A DNA stretch of 64,000 nucleotides, taken from assembly GCA_965235115.1 (NCBI GenBank), contig OZ249437.1, forward strand, positions 34,038,001 to 34,102,000. The letters run 5' to 3'. The position numbers and the translations under genes were made by a program. The stretch's first letter is position 1, and each line of letters opens with the position of its first letter. This document shows positions 1 to 64,000 of the stretch, in pieces. The stretch comes from Laetmonice hystrix. Its lineage: Eukaryota. A model generated the notes under the pieces. The model was not told where the DNA came from. It saw only the letters and a list, made by a program, of their open reading frames with translations, and ran no database searches.

Positions 1-3000
1 AGACCAAGCCAGTGCCAAGGATATAATGTGACGGCATTTTATCGAGTAGAGGACGGCACGAACTCTATCATCTGGCCGTCTGCCATGGTTACATGGGGCA
101 GTGACGTCTCACCAGTCAAACCACCTGTTAAATAGACATATCACGAGTGGTCAGCGGTTATTTCAATTACACACAAACTAAGGCCAGAGCAAATAATTTA
201 ATAATGAAAGTCAGGCCAGGCTTCATGACTTCGTCGTGAAAGGATTACACATCTGAGTATAAGGGCATTTGTTGTAAACGTCTTCTCGCAGTTAGAGACT
301 GGTGTGTAGCATTCTTCTTTCACGTTCCAATAATATTGATGTAGTAAGTAAATAATACAATCAGATATTAAATATAGGAAGATTTATACTTTAATTAGAG
401 GCGGAATGAGTTCTTTCGTCCCGACTTTTGCTTTTGGTAACTTCGGTCGTAGATAATCATCTTCCGATGCATTTACATTCGACTTGAGGTCATTAAAGGT
501 CAGACTAAAGACGCACGGTTCCGATGTATTGCAGTTCTATAAAATTGGCGATAAGCTAACTATGGAAAGTAAAGGGTTCTTGCAATGAAACCATTGAGCC
601 ATAATATAAAAATCACAATTTACCAAGGATAATCGGCTTGTCAGGATATCCACACAAGATTGGTATTCTCCTTTATGAACGGGATACATGACATTAAAAC
701 AAACATACATTCGATCTTTAGGCTGCGGAGTAAGGGATAAGAAAGAGCAATCAAAAAGCCAGGAATGATCTCTTTCTCAATATCCTGAGCATGGCAACTG
801 TGGTACCGCTATAGAAGCGGAAGTCTTAATTCGCTCCTCGTTTTTCAAGTTGGGAAACGACATATTTGATCGAAAACATACACAACCAATAATATCCCCC
901 TAAACTGCATCATATAATTATGAAGGTACGCATGAATTTAACTATAGTAAGTGTACTATGTAGTACTATGTACTTTGTATACTATATAGTTGGATTGAAC
1001 ATCTATTGTTGCCCTGGCTGCAGGACACGGCAGTATCATGATCAGTACTTAAGATTGAAATCAGATGCTCTCAGGAAATCAATAATCAGGACCGTTCATC
1101 TTATCATCTTGTGAGGAAAATTTATCATACCGACCAACATTATGACTGCGTCCGATAATGCAGCAAGACACGTCAAGTTATGTTCTTCCTCATAGTGACA
1201 TCTAATATGTTCTGGTAATATATATAGTACCATTACTTATGTAAAGATATCATGTATGAAAGTATATACAGGAACAAATGCATAGATTCTATACCTGTGG
1301 TGCATGGTCTACGCTGTTCCGATCACCCTGGTTTGTGTGCATATATACATAAATGAATGTATTATAGGCCTACATGTAGCCTATATATGAAGTTATAATA
1401 TCTATAAATTGATTTTGGGGGAAATATAAATCGTTTTATTTTTAAGACACTGCAGCAATGGATGAGATGAATCGATAACTGTCAGGAATTATTTCTGACG
1501 GAGGGGGGGGGGCATATTAATTCATACAACTCATATTATCTTCTCTATCTTCTCCTGAGTGGGGTACGGATAAGCAGATGTGGCTTTTTTGACCCTCAAG
1601 CCCATCTCTTGCATTTGGTGACTTCATTCTGTCGTAAGTTATGACACCTTTTATCTTTTAGAAGTAAGATTAGTGCATGTGTTGGTAGTCTCCTCAAGAG
1701 ATTACTTCAGAAGTCCAATATTTCTGCGGATTAATGTATATGGTCGATGGGGGCAATATTATTCCCTTGACCTATATAGCAGCGCAAGATCATCTGTCAA
1801 GAAGGAGGAATAGTAAATGATAACCATTGAATCGATCAGCAGCAAGGTCATGTCACTTGGCCAGCCAAAAGTGTAATATTAAAATTAACGAATAGCTACA
1901 GCTATTATGTTTCATTTTGTTCTCTTCGGTCAAGGTATCAAATATATATAATAACTTTTGTATACTTTAAAGTATACACTATGGCAGATTGTGTTCTCTT
2001 TCGGAAACGGAAAGATTGATAATATTTAAATTGCACGGGTATTTTTGTGTAATTCGGGGGGGGGGGGGGGTAGTCCTGCATAGGGGTGGGGTGGATTTAG
2101 GCGGGCAGACCATTTTTCCATGGGTACGTTATAACTTCTTTATTAACTTCACTTTCACATTCAGTCAGTGCCCCCTCACACAATAGGAAAATGGATCTAT
2201 ACATACCCCTTAATTATAGCCGTCGCGTGCGGAAGTACACTTCAGTGATATGCCGGCTTAAGTGTGACGAAGTTATATAGGCCTACGTTGCCAACAGTTC
2301 GAAAGACCGTAAGCACTCCTACTATAGAAAAAGCAACTTTGGTGACTCTCAGTGGCAATATTTAAGGCATCTTGTTGCTCTAAGGTTTGCGAGCCACCAA
2401 ACTGTTTTGTCGCCGTTGTCTCGGTTTAGCATTGGTATTTTTACCTCGGTCGAACACCTCGGACTTTGGCCCGAAGTCCTACAGGAGCGCTCAATGACCG
2501 AAGAGACGCCTCAGGTATAAAACGCCAACGCTATCGTCTCCGACATGGCACTTTCGGCCCATAAATAATTAGGGCCGGAACGCATGCGTAATCTAACAGG
2601 GCCTCCAGCGACAGGCATTATCCTATACGTCACGAGTAGTAAGCCTTATAGGCCTGCTATGACCACGCACTCTATACTATCCCTTTAGCAACATCATGCA
2701 CTGACTAATAGGGGCCTACAAGACCTGTGCTACATATATGATTTTAAGCCAACTCTTTCCCTTACACTACAATTGTAAATGTTAACTTCGGTCGGAAACT
2801 GGGCATAGAAAAGCTTTCGACGTGTTCTGTTTACTTGTCACCTGGTAAACACTGGGGACGGTCGTCTCTGCGCATGGCCACAACTCGTCACACACAACGA
2901 CCCCGTTCGAAGCCCGACCTCCAGTGCTGTTTGACGTGGAAACGCCAGCTAACTAGAACCATATACCGGCAAAAAAAAGAATGTGAAATTAAAACAAATG

Positions 3001-6000
3001 GTCACGAGTTGCAGCACAGACCGCTGTCAACTTGTCGCCACAGCGCGTGTCAGTCAAGCCGCCAGACTTTGGTCCCTGACAACAACTTTGAAGTAGCTCC
3101 AGACGCGGACGCCACTAGAAACCTTCTTTTGCGGGTCTGAAGAAGTCTCATTGCCTTCTCTGGGGTCTTACACTTGTTATAGAGAACACTTCATTAAGAA
3201 AATTGCCCCCCTATACGTTAATGTTGAAAGCGGTATACAAATAACTATGCAGAAGTCCTTCACTCATGAACTTGACAGACAGGCATTCCAACACGTAAAA
3301 AGTAGCGCGGGAGTAGGCTTAGGCCCTACTATATGTTCTCGCAGAGGTATAGCTTATACTCATCGGATAGAAAATTGTTCTGATACATTAAGACAATCAT
3401 TACAAGTCTCAAAATCTTTCTAAAGTGTTTGAATTCGAGGGAGCTCTCCGCAGTAAGAGACTATAGGAACAATATTGCAATCAGATAATTAATTTTGCCA
3501 ATCTGAAAGATTTGACAGGATTCCTATAGGCCTATATGCTTTATTTATCTGGTGGAAAGATTGAAGGTCCCTAGAAGCCACATGTGAGACTCACTGGTGT
3601 AAAAGTGTGGATTACATAATGCATAAAAAATCATTGCCATCTTGTTCAAGGGGATTCTCGAAATCTGAATGAATATTTAAGATGTGCGGTGGAGCAGAAT
3701 CATGACGAGAGATCATGCGCCACATATAGACAAAGCTATACATTATTAGTAGCATAAATACAGGAGGGCAACACGTCCTATATGTGTGCATGCTCCTGCG
3801 CACTAAGGGTGCATTACCTTTGTGCACAAGTCCATTTCTAAATTTTTATTTCTGCTGTCACATTATTGCACAGCTTTACGAAAAGGCGGCCACGCTCATC
3901 AGGATAACACAAAACTTTAAGAAGCATGCATCATATTACATGGCCTAGCACTTCAAATCTCCATCACCTATTCTATTGGGTAATTTAGTTTTGCCTTGTG
4001 TACTTAAACGAACCTAGTATTTAAGCTGACACTGGAACGAGCTAACGTCACAGACATTCCAATGTGGAGAATGATTCATTGACTGCTTAGCAATGCGATT
4101 TTTCAAAATTACGTTTTTCATGTATTTTTTGGCTGCGTTTGTTTTCTAAACGCATTAGCTCGTCTGGTCCTGAACGTATGTTGTAACGATCGAGTCGCCA
4201 AGGCCGAGTGGGGAGCACGTGCCTTGCTCGCGCCGCAGTTTCAAGTCGCACTTTAAACTCGTTTCTTTGTGCACAATCGGTCAAGAATTCGGTTGTCGCC
4301 GCGTGCCAACACTTAGCAAGTGGCTGTTTCCTATAATGAAGCGGAGTGGCGTAATTTCCTTACTGGGGCTGGTAATCCTTCGCGGCTAACCACATCACGA
4401 GATTCAAGGCTAGTCACTGTATAAAGCTGACTGTAAACTAACTTGAAGGAGACATTAAATTCAACCACTTATAGGATTTGGTAGTATACGTGACATCCGC
4501 AACAAGAGTTATGAGTGCCACACGCGTCGGATTATATGGTTTAGTTTGATAGGTTTTAAATAACACACTTTCCAACTAAAGGCATATCACCTATTCGTCT
4601 AGACGTCGCGTGGCATACAGTTACTTATCCTAACAGAGGCCAGACCCTTGCTCGTGACAGACGTAATCTACGACCCTTGCGTGGCGAATTTGACTGTGTT
4701 AACATAACCTGTCCTGTGTCCATCACCTCAATAGTGAATTATCTTTGTAAAGTGTCAGAACACGAAACTTAAGAAATGACTTGATTATGTTTGCAATGGA
4801 TTATTGACAGGCGTTGAATAGTGAGAATACGTTGAAGGTGTAATAGATGCAGCCTGATATATTTTAAAGGGCGTAAGGAAACTTATTATGGATGTCGTCA
4901 TTGGAACCTTATTCTGATATCCTCAGTTGGCAGAAGTGACTATCAATGTAGGCCTATAATCTTATACACACAACCGACCGTTCTCCTAGTTTCACGCCAG
5001 TATTATATTTGACATAGGTCTGCCAAATCCCATGCATGCTTGGTCAAGAGTCTGGTCGGTTTATGTTCGAACTGGACCGGATCGGGTAAGCCATACAGCC
5101 TACTGTAGGCCTAACCGCTTTTATATTGGGATATCGAACCTAGCCCATATTATGAATCATAATATTCTTATCGGTTTTATTGTTGCGAGTAAAGACATTC
5201 AGGGGGGATCTTTTCTTCATCTCTTTATATCAATTATATTAGCGGATGAAACTATACTTCCTTTTAATTGGCAGGGGTCGCAGGCCTGTGAGTGTGGAGC
5301 CATGAAACCAGCCTCCACTGCCTGCCCTCCCACCTCGCTCCGATTCTAGTCTTTCAGCTATACACAAGGTGGCGTTAAATCTTCAAGTAGAAACAAGGGG
5401 CGTACGTGTAGCGAAACACGTGCCGCCAACGACTGTATCGCCTAAGCAATTGGCTCACTTTTCATTAATCATCAGGAACAATTTCATGTTACCCGAAATG
5501 TCCAAATTCCTATGTGTTTGTCCGTACGTGGGGTGTCGATTGCCATCGGTATCGACATACGAACCTCGGAATGTTAATGACCTTGATGATGGAGCCCGAC
5601 GTTGTCTGCCCAGAGGATTATGGCGGGCGCGTGATCACGTGATTAATCGAGCGGCGACCAGGAAAGAGCGAGAACAAGCCTAGAATCATTAATATACATT
5701 TTCCTGGTGTGGCGGCTTTCAGACAGACATCTGTTCTTATACAAAACTCAAGGTGGAATAACCATTATAATCTACAAATGTATAAGCACTGTGTTGGCTA
5801 TCGAAATTCTCTTTGAAGATGTCGGTACTATAAAGAATCTATAGGCCTAAAAGTTTACAATCTGGCATCAGGAGATCTGCATTAGACCCGATAACTTACC
5901 CTTGTTTTGCATAGGAGGAAAGGCAATTAGGAGCATAGTACGTTGCAATGCAGTAGACCACCTCTCTACAAGTTGCACCCCTATAGTTTAAATGCCATAT

Positions 6001-6149
6001 ATTACTATAATCGAAAGGGGCTAAAACTACATGCACACGTGTTAGTTCTCAGAACGGAGAAAAAGTGCAGGCCTGTTTATACATGTCTTTACCCATGTGG
6101 TAGCGAGGTAAAAGCTACCAACCATAAATCTTCATGTGCAGTTTTTGAA

Positions 6150-6211
6150 ACCTGTTCCCCCCAAAGGTGCAGAGGGTAACACCTGTTCCCCCAAAGGTGC
6201 AAAGGGTAACA
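6150..6211. repeat. 31-bp tandem duplication (acctgttccccccaaaggtgcaragggtaac x2)
   Basis: Two adjacent copies, 1 mismatch. Confidence 0.9.
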
Positions 6212-6379
6212 TTCATGAACGCTGATTCATTCTGTGCTTGTATAAAGTCACATACGACCCCATCATCTGGGGGAAATATGGACATTAACAGTCGCCATTA
6301 AACAGTGAGTGGCAAAGTAGGGAGTTCAGGGATGATGGGGGGTCATTGGATGACTATTACTACTACGACTACTAGTATA

Positions 6380-6380
6380 C

Positions 6381-6423
<43 letters not shown>
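6380..6423. repeat. (TAG)n microsatellite
   Basis: About 14 consecutive TAG units. Confidence 0.95.
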
Positions 6424-6568
6424 CTACGCCTACTACTAGTAGGCCTACCAGTAGGCTATTATATAGTATAGGCCTATACTATAACTGGCTGCCTTACAGA
6501 CACGGATCCAGGATTTTTTAAGGGGGGAACACAGACTTTTTAAGGGCATTCATTAAAACTAATCTTGA

Positions 6569-6742
6569 AATAACAATGTTATTTGAACCATATTATAACT
6601 ATGTTATTTGAACCATAATAACAATGTTATTTGAACCATAATAACAATGTTATTTGAACCATGTTATTTGAACCATAATAACAATGTTATTTGAACCATA
6701 ATAACAATGTTATTTGAACCATAATAACAATTTATTTGAAAC
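6569..6742. repeat. 23-bp minisatellite (ataataacaatgttatttgaacc), about 7 copies
   Basis: Direct reading, one truncated unit. Confidence 0.9.
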
Positions 6743-8102
6743 AAAAGAACATCATTTATTCAAGCAGCTAAATAATGTAACAAGGTCACATTTTTAAATT
6801 GAAAAAAAAAACTATGCTCCGTCAACTGAAGGGGGAGCGTGCCCCCTGTATCCGTGCCTTTATTTGGGGCCTATCGCAGTGGCGGATCCAGCAGGGGGTT
6901 AGGGGGCTTACAGGGCCGTGCCCAGGGGGGGGGGTGTCTGTAACCCCCCTGGGTGCCAAAGATTTGTTTATTTTTAGGGTTCTTTTAGGTCCTAACACTT
7001 GGGTCTGTCCACTGTAACCCCCCTCCCCTGCACCAGTATTGGCAGTAACCCCACCTGCACCAATCTCTGGGCACGGCCCTGGCTTAAACACCCGAGGCAG
7101 TCATTTTTTTCTATATTGAACTTTCTGAATTGACCATGCTAAACCCGCTCAAGCAAATTCTTCCCCATAACCCCCTAAACCCCCTTACCAAAATACTGGA
7201 TCCCCCTGTATCGGGTTTCTAGACTTAGCCCCTCTCAAATGTTTATCATTTTAAATTAATCGGTAGTCCTACTATGTCTCACGCGCCGAATGGAGCGGAA
7301 TCTAAGCTTACCATGCACTGACGTAGCCTACTTTATGGAACGTTTCATCCAAAGCCAACTACATGTACTATAGGCCTACAATTTGCTTTTATAACACACA
7401 CAAAAAACTCAAATCTATAACTTTTAGGCAGGGGACTTGTAGGCCTAGATGACGTTATCTGAGAAGCGAATTGCAGACATATTTATGGTGAAAGGCCACG
7501 TAGTAAATTCTCGATATATCATCAGGTAGGCGTAGCCATCGCATGATTTTTTTTTTTTTTTTTTTTTTTTTGGGGGGGGGGGGGGGCTGGGAGCCTCCCT
7601 TATCCCAAGGTAACCTGCAGTAGGCTATCTGAAACAGATAGATCTAAGTGCTGCGTTTTACCGTGCGGTTTTATCACTTATTGCATTTCACCTTATAGTG
7701 GTGTAGCATTTTTCTAAAAGATGCACTTAGGCCTGCAGAGATCTATAGGACCTTTGTGCTTGATTTGAAAACGCCTCGATTCAGGACTAGGCCTAGCTAT
7801 GTCTTCAGATTCAGACTACAAAATGGTGGACTTGGTGGTAATAACAAGCTCAACCTAAAAAATCATGCTCCTCCGAGAAAATTAAAAAAGGAGATAAAAA
7901 ATGCAATCTCATGAAGATTTCCTTTGGTTAAAATAATGCACTTTTTTACACTCTTGTGTACAGTCTTCCCCGGAAAAAGACAAATTAATTTGGAAGGCAA
8001 AAAAAAACAAAAAAAATATAAAAAACCGCTATTTCACAGCATCTGCTGGATATCAATTTTCTGATGTCAAGAGATCAAAAGCCTGCTGAGCCACTTTTGA
8101 TG

Positions 8103-8192
8103 GGTCACAAAATCTGGCAAGGTCCAAAAGGTCCCACTTTTCCGAAACTTTAGACTGGACTTTCGGTCCAAAAAATGATATTGGAAAAGATG
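8103..8192 (+). repeat. Dispersed repeat, second copy at about 50752-50838
   Basis: Both loci share caaaatctggcaaggtccaaaaggtcc.actttt.c.aa.ttt...tggactt.ggtcc. Confidence 0.75.
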
Positions 8193-8761
8193 CCAATATT
8201 CATGCAGTTTTGGTTCTAAATCTTATATTAGGGCTACATGGCTTTCCTATAATGCCTAGGCCTAATTTGTTGATAACCTTCAGTACCGGTAGGATAGGCC
8301 TACCCCAGATTAATTATTGTGTAGGCCTACACTGCTTTAGTGCAGCCCGCGGCCCCACTTTATGTAGGCCTATAGGCCCTGTGCCAGAGATCTTGACATT
8401 CTACCAAAGATTGCTTCTACTACCACCATCTCTGCCTAGAGTGCACACAGATCTCTGCAATCTCTGCAAATAGGGCTAATGTCACATTTTGCCGCTAGGA
8501 AGAGTTTTCGCTATAGGTAACCGATAGGGGGAGCCATGATCGATATTTTGGCTGATACTCTCGTAGTGCAGCTTTTGGTTTTGAAAACTGTTGTTTCAGA
8601 ATTAAAGAATATTATGCAAGAAAAGGGCATTTGCGATATCCCGCATGTTCAATACATAAACATATAATTATATTTCGCTCCGTAATTTTAAGTATGAAAC
8701 GCCATAATACTTGTATGTATATGTATCAAGCGATTAGAGAGTATATCGTCAAAACCAAAAC

Positions 8762-8771
8762 AAAAATGGCG
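8762..8771 (+). promoter_or_regulatory. YY1-type motif AAAATGGCGG overlapping the BSDC1 start codon
   Basis: Sequence caaaaATGGCGG matches the YY1 consensus commonly found at starts of housekeeping genes; binding not shown. Confidence 0.45.
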
Positions 8772-8779
8772 GAAGAAGG
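8766..8779 (+). CDS. BSDC1: BSDC1 coding exon 1 (MAEEG)
   Basis: AAAATGGCG start context, donor GG|gtgagt, phase 2 matches next exon. Confidence 0.8.
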
Positions 8780-11700
8780 GTGAGTAAAACTTCTGACATC
8801 CGAATTTCTTTCTGAAAATCCATCGCTTGGCTTCTCGTAAATCATACCCATTCTAAAATTACAACATATGTGATATTTCAGAACAAGTTCGGAGAGTTGG
8901 TGGGGTGGTTGGCTTCAGACAGCCAAGGAAAAGGTGAGCCATATTCACTGTGTAGCACAACAAAAACAAACAACACCGCACTGTCACTAGTCAACACCCA
9001 CACAGTAACACACAGTCAGTAGTCAGTAGAGTAGAGATTGACAGTTGAAGTGTGCCAGTCTCAGACTACTGCCTGGTAGTGGTACTGACCTGGATTCTGT
9101 ATGTTTGACTGTGCAGTCTTGGTCGACTACCAGTATCTGGCTCTTTGCCTAGTATTAACGCATTTGACTTGGTGGTGTGGATGGTACGTGCCCATCATGC
9201 CATGCTCCATGCCCAGGCCATGCCCATGGTCACAAACTCATGGCCTGGGGATGGCCATGGGTACCTAAAGTCCTTTGCAGCAAGTTAGGGACTGTCTCGG
9301 GTAGCTCATTTGATCCCCAACAAATTCAGGGTTACCATTCTTAAATTTCAATAAAAGCTTCTAACATTATAAAATAGTGTATGATCATAATAATAACCCA
9401 GTTCAAAAGTTTTATCATGCAAGATTTTATTATATTAGAAAGAAAACACGATGACAACCCGGACTTTTAGTCAAACACGTGGCCCGTCTCATGGCCGCCG
9501 ACGTCACAGCAGAGTCAGACTTCGCAGTGCTTGCAGCAGACTGCTTGTACAAAAACAAGAAATCTGCTATGATTCAAATTTACAGAGAAGCTTTACATTA
9601 ATTACAATCATCTCAGCCAAAGGGCCAGAAAGTTTGAGTTAAATCGCACGCTTCCTTATTGAGAAAACATCAAGTTTACAAGTGACTTTTTGTGACAAGT
9701 TTTGACAGCCGTGACCCGGATGATAAACATGATGAGGTCGACATCCTGGCAGTTAACATTATGCCAAACAGGAAGCTCTTGCAAGGTCAAAATATCCCAA
9801 CATTAGAAAACAATAATACAGTGGAAAACAGAAAAAGATTCCCTTTAAAAAGACATAAAATATTATGTTGTAAAAAATTTGGACCTTAACTTATCATTGA
9901 AAATTAGCAATGACGTTGTTCTTCTGTGACGTCTGACAATGCATCTGTGACGTTTTGACCTATAAACGTACAAAAACGGCAAATTTCGATCTCGCAGTGT
10001 GCTGCTGCTACAACTGGCAAAGTTGAAGCTATAAAGATGACTGTAGTACCATTCGATCGGGAATTTAATTTTGAAACCAGCATGCAAGTTAGGATGTGTC
10101 AAGTTGAATACGATGACCGCAGCGACACATTTACTGGTGCAGAGTCAAGGAAAATGGAAAATTTCGGCAAGTTTTTGTAGCTCTTCACACACTTCTAGCT
10201 TGTAGGATTTAAAGATTAGACAGATGCCATGTTGTGAATTACGTAGATCTAAGTCTAAGGGCTAGAATGGTGTTTATTTGAATACTGTAGACCCAATAGT
10301 TGCTGAGATATTAGCACCGGCACAAAAAATGTCAGGGCAACATGATGTTTCAGTCCCATACTTGGTGACACCCGCTATACCACACCACCAAGTCAAACGC
10401 GTCAATAGCCAATGGTAGTCAACCGAGACTGCACAGTCAAAGATACATTCCACTAAGCCCGAAAGACGTCTTTGAAATGGTCGCTGAGCCCAAAGTCAAA
10501 GAGGTCTCTGCAGCGACAGGTGTTCCACTAACCTCCTATTCTTTAACATTGGCCCTGCAAAGACGTCTTTCCAAAGACGTCTTTGCTAAAGACGTCTTTC
10601 ATTGGTGGAACGGACCCCAGGGCTGAAATAAACAGATTGGGCCCCGTGAGGGGGTCGGGGGGGGGGGGGGGGTCAATGCCCGACGTTGGTGCCGCTGTCG
10701 CAGTCTCAGATCTCCGGGAGGTTAACTGCATCGCCGTGTGTTCTAGACTAACTATCCGAAATATCAGGTCTCCGTTGAGTCACATGTAATAACTCTACTC
10801 TCCTCTCCTCTGCGATATTTGGTTTACAATTTGCCTATCGAGACTGTCGTTTATTCTTGTTTGGAAGAAAAGTCCACCGCCCATCGGGTAGCAAACGACT
10901 GGAGGTGTGAGCCCAAAGAGCGACTCGTGCGTGCTCACTTAGTCAGATTCAGCATCTAAACAATAGGAAACCATCTGAAACAATAGGAAACCATGCCCCC
11001 GGAGTTCTGAGACCAACGGAGATCTGAGTGCGAGACACTGGTGGGGGTGCCAATAGCAAGGCAAGTTAGGGGTATCGGAAGCTATAAAGTATTGATAGCG
11101 AGCGGAGCGAGCCGCGAAGCGGCTCGCGGAGCGAACTCTATACCCAAGGAGAACTGCATACCGTGCATCGATCGGATATGGAAATCTGTGGAGGTTTTGG
11201 TGGTATTATGCAGCCGGCCAAATCGGAGCAATCTAAATGGCTTAAATTGCACTGCATCGAAATTCAAATTTCCCAAACGCATGGGAATCTACAAACCGCT
11301 TCCTTATCTGCCACTTCTATAAACAGATTCCAAACATTTAGTGACTTTTCCATTTGATTCTACCTACTATTCACGTCAAATCGCCTGTCGGAAACGTAAC
11401 AGCCAATCGCCCACGTTTACGGCCGCTTGACCGAAGTGAAAATGGTGGAAAACGTAGTCTGCTAGACTGGATTTAGAACCCGATCTGTTGATTTCTACTG
11501 TGACGTCACAATATCAACACATGCTTATTCCAAAGTCTACTGTGATGTGACAATATTACCATGGTCGTCATAAGACGACAATGGGCGTTGCTAAGTGACC
11601 TGTTACTCCCGGCGCTGACGTTTTCTCTACTTCTTTGGCCTGACTTGGCCTGACACCCGGGCCGGCGTATCATTATCAAATTCAATGACTATATGGCTAT

Positions 11701-14700
11701 AGAAAGCTGAAACAAAACTGTAGTAGCTAGGCTAAATAAAACTGCGCTCGCCCCTGGGTAGCACCCAAATCATATTAGTTGGGGAGGGGGCCAAGCTTGA
11801 TTGAAGGCATCAGAAACCCTCCACCTCTGGTCAGCCTATGCCTTGACAAGGGCCTCTACTAGTCTATGGGGGCCCGGGGGCTTTACCCTCAAATATTTTT
11901 AAAATAAGGGGCAATTCGAGGCAATTCAAGTGTGGCATTTTGACCGTTGAAAATTTTTTGGGGGCTGAATGATAATCTGGCCCCACTCCTGTATATTGGG
12001 GGGACCCTGTTCCGACACCCCTGGCAAGTAATGGTAAGTGGCACACTGTATACTGTGCCTGTGCCGTGGATAAGTAAAATAATTCATCAAAGTTATTTAA
12101 AGTTCAAAGTTTATACATAGAAATATGGTAGCATATATTTAGCTGGCAACGGAGGAGAATTGGATATTCAGCTATTTAGCCGTAGATAAATAGGGGGTCA
12201 GGAATGCTGCAGACACGTTTTCTGAGCATCTCAAAGCAAAAAATCTCTCCCAAATCTATCAATGATATTCCATCATTTTTATGTGTGATACATAGAAAAT
12301 TGGCATGAGTTTCACACAGAACATTACCCTACTTCCCACTCAATGTATACTTTCGAAAATATTGAACATAAATATCTGTTGAATTAGCTATCCTGTAAAC
12401 TGAGCATTTTCTGTCATGAAAATATCCAGTTTAGAGGTAAAAATTCCTATATTTAAAAAAAAGTTACTCTGCAGGTTGATAGGGGGATATCCCCCCTTGT
12501 CCTAGTTATGCAGGGGATTTATCCTCCCGTCCCCCTCTTTGGCAGAAACACTGTGCTGGTGTGACCAGTTTCAGTTAGATGTACTGCGATTCAACAGTCC
12601 ATAGACCTTATGATGGCCCCCGGTACTGCGGCTGAATGTTGCTACTCAAATAAATTTAGTTGTGTTGGCGAGTCTGAATCTGCCTTTTAACTTTTGAATG
12701 TTGCCAGCCCATTGATCTTTTCTGTGATAAAAGCCCAACATATAGACCCAAAGTATATATCTAGACTGGGGAGGAGAGGGAGGTCAAATCAGAGATGGGT
12801 TGCGGTAAGATTGGGTTGGTGAGATCCTATTTATAGTACCGGTAAATACTGCATACCCTGTCATTACCTACCCTTCCTCCCAGCCTTCAGACCTGGACTG
12901 CTACTGACTAATGGTACTGAGAATATATTACATCTTTTTAATTTGTAGTCATCCATGGCTCTGGACTTTGTCAGGAAAGACTTGGTAGAGTTCTCGTCTA
13001 CCATGCAGACAGATGCCACACAAGCAGCTAGCACTGTCAAAGAGAAACTGACAGTAAGTACAAATGAATATAATTCTTACCAGGGAAAATAAATGAAGAA
13101 GAAATAGGTACTGGCTACAAAAATTAGTCTCTTATGTCACGAAGTTGTATTCAGTATGATGTGGTTTTCAAGTACATAGCAGTGCTACCCCTTTATTTTT
13201 CTTTTTAAAAGTAAATTTGTACTTTTTAAAGAGAAAACTACTTTTTATACTTTTTTCATATTTTTTTCAGGTGCCAATACTATTTTATACAGTTTTTTCT
13301 GCCGAATCAGGTAATTTAATACTCGTCAGACTTAGATGTAAGAATATGAACCATAATTTTCGGTACACCTAATCCATCTTTCTGATTTTGACCTGCAGCA
13401 AGAGACGGCCACCGAGGCAACCAAGAAGATGAAGGAAGGTGTCAGTTCCCTCCTCGGGGGAATCTCGAAGGCACTGACTGTGGAGGCTGAGGACCTCCAC
13501 GCCACCAAGCCTGCCAGTAGCAGTCAGCATGTGTTTGATAGAGCAAAGGTAACTTATAGTCAAGACATTTTGAATCAGTTAAGAAAAAAAAATAGGGGAT
13601 GCGATATGTGAAATCATGGTACTGGCATTCTTCTTTGGTTGTATCTTCCCTCAGTTCCTGGTCCCTCATTGAGAGTTTAGACAAGGTGATCTCTCCGACT
13701 CTCGCCGAACATCTTAATAACAATTTGGTCAAAACACTGTACACCACGGGCATCCTAAAGATTTCTTCAGTTTTCATCACCATGTGTTTTTTAATTGAAG
13801 TTAAGGAGTGTAACATTTCCCTATTACAAATGTATTGCCAGGCTCGGCTACATGCTGTCCAGATTGACCCAGGGACGTATTGTGACAATCCCGACGGGCC
13901 CATCGAGGACTACAACAAGTGGCGGAGCACCTTTCAGTTAGAACAACACAAAGGTGACATCTCGGAACTACTGGTCAGCAATGCCGAGGTTCGGAGCTTG
14001 TACACACAGCTGGTGCCATCGCAGGTGTCCCATTCGGACTACTGGCACAGGTATTTCTACAAGGTTCACCAGTTGGAGCTGGATCAGGCACGCAAGGCGG
14101 CACTCATGAAGCGGGCAGACGTGGGCGTTGATCAGGCAGATCTTGAATGGGATGATGATGGTGAGTTGTAGAGGATATTATATGAGGATATATATAAAAT
14201 CCTGTTTATTCAACAAGCTGAAACAAATCGTAAAAAAATATGTCTATCTTTTGTTGCATATATTTCTTTTTTCCTTTTTAAACTGGACAAATGTACACTG
14301 TATTGAAATTAATACCTGTATGAAAACTTTTCTAAAGCTAGTAAAGTTGCCTTAACTAGACTAAATGATCTACTCACTGTAAGTAACTGTCACTAGAACG
14401 TTCAACCTCTGATATCAGACAAGTATTGCCAGTAGTTTATCAAGTCAGATGTCTAACATGTTGGACAAGTATTACCAGTAGTTTATCAAGTCAGATGTCT
14501 AGCGTATTGGACAAGTATTACCAGTAGTTTATCGAGTCAGATGTCTAGCGTATTGGACAAGTATTACCAGTAGTTTATCAAGTCAGATGTCTAGCATGTT
14601 GGACAAGTATTACCAGTAGTTTATCAAGTCAGATGTCTAACATGTTGGACAAGTATTACCAGTAGTTTATCAAGTCAGATGTCTAGCGTATTGGACAAGT

Positions 14701-16209
14701 ATTACCAGTAGTTTATCAAGTCAGATGTCTAGCGTATTGGACAAGTATTACCAGTAGTTTATCAAGTCAGATGTCTAGAATATCGGACAAGTATTACCAG
14801 TAGTTTATCAAGTCAGATGTCTAGCATGTTGGACAAGTATTACCATTAGTTTATCAAGTCAGATGTCTAGCATGTTGGACAAGTATTACCATTAGTTTAT
14901 CAAGTAAAATGTCTAGCGTATTGGACAAGTATTACCAGTAGTTTATCAAGTCAGATGTCTAGAATATCGGACAAGTATTGCCCATACTTTTATCAAGGCA
15001 GTAGTCCTAATATAGATTTGTAACTAAATATTTAATGTTTGACAGAATGGGGGGACCTGGAGGTTCCACCATCACCAAGCCACCGTGAAACGGAGTCAGA
15101 AACAGCCAAGGACGTCCAACGTGTAACAGTAGACACATCGAGTCCACTACAGCCTGAACTTCGGCAGAGCCAAGTATCTGAGGATAACCCGACCACCGAA
15201 CACTCAGGTCTAATCAATGTGGAGCAAAACTCATGCCACATGGACACAAAAACATCAAATCATTTACCAACTCAAACAGAAACAGACAGTCATTCCGGTA
15301 TGATTCCATTAAAAACGACCCTCGATGTCAGCAGGACTGACAACACCTTGGACTCGGCAGGTATAAAGGAGCAGAACGAGGAATGCACGCCACCACCGCC
15401 ACCTGGCGAGGAGCAGGGGAAGGAAGACGTGGCGCTTACAGCGGTGGAGGATGTGGCGCTTGTAGCGGTGGAGGACGTGGCGCTTACGACGGTGGAGGAA
15501 GGTGGAGCAAAGTCAGAGGACGTGGGAAGGCGGACACCATCCTCCGACTCCTCCAACAGTAAAGGTGACCGATTTATCATAAGTATGAACAGATAATAAT
15601 GGTAATGGATTTTTAACGTTTTCTTTATAATCAGAGGACGTAGTGTCCTCTGGTGGCAATAGGATGTACTATATGGTATACCTTAGTGCCATCTAGTGGT
15701 TCTTTTGATACTCTACTTGTACAGGACTCTTCGTAAGTTGTGCCTATGAGGACTTATGTAACTTTTTCGTTTTTGTTCTCTGTGTTATGCTGATGTTGTA
15801 TATATCTCCACATATATCTCCATTTATTTATGACAGAGTTAAGCAGCATCGATGATGACTGGGAGAAGGACTTTGACATAGAGGTTTCTGAAGAAGATAT
15901 CAGACTAGCTCAAGAAACAGCCAAAAAAATAGTTACAAAAGAAGTCAGACCCGAAGCTGAAGAGGTTAGTTGCAAAATTGAATAGGTTTGACCTTAATAC
16001 TCCACTTTAATCCATAAATTGTGGCAGTATCAATCATTCACCTTTTCTATTAACGGCCAATAACCAATTAATGGTAACATTATTATACGATTGAGATGTT
16101 GTTTAGATTTCTAGCAAAGCGGCTGCTTCCAAATCTACTGGTGTTTTATTCTATCGTTCATATCTAGTGGGTTTTTTTTCAGGATGACGATTGGGAAAAC
16201 TGGGATTGA
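8766..16209 (+). CDS. BSDC1: BSD domain-containing protein 1, spliced CDS join(8766-8779,8882-8933,12949-13053,13399-13548,13842-14160,15046-15564,15837-15964,16183-16209), 1314 nt = 437 aa + stop
   Basis: Manual splicing gives an uninterrupted frame MAEEGTSSESWWGGWLQTAKEK-SSMALDFVRKDL...ARLHAVQIDPGTYCDNPDGP...SHSDYWHRYFYKVHQLELDQARKAAL...DDDWEKDFD...DDDWENWD*. It matches the vertebrate BSDC1 pattern as recalled (N-terminal WW..W, DPATYC.EPDGP, HSEFWHRYFYKVHQLEQEQARR, DWEKDFD). All introns GT-AG, phases consistent. Confidence 0.95.
8882..8933 (+). CDS. BSDC1: BSDC1 coding exon 2 (TSSESWWGGWLQTAKEK)
   Basis: tttcag acceptor, AAG|gtgagc donor, conserved WW..W..AKEK. Confidence 0.9.
12949..13053 (+). 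CDS. BSDC1: BSDC1 coding exon 3 (SSMALDFVRKDL...VKEKLT)
   Basis: ttgtag acceptor, gtaagt donor, resembles SSEALEFMKRDL...VKEKL of BSDC1. Confidence 0.92.
13399..13548 (+). CDS. BSDC1: BSDC1 coding exon 4 (QETATEATKKMKEGVSSLLG...DRAK)
   Basis: ctgcag acceptor, AAG|gtaact donor, resembles ATEKMKKGLSDFLG. Confidence 0.92.
13842..14160 (+). CDS. BSDC1: BSDC1 coding exon 5, BSD domain
   Basis: ARLHAVQIDPGTYC...YWHRYFYKVHQLE; ttgccag acceptor, G|gtgagt donor. Confidence 0.97.
14417..14995. repeat. 46-bp minisatellite in BSDC1 intron 5, about 12.5 copies
   Basis: Unit ggacaagtattaccagtagtttatcaagtcagatgtctagcgtatt. Confidence 0.97.
15046..15564 (+). CDS. BSDC1: BSDC1 coding exon 6, low-complexity acidic region
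   Basis: Open 519-nt exon, phase 1 at both ends, ends TPSSDSSNSK like BSDC1 STPSNNGKKG. Confidence 0.85.
15837..15964 (+). CDS. BSDC1: BSDC1 coding exon 7 (ELSSIDDDWEKDFDIEVSEEDI...)
   Basis: Conserved DWEKDFD motif; tgacag acceptor, GAG|gttagt donor. Confidence 0.92.
16183..16209 (+). CDS. BSDC1: BSDC1 terminal coding exon (DDDWENWD*)
   Basis: Poly-T + cag acceptor, in-frame TGA at 16207-16209. Confidence 0.85.
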   Translation, partial: DDDWENWD

Positions 16210-16711
16210 GACGAATCTGAGATAGAACAACATTTTCAAAGAGGTTGAGAAGCTCCACTTTTTAATCTAGAGAAGTTTCAACTCAGGCCTACAGCGACAA
16301 CCGTTCATTGGCAATTTGATGGCATTTTATAAATGATATATTCATGCTATTGCTTCAGGTTTATATACGTATTCGAGGAGTAATTTGATGATACGACTGA
16401 ACTAAATCAATGTGATATACTGTAAGAATATGATCACTGTTGACAGTAAAGACACGGACAATTGATCTGGGAACATGTTGTGGTTACAAACTTGAGAATG
16501 AGGGAATGGATGGGGAGGGGGGGGGGGGGTAAAATAATGGATAGAACAGTCTGCAAAAAAAGGGTTAATGTAAATTTGGAAACGGTTGGAACTAGTATTC
16601 GTGTGGTTATCAATCTGCTGAGTTTAAACAGAAGAATTGAGAGGTTGTTCGGTTGACCTGCGATCATAGTTCTGCACGCAGGATAGAGGTTCAGAATATC
16701 GGTGTAATTTA

Positions 16712-16811
16712 GCAGGTCGGAACATCATCCTGGGTGAGTCGATTATTGAATAAAAGAAGATGCAGGTCGGAACATCATCCTGGCTGAGTCGATTATTGAA
16801 TAAAAGAAGAT
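16712..16811. repeat. 50-bp tandem duplication downstream of the BSDC1 stop
   Basis: gcaggtcggaacatcatcctgg.tgagtcgattattgaataaaagaagat x2, each copy with an AATAAA. Confidence 0.9.
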
Positions 16812-19173
16812 AGGCACCTGATACATGTATAAGGAACCACATAATACTAATCTGAACATATGTATGGCTTTATGGAGAATTGAAGGCGAGTAGTGTGTAT
16901 AATCTATAGAGGAATTCTATCAAACTTGTCTAATGAGCTCCAGTTACAAAGAGTTATGTTCGTATGGTCGGCTGACACTTTAGTCTACGATGGCCCGACA
17001 GCCGTTTCTATATTCCCTCGTTCTCCCATTTCACCCTTCTCTTCGAGGCATGAGGAACAGAATGGACGATGGCCCCAGAGGACTATTGCCCTGGAGGACA
17101 ATATTATTGTCCTATAGCACTGACGGATTCTGTATCTTGTCCTTTTCTTTCTCGTCACAAACATCAACTATGGACAAGTATGACAACTTAGGATGTCGAC
17201 GGAGCATACACAAACACTCGCCAGGCTTTCTTTACCAACGGGCTGAAGGAACTTTAAATTTGGAAGAAGGTTGTGTAGTACGCTATGGGGCTATATGGTT
17301 TAACAGCTGGGTCTGCCGTGTATTTATGGGACATAAAAGCATGTTTGTGATTGCCTTACATTCGGGTGTCGCACTCTCAGTTAGGAGAAGTCTGAAGTCT
17401 CTGTGCTGTCGTCGATACTAGATTTAAAATGGAAGACTACTCGAAGAAACTATATTACTAAAGCATATCCGTGACAGCAGGTCATTCTAGGCCATTGAAT
17501 TACTGATTGAGTTTCTCGACGATAAGCTGCGAAGAATGTGACGAGAAGATTTCTAAGAATGTGTTGGTTGTTATAACTTATTTCCAAGGGATTAGATCTT
17601 TGTTAAACATTGTTTTTCATATTCATTCACATGTAATGTATGTTTGAAATTACCAACATTATGATAACATTACTACCGGTAGTTCAGTATCAAAAGGTAT
17701 TTGTTAGAAACTTTTATATACCGGTACATGTACAATGTATATTAAATTCCAATATTTTCCCTCACAACTTATATAAGTATGGCGGTGAAATGGTTTACAT
17801 AATGGTTATGATATGTTAATATCGCATTCGTTATATTTGCTGTATGTATACAGGTCTTAAAGACTTAAAGTTGTAATCTTTGTGATATTTAGCAAACTTC
17901 TTTAGGGTTAAGTATCATGGCTTGTCAGAAGGACCTGACAGTAAGAGTGAAGATTTTAGTCTGGCATATAAACTAGAACAGTACCGCAGACATTTGATTA
18001 TATTGTACTCTTATCTGATTGCTGGCATTACAAGAATACACATGATACTAACTACGGCAGATTTCAGAGTTTACCTTTATTCTAAAAGATTCAGCCAATT
18101 ATAATGTTCCTTCTGGGTAAAATATAACGTTTACTCATACTATTTAATGTCTACAAGGTCAAGCATTCACTGTCTAATTCTGAGAAACGTTGACACACGG
18201 TGAGTTGTTGTGGAGACCATTGATTATCATGTGTTATAGATAATAGCCGGTGTTATGAGGAGGAAACAACACAACGGTCCGTTCAGCGCTCAATTCATAA
18301 CTTTTCCATAACAGGTTTGACGTTGATGTCTTATCCTGGGTCTGATCTGAAGCGAGTGAGTTGAACCATCTCTTCAAAAGGACAAGAAGCTGGAACCGAT
18401 GGAGTAGGACGTGTTTCGTACGTCTGCCTGGGTTATGGTGACCACGCCGACAGCTTCATGTTTGATGTTGACGTTACACAGCGGCAGGCTTGGTACCCGA
18501 TTATATTACAGAGATCCGTAATGAAAAATGTATAAATCACATTATCACCTTTTCGAAAACGTGTAAACAGTAAATCACTTATACACGTGGGCCTCACAGG
18601 ACTGAGGTGTTTGGTTTATGTTCCAGATTAGCTCAATAAATGATGATTGCCGTGATATGATCGAGGTAAAGTGTGACTTCAATAACCAGGGAGGTGCCAG
18701 CGGTGTATTGTCATCCCTCCGGCTACTGTTCATCTAGTACCGGTTTGATTTGCGGGGGCGATTGATTGCATTGGGTTATTTGTTTCAGTAGCCAGTTCTG
18801 TGGTGGCGGAACACCATGCCTCTTCTAATAAATAAACCCCTGTAATTTTCTAGCGCTGGGGTACTTTTATTACTACTAAGAATGTGCCTGCTAGACATAT
18901 TGCAGCTTAAGAAGCTATTTTTCACACTCAAGTTGCTATTTATGTCTCTAGATGCTCATATGATCGAGAGTTTACAGAGGTGCCTTTGGTAAACAAAAAG
19001 AATAACGTAAAAGTTAGAATAGTCGCATCTTGACATTTCGGAAAAATTTGCTTCCACGAAATTAAGTTTTTGGATGATATTTAAATGGACCGTAGCTGGA
19101 TATTCCCCAATTCACTCACTGACGGTTAGTTTTCGTCCTTAGAGTTATGATGAGCGGCATGCAAGACAGTTAA

Positions 19174-19383
19174 CTGGAACAGGGGCAGATCCAAGTTTGC
19201 GCCAAGGGTTGGGAGAGGAGGCGGGAGTGCCAAGAGGGGGGCTGTTGGTGCCAATGGGGGGGGGGGGGGGGGTGTATGTTTGGCTTCAACCTTTCAAGAA
19301 AAAGAAAATAAGAAAAATTACTTCGTAAGGGGAGGGGTTGCAACCCCCGTACCACTGCCCTCTAGATCCGCCACTCTGGAACA
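19174..19383. mobile_element. Small hAT-like MITE with 8-bp target-site duplication
   Basis: CTGGAACA at 19174-19181 and 19376-19383 flank imperfect termini (a)ggggcagatcca / tagatccgccact. Confidence 0.6.
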
Positions 19384-20052
19384 TAGACTTCCAGGTAACC
19401 CGGAATCTCTCCTGGCTACACCCTTGGACTTAGAAACCTTTTTTCACATCTACTTGACTGAACACGATCACTTAATCAGAATGGCCTACTCGCATGGCCT
19501 GGCTGAGTGCTTAAAACCTCAACTACTCGGCTGATTTACAAAATGAGCTTTTATTTTCTTTGCAACCAGCAGAAGTAGTTATTCTTGTTTTCGGACTGGT
19601 CCTTTAAGTGTATACACACGGCGGTTTAGAAGAAGGGACCGATTCTTCACCCAGAAGAGGCCTCCCATGCAGGTTGTCCTTTCGAAAGACATTTTTCTTG
19701 TCAATGTTAACCGTATTTCTAGCCCCTGGATAGATTTACAGGAAAGCTGGAGTTGCAGCTTCTATAAATAAGGTTATATCTAATACCTGGTGATACTCAA
19801 CCCTTGATCCTGTCTTAATAAACTTCTGAAATCATTAACATCAATTCAATAATCAGCCTCCCGCTGAGGAAGTATCAAGTATATGCATACCAACTCGGTC
19901 AAGGCCAGTATCCCTGCCGTGAACCGTCGGTGAAAGGAAAGATTAGGTTTTAAATTGGGAACTTACAGACTGAAGTGAGCTTCTCCTTGTCCAGATTCCG
20001 CCGGAGCTGTTAGACTCGCATTCTTTGGCGACCAGAGAGCTGCCTCGAGGTG

Positions 20053-21098
20053 TATGGGATGCCGTGGGTACTTTTATTCAGCAATTTAGACTATGTTTGC
20101 CAAATAGTTGTCAAATATTTGATATCTTCAAATATTTTAAGATATCGTCAATCCTTTTGAAGATATCTATAATTATTTACAGATATATGGAAATATTTAA
20201 AAAATTATCTCCAAAATTTACTGATAATATAATTGAAGATATCAGTAGTTACATTGCAGATATCAGTCGGCATATTTTCTATATTATATTAATTGTTTTA
20301 GGGATAGCCTATCTGCAATTTAAGGTATACGTTTAAAGTGATATTCGAACATATCCTTAATTCTATTAAAGATATCTATAGGCCTTTAAGAAAAGAATTA
20401 CAGATATCTATCTGCAAATGAATATTGAAGATATCTTTAATTCGAAACAGAGATATCTACAATTCATAGAAATAATGACTGCTCCCTTCGCGAGAGTCAG
20501 TGTGTGTTTCTGCCAATCGCAACATCTCGGCCCTTTCCGTATACGCAAATTTCTCAACCGGAAATGGTCTAAAAGTTTCTTCAACTTTCTTGCAACTGCT
20601 TTATTGTAAATAACAGACCACCATAAAATTATCTTGTCAACAGAACTTTCGGTTCTCGTTAACAACCAGACCTGTCTGTGACGTGTGCGTACGACCCGTC
20701 AAGAGTCAGTTTGGGCAAATTCCATAGGCGTTCAGAACGGGTTTGACGCGTCCGCTGATTCCGATTTCTGTGGATTAGCCGTTGCCAAATCACAGATTTT
20801 AAAACCACTTAGGCCTAGGCCTACTCGGGGAATCACTGAAAATGCTAGAGCCTATCTGATGCACCCACATTCTTCGTTGTTTTCTCTTTCTCAGGTGTAG
20901 GAGAGCCAAGAGTTCAATGCCATCGTCGGAACTATGCCCCTCTAAAGTCTGATCCCTCCAGATTTATGTAGGCCCAGGCCTAGAATTAAAGATAGGCCGA
21001 TATATCTGTAATAAAATTGAAGAGATCTCCAAAACAATTAGGCATACATTTGTAAATATTTGAGGATATCGGAATAACAGTACCAACGGCTTCCCATA
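20053..21098. mobile_element. Non-autonomous TIR DNA transposon, about 1.05 kb, interior rich in GATATC
   Basis: About 27-bp imperfect TIR: tatgggatgccgtgggtacttttattc vs gaataacagtaccaacggcttcccata. Confidence 0.7.
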
Positions 21099-22789
21099 GT
21101 ATTGAGCACGCAGTATGCCTATGTTTCACGACGTTACGTTTGCCCATCCAACTATTAACACTGTGAATCGAGATAAGTCCACCATTTAAATTGATCCCAT
21201 ATCCAACTTATAGGAGGGAGAGATATCAATTTAGAGGGATGTTGCCCTGGATGACTTCGGGTATGGTCAAAGGAAATTTATGAAAAGAATTTTATGAGCA
21301 ATACGTTTGTACATAAATGACATTCCCCATTTCCCCCATGAACATGATTTCCCAACAGAAGAACCGCCATTCGTATATAAGCTTATAGTATAACTAACGT
21401 TTTTTTTATAAATATAACGGGTTCGATTGGGGGCAATGACGGTTTATACCACCCAGGAACTTGGGTGTTTTTTAAGGCTATTTTTCTTGCTCCTCTTGCT
21501 TTTATGTTTTGCTGCAACTTAACCACATAATAACCTCGCCAGTGTGGACCCCTAACCCAACCCAACAAGTGTGGAACGTGCAGGTTAGAGTGCCGCCTCC
21601 GATAAAGGAAAGCCCCATCTTCATGCCATGGCGTCGGCGCCAAGTGGAACACTGAGTTGTCGTAGCAGAGCTCTACCACCTGGAACTGAGAAAACATGTA
21701 TATATACTCAGCACTTGGCACATTAAAACAATTATAAAAACACCCCCTCTCCGGTTTGGTCCATTACCTGAAAGGCAATATAAGACCATTGTCCGGCCCT
21801 TAAATACAACAGCAGTAATATAAATATCTATAGCCTAAATACGCACGGAATAGAGCACGAAACGATCCAACAATATGAAAGTGTAAAGGTAAATATAACA
21901 AAGTCTAAAGGATAGTACCAAGAGCATTGGAATGCCCAGCCCAATATTCTTGATATACTTTAAAGGTCCCTCCGCAGGTCATATACCCTCGGACACGTTA
22001 TGGATTTGTGACGTCACCCCGTGGTTGATGACGTCACAAATTTGACTTATATATGGGAACGTTGTGTAGGCTACCTTTCTGGTTTCAAAGTGTTATAACA
22101 TTTTTTTTTTTTTTGGGGGGGGGGGGATGACATATAGTTTAAATGGTTATCTTCAATGTAAATCTTTCAAGCTCTATATTGTAACCATTTTATATTAGTC
22201 TTTTTTATTTTAATACAATATAATATATTATAATTTATATTATAAATTGAGTGTTGCGAGTGGGCAACATGCCTGATGTTGAAGGTACAATTTCTTTTTT
22301 TAAATTCTCGTTATATTCTCCTTTCGGACCCCCCCCCCCCCCTCTAAATTTAGTTTTCTTGAAGGCCTAAGTCTATATTTAACCCAAAACGTCTAATTTA
22401 TATAAAATAATAGTTCACTCCTTCAAAAAGGTCCACCCCCCACCCCCCCCCCCACCCCCCCACGACCACCCCTTTGGAAGTCCTGGCCACGGGCCTGTCC
22501 TATTAAACACATGTTGTTCGAAATGAAGATTAGCCTTTTATTGCACAATAGTAATCGATGCAAGTTCATACTAGGCGGTGTTGTTTCAATCACAATCTTA
22601 ATTTAATCGTTTTAGTAGATTGGATAAATGCCTCACATGTATTTTAGACCTATCTGATACGTACATATTTCTAAAGCTCTTGAATGACCAATAGATTTCT
22701 TTCATCTTTTTAATTTTATGGATCCTTGTCCTCATCAGCCAGACCTGATTACAAGTGAGGTGAAGCACCACAAACCTTTCCAAGGGCGC

Positions 22790-23048
22790 TGAGTTTCCAG
22801 GGGATTTTTTTTCAAGGAGGGGTCGCTCTGCGCCCCCATCAGTGCCTCGCTGACCGTACATACGACGCTGGGCCGGGCGGCAGTGCTCGGCGGACTCGGA
22901 GAGTCTGCGCCAGTAGGCTTGAGGCGAGAGAGCGAGCGAGCGAGAGAGCGGGCGACGCACGGCACCACGAGCATAAGGTCCGGCGCCGCGCGTCCCAACA
23001 CCACGGAGTTTGACGACGATCGGGCAGTGCTGTGGTAGTAGTAAAAGC
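22790..23048 (+). promoter_or_regulatory. GC/CpG-rich putative promoter and 5'UTR of the cyclase gene
   Basis: Sharp rise in GC and CpG just before the ATG in an AT-rich background; TSS not determined. Confidence 0.45.
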
Positions 23049-23236
23049 ATGGCGCCCTTCCCACGGTGTGTGGCGGCTTGTACGACCGTCTTGGCCGCCC
23101 TGCTCGCCGCCACGGGCATCGTCGGGGTCCGCGCAGCTGATACAGCTGGCACCACGCCCCACTTCAAGGAAATTTTCTTAGGACGTTGCTGGGAGTATCA
23201 GCATATAATCAACCCGACTGCATTCACCGAATCAGG
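23049..23236 (+). CDS. ADP-ribosyl cyclase exon 1 (signal peptide + GTT..F.EIFLGRC)
   Basis: ATG 23049, hydrophobic leader, donor GG|gtaagt (phase 2) matches exon 2. Confidence 0.92.
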
Positions 23237-26200
23237 GTAAGTGTCATATAATATTTGCACGGAGTCGGATCTTGTTACGGGGGAAAGGAGAAAAAACTTT
23301 TTGCAATGTTTTTATAGTAGATCTCTCCAGCAGTACTGGTCAGGAAGACAAATATACCTATATATTTGTCAGTTCATGTGATGAAGTAATGCACTATATA
23401 GACCTACCTACCGTTATCATTTTTATCTGTTAACTTTTTAGACGTCGACTTCTGTTATCAGCACTTAAAATGGTCCATAAACCTCTGTTTGCGTGGCTGC
23501 ATAAGTGTCAAGGCTTGATTTAAGATCAATCCAACTTCAACATTCTAGTATGTTGAATTCAAGCACATCACATGGACTATTATCAGGACACTCCTGTGCA
23601 CAGGAAAGGCGCAGGGGATGGGGGTGGGGGTAGGGGGAGTAGGAGTGAGGCGCGGAGGTATTCGAATCCGAGGGCCAATGTGCACTTGATCACCGTTGAT
23701 TAATTTCATCGATGCTATTTCGTAGAAAGCCTTGGCGCTCAGCAGCCAGAATTGCCTGGTATTCGCAGGGGACCCCGTTGGTAGTTTAGTTGTGATTTGA
23801 CACGACCCCCAGGCCAGCGTCGGGCCAAGCTGGAGTCGTGGATCAAGTCAAGATGAGTGTATGGCAGGCATGGGCTGGACTTTGACGTTCACCGTTACCA
23901 GACCTATCAACTATGAGACAGGGTTTTTGTTGGACAACGCGTCAAGAAAAACTACGCGGAAAGCAGTAGCTACTCCTTGACTGAGATATAGGTACAGGAC
24001 ATGACCGTATGTAGACCTATATGGTCAATTCCCGGAAATCGTGGACGATGGCACCAAAACAGACAAATTTTCAAAATGATTATATTTATTTTTTAATATC
24101 ATTTTCATGTAATAGACATGTTGAGGAACCAACAGAAACTTTTGGGTACATTAATATTTAAATTTGACAATGCTAGAGAGCTTCAGATATAACCACTAGT
24201 TAGGGTATGTCACTGTACATGGGCACTGATTTTAGAATGCTTAAGGCCTCATTGCTTCACAGCAAATATGAATCTAAAAAAAGAAAGTTTTGGTAATCGA
24301 TGGCCGAAGTACAAGACTACCTATTGGTATTATTTCTATGACTTCGCCCATAGCTTTCATTTTATGGAAGTGGGAATGTTTTTATACTTTTATCATATTT
24401 CTATATCACACTAGATTGGGTACTTTCGTTTTAACATTGTGAAAAAGTAAGAATACTACAAATAATGATGTCCACATAATTTGATGCAATATATCAGCTT
24501 CTTTCTTTGTGTCTGCCTCTCTAATTACTGAATAGAATAGAACATTTTAGAATGCCTACTGAAATGGTCCAATGACTGTAGTTAAACACTGCCCAAAAAC
24601 TAATTTATTTCATGAGATGTAGTAAATTATCTGCTTTAATTATGCATGGCGTGTATTTTTTTGTGCTTGTAATGAATTTTAATAACAACCGAAAGAATTT
24701 ATTACTAAAGTGGGTTCTCTTTCCTTGTGTAAGGACCAATAGGGTAAGTAGTTAGTAATTGGTTTTAAAGTGTATGGGAACCAGAAAAGATGTACGGTGA
24801 CCAAAGGGGCAATCGATCTGTATTTCGCTTAATAACAGGTATAGTAGTACAGTTACAAACTTTTAGAACGACTTCATATATCTTCGTAGACCCGCAAGTG
24901 TCCACTGAGCTCAAAGAAGATTTTACTTCCAGTGAGTTCCCAGCATATGGCAGACACTGTGGTATAGCCCAATTCTATAGCTCAACGCTTTAATACTTGG
25001 ACATCTATTAATGATATCATTGCAAATGCCCAAAATTGAGAAATATCCTTAATATTTTAATATATGTTGATTAACTTTGGTTATTCAGTTTCACAATGTC
25101 ACCGTATACATGGGCAGTCACTGTGCGTCGGCAGCATGACATAGGTGACTTTGACTGTCAAATGTGTGATAACACAGTAACTTAGAATTATCGTTTCACC
25201 TCCCACAAAAGTTTTGTTACATTAACATTAATTTAAGGTCAAAATACTGTCCTAACATATCATGATATTGGTTTTAAGACAACCATTATATACCTACAAA
25301 TATATTGTAATATATAAATAACTGTCTTCATTTACTTTTTCATAAATACAGATGTAATACCTACCCCGAGGGTCTATGATTGTTTAGAATATCTTTTCCT
25401 AATATCAAAATATAAAGAAAATACAGAGGGAAAACGGACCCATGTACGGTGATCTAAAAAGCTACCCCACCAACTTCAAACCCATGCAGTCAGTGATATC
25501 CTCACAGGACAGCTATAATTCTTTTTATAGATAGAGTTACTAAGAAATGGGCAATCATAATTTAATATCTGCAATGAAATATATAGTCTTGGTTCTGAAA
25601 AAAAACCTTTTCCTCCCCTGTGCCCACGTACGGTGACGATCGCCTACACCACGGGGTTTTTAGGCCTAAAATCAAGAGGAATTATAAATGAAGAAAAACT
25701 GCATCATTTTTACATACTACAAGGGATAAGGACTTAAATGAATCACGTATGTAATCAATATATCGGTTTTATTTGTGAATAGAGCCCTTAAACTTGGAAT
25801 ATTGTGGTTTTTAACAGAAAAACGCCAAAAAATGAGCATTTTTCGGCTCTAGAGTCTCTAATATTTGAGATAGAAGGGTAAAAGTGGGGTTCCCCTGAAA
25901 GGTCTTTTCAATTTAATTGCATGCCATTTGGATAATTTTTTTTTCGTAGATACAAGGTACAAACCCCATCGTCCACGATTTTGTGGAATTGACCATATGT
26001 GAATAACTGTATTTGATTTTTATAACACATGCATAAATAGGGGTCTATATCTCTATCTATCATGAAGGCCTACATAGGAGTGTATACATGATCATACTTA
26101 TCTATAGGCCTGTATGACGTGGCGTCCACTAGGGCCCGGACAATGCGCGGAAAGTAAAAATTGAAAATCCGCATCCCTTCGGCAACATGTCCGCATATTC

Positions 26201-29200
26201 CAATACCCTCCGCACCCTGTCTTTGTTATTCCTAAACCCTTCCGTGCATTTCCGCACGTTCCGGACACCAAAAAGTTTCCGCGTCGAAATTTTGGTCGAG
26301 AGCAAAATTTGGACGCGGAAATGTACGTCCGCGCACCTTCGGCACCTTGTCCGCTCTGTCGTCCCGACATCGTCAGGACATCCACACATTCCGGAAACCT
26401 TCGGCACCTTCCGCGTGTTGTCCCGGAAGCTTCCGCACCGCGGACAGTGTTCCGAAACATCGCGAAAGGTCCCGAAGCATTGGGGACAACATAGCGACAT
26501 GACGCGGAACATAATAAGGAAACGCCCGGAAGCCGCGCGGAACATGACGAAGCCGTGTGGAAGCTGTGCCGAAGGTGTCCGGGAAGCGCGGTGCCGATGC
26601 CGAACTATATAACACAACGCGGAACATGCGCGGACATTGTGGATCAGACAGCGAAAGTGATAGATTAAGCATCTGGATAGTTTGAACAGCACAATGCCAA
26701 AAGAAAAACTATCGAAGAAGGGAGGCCAGCTTGCGAAGAAGGGGTGTTCCAATCGATTTAGTTGTGCATCTCTCGCAGCTTGGAGATGAAGTAGTCCTGT
26801 AAGCTGAAGTACAGCCGGTGTGACTTCCATGATGGCTCTCAGACATATGAAAAACACCCGTGATCGCCGCGCAATATAGAGCCTTCCAGTATTTCCGCGT
26901 TTTGTCCGCAAAGTTTGTCATTGTCTGCAAGCCTTCCCCTTTGTCCTTTGCACAGACCTGTCCTGGGGCGATCTACGCGCTGTCCGCATTGTCCCGATAT
27001 GATCGGCGGGTCCCCGCATAAATCCGCGCGGTTTCCGATTGTGTCCTTGGACACTCTTAGGACTGTCCACGGACATTCCTAGTCATGACCGCGGAATCGA
27101 TGTTCCATGCACTTTTCGGCGCTCGACGCGGAATGTGTGCCGAAATGGCCATTTTTGCTTCCGCAACCCTTCCGGACCTTGTCCGCGCCCTCGTGGACGC
27201 CAGGCTTAAGTAGCAAAGTGCGAACCAAAGTGTTTATTATAGTCAGCCTCTTGACTATATGGGTGCAAAAAGTGCACTATTGGCTAAAATGTGGACCGTA
27301 CTTTATTATAGAGGCTATATCTTGATAGGGTTTAGGAATACTCATTCTGTTCTCACTACATTCCAAAAGGAAAATGTGCAACTTTCAGAAATTATGTATA
27401 TTTACTTATCGAAATTAGAAAAAATTGTACCCTTTTTAAAAATTTCTACCCGTACTTTATTACAAGTACTCAGTCAAGCAATACATAATATTTAGGCTAT
27501 GAAAGATCAATCAATAACCTATTCTCACACGAATTTCTACTTTGAAATTAAGTTAATTTCATGATCAGTCAGCTTTAAACAGATCCAGCAGGACGTGAGT
27601 AATACTTTTTGTTGTTGTTGTATACTAAAATAAAGAAATGGGGAACACACACCATTTTGTCCGGATTGTATCGATTATTGGCGTCTATTTGCGATGCAAA
27701 ATAAAGTAAAGATCCAGGTTATATACTTTGGAGGAAATGTGGAATATATATATTTTATACTGAATTGCCTTACTCACGTCATGCAGCGAATTAAGGGATG
27801 TACCACAAAATTTACTTACAATAAAAATATCATAAAATGTGGGTATATTCGCCTATAGTTGTTCACTATTGAACCCAAGATCATCAATGCTACTAGTTCT
27901 CCTGGCCTGTAAAGGCCCCATCTTAAAAAAAACATGACGTGCATCAGGAGAGGGACGTGAGTAATTGCTGTGGACATAATTTTGCCCTTTTCAACGTGAT
28001 ATCTGAAGAAGCAGGCCCACGACCTTGAAGTACGTCATGGCACACTAACGAGGTAGGTTGTGTGAAAGTTGTTCCCTATTTCTTTGAGTAGATCAAGGGC
28101 ACCATGCTTAAACTGAAAAAGAGGATGTGTTTTTATGGTCAAGTAATATCCACAGACACTCCCGGACACTACTCCTGGGATAGAATATGGGTACATGTAT
28201 AGTCTGGGCTGAAAGATGAATTCATAATAGTCGAGTTGCCGCCCAACTGGACCTGGAAATCCTGTTAAGTACAAGGTTTTATGATTGAAATGTGTTCCCA
28301 TGGGCCCTAGGAATATTTTGAACTTTGTTGGCAATGAAACAACTTTGGGGAAAATTTTTAATTAGCTAATTAGCATAATTAGCCTGAATTAGTTTAATGA
28401 AAAATAACTTTTGAACCAGGAGGCATAGAATCATAAACGAGGGGGCACATGAGCGATTTTATGCGTATCTTCTAGTTGAGAAGTGCCCGGCGGTCAGGGC
28501 TCTTACCTTCTCTAATAAGAGGCATGACGTGCGTAATATATACCATAGAAATACGTCTATGATATGACTTAGGACATGACAAATCAGTTCTCATGATCTA
28601 CATCTATGATTCTTTGTGGAGGATTTCCCACGGTCACAAACTTCTTCATCTTGCCGTTGAACCTCGACTTTCCTCTGTGTTAATTGCCAACCATTTTGGA
28701 AGAAAATGGTTTTGGAGCTCCTGAATATTACTATCATGTCTGTGTTCTTTTTATTCATATTTTCTCGGTAAATCTGGTTTCCGTTGTTTAGGATATGCAT
28801 GCGTTTTCTAATTTATTTCATCTGTATTTATGACAAGATAAGACCTTTCCAACATTATTCACGTCCTGCATAACCTAAAATCCTCTAAAATAATGTAACC
28901 AATAAGAATATATCTCCCATTAAGCTGAAATTTAGTATGGAGATGTACTTTTTATACATCTATCCATATCCCCCCAAAACTGAAACATCCTGAAAACTTT
29001 ATTTTTTAAACACCCCCCCTTATTGTAAGTGCATTTTATAAGCTTTCTAATGGAGATACAAAGTCTTGGATGAACAATAATTTCTTGTTGCTTTATCTTG
29101 TAGGAAAAGATGGTGCTTACAAATGCAGAAATTCAGAGACGGGAACGCCGAACGCCAAAAGGCGAAGTTGGGCGAGTCAGGGTATCACCGAATGAGTGCT

Positions 29201-32200
29201 GCTCGCATGCTTCATTGGCACACATGAAGTGCTATTATCAATAATAAAGTGGATTTGATGAAATACTACATAAACTTTCGTGTCTTTGTTTCATTTCCAT
29301 GGAGTAAAATAATGAGTTATTAAAAAATATCCCTAGGATAATGACGCGAGTAATATGACGTGAGTAATATTTATAGTAGTGTATGTGTATGTAGTGTAAT
29401 GAAACACCAGCATTTACCTCAGGGCAATAAATGACACAATTACATTGTATGAATGAAGTAATTAACGTGTAACTGCCCGATGTGTGACGCAACTGGTTCT
29501 GCTTGTGTGTTCAACACCTCGCACGTTTACAAACGTTGGGACTCCAAACATCGTAATGTTACGCAATAGGCCGCGGTGTGCAACATTCGGCTCTGATGAA
29601 CACACAAGAAGGTCAAAGTAAGAACCAGCGGCGTCATACATCGGGCGGTTACACGTTAATTACTTCATTGTGACAACGTAATTGTGGCATTTATTGCCCT
29701 AAGTTAAATGCTGGTGTTTCATTTGGTCTATGAAACCTTATTTGCCGTGGGTGTTTACCCTGCCTTTAAAAACACACTTTGATGAAATAAAGGCCCTGCA
29801 ATGGATGTTAAGGAGTAATATGTTGAGAGTAGTTGTTACAAAGGCAAGTAAGAGGGAAATGGTTATATTTACAACATGTCGGAAATAATTAGAGGAAAAA
29901 AGACACGAAGATCTTTTATCAAGTAAAATATTGCTCATTTTTACACGAATATGTAATATTGTGAAGTTTAAAAAGATCGGTAATTTTAATCAGATTTGAA
30001 TAATTTTTGGGATATCGAGAGGTCGTAAGTCCAAGTACGCATCCTTCAAGAATAGGGGGTATAATGTTATATCGGGTGGATAAAAAAAAACGCCCCGAAC
30101 TTTAAACTCCAATATTTCAAAAAGTATTGATTGTAATTCAATGAAATATTTCTTACTATCACTTCATGATGTTGTCTCTTAGTTGTTAATGTTACAACTC
30201 AATAGCTTGGATAGTATTTCCGTAGCGCTAAAAACAAAAATCATTGTACAAAAGCGCAATGCCGGGCTAAAGCGAGTGGTAGTCGCACCAGAGTCCCTGG
30301 CCTCACACTAGAGTAGGTGGTCAATCGGTCCCCCGTGTTCACTTCATACTGCTCTCAGTCTCTTTTTACATGCGCCAATGCACTTCCTGATCTCTGATAG
30401 GGAATTATCTTCCCATTATTAGGAAATAAGCAGCGTTCTGAACGTGTTGCTAAACGTGATAATGATATGATTTCCCTTAAACTTCTGGTTACAGTCATAT
30501 CGTCCTAATGTTGCAGTTTCTCTGTAGGGTTTGGCAAATTAAACATCTGGGTTTCTCTAGAAGTACTAGGAATAGCACATAATTTATTATATCTAGTGGT
30601 TCACAACATTATACATATTGTAAACCATGCAAAAACTAAATATTGAAAACTTCTTTACCCAAGGTACAATGCGGTGCATCAAATAAGTGTCAAATTGGAC
30701 ACCTGGCAGCTGCATGATATTTGACCTAATTCCGGCATTGTGTTTTTAGACACTGATTTTTCTTTTTAGCGCCACGGGATTAATATCAAAGCTATTGAGC
30801 TGAAACTTTAACATACAAGAGATAATATCACGAAGTTATATTAAGAGAAATTTTATTAAATTATAATGGATAGTTGTTGAGATATTAACGTTTAAAGTTC
30901 GGGGCGTTTTTTTTTATCCACCCGATATATAACTGGAAAGGGGTAGAATGTCTTGGGGATGGTTAAAAATATTACTCACGTCATGCAAAAAAACATGCCT
31001 TCACCAGAAGTTGCACAAAAACTGAACCGCTGTGAATTTTACAGTATTGGTGTTTGCAGAAAGCTTGGGACGAATACTCTCGAATAAAAATCTACACCGC
31101 TTAAGCAACTTTTAATTTTCACCATTACCAGGGGGCCCGGTGGCCCAATAGTGCACTTTTTGGCGAAATGACCCATATGTATTAATGTGGTTATTATATA
31201 TTGCAACTTTGAATCTATCAAGGGCGTCAGCAGTCGAACAGACGGTTGAAGGTCGGAGTATGTAGTTTAAATTTGAGCAGGGCATTCATTTCGAAGTGCC
31301 AACGAACGAATTAAATTTCTTCAGCCGAGTTGGTGACATCGTTGCCTGGATGTTCTGGTTACCTCACGCTCGTGTAGCAGTAAACAATGTTTAATATTTT
31401 TGTTTTACCATGTTGTCTGTTGGTTGAAAGTCATGTCGACCATAAAAACACACACTTGAATAGGGAGTTTATCCGATGGCTGGTGGCAATATACGTCATA
31501 ATTATTGTCAAAAACACGGTCAGCCGTCCTTTACTATTATGAGTGACAGTGACTCCATGCCCCTTCTCAAGTGGTGTCCTAGTCTGCTGGTGCTACGAGG
31601 GCGCGTATGTCATGGATGTAGGTTACTCGTTCCCTGTAGTCCGTTGGTGTTACGAGGGCGCATCATGGATGTAAATCACGATTTGTTCGCACCGCTGGTA
31701 ACCGAGGGCGTATCGTGGATGTAGGTCAGTGTTTCCCGGTCTGTTGGTTTACCGAGGGCTTATCTTGGATGTAGGTCAGTGTTTCCCGGTCTGTTGGTTT
31801 ACCGAGGGCTTATCTTGGATGTAGGTCAGTTTTTCCCGGTCTGTTGGTTTACCGAGGGTTTATCTTGGATGTAGGTCAGTGTTTCCCGGTCTGTTGGTTT
31901 ACCGAGGACTTATCGTGGATGTAGGTCAGTGTTTCCCGGTCTGTTGGTTTACCGAGGACTTATCTTGGATGTAGGTCAGTGTTTCCCTGTCTGTTGGTTT
32001 ACCGAGTGCTTATCGTGGATGTAGGTCAGTGTTTCCCGGTCTGTTGGTTTACCGAGGACTTATCTTGGATGTAGGTCAGTGTTTCCCGGTCTGTTGGTTT
32101 ACCGAGGGCTTATCTTGGATGTAGGTCAGTGTTTCCTGGTCTGTTGGTTTACCGAGGGCGTATCTTGGATGTAGGTCAGTCTTTTCCCGATCCGCTGGTT

Positions 32201-35200
32201 TACGAGAGCGTATCTTGGATGTAGGTCAGTCTTTTCCCGATCCGCTGGTTTTACGAGGGCGTATCTTGGATGTAGGTCAGTCTTTTCCCGGTCCGCTGGT
32301 TTTACGAGGGCGTATCTTGGATGTAGGTCAGTCTTTTCCCGGTCCGCTGGTTTTACGAGGGCGTATCTTGGATGTAGGTCAGTCTTTTCCCGATCCGCTG
32401 GTTTACGAGGGCGTATCTTGGATGTAGGTCAGTCTTTTCCCGATCCGCTGGTTTTACGAGGGCGTATCTTGGATGTAGGTCAGTCTTTTCCCGATCCGCT
32501 GGTTTTACGAGGGCGTATCTTGGATGTAGGTCAGTCTTTTCCCGGTCCGCTGGTTTTACGAGGGCGTATCTTGGATGTAGGTCAGTCTTTTCCCGGTCCG
32601 CTGGTTTTACGAGGGCGTATCGTGGATGTAGGTCAGTGTTTCCCGGTCTGTTGGTTTACCGAGGGCTTATCTTGGATGTAGGTCAGTGTTTCCCGGTCTG
32701 TTGGTTTACCGAGGGCTTATCTTGGATGTAGGTCAGTCTTTTCCCGATCCGCTGGTTTACGAGGGCGTATCTTGGATGTAGGTCAGTCTTTTCCCGGTCC
32801 GCTGGTTTTACGAGGGCGTATCTTGGATGTAGGTCAGTCTTTTTCCGGTCCGCTGGTTTTACGAGGGCGTATCTTGGATGTAGGTCAGTCTTTTTCCGGT
32901 CCGCTGGTTTTACGAGGGCGTATCTTGGATGTAGGTCAGTCTTTTGTCGGTCCGATGGTTTTACGAGGGCGTATCTTGGATGTAGGTCAGTCTTTTGTCG
33001 GTCCGATGGTTTTACGAGGGCTTATCTTGGATGTAGGTCAGTCTTTTTCCGGTCCGCTGGTTACACGAGGATCTATCTTGGATGTAGGTCAGTCTTTTTC
33101 CGGTCCGCTGGTTACACGAGGATCTATCTTGGATGTAGGTCAGTCTTTTCCCGGTCCGCTGGGTTTACGAGTGTCTATATTGAATGTACAGACAAAGCTG
33201 GGCTTTTAATCTGGACTGTACATGCAACGAACGTTATATGTATAAGATCACCTGTCCTCCGTATTCTTGTTAAAAAATTAGGCATAAAAGTTTGGTTCTG
33301 ATGTGCTGTTCACCTGAGACAGAGTTAGATAACGTCATCTTTAATTGATGTTCTCAATCATAGGTGGGCCTCTATATGTCTTAGAAAGGAATTCATAATC
33401 TGACATTAATTACCTTTTAATTATGTCTTAACCCTGTTTTTGTTATGTGTTATCACCTGTCATATTACCATCGCTTCCATCAATGTAACGCCGCGGCCGC
33501 GTACTTAGAATGGGCCGGTTCTATATAGTGGCCATTTCTGTTACTAAAATAGCCTTTACCCTTCTTTCTGCCGACTCCTTTCAGGCATCAAACCCAGGTT
33601 TATACCGATATATACATGCAGTAATTGTACACCCTTACATATATCGATGTATTACGGGTAATATAAAGAATGTAGGTACGGATATAACTGGGGTTTGTGG
33701 AATGGCAGGCACGTGGCTGAGACAGGACAGGTATGTTCGTGGGCATCAGCAGCTTCGTAAAAGAAAGTGTTGAGCCGTCCCATATGTTCTGCACAAATAG
33801 ACCCACCCCCACGTGTTGCTCAAGTTGAGCCAACATGTGGCATCAGTCAGATTCCTCACTATATGGAAGGCTTTTTCTTCCTATATTTTCAATTAAAATC
33901 TATGTACATTAATATTTGTGATTGCGTTTTCGGTTCGGATACGTGGGCAAGACGAAATCGGACCTTTTTTCAAATTTCATTGTAACGGAGTATTTAGTGT
34001 GATACGCGTACTGTCCATGCAGTGTGATGTTTATGTGTAACTAGGCCCTATACATTTATAAGGTTCCTTTATATTCACGCACATACACCCAACCAGTCAA
34101 AAATAAGTGAAGATAATGATACTCAAAACAAAAAGTAGGCATGCAAATATAAACACAGGATAGGATGTGCAAACATTATACTAAAGTGTATACGAACCAG
34201 TGGCCGGTCGTACCACTGGGCGATGCTAAATCTAGCAACGCACGCCTGGTATGCCTAGTTGAGTCTCATACCATCGAAACTATGCACAGCCGCCCCAGCA
34301 CGTAAGATTATAAACACTTGCGCCGTTCACTTGACGATATATATCCCAGTCGCTCCGTTGTAAGCAAACTATTGGCACATCTCCATTACCACTAGGGCTT
34401 CCATCACTGTATAACTGGCTCCCACAGCGGTATCACCCACACAGACGTATACGCGGGGGGTAGGCCTAGAGACGCTACCAAAACACGACCGTCCAATCGC
34501 CCTGCTTCTAGACTACCTCACTCCTCTTGTCTCTCTGCCTCTCCACTACTTCATCCCAATGGCCTACGAAAACGTCGACACAGTTCCAATCGACCACCGA
34601 CCTGAAAACACGTCCGCACTTTCCAGCAAATACGAATACTGCCAACAGATCCCCGTTCCCGGCTCGCAGAATCATGACACGGAATTTCCAGTAATGATCC
34701 TGAATGATTCCTATTCTGGCCGGTGTGAGCCGGTGCAAATGTAACCAAATTAGACGAAGCCCTCGCAGCAGACCGTTGTCGTAGTACGAGGGCTGACCAT
34801 TCACTATAGGCCCTATACGACGAACGCTCCCTACGGATTGTGGCTCTCCTAAAAAGGAAGCAATTCCTCGTTTCTCAAGATTGCCTTACGCCATGGTCGA
34901 CCACCACGGCTAAAAGGTCCCACAATGAGGCTCGGAGCACTGACTCTGGTGCTTTTTGCGCTATTCCGACGTGTTTGAATGCACCATTACTTTAATGTGT
35001 CCCATCCCTTGAGGGGTACTGAACAACACGGCAATTGGGCATCGGTTGAAGACTGGTGGACCACTAGGTAACGATGTGTGGGGAGCGACCAGGCGAACAT
35101 CTCAGGCACCTAATACTAGTCGATCGCCCTGCGCTCAAACAGCCTCGAGAAAGATAAAATGCTACCCCCGAGGTTATCCATGTGTTACTGATCTGTTTAG

Positions 35201-38200
35201 ACCTCAAATAAAATGTCCTCCATGGTCACCCTGGAAAATGGTTTCCCCATGGGCTTGCTCATGGGGGGTCATTACCGCCCCCTCGTGGTTCAACCTGTAA
35301 CCACATTTTAGACTATACCCGACAGTCCCTAAATCTCCCAAAGTTCCATGTTCTATTTCTCTTTCCGCCCACTGACCTTCTCACTCCACATTCACCGGTC
35401 AAACATCGCACAGAGCACACCTAAAACTAATATCTCAACCCACCCACCCGCTCCAATCTATAAAACTAGCTGTAAAGATACAATGTACCATTATTTCACC
35501 ACAGTAAAATTGCCATTTTATCATAAGTCATATTTTAACCCATTATTTACCTCATCTCCTAAGTCGATTTTATTATTGTATCATGTTTTTAATATCCGGT
35601 GAAATAAATGTGCTATTCCCCAACACTTGTCTTATGTTGAGCCCGAGGGGATGTAGGGTAATGACGGCGTTTAACGCAGAGCCATATGCATTGTTATAAA
35701 GCATCCGAATGGTATGTCTTGCCAAGCAAGTTTTTGAGTATAAAAGAAAGGAAATTGAGAAGAAGAAGTTAATCAGGTTTTGCGTGATATATTTCGGTGT
35801 AGTCAAGTATGTTTAAGTCTTTAACCAACATTGTAAGGGATATACATATACAAACATTAAACATAAATAGTTTGTTTGCCGTTTGAGTATTGAATATGTC
35901 AAAGCTGTCACAAAAAGGAAACGAAAAGAAAAAATGCGATCAGTGTAGTATACAGGGTTCTCACGCCGGATTTCCACCTGGAGACTGATCGTCTCTCGTC
36001 TAATCCAGGAATCTGCCATGGAAGTTCTGCGTGCACTGACTGACAAAATATTAGACGCTTAGAAAGGTTAAAAAACCTGTAACCTCATTCCTCTTTGTTT
36101 TCTTGTTAAAGAAGATTGTACCCTGCACTTACATAGTCAGGAGTGTACCCATTCGACGCGGAGACTGTTTCGCTAAGACCCTACACGCTCAGACTGTGCT
36201 CGGCCTTGACATCGCGAGACGTGTCGAGGACTGGCCACAATAAAGGCAGAGAGGTGTACCGACGAAGAAAATAACAAACTAAAGGCAATTAGGAATGTGG
36301 TATTGGAATAACGGTGGCCAACACGGGTTGACGTTGTTGTCGACGTGGTATAGACGCGTTATCGTGACGGCAGCATGAGCGTGCAGCGGACGTACTCAAT
36401 CAGGCGTGCTTCCTCTCCAACAGAACAGTTGGCGACTGCACCTTGATGAATTACGATGGCCTGATGAGGACGGCCGCCTGTATCTCCCCAGCCTTAATCG
36501 TCACCATCTCCGCGGCTTACGACTCTCCGCACTATTCATTACGCTACAATGCCCGTCCCCACGGCTTATGTCAACGCTGGCTGGAGCCTGAACAAAGATG
36601 GCGGCGTCGGCGTACCACGTGCTTCCGCCCAGTGGCTTGCCCTTCTGGTGAACTGCACATATCAGTGGTTGCAGCCACAGGAGGAAGCCTATTTACTTAA
36701 GACCCTTCAAGACAGATTTGAGTGCCACTTCCCCTCTTCTAGACGTCCTTGACGTAGAACAAATAGCAGCACTTGGCGTGGCCAGTAATTCTGTAGAAGC
36801 CTCGAGTGAGGGCACTGGAAAAATGACCTGCTAATAATCGTTTCACGCACTAGGGATAGTTAATTATTTTTGTGCCAATCAGTGCACCGCCAATATTGGC
36901 TGAAGATCCTGAATAATATAAAATATGGGAGTTCCCCTGCACTTATGCAATCATCAGAATATTATTTTTTCAATTATAAACAATATTTCAACGATTAGAA
37001 TTGCATTGTTCGTAACTCTTATGGGGTTCTTTTAATTCCTTTAGCATGCTTCTTCAGTCATTAAATGTATTAAATCGTACTGTTTTATACAGGGACTATA
37101 GGCTCGGCAAAACTCAGTTGTATGAGTCTTTGTCTACTAAATATGGAGGCATTCCATATTCATTTGTGTCGCTCGGCGGCGGTGCCACAACCCCGGGCGT
37201 TAACAGTTAACTGGCTGATGCTGAGGGCTTCACACACCAAAGTACCGCCTTACTTCTCAACTCTAAAACTTCGCCTTGTGACAAGAACACAAAGATGCCC
37301 AGGACAGTGAAATCCCTTAGCATTGTGGCAGAACATCGTTATCTAAAAGCAATCCCGCACCGTAAATCAAATCGCCTCGAACGGAATAGAAATATTGACC
37401 TTCTCGTGTTCGGAACGGCACGTGTATAATATTCTACAGGAAGCATGTCGGATGCAGCACTGGGAGCAATATTTTGTGAATCTCATGAAACGTGGCGCTC
37501 ACAGCGAACGGCGCCCCTTTGATGGAACCTTTCGCTGCGGGCGCACAGGAAAGAAAGGTGCTCATACAAAATGACTGCAGATCGGTCACCTGGGTTGTAA
37601 TGGATTCGTCACACTTACCGCATGGGGTCGCGATGGAGGGTTGTAGCCGTCAGCCGAACACCCCTGGACATAACACCCCTCTGTTCCCTACGTGATCACT
37701 GTAGTACCTTTGGCCAAGAACGGTGGCACACAGAGGAAGAGGAAAAGGAAGTAGAATGAGAATGCCCAGAAAAAGACGGAACCCGCATTCTATGACGTCA
37801 CTACACGTCACTATAATCCGAACTTCTAGAACAAACCTCCAACATAATGCAATGACCGTGGTCCCGACAACTAGAGTTCTAGAGTGATAATACATGTACA
37901 TGTACTCTAAAACCGTGGTGGTCATTCACGAAGTTAGTGTTAAGTATTTCCAAGGGGGGGGGGGGGCGTGTGGGTTTAGATTTGACTGTTTTTGGTTCAT
38001 GTTTTCAATTGTAGGTTCCGAGTGTGTTATTATGTACATCCCCTTGCATGGAGTTGTTCATAAGGGCCTACTGTTTCCTGTAGGCGGGCTGTATTCATTG
38101 AGGAACGCAAGCTCATTGGCCTGTGGCCAGAGGCCAATTAGCAGTTGACAGCACGGCAAGATTACTATTGACCTGGCCCCAACCCCTTGAAAACAACCAG

Positions 38201-41200
38201 GCTAAATCACATCTGTATGTAACTAAGCCGAAATGACGAGGGAACCGTTATGTGAGGGCCATGAATCTAAAGTATTGAATCCAAAAAGTTGGAAGATGAA
38301 CACACACAAGTAGATGAAACGTCGAATAGATATAGAACACAAGACGCCATTGAGATGACGGCCAAGGTGCGGCATCACGTTGTAGAATGCCTCCCTTGGT
38401 GTCTGTCTATAAAGCGTACAATATCTACGCCCATCTTCTATCCATGCAATATCGTGATACATCGCTGACTAATTTATCTTATGATGTGAAAGTCCATTTA
38501 ATTCACTCAAATCCGTACACATTTTATTAAACGTCAATTTGTTATTTCAAAAACCTTGACAGTGCCAAATGATAGCATGGCCACATTAAAATGGTATACG
38601 GGGTGCAAGAAGATTATTAATGGTTACTTCCCTAAAGCATTTAAGGAGGCGCACCAAAAGTACGTTTTCTCCCTCTCTTATAGGGAAGAAAAGGCCGCTT
38701 TTACCAATCGATTACCGAGCAGGACGGGTTGCCCACTGATACGTGCTGCGACTCAAGTTCACCACACACTTGTTATATCACATTACTTTGCGTTAAGGCG
38801 ACAACATTAGCAGCATTAAATGGACCGGCTGAAACGGAGAGCACGCTAATAATGGTAGCAAATTACAAGGACGGGGCATAATTCTGCCTCACCGATTGGT
38901 TCTGAAGGAGTGAACTCCGCTGGGCCTGTCGCAGTCTGTCAGCTTCATTTGTTATTTTCTTCTAATAAAGTTAAATCAATCACGTTTTCCCTCCAGCAGT
39001 TTCCTTCGAGGGTGGTTCGGGCGGCCGTGTCCGAGTGTTTTCAGTGTAAATCCTCGGACAAAGACTCAGATACAGGCAGGAGGACATGACATCTTCGTAC
39101 CTGAGAGCGCCGCAAAAACTCTATCTGTATCTGCCGCACCCACCTTTCGAACATACAAAGCAAGACCTACAGACAACGTCATTCTCATCATTGGCAGAAT
39201 CGCTGAGTAGCATATGTAAATTGCCCTTTGTAGCGGGTGAATATTGGGCAAGCAATGAGGCCAGGCACATACTGAAGGCGCCGCTCCGCAGGATGTGTCT
39301 TATCTGGTTAAGAATAAACACAGTTGGCACAGTTGGTATCTTCGCAAGTGCATCTCGCTTAACTGTTGACATAAGATGGCAAATGCTCCCTGGAAATCTG
39401 AGTTGTTTTTAGATTCCAAATTAACGTCCATTGTATACGTCAAGTATCAACAGAACAGAGCCTTCGTGGGAAAATTGCAAAAGATTTCAGAAAAGAATTA
39501 AGCGGCGGCAAATCAAGAGATCAAACATGGATGCAATTATTGAGTGGGCATGGTGTTGGTGTGTTTGCTGTGAGATTAAGTCAGTCTCATCAGGCCAATG
39601 TTGATGCCATGATTCTTCTGGTGGATATTACCAGACGGGTGCATTCAGTTAATCCACACGCCAGCTTCAAGTGCACCTTTACAAACTGCAAGATTAGGAA
39701 TTTCTCCAGAAAGTTAGCTATAGATTCTGTGAAATGTCTGCTGTTTGTATTATAAACATAGGTAATATTTGGGCCTATGTGCGATTTTCACCGGACGTCG
39801 AATGCAAAGTTTAAAACCTGAACGGAAAGTTCATTCATACATCTTCTGAACGTCATCTTTTTTGAAGCTGAGTGCATCTGAAATATGACCTTGAATACAT
39901 TTCTATGAATTTCCCATTTTTATAGGCTTGGCATATCCTCAGGTCTCGGCACAAATGTATTTTGGCTGCCATAACTTACAAGGGCAGAGGCCAATCTGCG
40001 CACAGACACCGCAGTCCGACCTGTCACGGAGGACTGTGTCGCCCATTTTGCCAGTAACGGAAGGTCATTCTGTAGATAGCTCGAGGCACACGGGACGCTG
40101 GAAGCCTGTGTGCCCGCGGTCTACAGGTTCATGGGCACATGGCCCCGTACGATTGTGCACTTAGGCGAGGGACTCAGCGGAACTGCGCAGGTGGATACGG
40201 TCCTCGGCTGAGGTGATCACTCGCTTTTATGTTAGCCAAACGGCCCCACTTGTTTCCGTGACAAGAGGCAGCTGGTTCTAAACCACAGGAATCGATAGCG
40301 TAAAGCGTTTTCCCTGCGCGTAGTAATATATCTACGAATTGAGAGGCTGTCGCCGCGCCTGTTATCGGTTCGGGCTGGGCAGAAGCCACGGTGGATGCAT
40401 CACGTGGCAGGCAACATTAGGTCTATAACCGCTGTCTTGTGGTCAGTGTCAATGCTAAGAGATTCGTCTGCACTGTTATTTTATCGTGTAGTATATTTAC
40501 CGCTACTCAGTGGTTCACTGTCTGTCATTTATATGTAGATTTACGCTTTACTATACGCAGACTTGCCTTCCGTTCAAATCCCATAACTGGATGTTGTTTG
40601 GATTAGAGACATCAATATACGTGTAGAACTTCAGATAGGATAGTTATTCCAGCTCGGCTTAGATGAGATAACAAACAGGATTTGAATCCTGGAACACTTT
40701 CATGTAGTTTCGTACCGATCATGCGCCTCTACATTGAGAGTAGTAAAGACCTGTTTTTCGGTTGTCCGTTTAGTAAAAGTAAGCATTCCCGCTTTGCTTG
40801 TACTCCTTAAAGGGGCACAAATTTTCGACTTACTTTGCGTTTTTCTTATATGATAGCGTAAAGAGGTCCACAATAAATATTCCTACCCTGGAAATAGCGT
40901 TCATTGGCCTGTAATCAAGCCACAGGCATCCCACAAAGTGAATTTCGGTGTACACCGAAATTCAGTAGTTAAGCATTGTAGAAGGGGGGGGGGGCGTGGC
41001 CCCAAGTGACCTGTTGGAAGTTATGCCATTTCTCGGCCAGGACAACGGGGTTCACCCATTTTTTAATCCTTTGCATTTAACCATAGAATGCCTCACAGAA
41101 GATTGAAAAACCGTTCGAAAGTACGATTCTTCCAACTGTGTCCCTTTAATCTGTTAGAGAACAAAATGTCCTGACTGATCAATACACTGGTAATCGGCTG

Positions 41201-44200
41201 CTTTTACACTGACACATTTGTTTGTTTATTAGACGTCACTTAAGTGGCATTTTGAAATACTCAGAGCCTACACGACAAGTTGACTATTTATAGGCCGGGT
41301 GGTTATAGATACATTTAAGTGCCCCCCTCCCCCCAGCCTCAACCCCCACCCTCCCCTCGCCCCCGCACCCCAGAGCACCTAATCAATCATAGGCAAATGT
41401 AGGCAGGTCCTATCGTTTACATGTAATGTAGTAGGCCTAGCCTTGATGAGCATGCATCACAATTCTGATAAGGCCAATTTGTCTGGAGTTTCAAATTTTA
41501 ATTTAAAATATAGTAGAGATTGCTATATGAACTAAAATTCTCCTTTTAACACGGAGCAATCTGCAGGTGTACTGCGTTACTGCAGACAAAGAGGCGAGAA
41601 GATTTCCCCTTTGAAATCATTTCGATTAATATGTAACCAGAGTTGGCGTAGGTGGCTGTCATCATTATAAACGGTCTGGTTGTTGTCCGTCTGAGGCTGG
41701 TTTCCTGTTACATAATCCTCCGCAACTATATAAATAGGATGATTTATCTACGAACAGGGATTTCATTAGATGGAGAACAACGCCTGAGATCAGTAAGTGA
41801 GAACCGTTTGTTCATCTTCAGAGACCAAAAGATCATTTATGTACATAATCCACAGTGAGCATCTCTGTAGCAATGAGTGAGTGAGCGAATTGGGGGTGGG
41901 GGTGGGGTGGGGGTGGGGGTGGGGGGGGGTTAAACATTGTTGGCAGTATTTCAACCATATTCAGGGCCATGTCCGCCATTTAATTCAGTCAAGGAACCTA
42001 TTCTATACCCCCCGAGTCCCGTGATGATGAGGATAAACCGAGAAAGAAACCTGCCACCGGGAGGCACTCTCCTACTCTTTACGAAAAACTGCAAGGGTTC
42101 TTTCTATGCCCAGGAGTACATACTGGACATACAAAACCTTTGATGACCCAATAACTATTGAGGAGGGCCATTGAGAAAATGGTACTAGAAGGGCTCAAAT
42201 CCATCTGTGCCACACGGATGATTCTGTACTCCGACCCTCGACCACTTCACACACCAACCCTCGCCCCATTTGTCGCCTTTCCCGAACAATCGGGGATTAA
42301 GCCGAGAGCCATTCTTATCCCAGGTCCCTATAGACCCGGGGGGGGGGGGGTCTATAATGTTTCCGAGTTTCCAAAACTGCATTGAGATGCGAAGGTCCTC
42401 GGATCTCATGAACCTGGGGTATAAGTATTCTCTCCGACGAACACTATCGTGCGTGGGAGTGATTGCATTTGGCCACCATATATATTATAGATAAGACTGA
42501 AATGGTTGGCCAGTGCTCCGGGGTGGGTATCAAAGCGACATTACTTAAGGCAGGTGTGTAGGAGGAACTGACCTTTCAAGAAGCCACTTAACGCTGTGGG
42601 CGATAATCGTGGAGAATGAACAAAAGAACTGGTCAGGAGGAAACACGGGTGAACACACTATGGGCCAATAAGGCATGATGTGACCTCATTCTTACCAAGT
42701 CTTTCTAAGGATTAACGGAACGAGCCAGGGATCTGCCCAATAACGGGCGCAGTAAGATAAAGGATCCAAGATGTCAACATCCCAGGAACTCTTCCCTGGT
42801 GACGTTTAGTATATAAAGGGGAGATCACATGACATCCTTAATTCAAGCCCCTGGATACTATCAGTGATCCCATATGACGATTTTATTATTTGGTTCTCAA
42901 AACGAGGATACCAAGTAATAAGTCCCCTCCGGTGACGTCAAAAATACAGGAAATATCAGCGCTGGGACGTTCAACCCTCGATCAACCCCGCAGTACAGCT
43001 GACCAATCACGTTTCAGTATAATAAAGTATAAATACATGACATATCTGAACAATGGGCAGGTTATTATCAGAATAGAAGTCTTGGTCTCCATCACATGTA
43101 TCTAGAGGGAATTGTACTTTAATCAGTCGGGGAGTTCTGAACATTACGTCTATCAGAATATGCATATTTCCAAAATTAAGGCTTTCTGGTCTGCCCGCTC
43201 TACAAGATGCCTAGGCCGTCGCTTTCATTTCGTCCATAAAACTTAAAAGTGACTTTCCTTGCGTGGGCAGAGCCAAGAGAAGTTGTCCGGTCGTCGATGC
43301 CTTCGGGGACCAAGCCCTTGTGTATTTATCTTTATAAAGATATCAGCAACATGTCAGCCACCCTAAGAGGCAAATCCATCAACCGCTCTGGCTTCTTCTT
43401 CCCTTTGGTAAATGTTAACTCAATCTTAGATACGCTGCACCCTCCCACTTCAAATAGGTACTGGTGCACCCATTTGGTATGTTGCCTGAGGTGACGTTGC
43501 CATGCAGTGGTCAAGAGATATGGTGCTGGTTTCGGTACTATGGCTAAGCACTTAAAGGACCACTCATGCTCTTTCCTGTGATCGTTTACATTGTGGTCAA
43601 CAGAGTTAAAGAAGAACTAATGCAGGCCTGCTGATAATATCGTGAAGGTCTATGATCTTGTTTATTTCTCACCATACATACAAGATTTGCTTGTCTGCTA
43701 ATCCGTGCCCTCCTGGCAGTTTTATAGGTTGTGTATGTATGGCCATGCTACAGGACATATTGTGTGTGAGGTTCTCTGTTCGTTCTACAGGGTCATTATG
43801 ACCGTGCTGTTGACGATTCTCGGTGAATATTAGCTGACTCGCATTCCATTTGCTGGCCACCACGGCGAAGGGAACAGAAGGATAATGAATGAAATTATAG
43901 GACATGTAATATATCTGGCCTTGCAGATCGGTGAACACTGCGCGGCGTAGGAGTCGTCTGTATGACGATAATTCCCTGTTCATCTCTCGTTGATTAAATC
44001 AGAGAACGTGCCCATTCCAGCCTAGATGAACACTAGATGAACACTACGCCGTCAGCGTAGGAGGTTGAACCACCATGTATCAATTAAAGTTAATTGTGCG
44101 GCACCGGATTGCGGTATTGTAATAACCTTGTCAGATCTTCTGACAGCATCGACGCTGCCATTAAACGGATCGACTTTGACAATGCCACCCGCCTTGGACG

Positions 44201-47200
44201 AGAAAGCCAGAACAGGTTACAGGGTGAACACCATTTAACCTTTATGGTGATCTCCCAACTGATACTGGTACGTCATATGGAAGCAGTCAGAAATTCATAT
44301 TTGGCAAAGTATGACGTAGGCTACCATGAAGTATAGATAGGTCACATTTATAAGAAGTATTATTCTTAAACCCAACAAAAAGAGCAGTTGTCATGAACAT
44401 TCGATTGCAGGTATTCTTCTGTCCATGCAGAACTTAGAGACCTGTGAAGCGAGAGAGTTGTTTGATGAAGGACACAATATTGTTTCGCAAATGACGCATC
44501 GCTCATTTTGCCGCTGGCGATTTTGCCGAGAAACAATGTAGAGGCATGGTTCGTGACGATCAATGCAAACTGGCAACTGCAAACTGGCAACATGGCAAGC
44601 GATCTTTCAGGTTGGTGCACAGGGCATTGAAAACAATGTAGGTTTGAGAAACTTGACACAAGTATTCTGATATGTCATCCAAAAACACGGCTTGAGTGCT
44701 GATCCGTGTTCTCTGAGCTGCAATCGAACGCTAGAACAAGCCTGCCTGTTATTTAAACTCATAAATCTCCGTACGCGTTCACTGGTCAGCAATCATGTGT
44801 GTCCTCTGTTCAGTGAATCCGTTCGGCTTCCTGCCATTACTGATGACTCTGGACGTCTGTGGATGTGAGGTATACGGCGCTCCTATCGTATGTTGGAATG
44901 TCTAACCGTCAGCCGTCTAAATGTCAGCCGTACCAAATGTAAGGTTTTGGAAGTACTGGACTTCAAGTAATTAAATTGCAGTTGAAATTAGAGAAATATA
45001 ATTTGAATATTTTCTGGCGATTTGGCATATTAGGACCGCTATAAATAGTAAAAGAAATGGGGAACTTTACTATATAGGATGTGGTGTGGTTGTGGGTTGG
45101 TGCTCTATTAACAGTTACTTTTTCCTTTTTTTCTGTCTGGTGATGATGGTGATGCATGAGACCCCCGCGCACCGGGCCAAGGTGTTATTCTTATCGATAA
45201 ATTGCAAGGAATTACGAGGAATGTCTTCCCTATATTGTTCTTGAAAAGTAATTGCTGTTTTTTATGTCTTTTTTTCTGTTCATATTTTCTGCCTTTCTTC
45301 CTACTCTTTATTTCCTTCTTTTTCAAACTATAATGCCTTCAGTCAGCATGTCCTTTTTTAAATCTTTGTGAAATCGTTATGGTTTGAGCTCTAGAACACA
45401 GCGCTGATTGCTTTATTCAGAACAAACATCTTCTTATAATTGGTCACAGCAAAAGAATTTATGCCATCGGCAAGGTCAAGCATTCTATACGTTCATTCTC
45501 TTTTCTCCTGAATAGGCTATAGATCCTCTACCGTTTCTTTTTAAACCAAACTGAACATATTTTTTACATCGTTGATACATGCCTTTTCAAACTGGAATAT
45601 AAGACGGCTGGGTCTGTAATCCCGAAACGATACATCTCTGAAGCCCCTGCTGTCTCAAAGATATTCCTGTCAAGTGACCTTTGAAATTGCGAATACATCA
45701 CTGAATCCTCTGTTGTCTTACACACACTTCTTTCAAAACAACTTTATTTTGAAAGCAGTATCTCACAGATGTTTTGTGCGTATTTTGTCAAATAGAACTC
45801 GAACACCAAGGGGAAACTTCGAGGGCTGACTCCAAACAGGGAAGATGAACACGCTGTTGATACCGATCAGCGATGGTACTTGGCGGCAAACTTTTTAAAA
45901 TCCATCTGGCATTATGTTTTTCTGCTTCGTAAAAAACACAACTGGAATCGTACCAGGGCACTTAAGCTAGGCTCACACTATACAACAGTCCACGACTCTG
46001 TGCAACTCAAGAGTTGAGTTGTCATTTCAGCCGACCACCGACAACTGCCTGACGCACACTTGCCGATTTATTCCGACGAGTGCACTCACAGTACACGACT
46101 ACCTACGACTGATACAACTGCGTCCCTGGTGTTTAAAATGTGAACTGCAACGCCCGCGCGCCCCCTACTGTCTAGCTCCGCCTCGTTTTAGAATAATTTC
46201 CGGGCCAGAAATCATGTGACGCGAATGCCGTGCTCTGATTGGTCTTTCCGACTCTTCAGTTCAGTTGTGAAAACCGCTCACACCGCACAAGGGCAGTCGA
46301 GTCGCGTCTTTAGCTCGCTCACACTATACAACCAAACAGTCGGGAGGAGTTGTAAGTTGTACGTCCATCTTACGACGATTGTTGTATAGTGTGATCCTAG
46401 CTTAAAGCTAGCTTAACGTACAGGGTCAACAGTCTGATACAATGGTGTATACATACAGACAAAACTTTATAAGACCCTAGGCCCCTCGTGTGTAAAGTCG
46501 AGAGGCCTCGGGAATTGAGATAAAACCTAACTGGTTCTGCAGGGTCACTGTCCATCAATCAGGATATAAGTCTAGGGATTGATAAGAAAGGTCGACTTGT
46601 CAGGAAGTAAGAAACCGTTCGGGCAGACACCGCCAATGGCACGCCAGTGACAGCGGAGTCTGTCGGTGTAGTTACACATCTGCCAAGGTCGTGGAGGACG
46701 TCCTGCAGGGGATGACATGAAAGGTGCTCCTGTGTCTGGGCACTTGCTTTTCACCCTGGATCTCCGTTATCAAGCACGTTAACACAATGTCAACGAGCTC
46801 CATGGGTGGGTAGTCTATAAGATAAACTCTGTAATAGGGTGGGTGGAGGCTGCGGCCCGTAGTAGACCCAATCTAGAGGTGTCACCATCTCTTTCTGCGA
46901 GTTCTGGCTGAGCGTTGCGCAGGTGCCCTGCTGAGTGACACTACGCGTACATCTATAGTCAGTGGCTTGATGGAGTGCCGAAATGAAAGGTTCGGCGTTA
47001 TTTGATCGCATTCCTCAAATGGAGGCCTTGGGCTTGATCTCGATACGGGGTCACAGGGGGTCAGGTCGGGGAGGGGCGTGGACCACTTAGTGGTGACAGG
47101 GCGGCACGGCGGACAATGTACGGCACAGCCTCGCCTCGCATAGATCACCTAAAGGGGGCCACGGCAGTGGCCAGTCAAACAAACCAGTGGATCTAATGCG

Positions 47201-50200
47201 TTCTCTGGATCCCTCCGAGTCCCCCGAGTCTGTGTTATACTTACACGATGCGCAGTGATGTGCACGCGCATGTAACAGGATCGCGTGAGTGATATACATT
47301 TGCCACTTTGCAGCCACATCATAGATAACAACAACGTTCGATGTAAATGGAATGCTGGAGGCGTTCGATACTTCCCAGTCCTTCGACCTTGAGATGGAAT
47401 TCGGGTGGGGATATCGATGGGGACATCACAAGATGCAAAGTAATAGTCTCCCCATCCGCTAAAACGTTAATTTGTGTATATCCCTACAGGGTATCGCATT
47501 TGGAGTTTGTTGAGTTAGTTTTTTCAAGGTAAAGGAAATCTAAAATCGTTTAATAAGTTCATCTCAGCAAACCATTCAGACTTAACTTTTTAGTGGTAAA
47601 CTTTTATGTTGAGTACATCATACCATTCATCCATCCTATCCTAGTTATATCGACATAGCCTTATTAGAAAATCTGACTGGATGTGCGTGGGACGGTTTTG
47701 CGCCGAAGCCATAAATGTATTGCAGTTTCGGCCAAGGAATCAAATGAACTTCTCATCTGCTAAAAATAGGATATATACATTACCGCACAATTCTATGCAT
47801 TTTAATGTGTCTTTGTCCCAACGCCTCAAATAGAACGTCTGGCCGTGGGAGTATTGTCAAATCCAGCAATATTTTGAATAGAACAGTTCATACTTTTGTT
47901 GAAATATCAATGGGTCAGTAAAGCTGCCTGGCATAGAATAGAAACCAACATAATAATCCAATACAGACTGGCATTATTGACTTAGACTAACGTTTTGTAA
48001 TAACTTTTTGTAATAACCCTTTGGGTAAATTGTTAAAGTTTACACATAAACCAGATCATTAGTGTCACAAGATTAATGTCACAAGATCCCTGAATTAGCA
48101 GAGACAACAAACAACAAAATCATTACCCATGACCCAGTCCTTACAAGGCATATTCTGCCTGTGGGGAATTAAGAGGCCCTTGCATGGGGACGGAAATATG
48201 GCACCTCAACTGAAAGCTATACGGTACTAAGGTTTAATATCAACTTATAGACATGGGGAGTGCGAATTGAAAGAGTTGAACAAATTTGTAGATTAAAAGG
48301 CAGCTGCCTTTCATTTTATTTCATTATGACTATTTCGTTTTTCGTGTTTTCGTTCTGGATGATCCTTTATTGATAGTTGTAGGTTTAAATGTGTTTTTTT
48401 TCATGTTTTGAATATGGTTGTTCTACGTTCTAAAGCCCTGCACACAATGTAAACTGAGAGGAAAACAAGTATAATGTTCACTGAATTTACCGTGTAATAT
48501 TGTGTGACAGTATCCACTTGAAAGTCCTGTCGCCATCATCTCCCATTTTACATGATTTGATACACCAATAATATGAAGATGTAAAGGCCGGTATGGACGG
48601 GGTCCCAAGGTATCCGACACGTTTCCTTCACGTTCACGATAATCTACCCTCTTTAATATTGGTCTCGACGATCCCTGTTCTATTTCCTTCCACAGATGGG
48701 AATCCATCCTTATTTCTGGCGGCTTTGAATTCACTTAACCGTATGGTTACTCGTGATTTGGTGGAATTAGGTAGATTATGGCAAACCTGACAAACACTTG
48801 GCCAATTAGCCCGTATGAGAAGAAACGTTTTTAATCAGTTGATTGCCGCTGATGCATTGATGTGGGCGCGTAGTGAATATCTTTCTTACAACTTATCGCT
48901 TATCCACATGCGCGTGCAGCGACAACATTATTTGTACGATCGTACCAGATACTGCCTGTATTCAGGACGCGATTACTCGCTGATGCACTGACTGTTGTTT
49001 AAAGAGTTGAGTTTGAGTAAATAAGATAAAAATAACGAATATAGGTCTTCCTACTGGAACCGTCATGATTACAGCCAGTCGTGCACCAAAGTGGCACCAT
49101 CGCTTTCAGGCGGGCAATGCTAGTCATAGGCAATGCTTGGCGAGTGAAGAAATAGATCGCAATACTAGGCGCTAATGATTATTGATAAGAGTGATTTATT
49201 CGGTATTGGCTGCGGTCCACTCCTGTGTAAGCTCATCTATTCGTCTGACACTCATCAGACTCAGTCTTCACTGTGGATCTTTTATCCGTCAGACGAGGCA
49301 ACGAGCCGGAGAACGTAGGACTTATCGATTAGGTGCGAAAACTGGACTCTGCCTGTGTCTTTGGATGAAGCGTATTGAAATAGAAATCAGTTAGATACCG
49401 AATATTCCAGGTACAACTTCGAACGAATTTTCTACGGGTAGGCGACATAGCAGCCATGGGACCCCCTCCCCTTCCAAAGAATCCCTCCCCATTTCTTTCT
49501 CTTTCTCGCCCTCTTCTCTGTCTCTGTCTCTCTCCCTCCACCTCTCTCTCTCTGTCTCTCCCCTCCCTGTCCCACAAAATACATTAGTATAACAGGGTCT
49601 AATGCCTGGTTCATATTATTACCTACTAGTCTGTGATACCTCACCCATGCTAATCACTACAGCTAGTGCAATTAGCAAGACTAGACAAAGATTGTGAGTA
49701 ATGCTGATGTCTCCTCAGCCCCATTCATTGCGAACCACTTTACCAACATGTACGTATGACCTTGGCTGTGCTCCCTCTTGTCAGGAGGACATGAAGCGAC
49801 ATCCTTACACCTCTTGGTGATAAATACGGGGGTCGTTGTCTCTTTCCCCGCAAAATCGAAAAAAGAGAGGCGAATTGGTTGAATTATTTATAGCTTAAAC
49901 GAGGAGTGATGCCGAGCATTGTCAGAGTTGTAGGGCGAGAGCGGTGGAAAGTTACGTAACAGAGAAGCAGGGTGTAGTGGGATGTAATATAGGAATGGAG
50001 GAACTATGGTCCGCTGGGGTGTAGTTAGTGCTTATTGCATGCCGTGCGAAGTTCAGACAGTGTTATTATGCTGTGATAATATACCCGAGGCATAGCCGAT
50101 GATATACCTGAGGCATATCTCCGTTGAGACTTAGCTCCATCATATCATATTCACTTTAACACACGGTTGTAAGTCGTGTGCGTTATGCTTTAATAATGTA

Positions 50201-53200
50201 AGTTTTATCAGGGCATAAGGGTCCTGTAAAGTCTAGCGGCGCCATGGAGTGTACTGTTTCGTGGAGGGATCTGATGACTTCGTTATAGGTTGCAAAGGGG
50301 GTATACCCATTACCCTTTATGACGCAATAGAAAGAGAGCGTCCAATGAATAGGCTCAGCTTTAGGTTAGGTATTCGTTTAACGTGATACTCAAGACTATT
50401 TCCACCACCTTTCTGACGTGAAGGTCTGCATGCCACTGATGTTTAGCTTCAGTTTCGTTCGGCTCCAGATCAGCGTTGGCATCGGTCCCCAGGGGGATCT
50501 GCCCCTTTCTGTCGGCCTATTCACAACGCATGACGTGCATGTCACACCACAGGCCTACTGCAACTTCTGCTGCCATCACATGATCGGCTAATTTACTTGT
50601 ACCTCAAACTTCCCTTTTCTGCTTCTTCCCCACACCCCACCCCCACCCCAATTTTAGAAATTAAACAATATAAGAGAGTAATGCGATTTGGTTTTGATGG
50701 CTTCATTTAACTGGCCTGTAGCCAGGGGGACAAGGGGGCCTGTGCCCCACCCAAAATCTGGCAAGGTCCAAAAGGTCCAACTTTTGCCAAATTTTAAATG
50801 GACTTTTGGTCCTGAAAATTATTTTGGACAAGATGTCAGCAAAACTGTGGTTGGTTCACTCTTATCTTGAACGAAATCAATATTGCCCGCATCAAAATTG
50901 TTTGGGGTGCAAGTGCAGATAACTTTGCTGGTTATGCAACTGCTCTGTAAAGGCCTAAGAGTTTATTCTGGCCTTCAGACAGTGTGTTAAGCTTAGGTTG
51001 TCACAATGGTACAGCTTTGAACAGGGAATCTTTGTGGTGAAGGCATTCAATGAAACCAGAAGTTTGCAAGCCACACAGGATGTGGTTGCAGACTGGTTTC
51101 TTGCTGTCCTCGGCCTTCCTGAGTGTCCTCTGTTGTGGTTGAGGCTGGTTTCCTCGGATCTTGCTGTCCTCAACCTTCCCGAGTGTCCTCTGTTAGGCTG
51201 GTTTCCTTGGATCTTGCTGTCCTCGGCCTTCCTTAGTGTCCTCTGTTGTGGTTGAGGCTGGTTTCCTGGGATCTTGCTGTCCTCGACCTTCCTGAGTGTC
51301 CTCTGTTGTGGTTGAGGCTGGTTTCCTGGGATCTTGCTGTCCTCGGCCTTCTCGAGTGTCCTCTGTTGTGGTTGAGGCTGGCTTCCTCGGATCTTGCTGT
51401 CCTCGGCCTTCCCGAGTGTCCTCTGTTGTGGTTGAGGCTGGTTTCCTGGGATCTTGCTGTCCTCGGCCTTCCCGAGTGTCTTCTGTTGTGGTTGAGGCTG
51501 GTTTCCTGGGATCTTGCTGTCCTCGGCCTTCCCGAGTGTCCTCTGTTGTGGTTGAGGCTGGTTTCCTGGGATCTTGCTGTCCTCGGCCTTCCCGAGTGTC
51601 CTCTGTTGTGGTTGAGGCTGGTTTCCTGGGATCTTGCTGTCCTCGGCCTTCCCGAGTGTCCTCTGTTGTGGTTGAGGCTGGTTTCCTGGGATCTTGCTGT
51701 CCTCGGCCTTCCCGAGTGTCCTCTGTTAGGCTGGTTTCCTCGGATGTTGCTGTCCTCGGCCTTCCCGAGTGTCCTCTGTTAGGCTGGTTTCCTCGGATGT
51801 TGCTGTCCTCGGCCTTCCCGAGTGTCCTCTGTTGTGGTTGAGGCTGGTTTCCTGGGATCTTGCTGTCCTCGGCCTTCCCGAGTGTCCTCTGTTAGGCTGG
51901 TTTCCTCGGATGTTGCTGTCCTCGGCCTTCCCGAGTGTCCTCTGTTAGGCTGGTTTCCTCGGATGTTGCTGTCCTCGGCCTTCCCGAGTGTCCTCTGTTG
52001 TGGTTGAGGCTGGTTTCCTGGGATCTTGCTGTCCTCGGCCTTCCCGAGTGTCCTCTGTTGTGGTTGAGGCTGCTTCCGTGTGCTTCATACTTTTTACATT
52101 GACCCAGATTGTTTTCTGTGATGGTGGTTCTTACGTATGTAGAGCAACTGGCTCCTGTATACTTTTGTTTAGACGATAAGTCCGATGTCCATCGTGTCTG
52201 TACAGGCTCATATAAACAGGTACGGTGGGATCAGGTATTATTGTTTATTATTATGAGTAGTAAAGGAAATGCTATAATAAATAAATCTCAATCTTGTTTA
52301 CGTCCTTTCTAATTACAAATGTAATGTCTTTGAGCTCACGTTGGATGTACGAGTATACAATGGTGCGTGGTCGATTACCAGTGCCGTTTCGTAGAGAGCT
52401 GGGATCAGCACAGATCATCAAACTCACTACTTAAAAGTTGCTCACGCGGGCGTAGCTTCGTGTTGCCGTTCGAGGGCCAATTGATCGATATTCGATTAGC
52501 GTCGCGGAGAACGACTCACCCTTGTAAGAGTAAAATCACCCTAATGGCTGTAATGTATTTGATTCCTATAGCTTCAATGACGTAAAGAAATATAGCTTCA
52601 TAAAGCGTCATTTAAGAAGGCCAATGACTTATTGAAGCCACACGACATTTTTTACAGCTGTAAACTAAATGGCTTGAATAATTGCGATAAGACTGTTATG
52701 CAGGAGGCTGCTTGGATGCGTGACACTTGAAAGGCCCTAAATAGGCTCGTCCTGTGTTGAAACAATGGCTACGGATAATTTAGTAACCACATTAAGTCCA
52801 ATTAGGCGCCAGTTGAACCTCTTCTTACAACCAAGATTTATGTTAACCTGTCATTATCTAATGGCAACATGCTGCCAACGAAACGGTTCAAGTCGAGCTT
52901 ATTCTCCGAAATGTAAAACGATTACGTATTCTCAATTTCAAACCGGCAAATCCACTGGACCCAGTTTAAGCTTAAAGCCAGGAATCCATGTGTACGTAGT
53001 GTGGACGTGATCCGTTATGCGTTATGCGTACTGCGCAGTGCGAAATGCAATGAAAACAAGTTGGGGTGATTCCATGTAGGCCTATGCGTAGTGGGCAATG
53101 CGTGTTTCCATTGTTTTGATTACGCACTACGCAATAGGCACTACGGACACATGGATACCTGACTTAACGCTTTTGATTGGTCGGTCTGCTTACACCAGCC

Positions 53201-56200
53201 AATCAGAAGCGTTAAGCTTAAAAGAACTGGGCCCAGGTCATGCAGTTTGTTCACTCGTTTTTCTTTATGGACCTTGGATTTGTCACATTGAATTTTAGTG
53301 AACTTTAGGAGGCTTATATAACAGATATAAGGCCTACTCGGGGAAGGGGGGGGGGGGGTAGGCTTACCGTAGGGAAATTTGCACCTAGTTACAGACTAGA
53401 CTACTGGTACCATTACACTCTACGGACAAAAATACCCGTCTGTGAGGACCCAATGTCCTAACTATCGGCAGACGAATAAAAGACATCTTCTGGATACTTA
53501 ATAGGCCTATGTCTTGTACTTATTATATTATTTCTTCTACCTCCATATAATCCTGACTCAGTGGCTCCCGAGGAGACGACTGGCAGAAACTACATGTGGG
53601 TTATCTTATAGAGCTGAAGAAATGGCCTTTCGACCGTAGAACTGTAACAAGGCACCCCGTGGTTGATCGCCAAGGCCGCCTACGTGGAATGTGTCTAGGT
53701 TATTGTGTCTACTAGGGGGGTCAACGAACAGCCACTTGTCATCCGGGTCATGGCAGGCGACGTCACTGACAGAGGCACACGTCGTAACCACTTGTTGCCC
53801 CTACTGGCCCCCAGGGGCATCTGGGGCTGATCGCCGGCGGCCGAATGATGGGGCCCTTCGAACTTGGTTCTTTCCTGAGCCCGTAGATCTTCATCTCTTG
53901 GCCTCGCCTGCCTGGTCTGTGCCATGGAGTCTGCAGTGGCACAAACTGGGTCGGTTTGTGATAGACTCTAGGCCCCATAGGTCGTCGCTGAGGAAAGGGG
54001 TGGGGGTGGTGGGGGCGTAGGCCCTAATTGCGATCAAGTAGATCTATGTCACTAATATTAGTATACACTTACAAAGGACACGATTAAACAGATTGAAGAT
54101 CATCCATTAAATTGAGCGGACCATGCGCATAGATGTTCCTCGCCCTGTTGCCAGGTCGTCTGTTCCAGCACCATTCACTGTAGAACTGAATATAACCTTT
54201 GGTTAACATAATGAATACTAGCTCCACCTAGCGATTACTAGCTAGTTGGAAACGTTCAGTCGCTTCTTGAAAACAACTCCCTTGGGGATCAGGGGTAAGA
54301 ACAATCCTCAGTCCAACCCATGGCTGTTCGTAAAAGGCGACAAATAGGGCGAGGGCTAGTGTGGTGAAGTGGTCGAGTGTCGGATGCAAAATCATCTGCA
54401 TGCACAAATAGATTCCCATCCTTCCAATACCATTTTCTCACTGGCCCTCCCCAGTGCTCCGCAACTGGGTCAATAAAGGCTTAAGTATGTCCAGCCGTAT
54501 CTGTGCGACTGGTCCAAGAACTCTTTTCGAAAAGAGTAGGGGGTTGCGTCCCGGTGGCAGGTTTCTTTCTGACTTCATCCTCATCATCACCTACCCCCTG
54601 GGACTCTGGGGTAAAATAGGTCCCCTGACTGAATTAAATGGTTCCTGTTGCCCTGAATATGACTGAAATACCTTCAATTCAATCACTCATTCTTGAAAAC
54701 AGCACAGTCCCTCGCCCTCGTGTAACTTCCGGAGCGGAAGTGACACGATGATGTCATAAACACCAAACAGTTGGGCCTACATCGAACCAAAGAAGTAAGC
54801 ACGACGATAGCAACTGATGTCCAGGATTTTGAGGAGTTGCTCGATTTTAAACCTTCCGCCTAGCGGTTCTACATATAGGTCCAGACAATTTACAATCCTG
54901 TTTTTTTCTAGGGTATTCTTCCTTTGGTAACGTTACCTCCGTAAAATAACCCCTGCCCGTTTTGCTGGAATTATCACGGAAGGTCCAAGAATGCGAGGGA
55001 CCAAGCACAGATCTGCACTGCTGAATTCTCCAGATGTTGGAACTTTTAAAATACTGGAACACCGGGTCCTGAGGGCTCAGAGAGGCAAGAGAGCCCTGGG
55101 GTCGCCTTCTATGGCATGTCTGGAACACAGAGGACATAAGTCGATTCCCAGGCGAACGAGGGGTGAATGTGTCAATGACAGCCCGGAGCAGGTGCCTCTT
55201 CCTTGTGCTTCAAAGAAACGCTACTTCGGACTCCGTCAATACACATACATGTAGGGACTATCCCAACCCGATATGCTGCCGAGGAGTGGCATAGACAGCA
55301 GTTCGTCATCATTCATAGTACGAGCAAGGGGGCGTCAGAACGAGCAAATGTAGAGGTTATAATTGAAGCCTGTATGGATCATTCCACAAAATTATCATTC
55401 ATTTTCTCCTGCCGTAGTAAACAACGATGGAATAGGCCAGTGGTTATTATAGCCACATCAACCTGAATTGAATGATGGGGAAACTTCTTGTCAGGGGGGT
55501 TTGAAGGGTCATAGCGGTCCTCCTTGCATACCCTGTCTTATTTCACCACAAATAATTTAAAGCTTTAATTTTGCGTGATACCTTCTACGTGTGATATATC
55601 CAAAAGTTCTATAGAAGGGGTTCATGTATTATTAAGATAATGCATGGAAGTTGCGTTCAGATTTGGTAAATGTAGGAATGTAGGAATGTAGGAAGGATGA
55701 CAATGCGTTTTCGGTTGCCCAATATATTAACCTTGCGAAATTTCCTAGTGACAAAAGATGCCTAAGTTGATTTGTTCAACTGTCCGGACCACATGCTGAC
55801 ATTCCTTTCCGAAATACTGTAAAGGTTCAGAGTAGAAATCGTGCAGTCTTTAGATTCCCAGAACATCTGGAAACAATTATCCCACGGTAGGCGAGTTATG
55901 TTGCATGTTAAATCGCCATCTTCCATCCAATTTCGGAAATGACATGCTGCAGTGCTTCCCAGGAATAATCTCTGTTATATGTCAGGTCACTGTTAAAACC
56001 TGAAAAAAAACCCATGACGGACAACCACGATTTGTTTACTTAAGAGTCACCCTGGCCTTCCTCCCTTTATCATTTATCAAAATGAGGCTGGTGTCTTGTG
56101 GCCTATATAGAGTAAGGGCGAACACCACGCAGGAGGTCCTTCCCGATGCCCCCAGACATGTTCTTCGTGTCAGTCTCATCAATTATAGGACAAGGAATAT

Positions 56201-59200
56201 AAACATTCTTTGGTATGCCGACCTTCTCAACAAATCAGGGCCTCTATACAACCACCAGGACCCGCTCTGAGGTCTTTACGTTAAAATACCAATGTATATT
56301 TTGAATGGAAATCTTAACGCAAAATCCTCCCAGGCAACCCAGCTAACACACAGTGCCGCAAGATAAACATTTTGTACGGCTAACATTTCCGAAACGTTTA
56401 CCAATCCTTTTTTTATTTGCCGCGGTCGATCTGAATCCACGCGGCTTCTTTCATGATTCCTGTCCATCTGCAGCTACCCGGCCATCCTCTTTTTTGCCTG
56501 TCCTGACCTGACATCAAGATCATTTTATTTTGCAGGAAGAAAAACTGTACGAAGCTCTATATGCTATTTGAGGCGGCCTTTTCCAATCGGTTTCCGTGCG
56601 ATGTACCAGTGAATCGTTTCGACGATTTTGTTATAGCAGCGTCTCATCCCGTAGAGGCCAATAAGGTGCGGAATTCAGTCTTCTCTTCTTACCTATTATA
56701 TTTTAATTTATATTATAATTTGCATTTAGTTGCGAAGGTCTAATACTATTCGCATCATAAAGGTAGCTATTTCCTGTTTGAATCAAAGGGAGGGGGTATA
56801 TACCCCACAATTGTTAAATATTATGATTTAACTTGATATTTTTTATCGCACTACACGGGTAGCTGAGTTTAAAAGAATGATCCTTTTTTTCTTTCCAGTC
56901 TTTATTTTGGGAAGGAGTGTACGAGCTTGTTCACATGTACAGTTACCATGGTAAAAGGTTTACGACAATTTCTGACACTCTTTCAGGTGAGTTGAGTTAA
57001 GTTATATAAATAAATATGCATACTATGTGTGCTTCTTCGTATTTTGATCCTTCTATAAGCTTTGAAAACATGAGTGACCCTAAAATTCTGGTTGAGAAAT
57101 TCGGATATGACACTGCCACGCCCGAACCAATCTAAACGACGCGTTCGTGATAATATTATAGCCATAGCACACAATAAACAAAAGCATATTATTGTTCAAA
57201 CGATACTCATTTGGTTGCTAGTTTTATGTTTTACTCTATTATTAAGAGCCAGATATTTAGTTTTATTTCTTTGTTAAAGCAGAATTATGGGAATCACGTC
57301 ATTACAGTCATCACGAATGCATTATACAAAGCGATCATTAATCGGCACATTCGATTCATATATTTGAGAAACAAGCCAGCCCATTTAAATTTCAAGGTCA
57401 TAGAGTGGCCAAGTCGCTTTCTGTTCTGTGAAATCAACTGCGGCTCGGGCCTCGTGTTCAGCAGTTCTTGCCTTGCTTTTAACGAAAACTGCTGACACAG
57501 AGATCAGAGATGGTAAGACTTAATACTAACTCTGCTGACACATAGATCAGAGATGGTAAGACTTAATACTAACTCTGCTGACACATAGATCAGAGATGGT
57601 AAGACTTAATACTAACTCTACTGACACATAGATCAGAGATGGTAAGACTTAATACTAACTCTGCTGACACATAGATCAGAGATGGTAAGACTTAATACTA
57701 ACTCTACTGACACATAGATCAGAGATGGTAAGACTTAATACTAACTCTGCTGACACATAGATCAGAGATGGTAAGACTTAATACTAACTCTGCTGACACA
57801 TAGATCAGAGATGGTAAGACTTAATACTAACTCTACTGACGCATAGATCAGAGATGGTAAGACTTAATACTAACTGCTGACACATAGATCAGAGATGGTA
57901 AGACTTAATACTAACTCTGCTGACACATAGATCAGAGATGGTAAGACTTAATACTAACTCTACTGACGCATAGATTAGAGATGGTAAGACTTAATATTAA
58001 CTCTGCTGACACATAAATCAGAGATGGTAACTCTACTGACGCATAGAACAGAGATAGTAAGACTTAATACTAACTCTGCTGACACATGGATCAGAGATGG
58101 TAAGACTTAATACTAACTCTACTGTCGCATAGATCAGAGATGGTAAAACTTAATACTAACTCTGCTGACACATAGATCAGAGATGGTAAGACTTAATACT
58201 AACTCTACTGACGCATAGATCAGAGATGGTAAGACTTAATACTAACTCTACTGACGCATAGATCAGAGATGGTAAGACTTAATACTAACTGCTGACACAT
58301 AGATCAGAGATGGTAAGACTTAATACTAACTCTGCTGACACATAGATCAGAGATGGTAAGACTTAATACTAACTCTGCTGACACATAGATCAGAGATGGT
58401 AAGACTTAATACTAACTCTACTGACGCATAGATCAGAGATGGTAAGACTTAATACTAACTCTACTGACGCATAGATCAGAGATGGTAAGACTTAATACTA
58501 ACTCTACTGACGCATAGATCAGAGATGGTAAGACTTAATACTAACTCTGCTGATACATAGATCAGAGATGGTAAGACTTAATACTAACTCTGCTGACACA
58601 TAGATCAGAGATGGTAAGACTTAATACTAACTCTACTGACGCATAGATCAGAGATGGTAAGACTTAATACTAACTCTACTGACGCATAGATCAGAGATGG
58701 TAAAACTTAATACTAACTCTGCTGACACATAGATCAGAGATGGTAAGACTTAATACTAACTCTACTGACGCATAGATCAGAGATGGTAAGACTTAATACT
58801 AACTCTACTGACGCATAGATCAGAGATGGTAAGACTTAATACTAACTGCTGACACATAGATCAGAGATGGTAAGACTTAATACTAACTCTGCTGACACAT
58901 AGATCAGAGATGGTAAGACTTAATACTAACTCTACTGATGCATAGATCAGAGATGGTAAGACTTAATACTAACTCTACTGACACATAGATCAGAGATGGT
59001 AAGACTTAATACTAACTCTACTGACGCATAGATCAGAGATGGTAAGACTTAATACTAACTCTGCTGATACATAGATCAGAGATGGTAAGACTTAATACTA
59101 ACTCTGCTGACACATAGATCAGAGATGGTAAGACTTAATACTAACTCTGCTGACACATAGATCAGAGATGGTAAGACTTAATACTAACTCGACTCGCATC

Positions 59201-62157
59201 ATTCTAATCTGGTCGACCCATTACCCTGTAGGCCTACTCACAGTGGTAGCCAAGCACATTCCTGATAATCCTTCATTTCCAGCTCTGCTCCAGGGTAGGG
59301 ATTTAACCTTGGAGATTATCGGATACTAATGAACGCCAAGTTGGTTCGACTTTAATTAAGAGAATCAATAGAAACGTGCGTGGCTGAGATAATAATAGTT
59401 CAAAAAACCCACCCGTCCATTATTCCTCAACGATTGCATCTTGCTGTGTTTTCGCAGGATATTTGGCCAACAAATTACAGTGGTGTGGCAAGGCCTCGGG
59501 TGGAATCGACGAGGAGGTATGCCCAGACTACGGCTCGTGTAAGGAAGAAGTTTCCAGATCTTTCTGGAGGTCAGCATCCAGACAGGTAAGGAACACTGAT
59601 ATGATGGCAATCCCATTTCTATAGTTGTGTTGGTGTCGTCTGTAGATGCTCGGAAATGAATGTGGTGTCAAGTTCTCTTGAAAGACGATCTGATCGACTC
59701 ATTGGATTTTGCTGACCTGTTTATGCAGGGCAATAGGCCATACTCCTCCGTTTGGCTAATGATGGAAAAAACTCAATAAAAGGTATTAAGCCACGGCCGT
59801 CGTTCATGAAAAGTCATGCCCCCTTCCATATTCCGGCCCGATGCCCCCTAGTGATATAAATATGCCAATGATCAATTTTGACCAATATTGTAGCCAGCAG
59901 GCCTATAAGTTTAGCCTTGGAGACAGTCTGGCCGGTTCTAGACAATATCTGCTGCCCCTGCAGTATTGTCACCTCGACAATGCTTGCTTCCAAACTAGTC
60001 GTGCGGCCTGTGTCATGTAAAAGTCGTCACTTTTGGTGTCATACAATTCTATTAGCCTTCCTCGTCTTCTGACTTGTAATTGACGAGCTGTGTCGCCGTT
60101 CAGTGAATAATGTGCTTGCTCCTAACCCTCGTAAGCCGTCCACTCTAGATAACGACTATATCGACCGTGTTAAATAAATGGACTTGGATTTGTGCTGAGA
60201 GATAAGTGGTAACTAATTATGGGGGCAGGCCATCACAAAACGAGGGGGGATCAATTTCCTCCGTTCTGAGACAAGCCTTAATGGAGGAACTATCTCAGTA
60301 TGATCCGTTTATCAGTTTCGACCTCCTATAAGTGTAATAATAGTCCTATTGATGCAAACATTGCTTTAGATATGATGATCATGATGATTCCGAAATATGG
60401 GTCACAATACCTCAAAATGGTTGCTATGTGTAGAGTCTAGATCTTATGTATTAGTTTTTAGATGAATAGTGTAATGACTAGGCGTTCGCCATACAAATAA
60501 TATCATTAGTATGGAAATAGAAGTGTATACGTCATGATAATAATTCCAACATTTCAGTTCAGGACTGTTCTTTTTAAACCAACAGTACGCCAAGATGGCT
60601 CAGGGAACAGTATACGTGATGTTCAACGGAACAAGGAAGCATGCTTATAACCCAACCAGGTACGTGCCCTCCTACTTTGTAATCGGGTACCACTAGAGCA
60701 GACGTTTGTGACGTAATCAAACTAGACGTAGCCAGGTTAATTCACATCGGTATTGAAATTAGGTACAGCCCCCCAATATAGGGCCGAGGAGTCAGTATAG
60801 CCACAATCAGGTACGCTTCCTAATAACATTATGGCAATCAGTCGCGCAGGATGACAGGATAAGACGCTAACGTCGACATTCCTTCTGCCCTGTTAGATTA
60901 GAAAATTACATTATGCACGGAACACCAAAGGATATCTGATGGTCCTTGTGTTATTCTTATACCAAGAATCTGATTAACCATTATACACAGTGCAAGTATG
61001 AGAACATATATCCTGTAGTCTGCCTGAAAAATACGTCTTGCTTTCAGCGTGTTTTCCCAATACGAGCTGGTCAACATCAATAGTAGCAGAGTCTCCCTAT
61101 TTAACGCCATGCTTATTCATGACATTGGCATGCAAGCAAGGTGAGTCACAATCCAGGTTACAATAAAACATTGGAGGCATTGTACACTCCCCCCTCCTCC
61201 TTGCAAAAAAATATACGGAGGGGGTACATGACACTGCCGTGATATTACTCATTACTCCCATCATGTGGTTCTAACATGACGTTTTGGCTATAAAACTGAT
61301 ACAGGAAAGGCATTCGCTTAAAAAAATTATTATTAAAAGCAATTTGTGAATTCTGAATGTGAATTGTATAATGATGTGTGTGTTACATTGGCTTTTTGTC
61401 ACTGATGAGTTTATCGGTTTATCGGCGGGTTTGTAATTACTATTGTGGTATATGTTGGGGGGGGGGGGGCAGGTCAGTATAATTGAGACTTAAATAAAGT
61501 TAATTTAACTTCATCCTCGCGTTGTCCTCATATCATACGCCCCTGATTGTCGTGCGCACAGTTGGGTAGAAGATTTGTTTCAGGGGGAGGGGGCTAAGAG
61601 TAAGGATAACCATGGGCCAGAGCCCCTGGCCTCGCGCCCCAATACTCCCGTATTTTCCCTTCTGTATTTGTTGATGTGTTCATGTAACCACGCCACCTGG
61701 TGGGTTTCAGCGAACACTGCGGGATGGGCTCACTACTGAGATTACAGCACAAAGTCGAGGACCTCGGCATTGAGTTTCGATGTACAGACGACCCTGCGTA
61801 AGTAGGCAGCTATAGGGTGTTGGGGGCCGGGAGGTGAAAATATAGACAAGGTCAAAGGTTAACCGATCACTGATAATATAAGTAATATATGACTTTAACA
61901 AACACATCAAACACCTGGGACTTTAGTGTTGTTCCTCGAAGAAATATATTCCCGAAATCTTTGTGCATATCCTTGACTTATTTAACGCTTTGAAATTGAA
62001 ATGTCCTTTTCTTTGTAGTTCTGTACGGCATCTCTTATGTGTGGATAATGAGGACGCCTTGGAATGTCAAGGAATAAGCAACGCACTCCGGTCAACATCC
62101 TCAATCATTTTAAATATTCTCGCCATATCAGTGTATCTACTCATGCTTGGGTCCTAG
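23049..62157 (+). CDS. ADP-ribosyl cyclase / cyclic ADP-ribose hydrolase (CD38/BST1 family), join(23049-23236,56536-56665,56899-56986,59458-59585,60586-60659,61048-61140,61711-61797,62019-62157), 927 nt = 308 aa + stop
   Basis: Spliced frame: signal peptide, GTTPHFKEIFLGRCWEY, KNCTKLY..F..AF...PC, SLFWEG, TISDTLSGYLANKLQWCG, CP...C...SFWRSASRQYA, VMFNG, VFSQYELVNI, HCG..SL, FRCTDDP, VRHLLCVD...EC, hydrophobic C-terminus. All 10 family cysteines present and all phases consistent. No exact symbol given because CD38 and BST1 are a vertebrate duplicate pair. Confidence 0.94.
24019..25998. mobile_element. Non-autonomous TIR DNA transposon, about 2 kb
   Basis: 33-bp TIR (24019-24051 / 25966-25998, 3 mismatches); internal cccatgtacggtgac-like motif about 5 times in both orientations; TA or ATAT flanks. 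Confidence 0.8.
26120..27205. mobile_element. GC-rich non-autonomous TIR element, about 1.1 kb (superfamily uncertain, PIF/Harbinger-like style)
   Basis: 23-bp TIR tggcgtccactagggcccggaca / tgtccgcgccctcgtggacgcca (2 mismatches); interior full of TCCGC/GCGGA motifs. Confidence 0.75.
27257..31178. mobile_element. Probable 3.9-kb TIR element hosting a nested mariner derivative
   Basis: atatggg...caaaaagtgcactattgg (27257-27283) inverted to ccaatagtgcactttttg...acccatat (31145-31178); GACGTGAGTAAT-like motif about 7 times inside. Confidence 0.6.
30068..30929 (-). mobile_element. Tc1/mariner deletion derivative, 858 bp plus TA TSDs
   Basis: Perfect 40-bp inverted repeat including TA (30068-30107 / 30890-30929). 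The minus strand at about 30310-30420 reads EIRKCIGACKKRLRAV*SEHGGPIDHLL, a typical Tc1/mariner transposase C-terminus. Confidence 0.88.
31575..33185. repeat. 50/51-bp minisatellite, about 29 good copies plus degenerate flanking units
   Basis: Unit A cttggatgtaggtcagtgtttcccggtctgttggtttaccgagggcttat (50 bp); unit B cttggatgtaggtcagtcttttcccggtccgctggttttacgagggcgtat (51 bp). Confidence 0.97.
40807..41149. mobile_element. Kolobok-like MITE with TTAA TSD
   Basis: TTAA|AGGGGCACA ... TGTGTCCCT|TTAA, 335-bp interior; the TIR is short. Confidence 0.5.
41892..41930 (+). repeat. (GGGGT)n G-rich tract, potential G-quadruplex
   Basis: Six or more G4+ runs separated by single T. Confidence 0.7.
45962..46405. 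mobile_element. MITE, about 440 bp, TTAA- or TA-flanked
   Basis: ttaagctaggctcacactatacaaca / tgttgtatagtgtgatcctagcttaa (1 mismatch); internal direct copy of ctcacactatacaac at about 46317. Confidence 0.85.
49493..49572. repeat. CT-rich low-complexity / imperfect (CT)n tract
   Basis: Nearly pure pyrimidine run. Confidence 0.8.
51006..52170. pseudogene. Rearranged N-terminal fragment of a Tc1/mariner-type (DUF4817-like HTH) transposase
   Basis: Plus strand 51006-51081: MVQL/FEQGIFVVKAFNETRSLQATQD. Minus strand 52125 down: EPPSQKTIWVNVK/KYEAHGSSLNHNRGHSGRPRTARSQE. Both fit consecutive parts of the same HTH family pattern as recalled. Confidence 0.7.
51082..52072. repeat. 60-bp (and 53-bp variant) minisatellite, about 17-18 units, derived from transposase coding sequence
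   Basis: Unit gtggttgaggctggtttcctgggatcttgctgtcctcggccttcccgagtgtcctctgtt; the minus strand reads NRGHSGRPRTARSQETSLNH. Confidence 0.96.
52973..53167. mobile_element. Tourist/PIF-Harbinger-like MITE, 189 bp, TAA TSD
   Basis: TAA|AGCCAGGAATCCATGTGTACGTAGTG ... CACTACGGACACATGGATACCTGACT|TAA. Confidence 0.85.
54347..54692 (+). mobile_element. Decayed tRNA-derived SINE with Deu/Nin-like core
   Basis: A-box-like gtggtgaagtggtcgag, degenerate B-box, core actcttttcgaaaagagtagggg..cccggtg resembling the DeuSINE core as recalled, (tcaa/tcac)-type tail. Confidence 0.5.
56536..56665 (+). CDS. ADP-ribosyl cyclase exon 2 (KKNCTKLYMLFEAAF...PCDV...ANK)
   Basis: ttttgcag acceptor, AAG|gtgcgg donor, 130 nt. 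Confidence 0.93.
56899..56986 (+). CDS. ADP-ribosyl cyclase exon 3 (SLFWEG...TISDTLS)
   Basis: Strong polypyrimidine acceptor, G|gtgagt donor, signature motif region. Confidence 0.93.
57488..59190. repeat. 43-bp minisatellite in cyclase intron 3, about 40 copies
   Basis: Unit ctctgctgacacatagatcagagatggtaagacttaatactaa with ctg/cta and cac/cgc variants and a few 41-bp units. Confidence 0.98.
59458..59585 (+). CDS. ADP-ribosyl cyclase exon 4 (GYLANKLQWCG...CPDYGSC...SFWRSASRQ)
   Basis: ttcgcag acceptor, CAG|gtaagg donor. Confidence 0.94.
60586..60659 (+). CDS. ADP-ribosyl cyclase exon 5 (YAKMAQGTVYVMFNGT...)
   Basis: caacag acceptor, AG|gtacgt donor, 74 nt. Confidence 0.93.
61048..61140 (+). 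CDS. ADP-ribosyl cyclase exon 6 with catalytic glutamate (VFSQYELVNI)
   Basis: ctttcag acceptor, AG|gtgagt donor, 93 nt; E209 aligns with CD38 E226. Confidence 0.93.
61711..61797 (+). CDS. ADP-ribosyl cyclase exon 7 (EHCGMGSL...FRCTDDP)
   Basis: gtttcag acceptor, GC|gtaagt donor, 87 nt. Confidence 0.92.
62019..62157 (+). CDS. ADP-ribosyl cyclase exon 8, last disulfide + predicted GPI-anchor signal
   Basis: SVRHLLCVDNEDALEC, small-residue ISNA, hydrophobic IILNILAISVYLLML, TAG stop. Confidence 0.92.
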
Positions 62158-63397
62158 TTAAGAGTGCATGGTCTTCACTTACAAACATGTCGTGTTGCTG
62201 TTTTTAATCGTTCGACATACAAAGCTGCTCCAGCTGAAAACCTCTGTGCGGTTTGCCGCGCTGACGTCGATCCACGTCATGACTGAACCCTATACGGTGT
62301 GGGATATACGGATGGACGGAGGGGTCGGTATAGGTCGGACGTGTGGGCCCCAAGTCCTGGGTCAATCTGTGACCTTTCCGCTTGCTCGGACGTTAGGAAC
62401 GCCCGGCTACATTAGGAAGCCACAGCCCAAGCAGCTATACGAATGGCTATAGAATGTGTTGCACGTGGTATCACTTCTCAGTCAAGGGCAGTTCTCCAAC
62501 GTTTCTCTGGTCGTATAAAAGACCACTCCGTAAAGTTATAACTTTACGGAAATACCTGCGGGTTCTAAGGTAAACTGGAATTCTATCGATGTACTTACTA
62601 ATATACGGGACAGCGGAATCTGTATTGGTCAGATTTTCAATATGCCAGGTCATAAATCATAGAGTCAGGTGAAAAAAATATCCATGATTTATCATGACGC
62701 GAATAAGAAAATCATCACATTATTAAAAAATGATCAAGGCGCAGACACTTTGCTTGCCCCAAGGAAGCGGCGTCGGTGCTCACCAGGCGCTATACGTACA
62801 TTAGGCGCTCAAAGACAGAGGAGTGGTAATGGAAGCCTGGGCACGTTATCACCCAACTTCAGCCAAGGGAGCCAGGCAAAACCTGATAGCGTCACAGCCT
62901 CCCGTGAGACGACGCCAGAAACAAACACTGGGTGTATAATAGAACGGAGAACCTATTAATTACTTCCATTACTCTCCAAGCGATATGATATTTAGCAAGC
63001 GGCGCGGAAGCAGTCGCGGAGAAGATGAAAAAAAATGGACGCGACTGGTTTTCAAGTGAATGGGAAATAATATCGAACAGAAAAAAAAATCAAATCGATT
63101 ATTAATTCATGGAATTGAGAAGGTGTGGGAAACAGCTGTGTTCTGGTCGTGCCTACTGCCATACTCTGAGGTGCAGTGATCGACTTGTATCATGTTCAAA
63201 CACTATGTTAGTTTACAAGAATTTCTAGTTACAACCGACGGCGTTAAAATTCCCCAAACTTGTACATATTCCCCTGATTCGTTCGTTGGTATCAGTGTAA
63301 TGTCTGAAAAAAAGAGTACGGCGCATATCGAGTAGTAGAAGGGAAAAAATACGAGTATAGAAGAGTTTCCATTTTTTGTGCATTGATCAGTATTTGG

Positions 63398-63503
63398 CAC
63401 TGTCTTGTGTGGGACACAGTCTTGTGTGGGACACAGTCTTGTGTGGGACACTGTCTTGTGTGGGACACTGTCTTGTGTGGGACACTGTCTAGTGTGGGAC
63501 ACT
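63398..63503. repeat. 17-bp minisatellite (gtcttgtgtgggacacw) x6
   Basis: Direct reading. Confidence 0.95.
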
Positions 63504-64000
63504 TCTGTCTCAGATTAATAGTACGTTTCTATCGACTCTAGCTGCTAAGGGATTCTGGTAGACAGGTGTTAAACTGTACTTATTTACTTCTTGTGATTTC
63601 TACACCCTGTCCCTTTTGTCTGTCACACATAGATGAATAAATAACACTACACATATACGTGCATCCACCCACCCATACATGCGTACATCTATATAGGCAT
63701 ACACGATACATGCATGCAGAACCCACGAACGAACGAACGTATAGTTTTTTAGGCCCCACTACGTAAGGGCATTGTCCATTAAAGCGATTTTGCATGCGAG
63801 ACCCTTACGATTTTTGCCTCATTGTATTAATTCTATTCCGATTTCGAGTTGAAAGGTTGAAACCCAGTTTTATAATTTAGGTGTGAAAAACAAGCAAATA
63901 CTACAGCGTGAATCCCTCTCCATAAATCCCGAACCGCACGGGCCGCCAATGTCACCGATGGACAAGGCCCTTTACGTTATCATGCACACATACATCAAAT

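What the first reader, a model, noticed from the sequence alone, without database searches (positions are those of the whole stretch)
56899..61140. Invertebrate-type cyclase with a BST1/CD157-like, non-canonical active site
Aligned to human CD38 (numbering from memory), the catalytic E226 (E209), W125 (W110), W189 (W172) and S193 (S176) are kept. The TLEDTL signature is TISDTL (E146 to S131), S126/R127 are E111/G112 (SLFWEG) and D155 is N140. Human BST1 has the same W-E and S-D changes (SLFWEN, PLSDVL) and is also GPI-anchored. E146 substitutions in CD38 are known to shift the hydrolase/cyclase balance. So this enzyme may have BST1-like or altered substrate preference. Either the BST1 state predates vertebrates or it evolved convergently (inference).
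Basis: partly seen in the sequence, partly recalled or inferred. Interest (0 to 1): 0.7.

Follow-up and report, generated by a model that had tools for sequence, protein, structure and literature searches.

The report
Worm ADP-ribosyl cyclase lacking pocket carboxylates
This is a real, complete, single-copy gene for an ADP-ribosyl cyclase (CD38/BST1/Aplysia cyclase family) in an invertebrate. Its catalytic core is intact, but the second active-site glutamate is a serine, as in human BST1; it is an ordinary family member with one interesting, untested active-site variant.

Summary
An 8-exon, 308-residue gene (window 23049-62157, + strand) encodes a Pfam PF02267 ADP-ribosyl cyclase with a signal peptide, ten conserved cysteines and a GPI-signal-like tail. 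Tool alignments confirm W110, W172, S176 and catalytic E209. They also confirm TISDTL in place of TLEDTL: S131 aligns with Aplysia E98, CD38 E146 and BST1 S98.

- N140 and G112 are not unusual; they are the Aplysia cyclase states (N107, G79).
- Only S131 and E111 are BST1-like.
- H118, N140, G112 and V204 are not BST1-like.
- A 50%-identical orthologue from another species (P0005, a transcript-like contig) keeps the serine but has Ile where the window has E111.

So the conserved peculiarity is the serine alone. It leaves the nicotinamide pocket with no carboxylate (S131 + N140). CD38 has two, Aplysia and BST1 one each. The position that steers cyclase versus hydrolase activity (Aplysia F174, CD38 T221) is Val here.

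The protein is about equally distant from BST1 and Aplysia cyclase (37-39% identity) and further from human CD38 (28-30%). Convergence with BST1 is more likely than shared ancestry, but I could not collect enough invertebrate sequences to settle it. No RNA data exist for this species.

The parts
23049..23236 (+). Exon 1: start codon, signal peptide (hydrophobic residues about 8-27) and the start of the cyclase domain with the G-R-C-W-E-Y motif; ends in phase 2 at a gtaagt donor
   Evidence: Pfam PF02267 positions 1-23. It is the only N-terminal match in the genome. It aligns without gaps to P0005 residues 35-60.
56536..56665 (+). Exon 2 (aa 63-106), with Cys67 and Cys84; Ala103 stands where CD38 has the extra Cys119
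   Evidence: Pfam profile positions 25-67; splice sites. A T>A variant at 56592 (F82Y) appears in DNA contigs of the same sample.
56899..56986 (+). Exon 3 (aa 107-136), carrying the finding's key residues: W110 (56908-10), E111 (56911-13), G112 (56914-16), H118, and T-I-S131-D-T-L with S131 = TCT at 56971-73
   Evidence: Aligned to Aplysia 75-101. Pfam profile positions 68-95. No sequence difference in three DNA runs. At 62% identity to P0005 it is the best-conserved exon.
57489..59190 (.). 43-bp minisatellite (about 40 units) inside intron 3; not part of the protein
   Evidence: TRF and sequence. The scan noted it earlier as s1-310987.
59458..59585 (+). Exon 4 (aa 136-178): N140 (59469-71), W-C145-G, C157, C163, W172 (59565-67), S176 (59577-79)
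   Evidence: Aligned to Aplysia 104-144, E 1.6e-7. Pfam profile positions 98-140, 35 bits.
60586..60659 (+). Exon 5 (aa 179-203), with V-M-F-N-G-T in place of the usual V-M-L-N-G-S
   Evidence: Pfam profile positions 141-163.
61048..61140 (+). Exon 6 (aa 203-234): V204 (61049-51, the Aplysia F174 / CD38 T221 position), F205, and the catalytic E209 (61064-66)
   Evidence: Pfam profile positions 166-194. Aligned through P0005 to BST1 F173-F174-A-D-Y-E178.
61711..61797 (+). Exon 7 (aa 234-263), with Cys237 and Cys258
   Evidence: Pfam profile positions 197-223. 57% identical to P0005.
62019..62157 (+). Exon 8 (aa 263-308 plus the TAG stop): Cys270, Cys279, a run rich in small residues, then a 17-residue hydrophobic end with nothing after it (GPI-attachment-signal-like)
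   Evidence: hydropathy. Aligned to the P0005 C-terminus.

Best explanation
The locus is a functional, single-copy ADP-ribosyl cyclase / NAD(P)+ glycohydrolase gene of the CD38/BST1/Aplysia cyclase family. Shown: eight exons in the family's usual count, a full-length Pfam domain, all ten family cysteines, both substrate-positioning tryptophans (W110, W172), S176 and the catalytic Glu (E209). Inferred from sequence: a cleaved signal peptide, up to four N-glycosylation sequons (N66, N105, N192, N214), five disulfides and a C-terminal GPI signal. That would make it a cell-surface or lumenal ecto-enzyme, like BST1, the Schistosoma enzyme and some sea-urchin cyclases. Inferred mechanism: as in the solved relatives, E209 supports cleavage of the nicotinamide-ribose bond of NAD(P)+. 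The ADP-ribosyl intermediate is then cyclised, hydrolysed or captured by another base. The distinctive point is the nicotinamide-binding triad. In Aplysia it is E98-N107-W140 and in CD38 it is E146-D155-W189. Here it is S131-N140-W172, with no carboxylate. The same holds in a 50%-identical orthologue from another species, so this is a stable lineage trait and not an error or decay. The residue that steers cyclisation versus hydrolysis (Aplysia F174, CD38 T221) is Val204. My prediction is an active but probably modest enzyme whose product ratio cannot be read from sequence. Its base-exchange reaction with nicotinic acid should be less dependent on acid pH than in CD38. The resemblance to BST1 at S131 and E111 is most likely convergent.
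For: - Gene model: all sites are AG/GT and the open 927-nt frame is intact.
- Family: PF02267 hits on seven of eight exons in colinear order.
- Copy number: this is the only such locus in the 627-Mb assembly, by the Pfam model and by a family profile.
- Residue mapping to Aplysia cyclase and to BST1 through P0005.
- Residue equivalences Aplysia E98/N107/W140/F174 = CD38 E146/D155/W189/T221, and their roles (PMC2785692).
- In bovine CD38 the signature Glu hydrogen-bonds the Trp, a His and nicotinamide (PMC3329556).
- P0005 is 50% identical over 302 columns with almost no gaps across all exon junctions. All ten Cys are aligned, and the T-I-S-D-T motif uses the same TCT serine codon.
- P0005 is not encoded in this genome, so it comes from another species.
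- P0005 scores 260 bits on PF02267. Its AlphaFold model (pLDDT 87) superposes on BST1 and Aplysia cyclase at TM 0.88-0.90 by target.
- BST1, which also has Ser at this position, is an active though weak enzyme (PMC3329556, PMC5698419, PMC8604996).
- E146 and D155 are proposed to impose the acid-pH dependence of NAADP synthesis (Graeff 2006, as cited in PMC5555186).
- Exon 3 is confirmed at base level in three DNA runs.
Against: - There are no transcript data for this species, so expression and splicing are unproven.
- The GPI anchor and signal peptide rest on hydropathy and pattern only.
- The 3-D model is of the orthologue, not of the window protein, and I could not read side-chain geometry from it.
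- The loss of the signature Glu together with Val at the F174 position could mean very low activity, or a mainly non-enzymatic role.
- I have no biochemical data on any Ser/Asn enzyme.
- The exon 5 motif reads M-F-N-G-T where relatives have M-L-N-G-S.
Confidence: 0.72

Rival explanations
1. The BST1-like state is ancestral. Ser at the signature position (with Glu after the first Trp) was present in the bilaterian ancestor, was kept by BST1 and this lineage, and Glu arose or was regained in CD38 and Aplysia.
For: P0005's best sequence hit among solved structures is human BST1, at 194 bits against 190 for Aplysia and 140 for CD38. The nearest language-model clusters are chordate 'cyclase 2' (BST1) clusters. 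The GPI-type C-terminus and the 10-Cys pattern are shared with BST1.
Against: The score gap between BST1 and Aplysia is trivial. Glu is found in Aplysia, in an invertebrate-type metagenomic fragment that also has W-S-G and Asn (L010), and in every CD38-like sequence retrieved. BST1 and CD38 are vertebrate tandem duplicates (PMC6368836, PMC5698419), so an ancestral Ser needs more changes. P0005 lacks the Glu after Trp. Four other site residues differ from BST1.
Confidence: 0.15
2. The protein is mainly a non-enzymatic surface receptor or adhesion molecule, as has been argued for CD157, with residual or no catalysis.
For: It has lost the signature Glu. CD157, with the same Ser, is 'a far less powerful catalyst' and has receptor functions (PMC5698419). 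The tail is GPI-like.
Against: The catalytic Glu, both Trp, the Ser four residues after the second Trp, the His and all disulfide cysteines are conserved across 50% sequence divergence. That pattern is expected for a working active site.
Confidence: 0.12
3. Exon 3 as read is not what the mRNA uses (mis-predicted or alternative exon, or a decaying gene), so the Ser is an annotation artefact.
For: No RNA data exist for this species. A 1.7-kb minisatellite full of splice-site look-alikes lies in the next intron.
Against: Exon 3 has canonical sites and the correct phase. It is the best-conserved exon against a transcript-like contig of another species, which carries the same T-I-S-D-T. No second exon-3-like sequence exists in the genome. 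There are no stops or frameshifts in any exon, and the DNA sequence is confirmed.
Confidence: 0.03

Closest known systems
Human BST1/CD157 (PDB 1isf; Swiss-Prot Q10588)
   Same: Same fold and Pfam family. The orthologue P0005 is 38-39% identical to it. Both have Ser at the signature position (BST1 S98), Glu after the first Trp (BST1 E78), ten cysteines without the CD38-specific extra pair, and a signal peptide with a GPI-type C-terminus.
   Different: BST1 has D107 (here N140), N79 (here G112), N85 (here H118) and F173 (here V204). BST1 is a vertebrate tandem duplicate of CD38. The orthologue P0005 has Ile, not Glu, after the Trp.
Aplysia californica ADP-ribosyl cyclase (PDB 1lbe, 1r12, 3zwm; P29241)
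   Same: 37% identity to P0005. Same 8-exon count as reported for A. kurodai (PMC6368836), ten cysteines, W-x-G after the first Trp, Asn at the CD38 D155 position, a His eight residues after the first Trp, and the F-x-x-Y-E catalytic motif.
   Different: Aplysia has E98 (here S131), S78 (here E111) and F174 (here V204). From my own knowledge, not tested here, Aplysia cyclase is a soluble granule protein; the window protein has a GPI-signal-like tail.
Human CD38 (PDB 1yh3 and others; P28907)
   Same: Same family; catalytic Glu, both Trp, S193 and H133 equivalents, and exon count.
   Different: Only 28-30% identity. CD38 is a type II membrane protein with an extra disulfide (C119-C201), E146, D155, S126-R127 and T221.
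P0005, an unnamed 306-aa protein on a 1313-nt Logan contig of run ERR14707600
   Same: 50% identical and colinear over the full length. Same T-I-S-D-T motif, Asn, Val-Phe before the catalytic Glu, ten Cys and a hydrophobic C-terminus. It is the presumed orthologue in another species.
   Different: It has W-I-G where the window has W-E-G. Its organism is not known to me.

Membership tests
ADP-ribosyl cyclase / CD38 family (Pfam PF02267 Rib_hydrolayse) | Sequence match to the family model over the whole domain | tested here: met
   Seven exons match profile positions 1-223 in order, with the best single exon at 35 bits (cut-off 25). The orthologue P0005 scores 260.7 bits over positions 1-241. 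The spliced window protein could not be submitted as one sequence.
ADP-ribosyl cyclase / CD38 family (Pfam PF02267 Rib_hydrolayse) | Catalytic glutamate (CD38 E226 / Aplysia E179 / BST1 E178) | tested here: met
   E209 sits in S-V-F-S-Q-Y-E-L and aligns through P0005 to BST1 E178.
ADP-ribosyl cyclase / CD38 family (Pfam PF02267 Rib_hydrolayse) | Two substrate-positioning tryptophans (CD38 W125, W189) | tested here: met
   W110 aligns with Aplysia W77 and W172 with Aplysia W140.
ADP-ribosyl cyclase / CD38 family (Pfam PF02267 Rib_hydrolayse) | Ten conserved cysteines (five disulfides) | tested here: met
   Cys47, 67, 84, 145, 157, 163, 237, 258, 270 and 279 all align with P0005. P0005's ten align with BST1's. 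Disulfide formation itself is not testable here.
ADP-ribosyl cyclase / CD38 family (Pfam PF02267 Rib_hydrolayse) | T-L-E-D-T-L signature motif | tested here: not met
   The motif reads T-I-S-D-T-L. The motif is not universal in the family: BST1 reads P-L-S-D-V-L.
ADP-ribosyl cyclase / CD38 family (Pfam PF02267 Rib_hydrolayse) | Enzymatic activity on NAD(P)+ | not testable with these tools
   This needs recombinant protein.
BST1/CD157 orthologue group | Ser at the signature position and Glu after the first Trp | tested here: met
   S131 and E111 against BST1 S98 and E78. P0005 has only the Ser.
BST1/CD157 orthologue group | Other BST1 active-site states (N79, N85, D107, F173) | tested here: not met
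   The window has G112, H118, N140 and V204.
BST1/CD157 orthologue group | Specific phylogenetic grouping with vertebrate BST1 rather than with other cyclases | tested here: inconclusive
   P0005 scores 194 bits against BST1 and 190 against Aplysia, with 37-39% identity to both. No tree could be built, because BST1 and invertebrate sequences were not retrievable as session sequences.
BST1/CD157 orthologue group | GPI anchoring | tested here: inconclusive
   The C-terminal 17-residue hydrophobic end is preceded by small residues and has no cytoplasmic tail. This is a pattern only, with no predictor and no experiment.
Aplysia-type dedicated cyclase | E98-N107-W140 triad plus F174, which directs cyclisation | tested here: not met
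   N140 and W172 are present, but E98 is Ser and F174 is Val (roles from PMC2785692).

The most novel reading that the evidence does not exclude
This worm lineage has an ADP-ribosyl cyclase whose nicotinamide pocket carries no carboxylate at either of the two positions (CD38 E146 and D155) proposed to repel nicotinate at neutral pH. It could therefore make NAADP by base exchange at physiological pH. That would be a natural answer to the long-standing puzzle that the known enzymes need acid pH for this reaction.
Probability: 0.1. Interest if true: 0.6.

Novelty: new member of a known kind. Interest (0 to 1): 0.3.

Why it matters
ADP-ribosyl cyclases make the calcium messengers cADPR and NAADP and consume NAD. 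Which product dominates is set by a handful of active-site residues that have been studied mostly by mutagenesis of CD38 and Aplysia cyclase. This gene and its orthologue are natural enzymes that combine Ser, Asn and Val at three of those positions. None of the solved relatives compared here shows that combination. Expressing the protein would test, on a natural background, the proposed roles of the two acidic pocket residues in pH dependence and of the F174/T221 position in cyclisation. As a genome feature it is otherwise an ordinary, well-conserved family member.

Tried and rejected
- All three word-indexed homologue searches returned only P0005 and vertebrate CD38-like proteins.
- The exhaustive representative search could only take a single 42-aa exon, because the spliced protein has no reference. 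It gave 6 hits.
- Two metagenome scans with degenerate patterns from exons 3 and 4 found no relative.
- In the ENA contig behind P0004 (L009/L011) I found exons 4, 6, 7 and 8 of another invertebrate cyclase gene. Its exon 3 was not found within 18.6 kb upstream by tblastn or motif search, so its signature residue stays unknown.
- No RNA run holds this locus. The three holders are DNA of one sample, so read laying could only confirm the DNA sequence.
- Exon 6 alone gave no PDB hit.
- AlphaFold DB cluster hits list invertebrate family members, but organisms are blanked and no residue-level data are given.
- The papers on sea-urchin SpARC4, Schistosoma NACE H103W and Graeff 2009 are not held. The sea-urchin SpARC1-3 paper states only that the Glu and two Trp are conserved and does not give the signature residue. 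I therefore could not verify my recollection that SpARC4 has its own non-canonical active site.
- The BST1 nicotinamide-riboside paper has no residue-level discussion.
- The organism was not identified. Earlier notes of this scan call it a (marine) worm; I did not test that.
Full report
**What is there**

The exons are:
- 23049-23236
- 56536-56665
- 56899-56986
- 59458-59585
- 60586-60659
- 61048-61140
- 61711-61797
- 62019-62157, with a TAG stop at 62155-57

Every intron is GT..AG, the phases fit, and the spliced frame is 927 nt, or 308 residues. Intron 1 is 33 kb.

Seven of the eight exons hit Pfam PF02267 (ADP-ribosyl cyclase) one after another along profile positions 1-223. In the whole 627-Mb assembly, both the Pfam model and a family profile find only this locus, so the gene looks single-copy. 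Eight exons is the count reported for Aplysia kurodai cyclase and vertebrate CD38 (PMC6368836).

The protein starts with a hydrophobic signal-peptide-like segment and has four N-x-S/T sequons. It has ten cysteines after the signal peptide. It ends in a 17-residue hydrophobic stretch preceded by small residues, with nothing after it, which is the look of a GPI-attachment signal. That last point is inferred from the pattern only.

**Check of the observation**

| Window residue(s) | Aligned to | Source |
|---|---|---|
| W110-E111-G112 | Aplysia W77-S78-G79 | exon 3 vs PDB 1lbe, |
| T-I-S131-D-T-L | Aplysia T96-L-E98-D-T-L101 | |
| N140 | Aplysia N107 | exon 4, |
| W172 | Aplysia W140 | |
| S176 | Aplysia S144 | |
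| E209 | BST1 E178, via P0005 | |

Exon 6 is too short and divergent to hit the PDB alone. The orthologue P0005 (below) aligns without gaps to the window protein. In its alignment to human BST1, the Y-E-L glutamate falls on BST1 E178.

Counting residues in that printed alignment gives BST1 S74-L-F-W77-E78-N79 and P96-L-S98-D-V-L101.

The equivalences Aplysia E98/N107/W140/F174 = CD38 E146/D155/W189/T221 are stated in PMC2785692.

Contigs from three DNA runs of the same sample cover exons 2-3. They differ from the window only in introns and at 56592 in exon 2 (F82Y), and nowhere in exon 3. The S131 codon is TCT, so no single base change gives Glu.

**A second species**

A search of 1.8 billion representative proteins with exon 4 found P0005. 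It is a 306-residue protein on a 1313-nt intronless (transcript-like) Logan contig.
- It is 50% identical to the window protein over 302 aligned columns.
- Only small gaps occur, and none lies at the exon 3-8 junctions.
- All ten cysteines are in register.
- It has the same T-I-S-D-T, also with TCT for the Ser.

It is not encoded in this genome, so it comes from another species. This supports the exon model by homology. It also shows the serine is a conserved lineage trait and neither an error nor decay. P0005 has W-I-G where the window has W-E-G, so the Glu after the Trp is not conserved with the Ser.

**Active-site comparison**

CD38 numbers come, the motif numbers and fixed spacing; CD38 S126, R127 and F222 rest on my own knowledge of the human sequence.

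| Human CD38 | Aplysia | Human BST1 | Window | P0005 |
|---|---|---|---|---|
| W125 | W77 | W77 | W110 | W105 |
| S126 | S78 | E78 | E111 | I106 |
| R127 | G79 | N79 | G112 | G107 |
| H133 | H85 | N85 | H118 | H113 |
| E146 | E98 | S98 | S131 | S126 |
| D147 | D99 | D99 | D132 | D127 |
| D155 | N107 | D107 | N140 | N135 |
| W189 | W140 | W140 | W172 | W167 |
| S193 | S144 | S144 | S176 | S171 |
| T221 | F174 | F173 | V204 | V199 |
| F222 | F175 | F174 | F205 | F200 |
| E226 | E179 | E178 | E209 | E204 |

Three conclusions follow.
- The window matches BST1 at two positions (S131, E111) and differs from it at four (G112, H118, N140, V204).
- The nicotinamide pocket has two carboxylates in CD38, one in Aplysia and one in BST1, and none in the window protein or P0005.

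Mutagenesis shows this position steers cyclisation versus hydrolysis: Aplysia F174G gains NADase activity, and CD38's Thr disfavours cyclisation (PMC2785692). Snake NADases have Ile there (PMC6368836).

**Overall kinship**

| Measure for P0005 | BST1 | Aplysia cyclase | CD38 |
|---|---|---|---|
| phmmer score against solved chains (bits) | 194 | 190 | about 140 |
| Identity in PDB fold search (%) | 39 | 37-38 | 28-32 |
| Identity in Swiss-Prot models (%) | 34-38 | 35-37 | 28-36 |

The AlphaFold model of P0005 has mean pLDDT 87. A language-model look-up puts P0005 nearest to chordate 'cyclase 2' clusters, which is only a lead. So the protein is equidistant from BST1 and the mollusc enzyme and further from human CD38. 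That fits BST1 having kept more of the ancestral form, and it does not indicate a special relationship.

**How it most likely works**

By homology, E209 assists cleavage of the nicotinamide-ribose bond. W110 and W172 position the ribose and nicotinamide. The intermediate is then cyclised, hydrolysed or base-exchanged.

In bovine CD38 the signature Glu hydrogen-bonds the first Trp, the His and the nicotinamide amide, and later holds the attacking water (PMC3329556). In Aplysia, E98 and N107 bind nicotinamide. Replacing E146 in CD38 raised cyclase activity up to 9-fold (Graeff 2001, cited).

A Ser can still hydrogen-bond but is shorter and uncharged. The small Val at the 204 position should weaken the adenine-folding contact. 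These two effects pull in opposite directions, so the cyclase-to-hydrolase ratio cannot be predicted from sequence.

BST1, which has the same Ser, is active but weak. It also handles nicotinamide riboside (PMC8604996).

E146 and D155 are proposed to repel nicotinate at neutral pH, and so to make NAADP synthesis acid-dependent (Graeff 2006, cited in PMC5555186). A pocket without either carboxylate predicts weaker pH dependence. This is my inference and is untested.

**Ancestral or convergent**

I could not assemble the needed sequence set (see Tried and rejected). The data points are:
- Glu in Aplysia.
- Glu in a metagenomic invertebrate-type fragment that also has W-S-G and Asn (L010).
- Glu in every CD38-like protein retrieved.
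- Ser in vertebrate BST1 and in the two related invertebrate proteins.

BST1 and CD38 are vertebrate tandem duplicates. Parsimony therefore favours two independent Glu-to-Ser changes. I give this about 60% against 15% for an ancestral Ser, with the rest undecided.

**Limits**

- There is no RNA evidence for this species.
- There is no direct structure or whole-protein search for the window protein. The spliced sequence has no reference, so exons and the orthologue stood in for it.
- The organism was not identified. Earlier notes of this scan call it a marine worm, and I did not check that.
- My recollection that sea-urchin SpARC4 and Schistosoma NACE have their own non-canonical active sites could not be verified, because those papers are not held.

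**Verdict**

This is a new member of a known family, with a conserved and uncharacterised combination of known active-site variants. Its interest is modest.

Noticed in passing
window 57489-59190: A 43-bp minisatellite of about 40 units lies in intron 3 of the cyclase gene. Each unit contains cag-AGATG-gtaaga, which looks like an acceptor, a 5-nt micro-exon and a donor. The scan has already noted it (s1-310987).
   Followed up: partly
window 56592: Contigs from all three DNA runs of the same sample read A instead of T. This changes codon 82 from TTT to TAT (F82Y) in exon 2, probably the other haplotype. The other eight differences in the 1.1-kb stretch are intronic.
   Followed up: partly
L009 9806-10258 (ENA ERZ25069859 contig): This is another invertebrate cyclase gene. 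The start of its exon 4 (the C-G-S-L-T-D...C-P-D-W-G-S-C segment) is partly repeated in tandem three times upstream of the full exon. That is the same splice-junction minisatellite habit noted across the window's genome. Its catalytic Glu is kept, and its exon 3 was not found within 18.6 kb upstream.
   Followed up: partly
P0001 (Discoglossus pictus, 534 aa): A frog protein has two CD38-like domains in tandem behind one N-terminal membrane anchor. Domain 1 has T-L-E-D-T-F. Domain 2 has A-V-A-N-T-F (signature Glu to Ala, Asp to Asn) but keeps the catalytic Glu.
   Followed up: no
window 13599-14168 (+) and 26132-26911 (-): A BSD-domain ORF (Pfam E 3.5e-14) lies upstream of the cyclase gene. Inside the 33-kb first intron, a minus-strand ORF gives a weak, sub-threshold LITAF-like zinc-ribbon hit.
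   Followed up: no
window 31639-33171 and 51099-52072: Two more large minisatellites lie inside intron 1: 51-bp units x 30 and 60-bp units x 17. An ORF across the second gives a Pfam DUF3399 hit (E 1.3e-9). The scan noted that second array separately (s1-311020).
   Followed up: no
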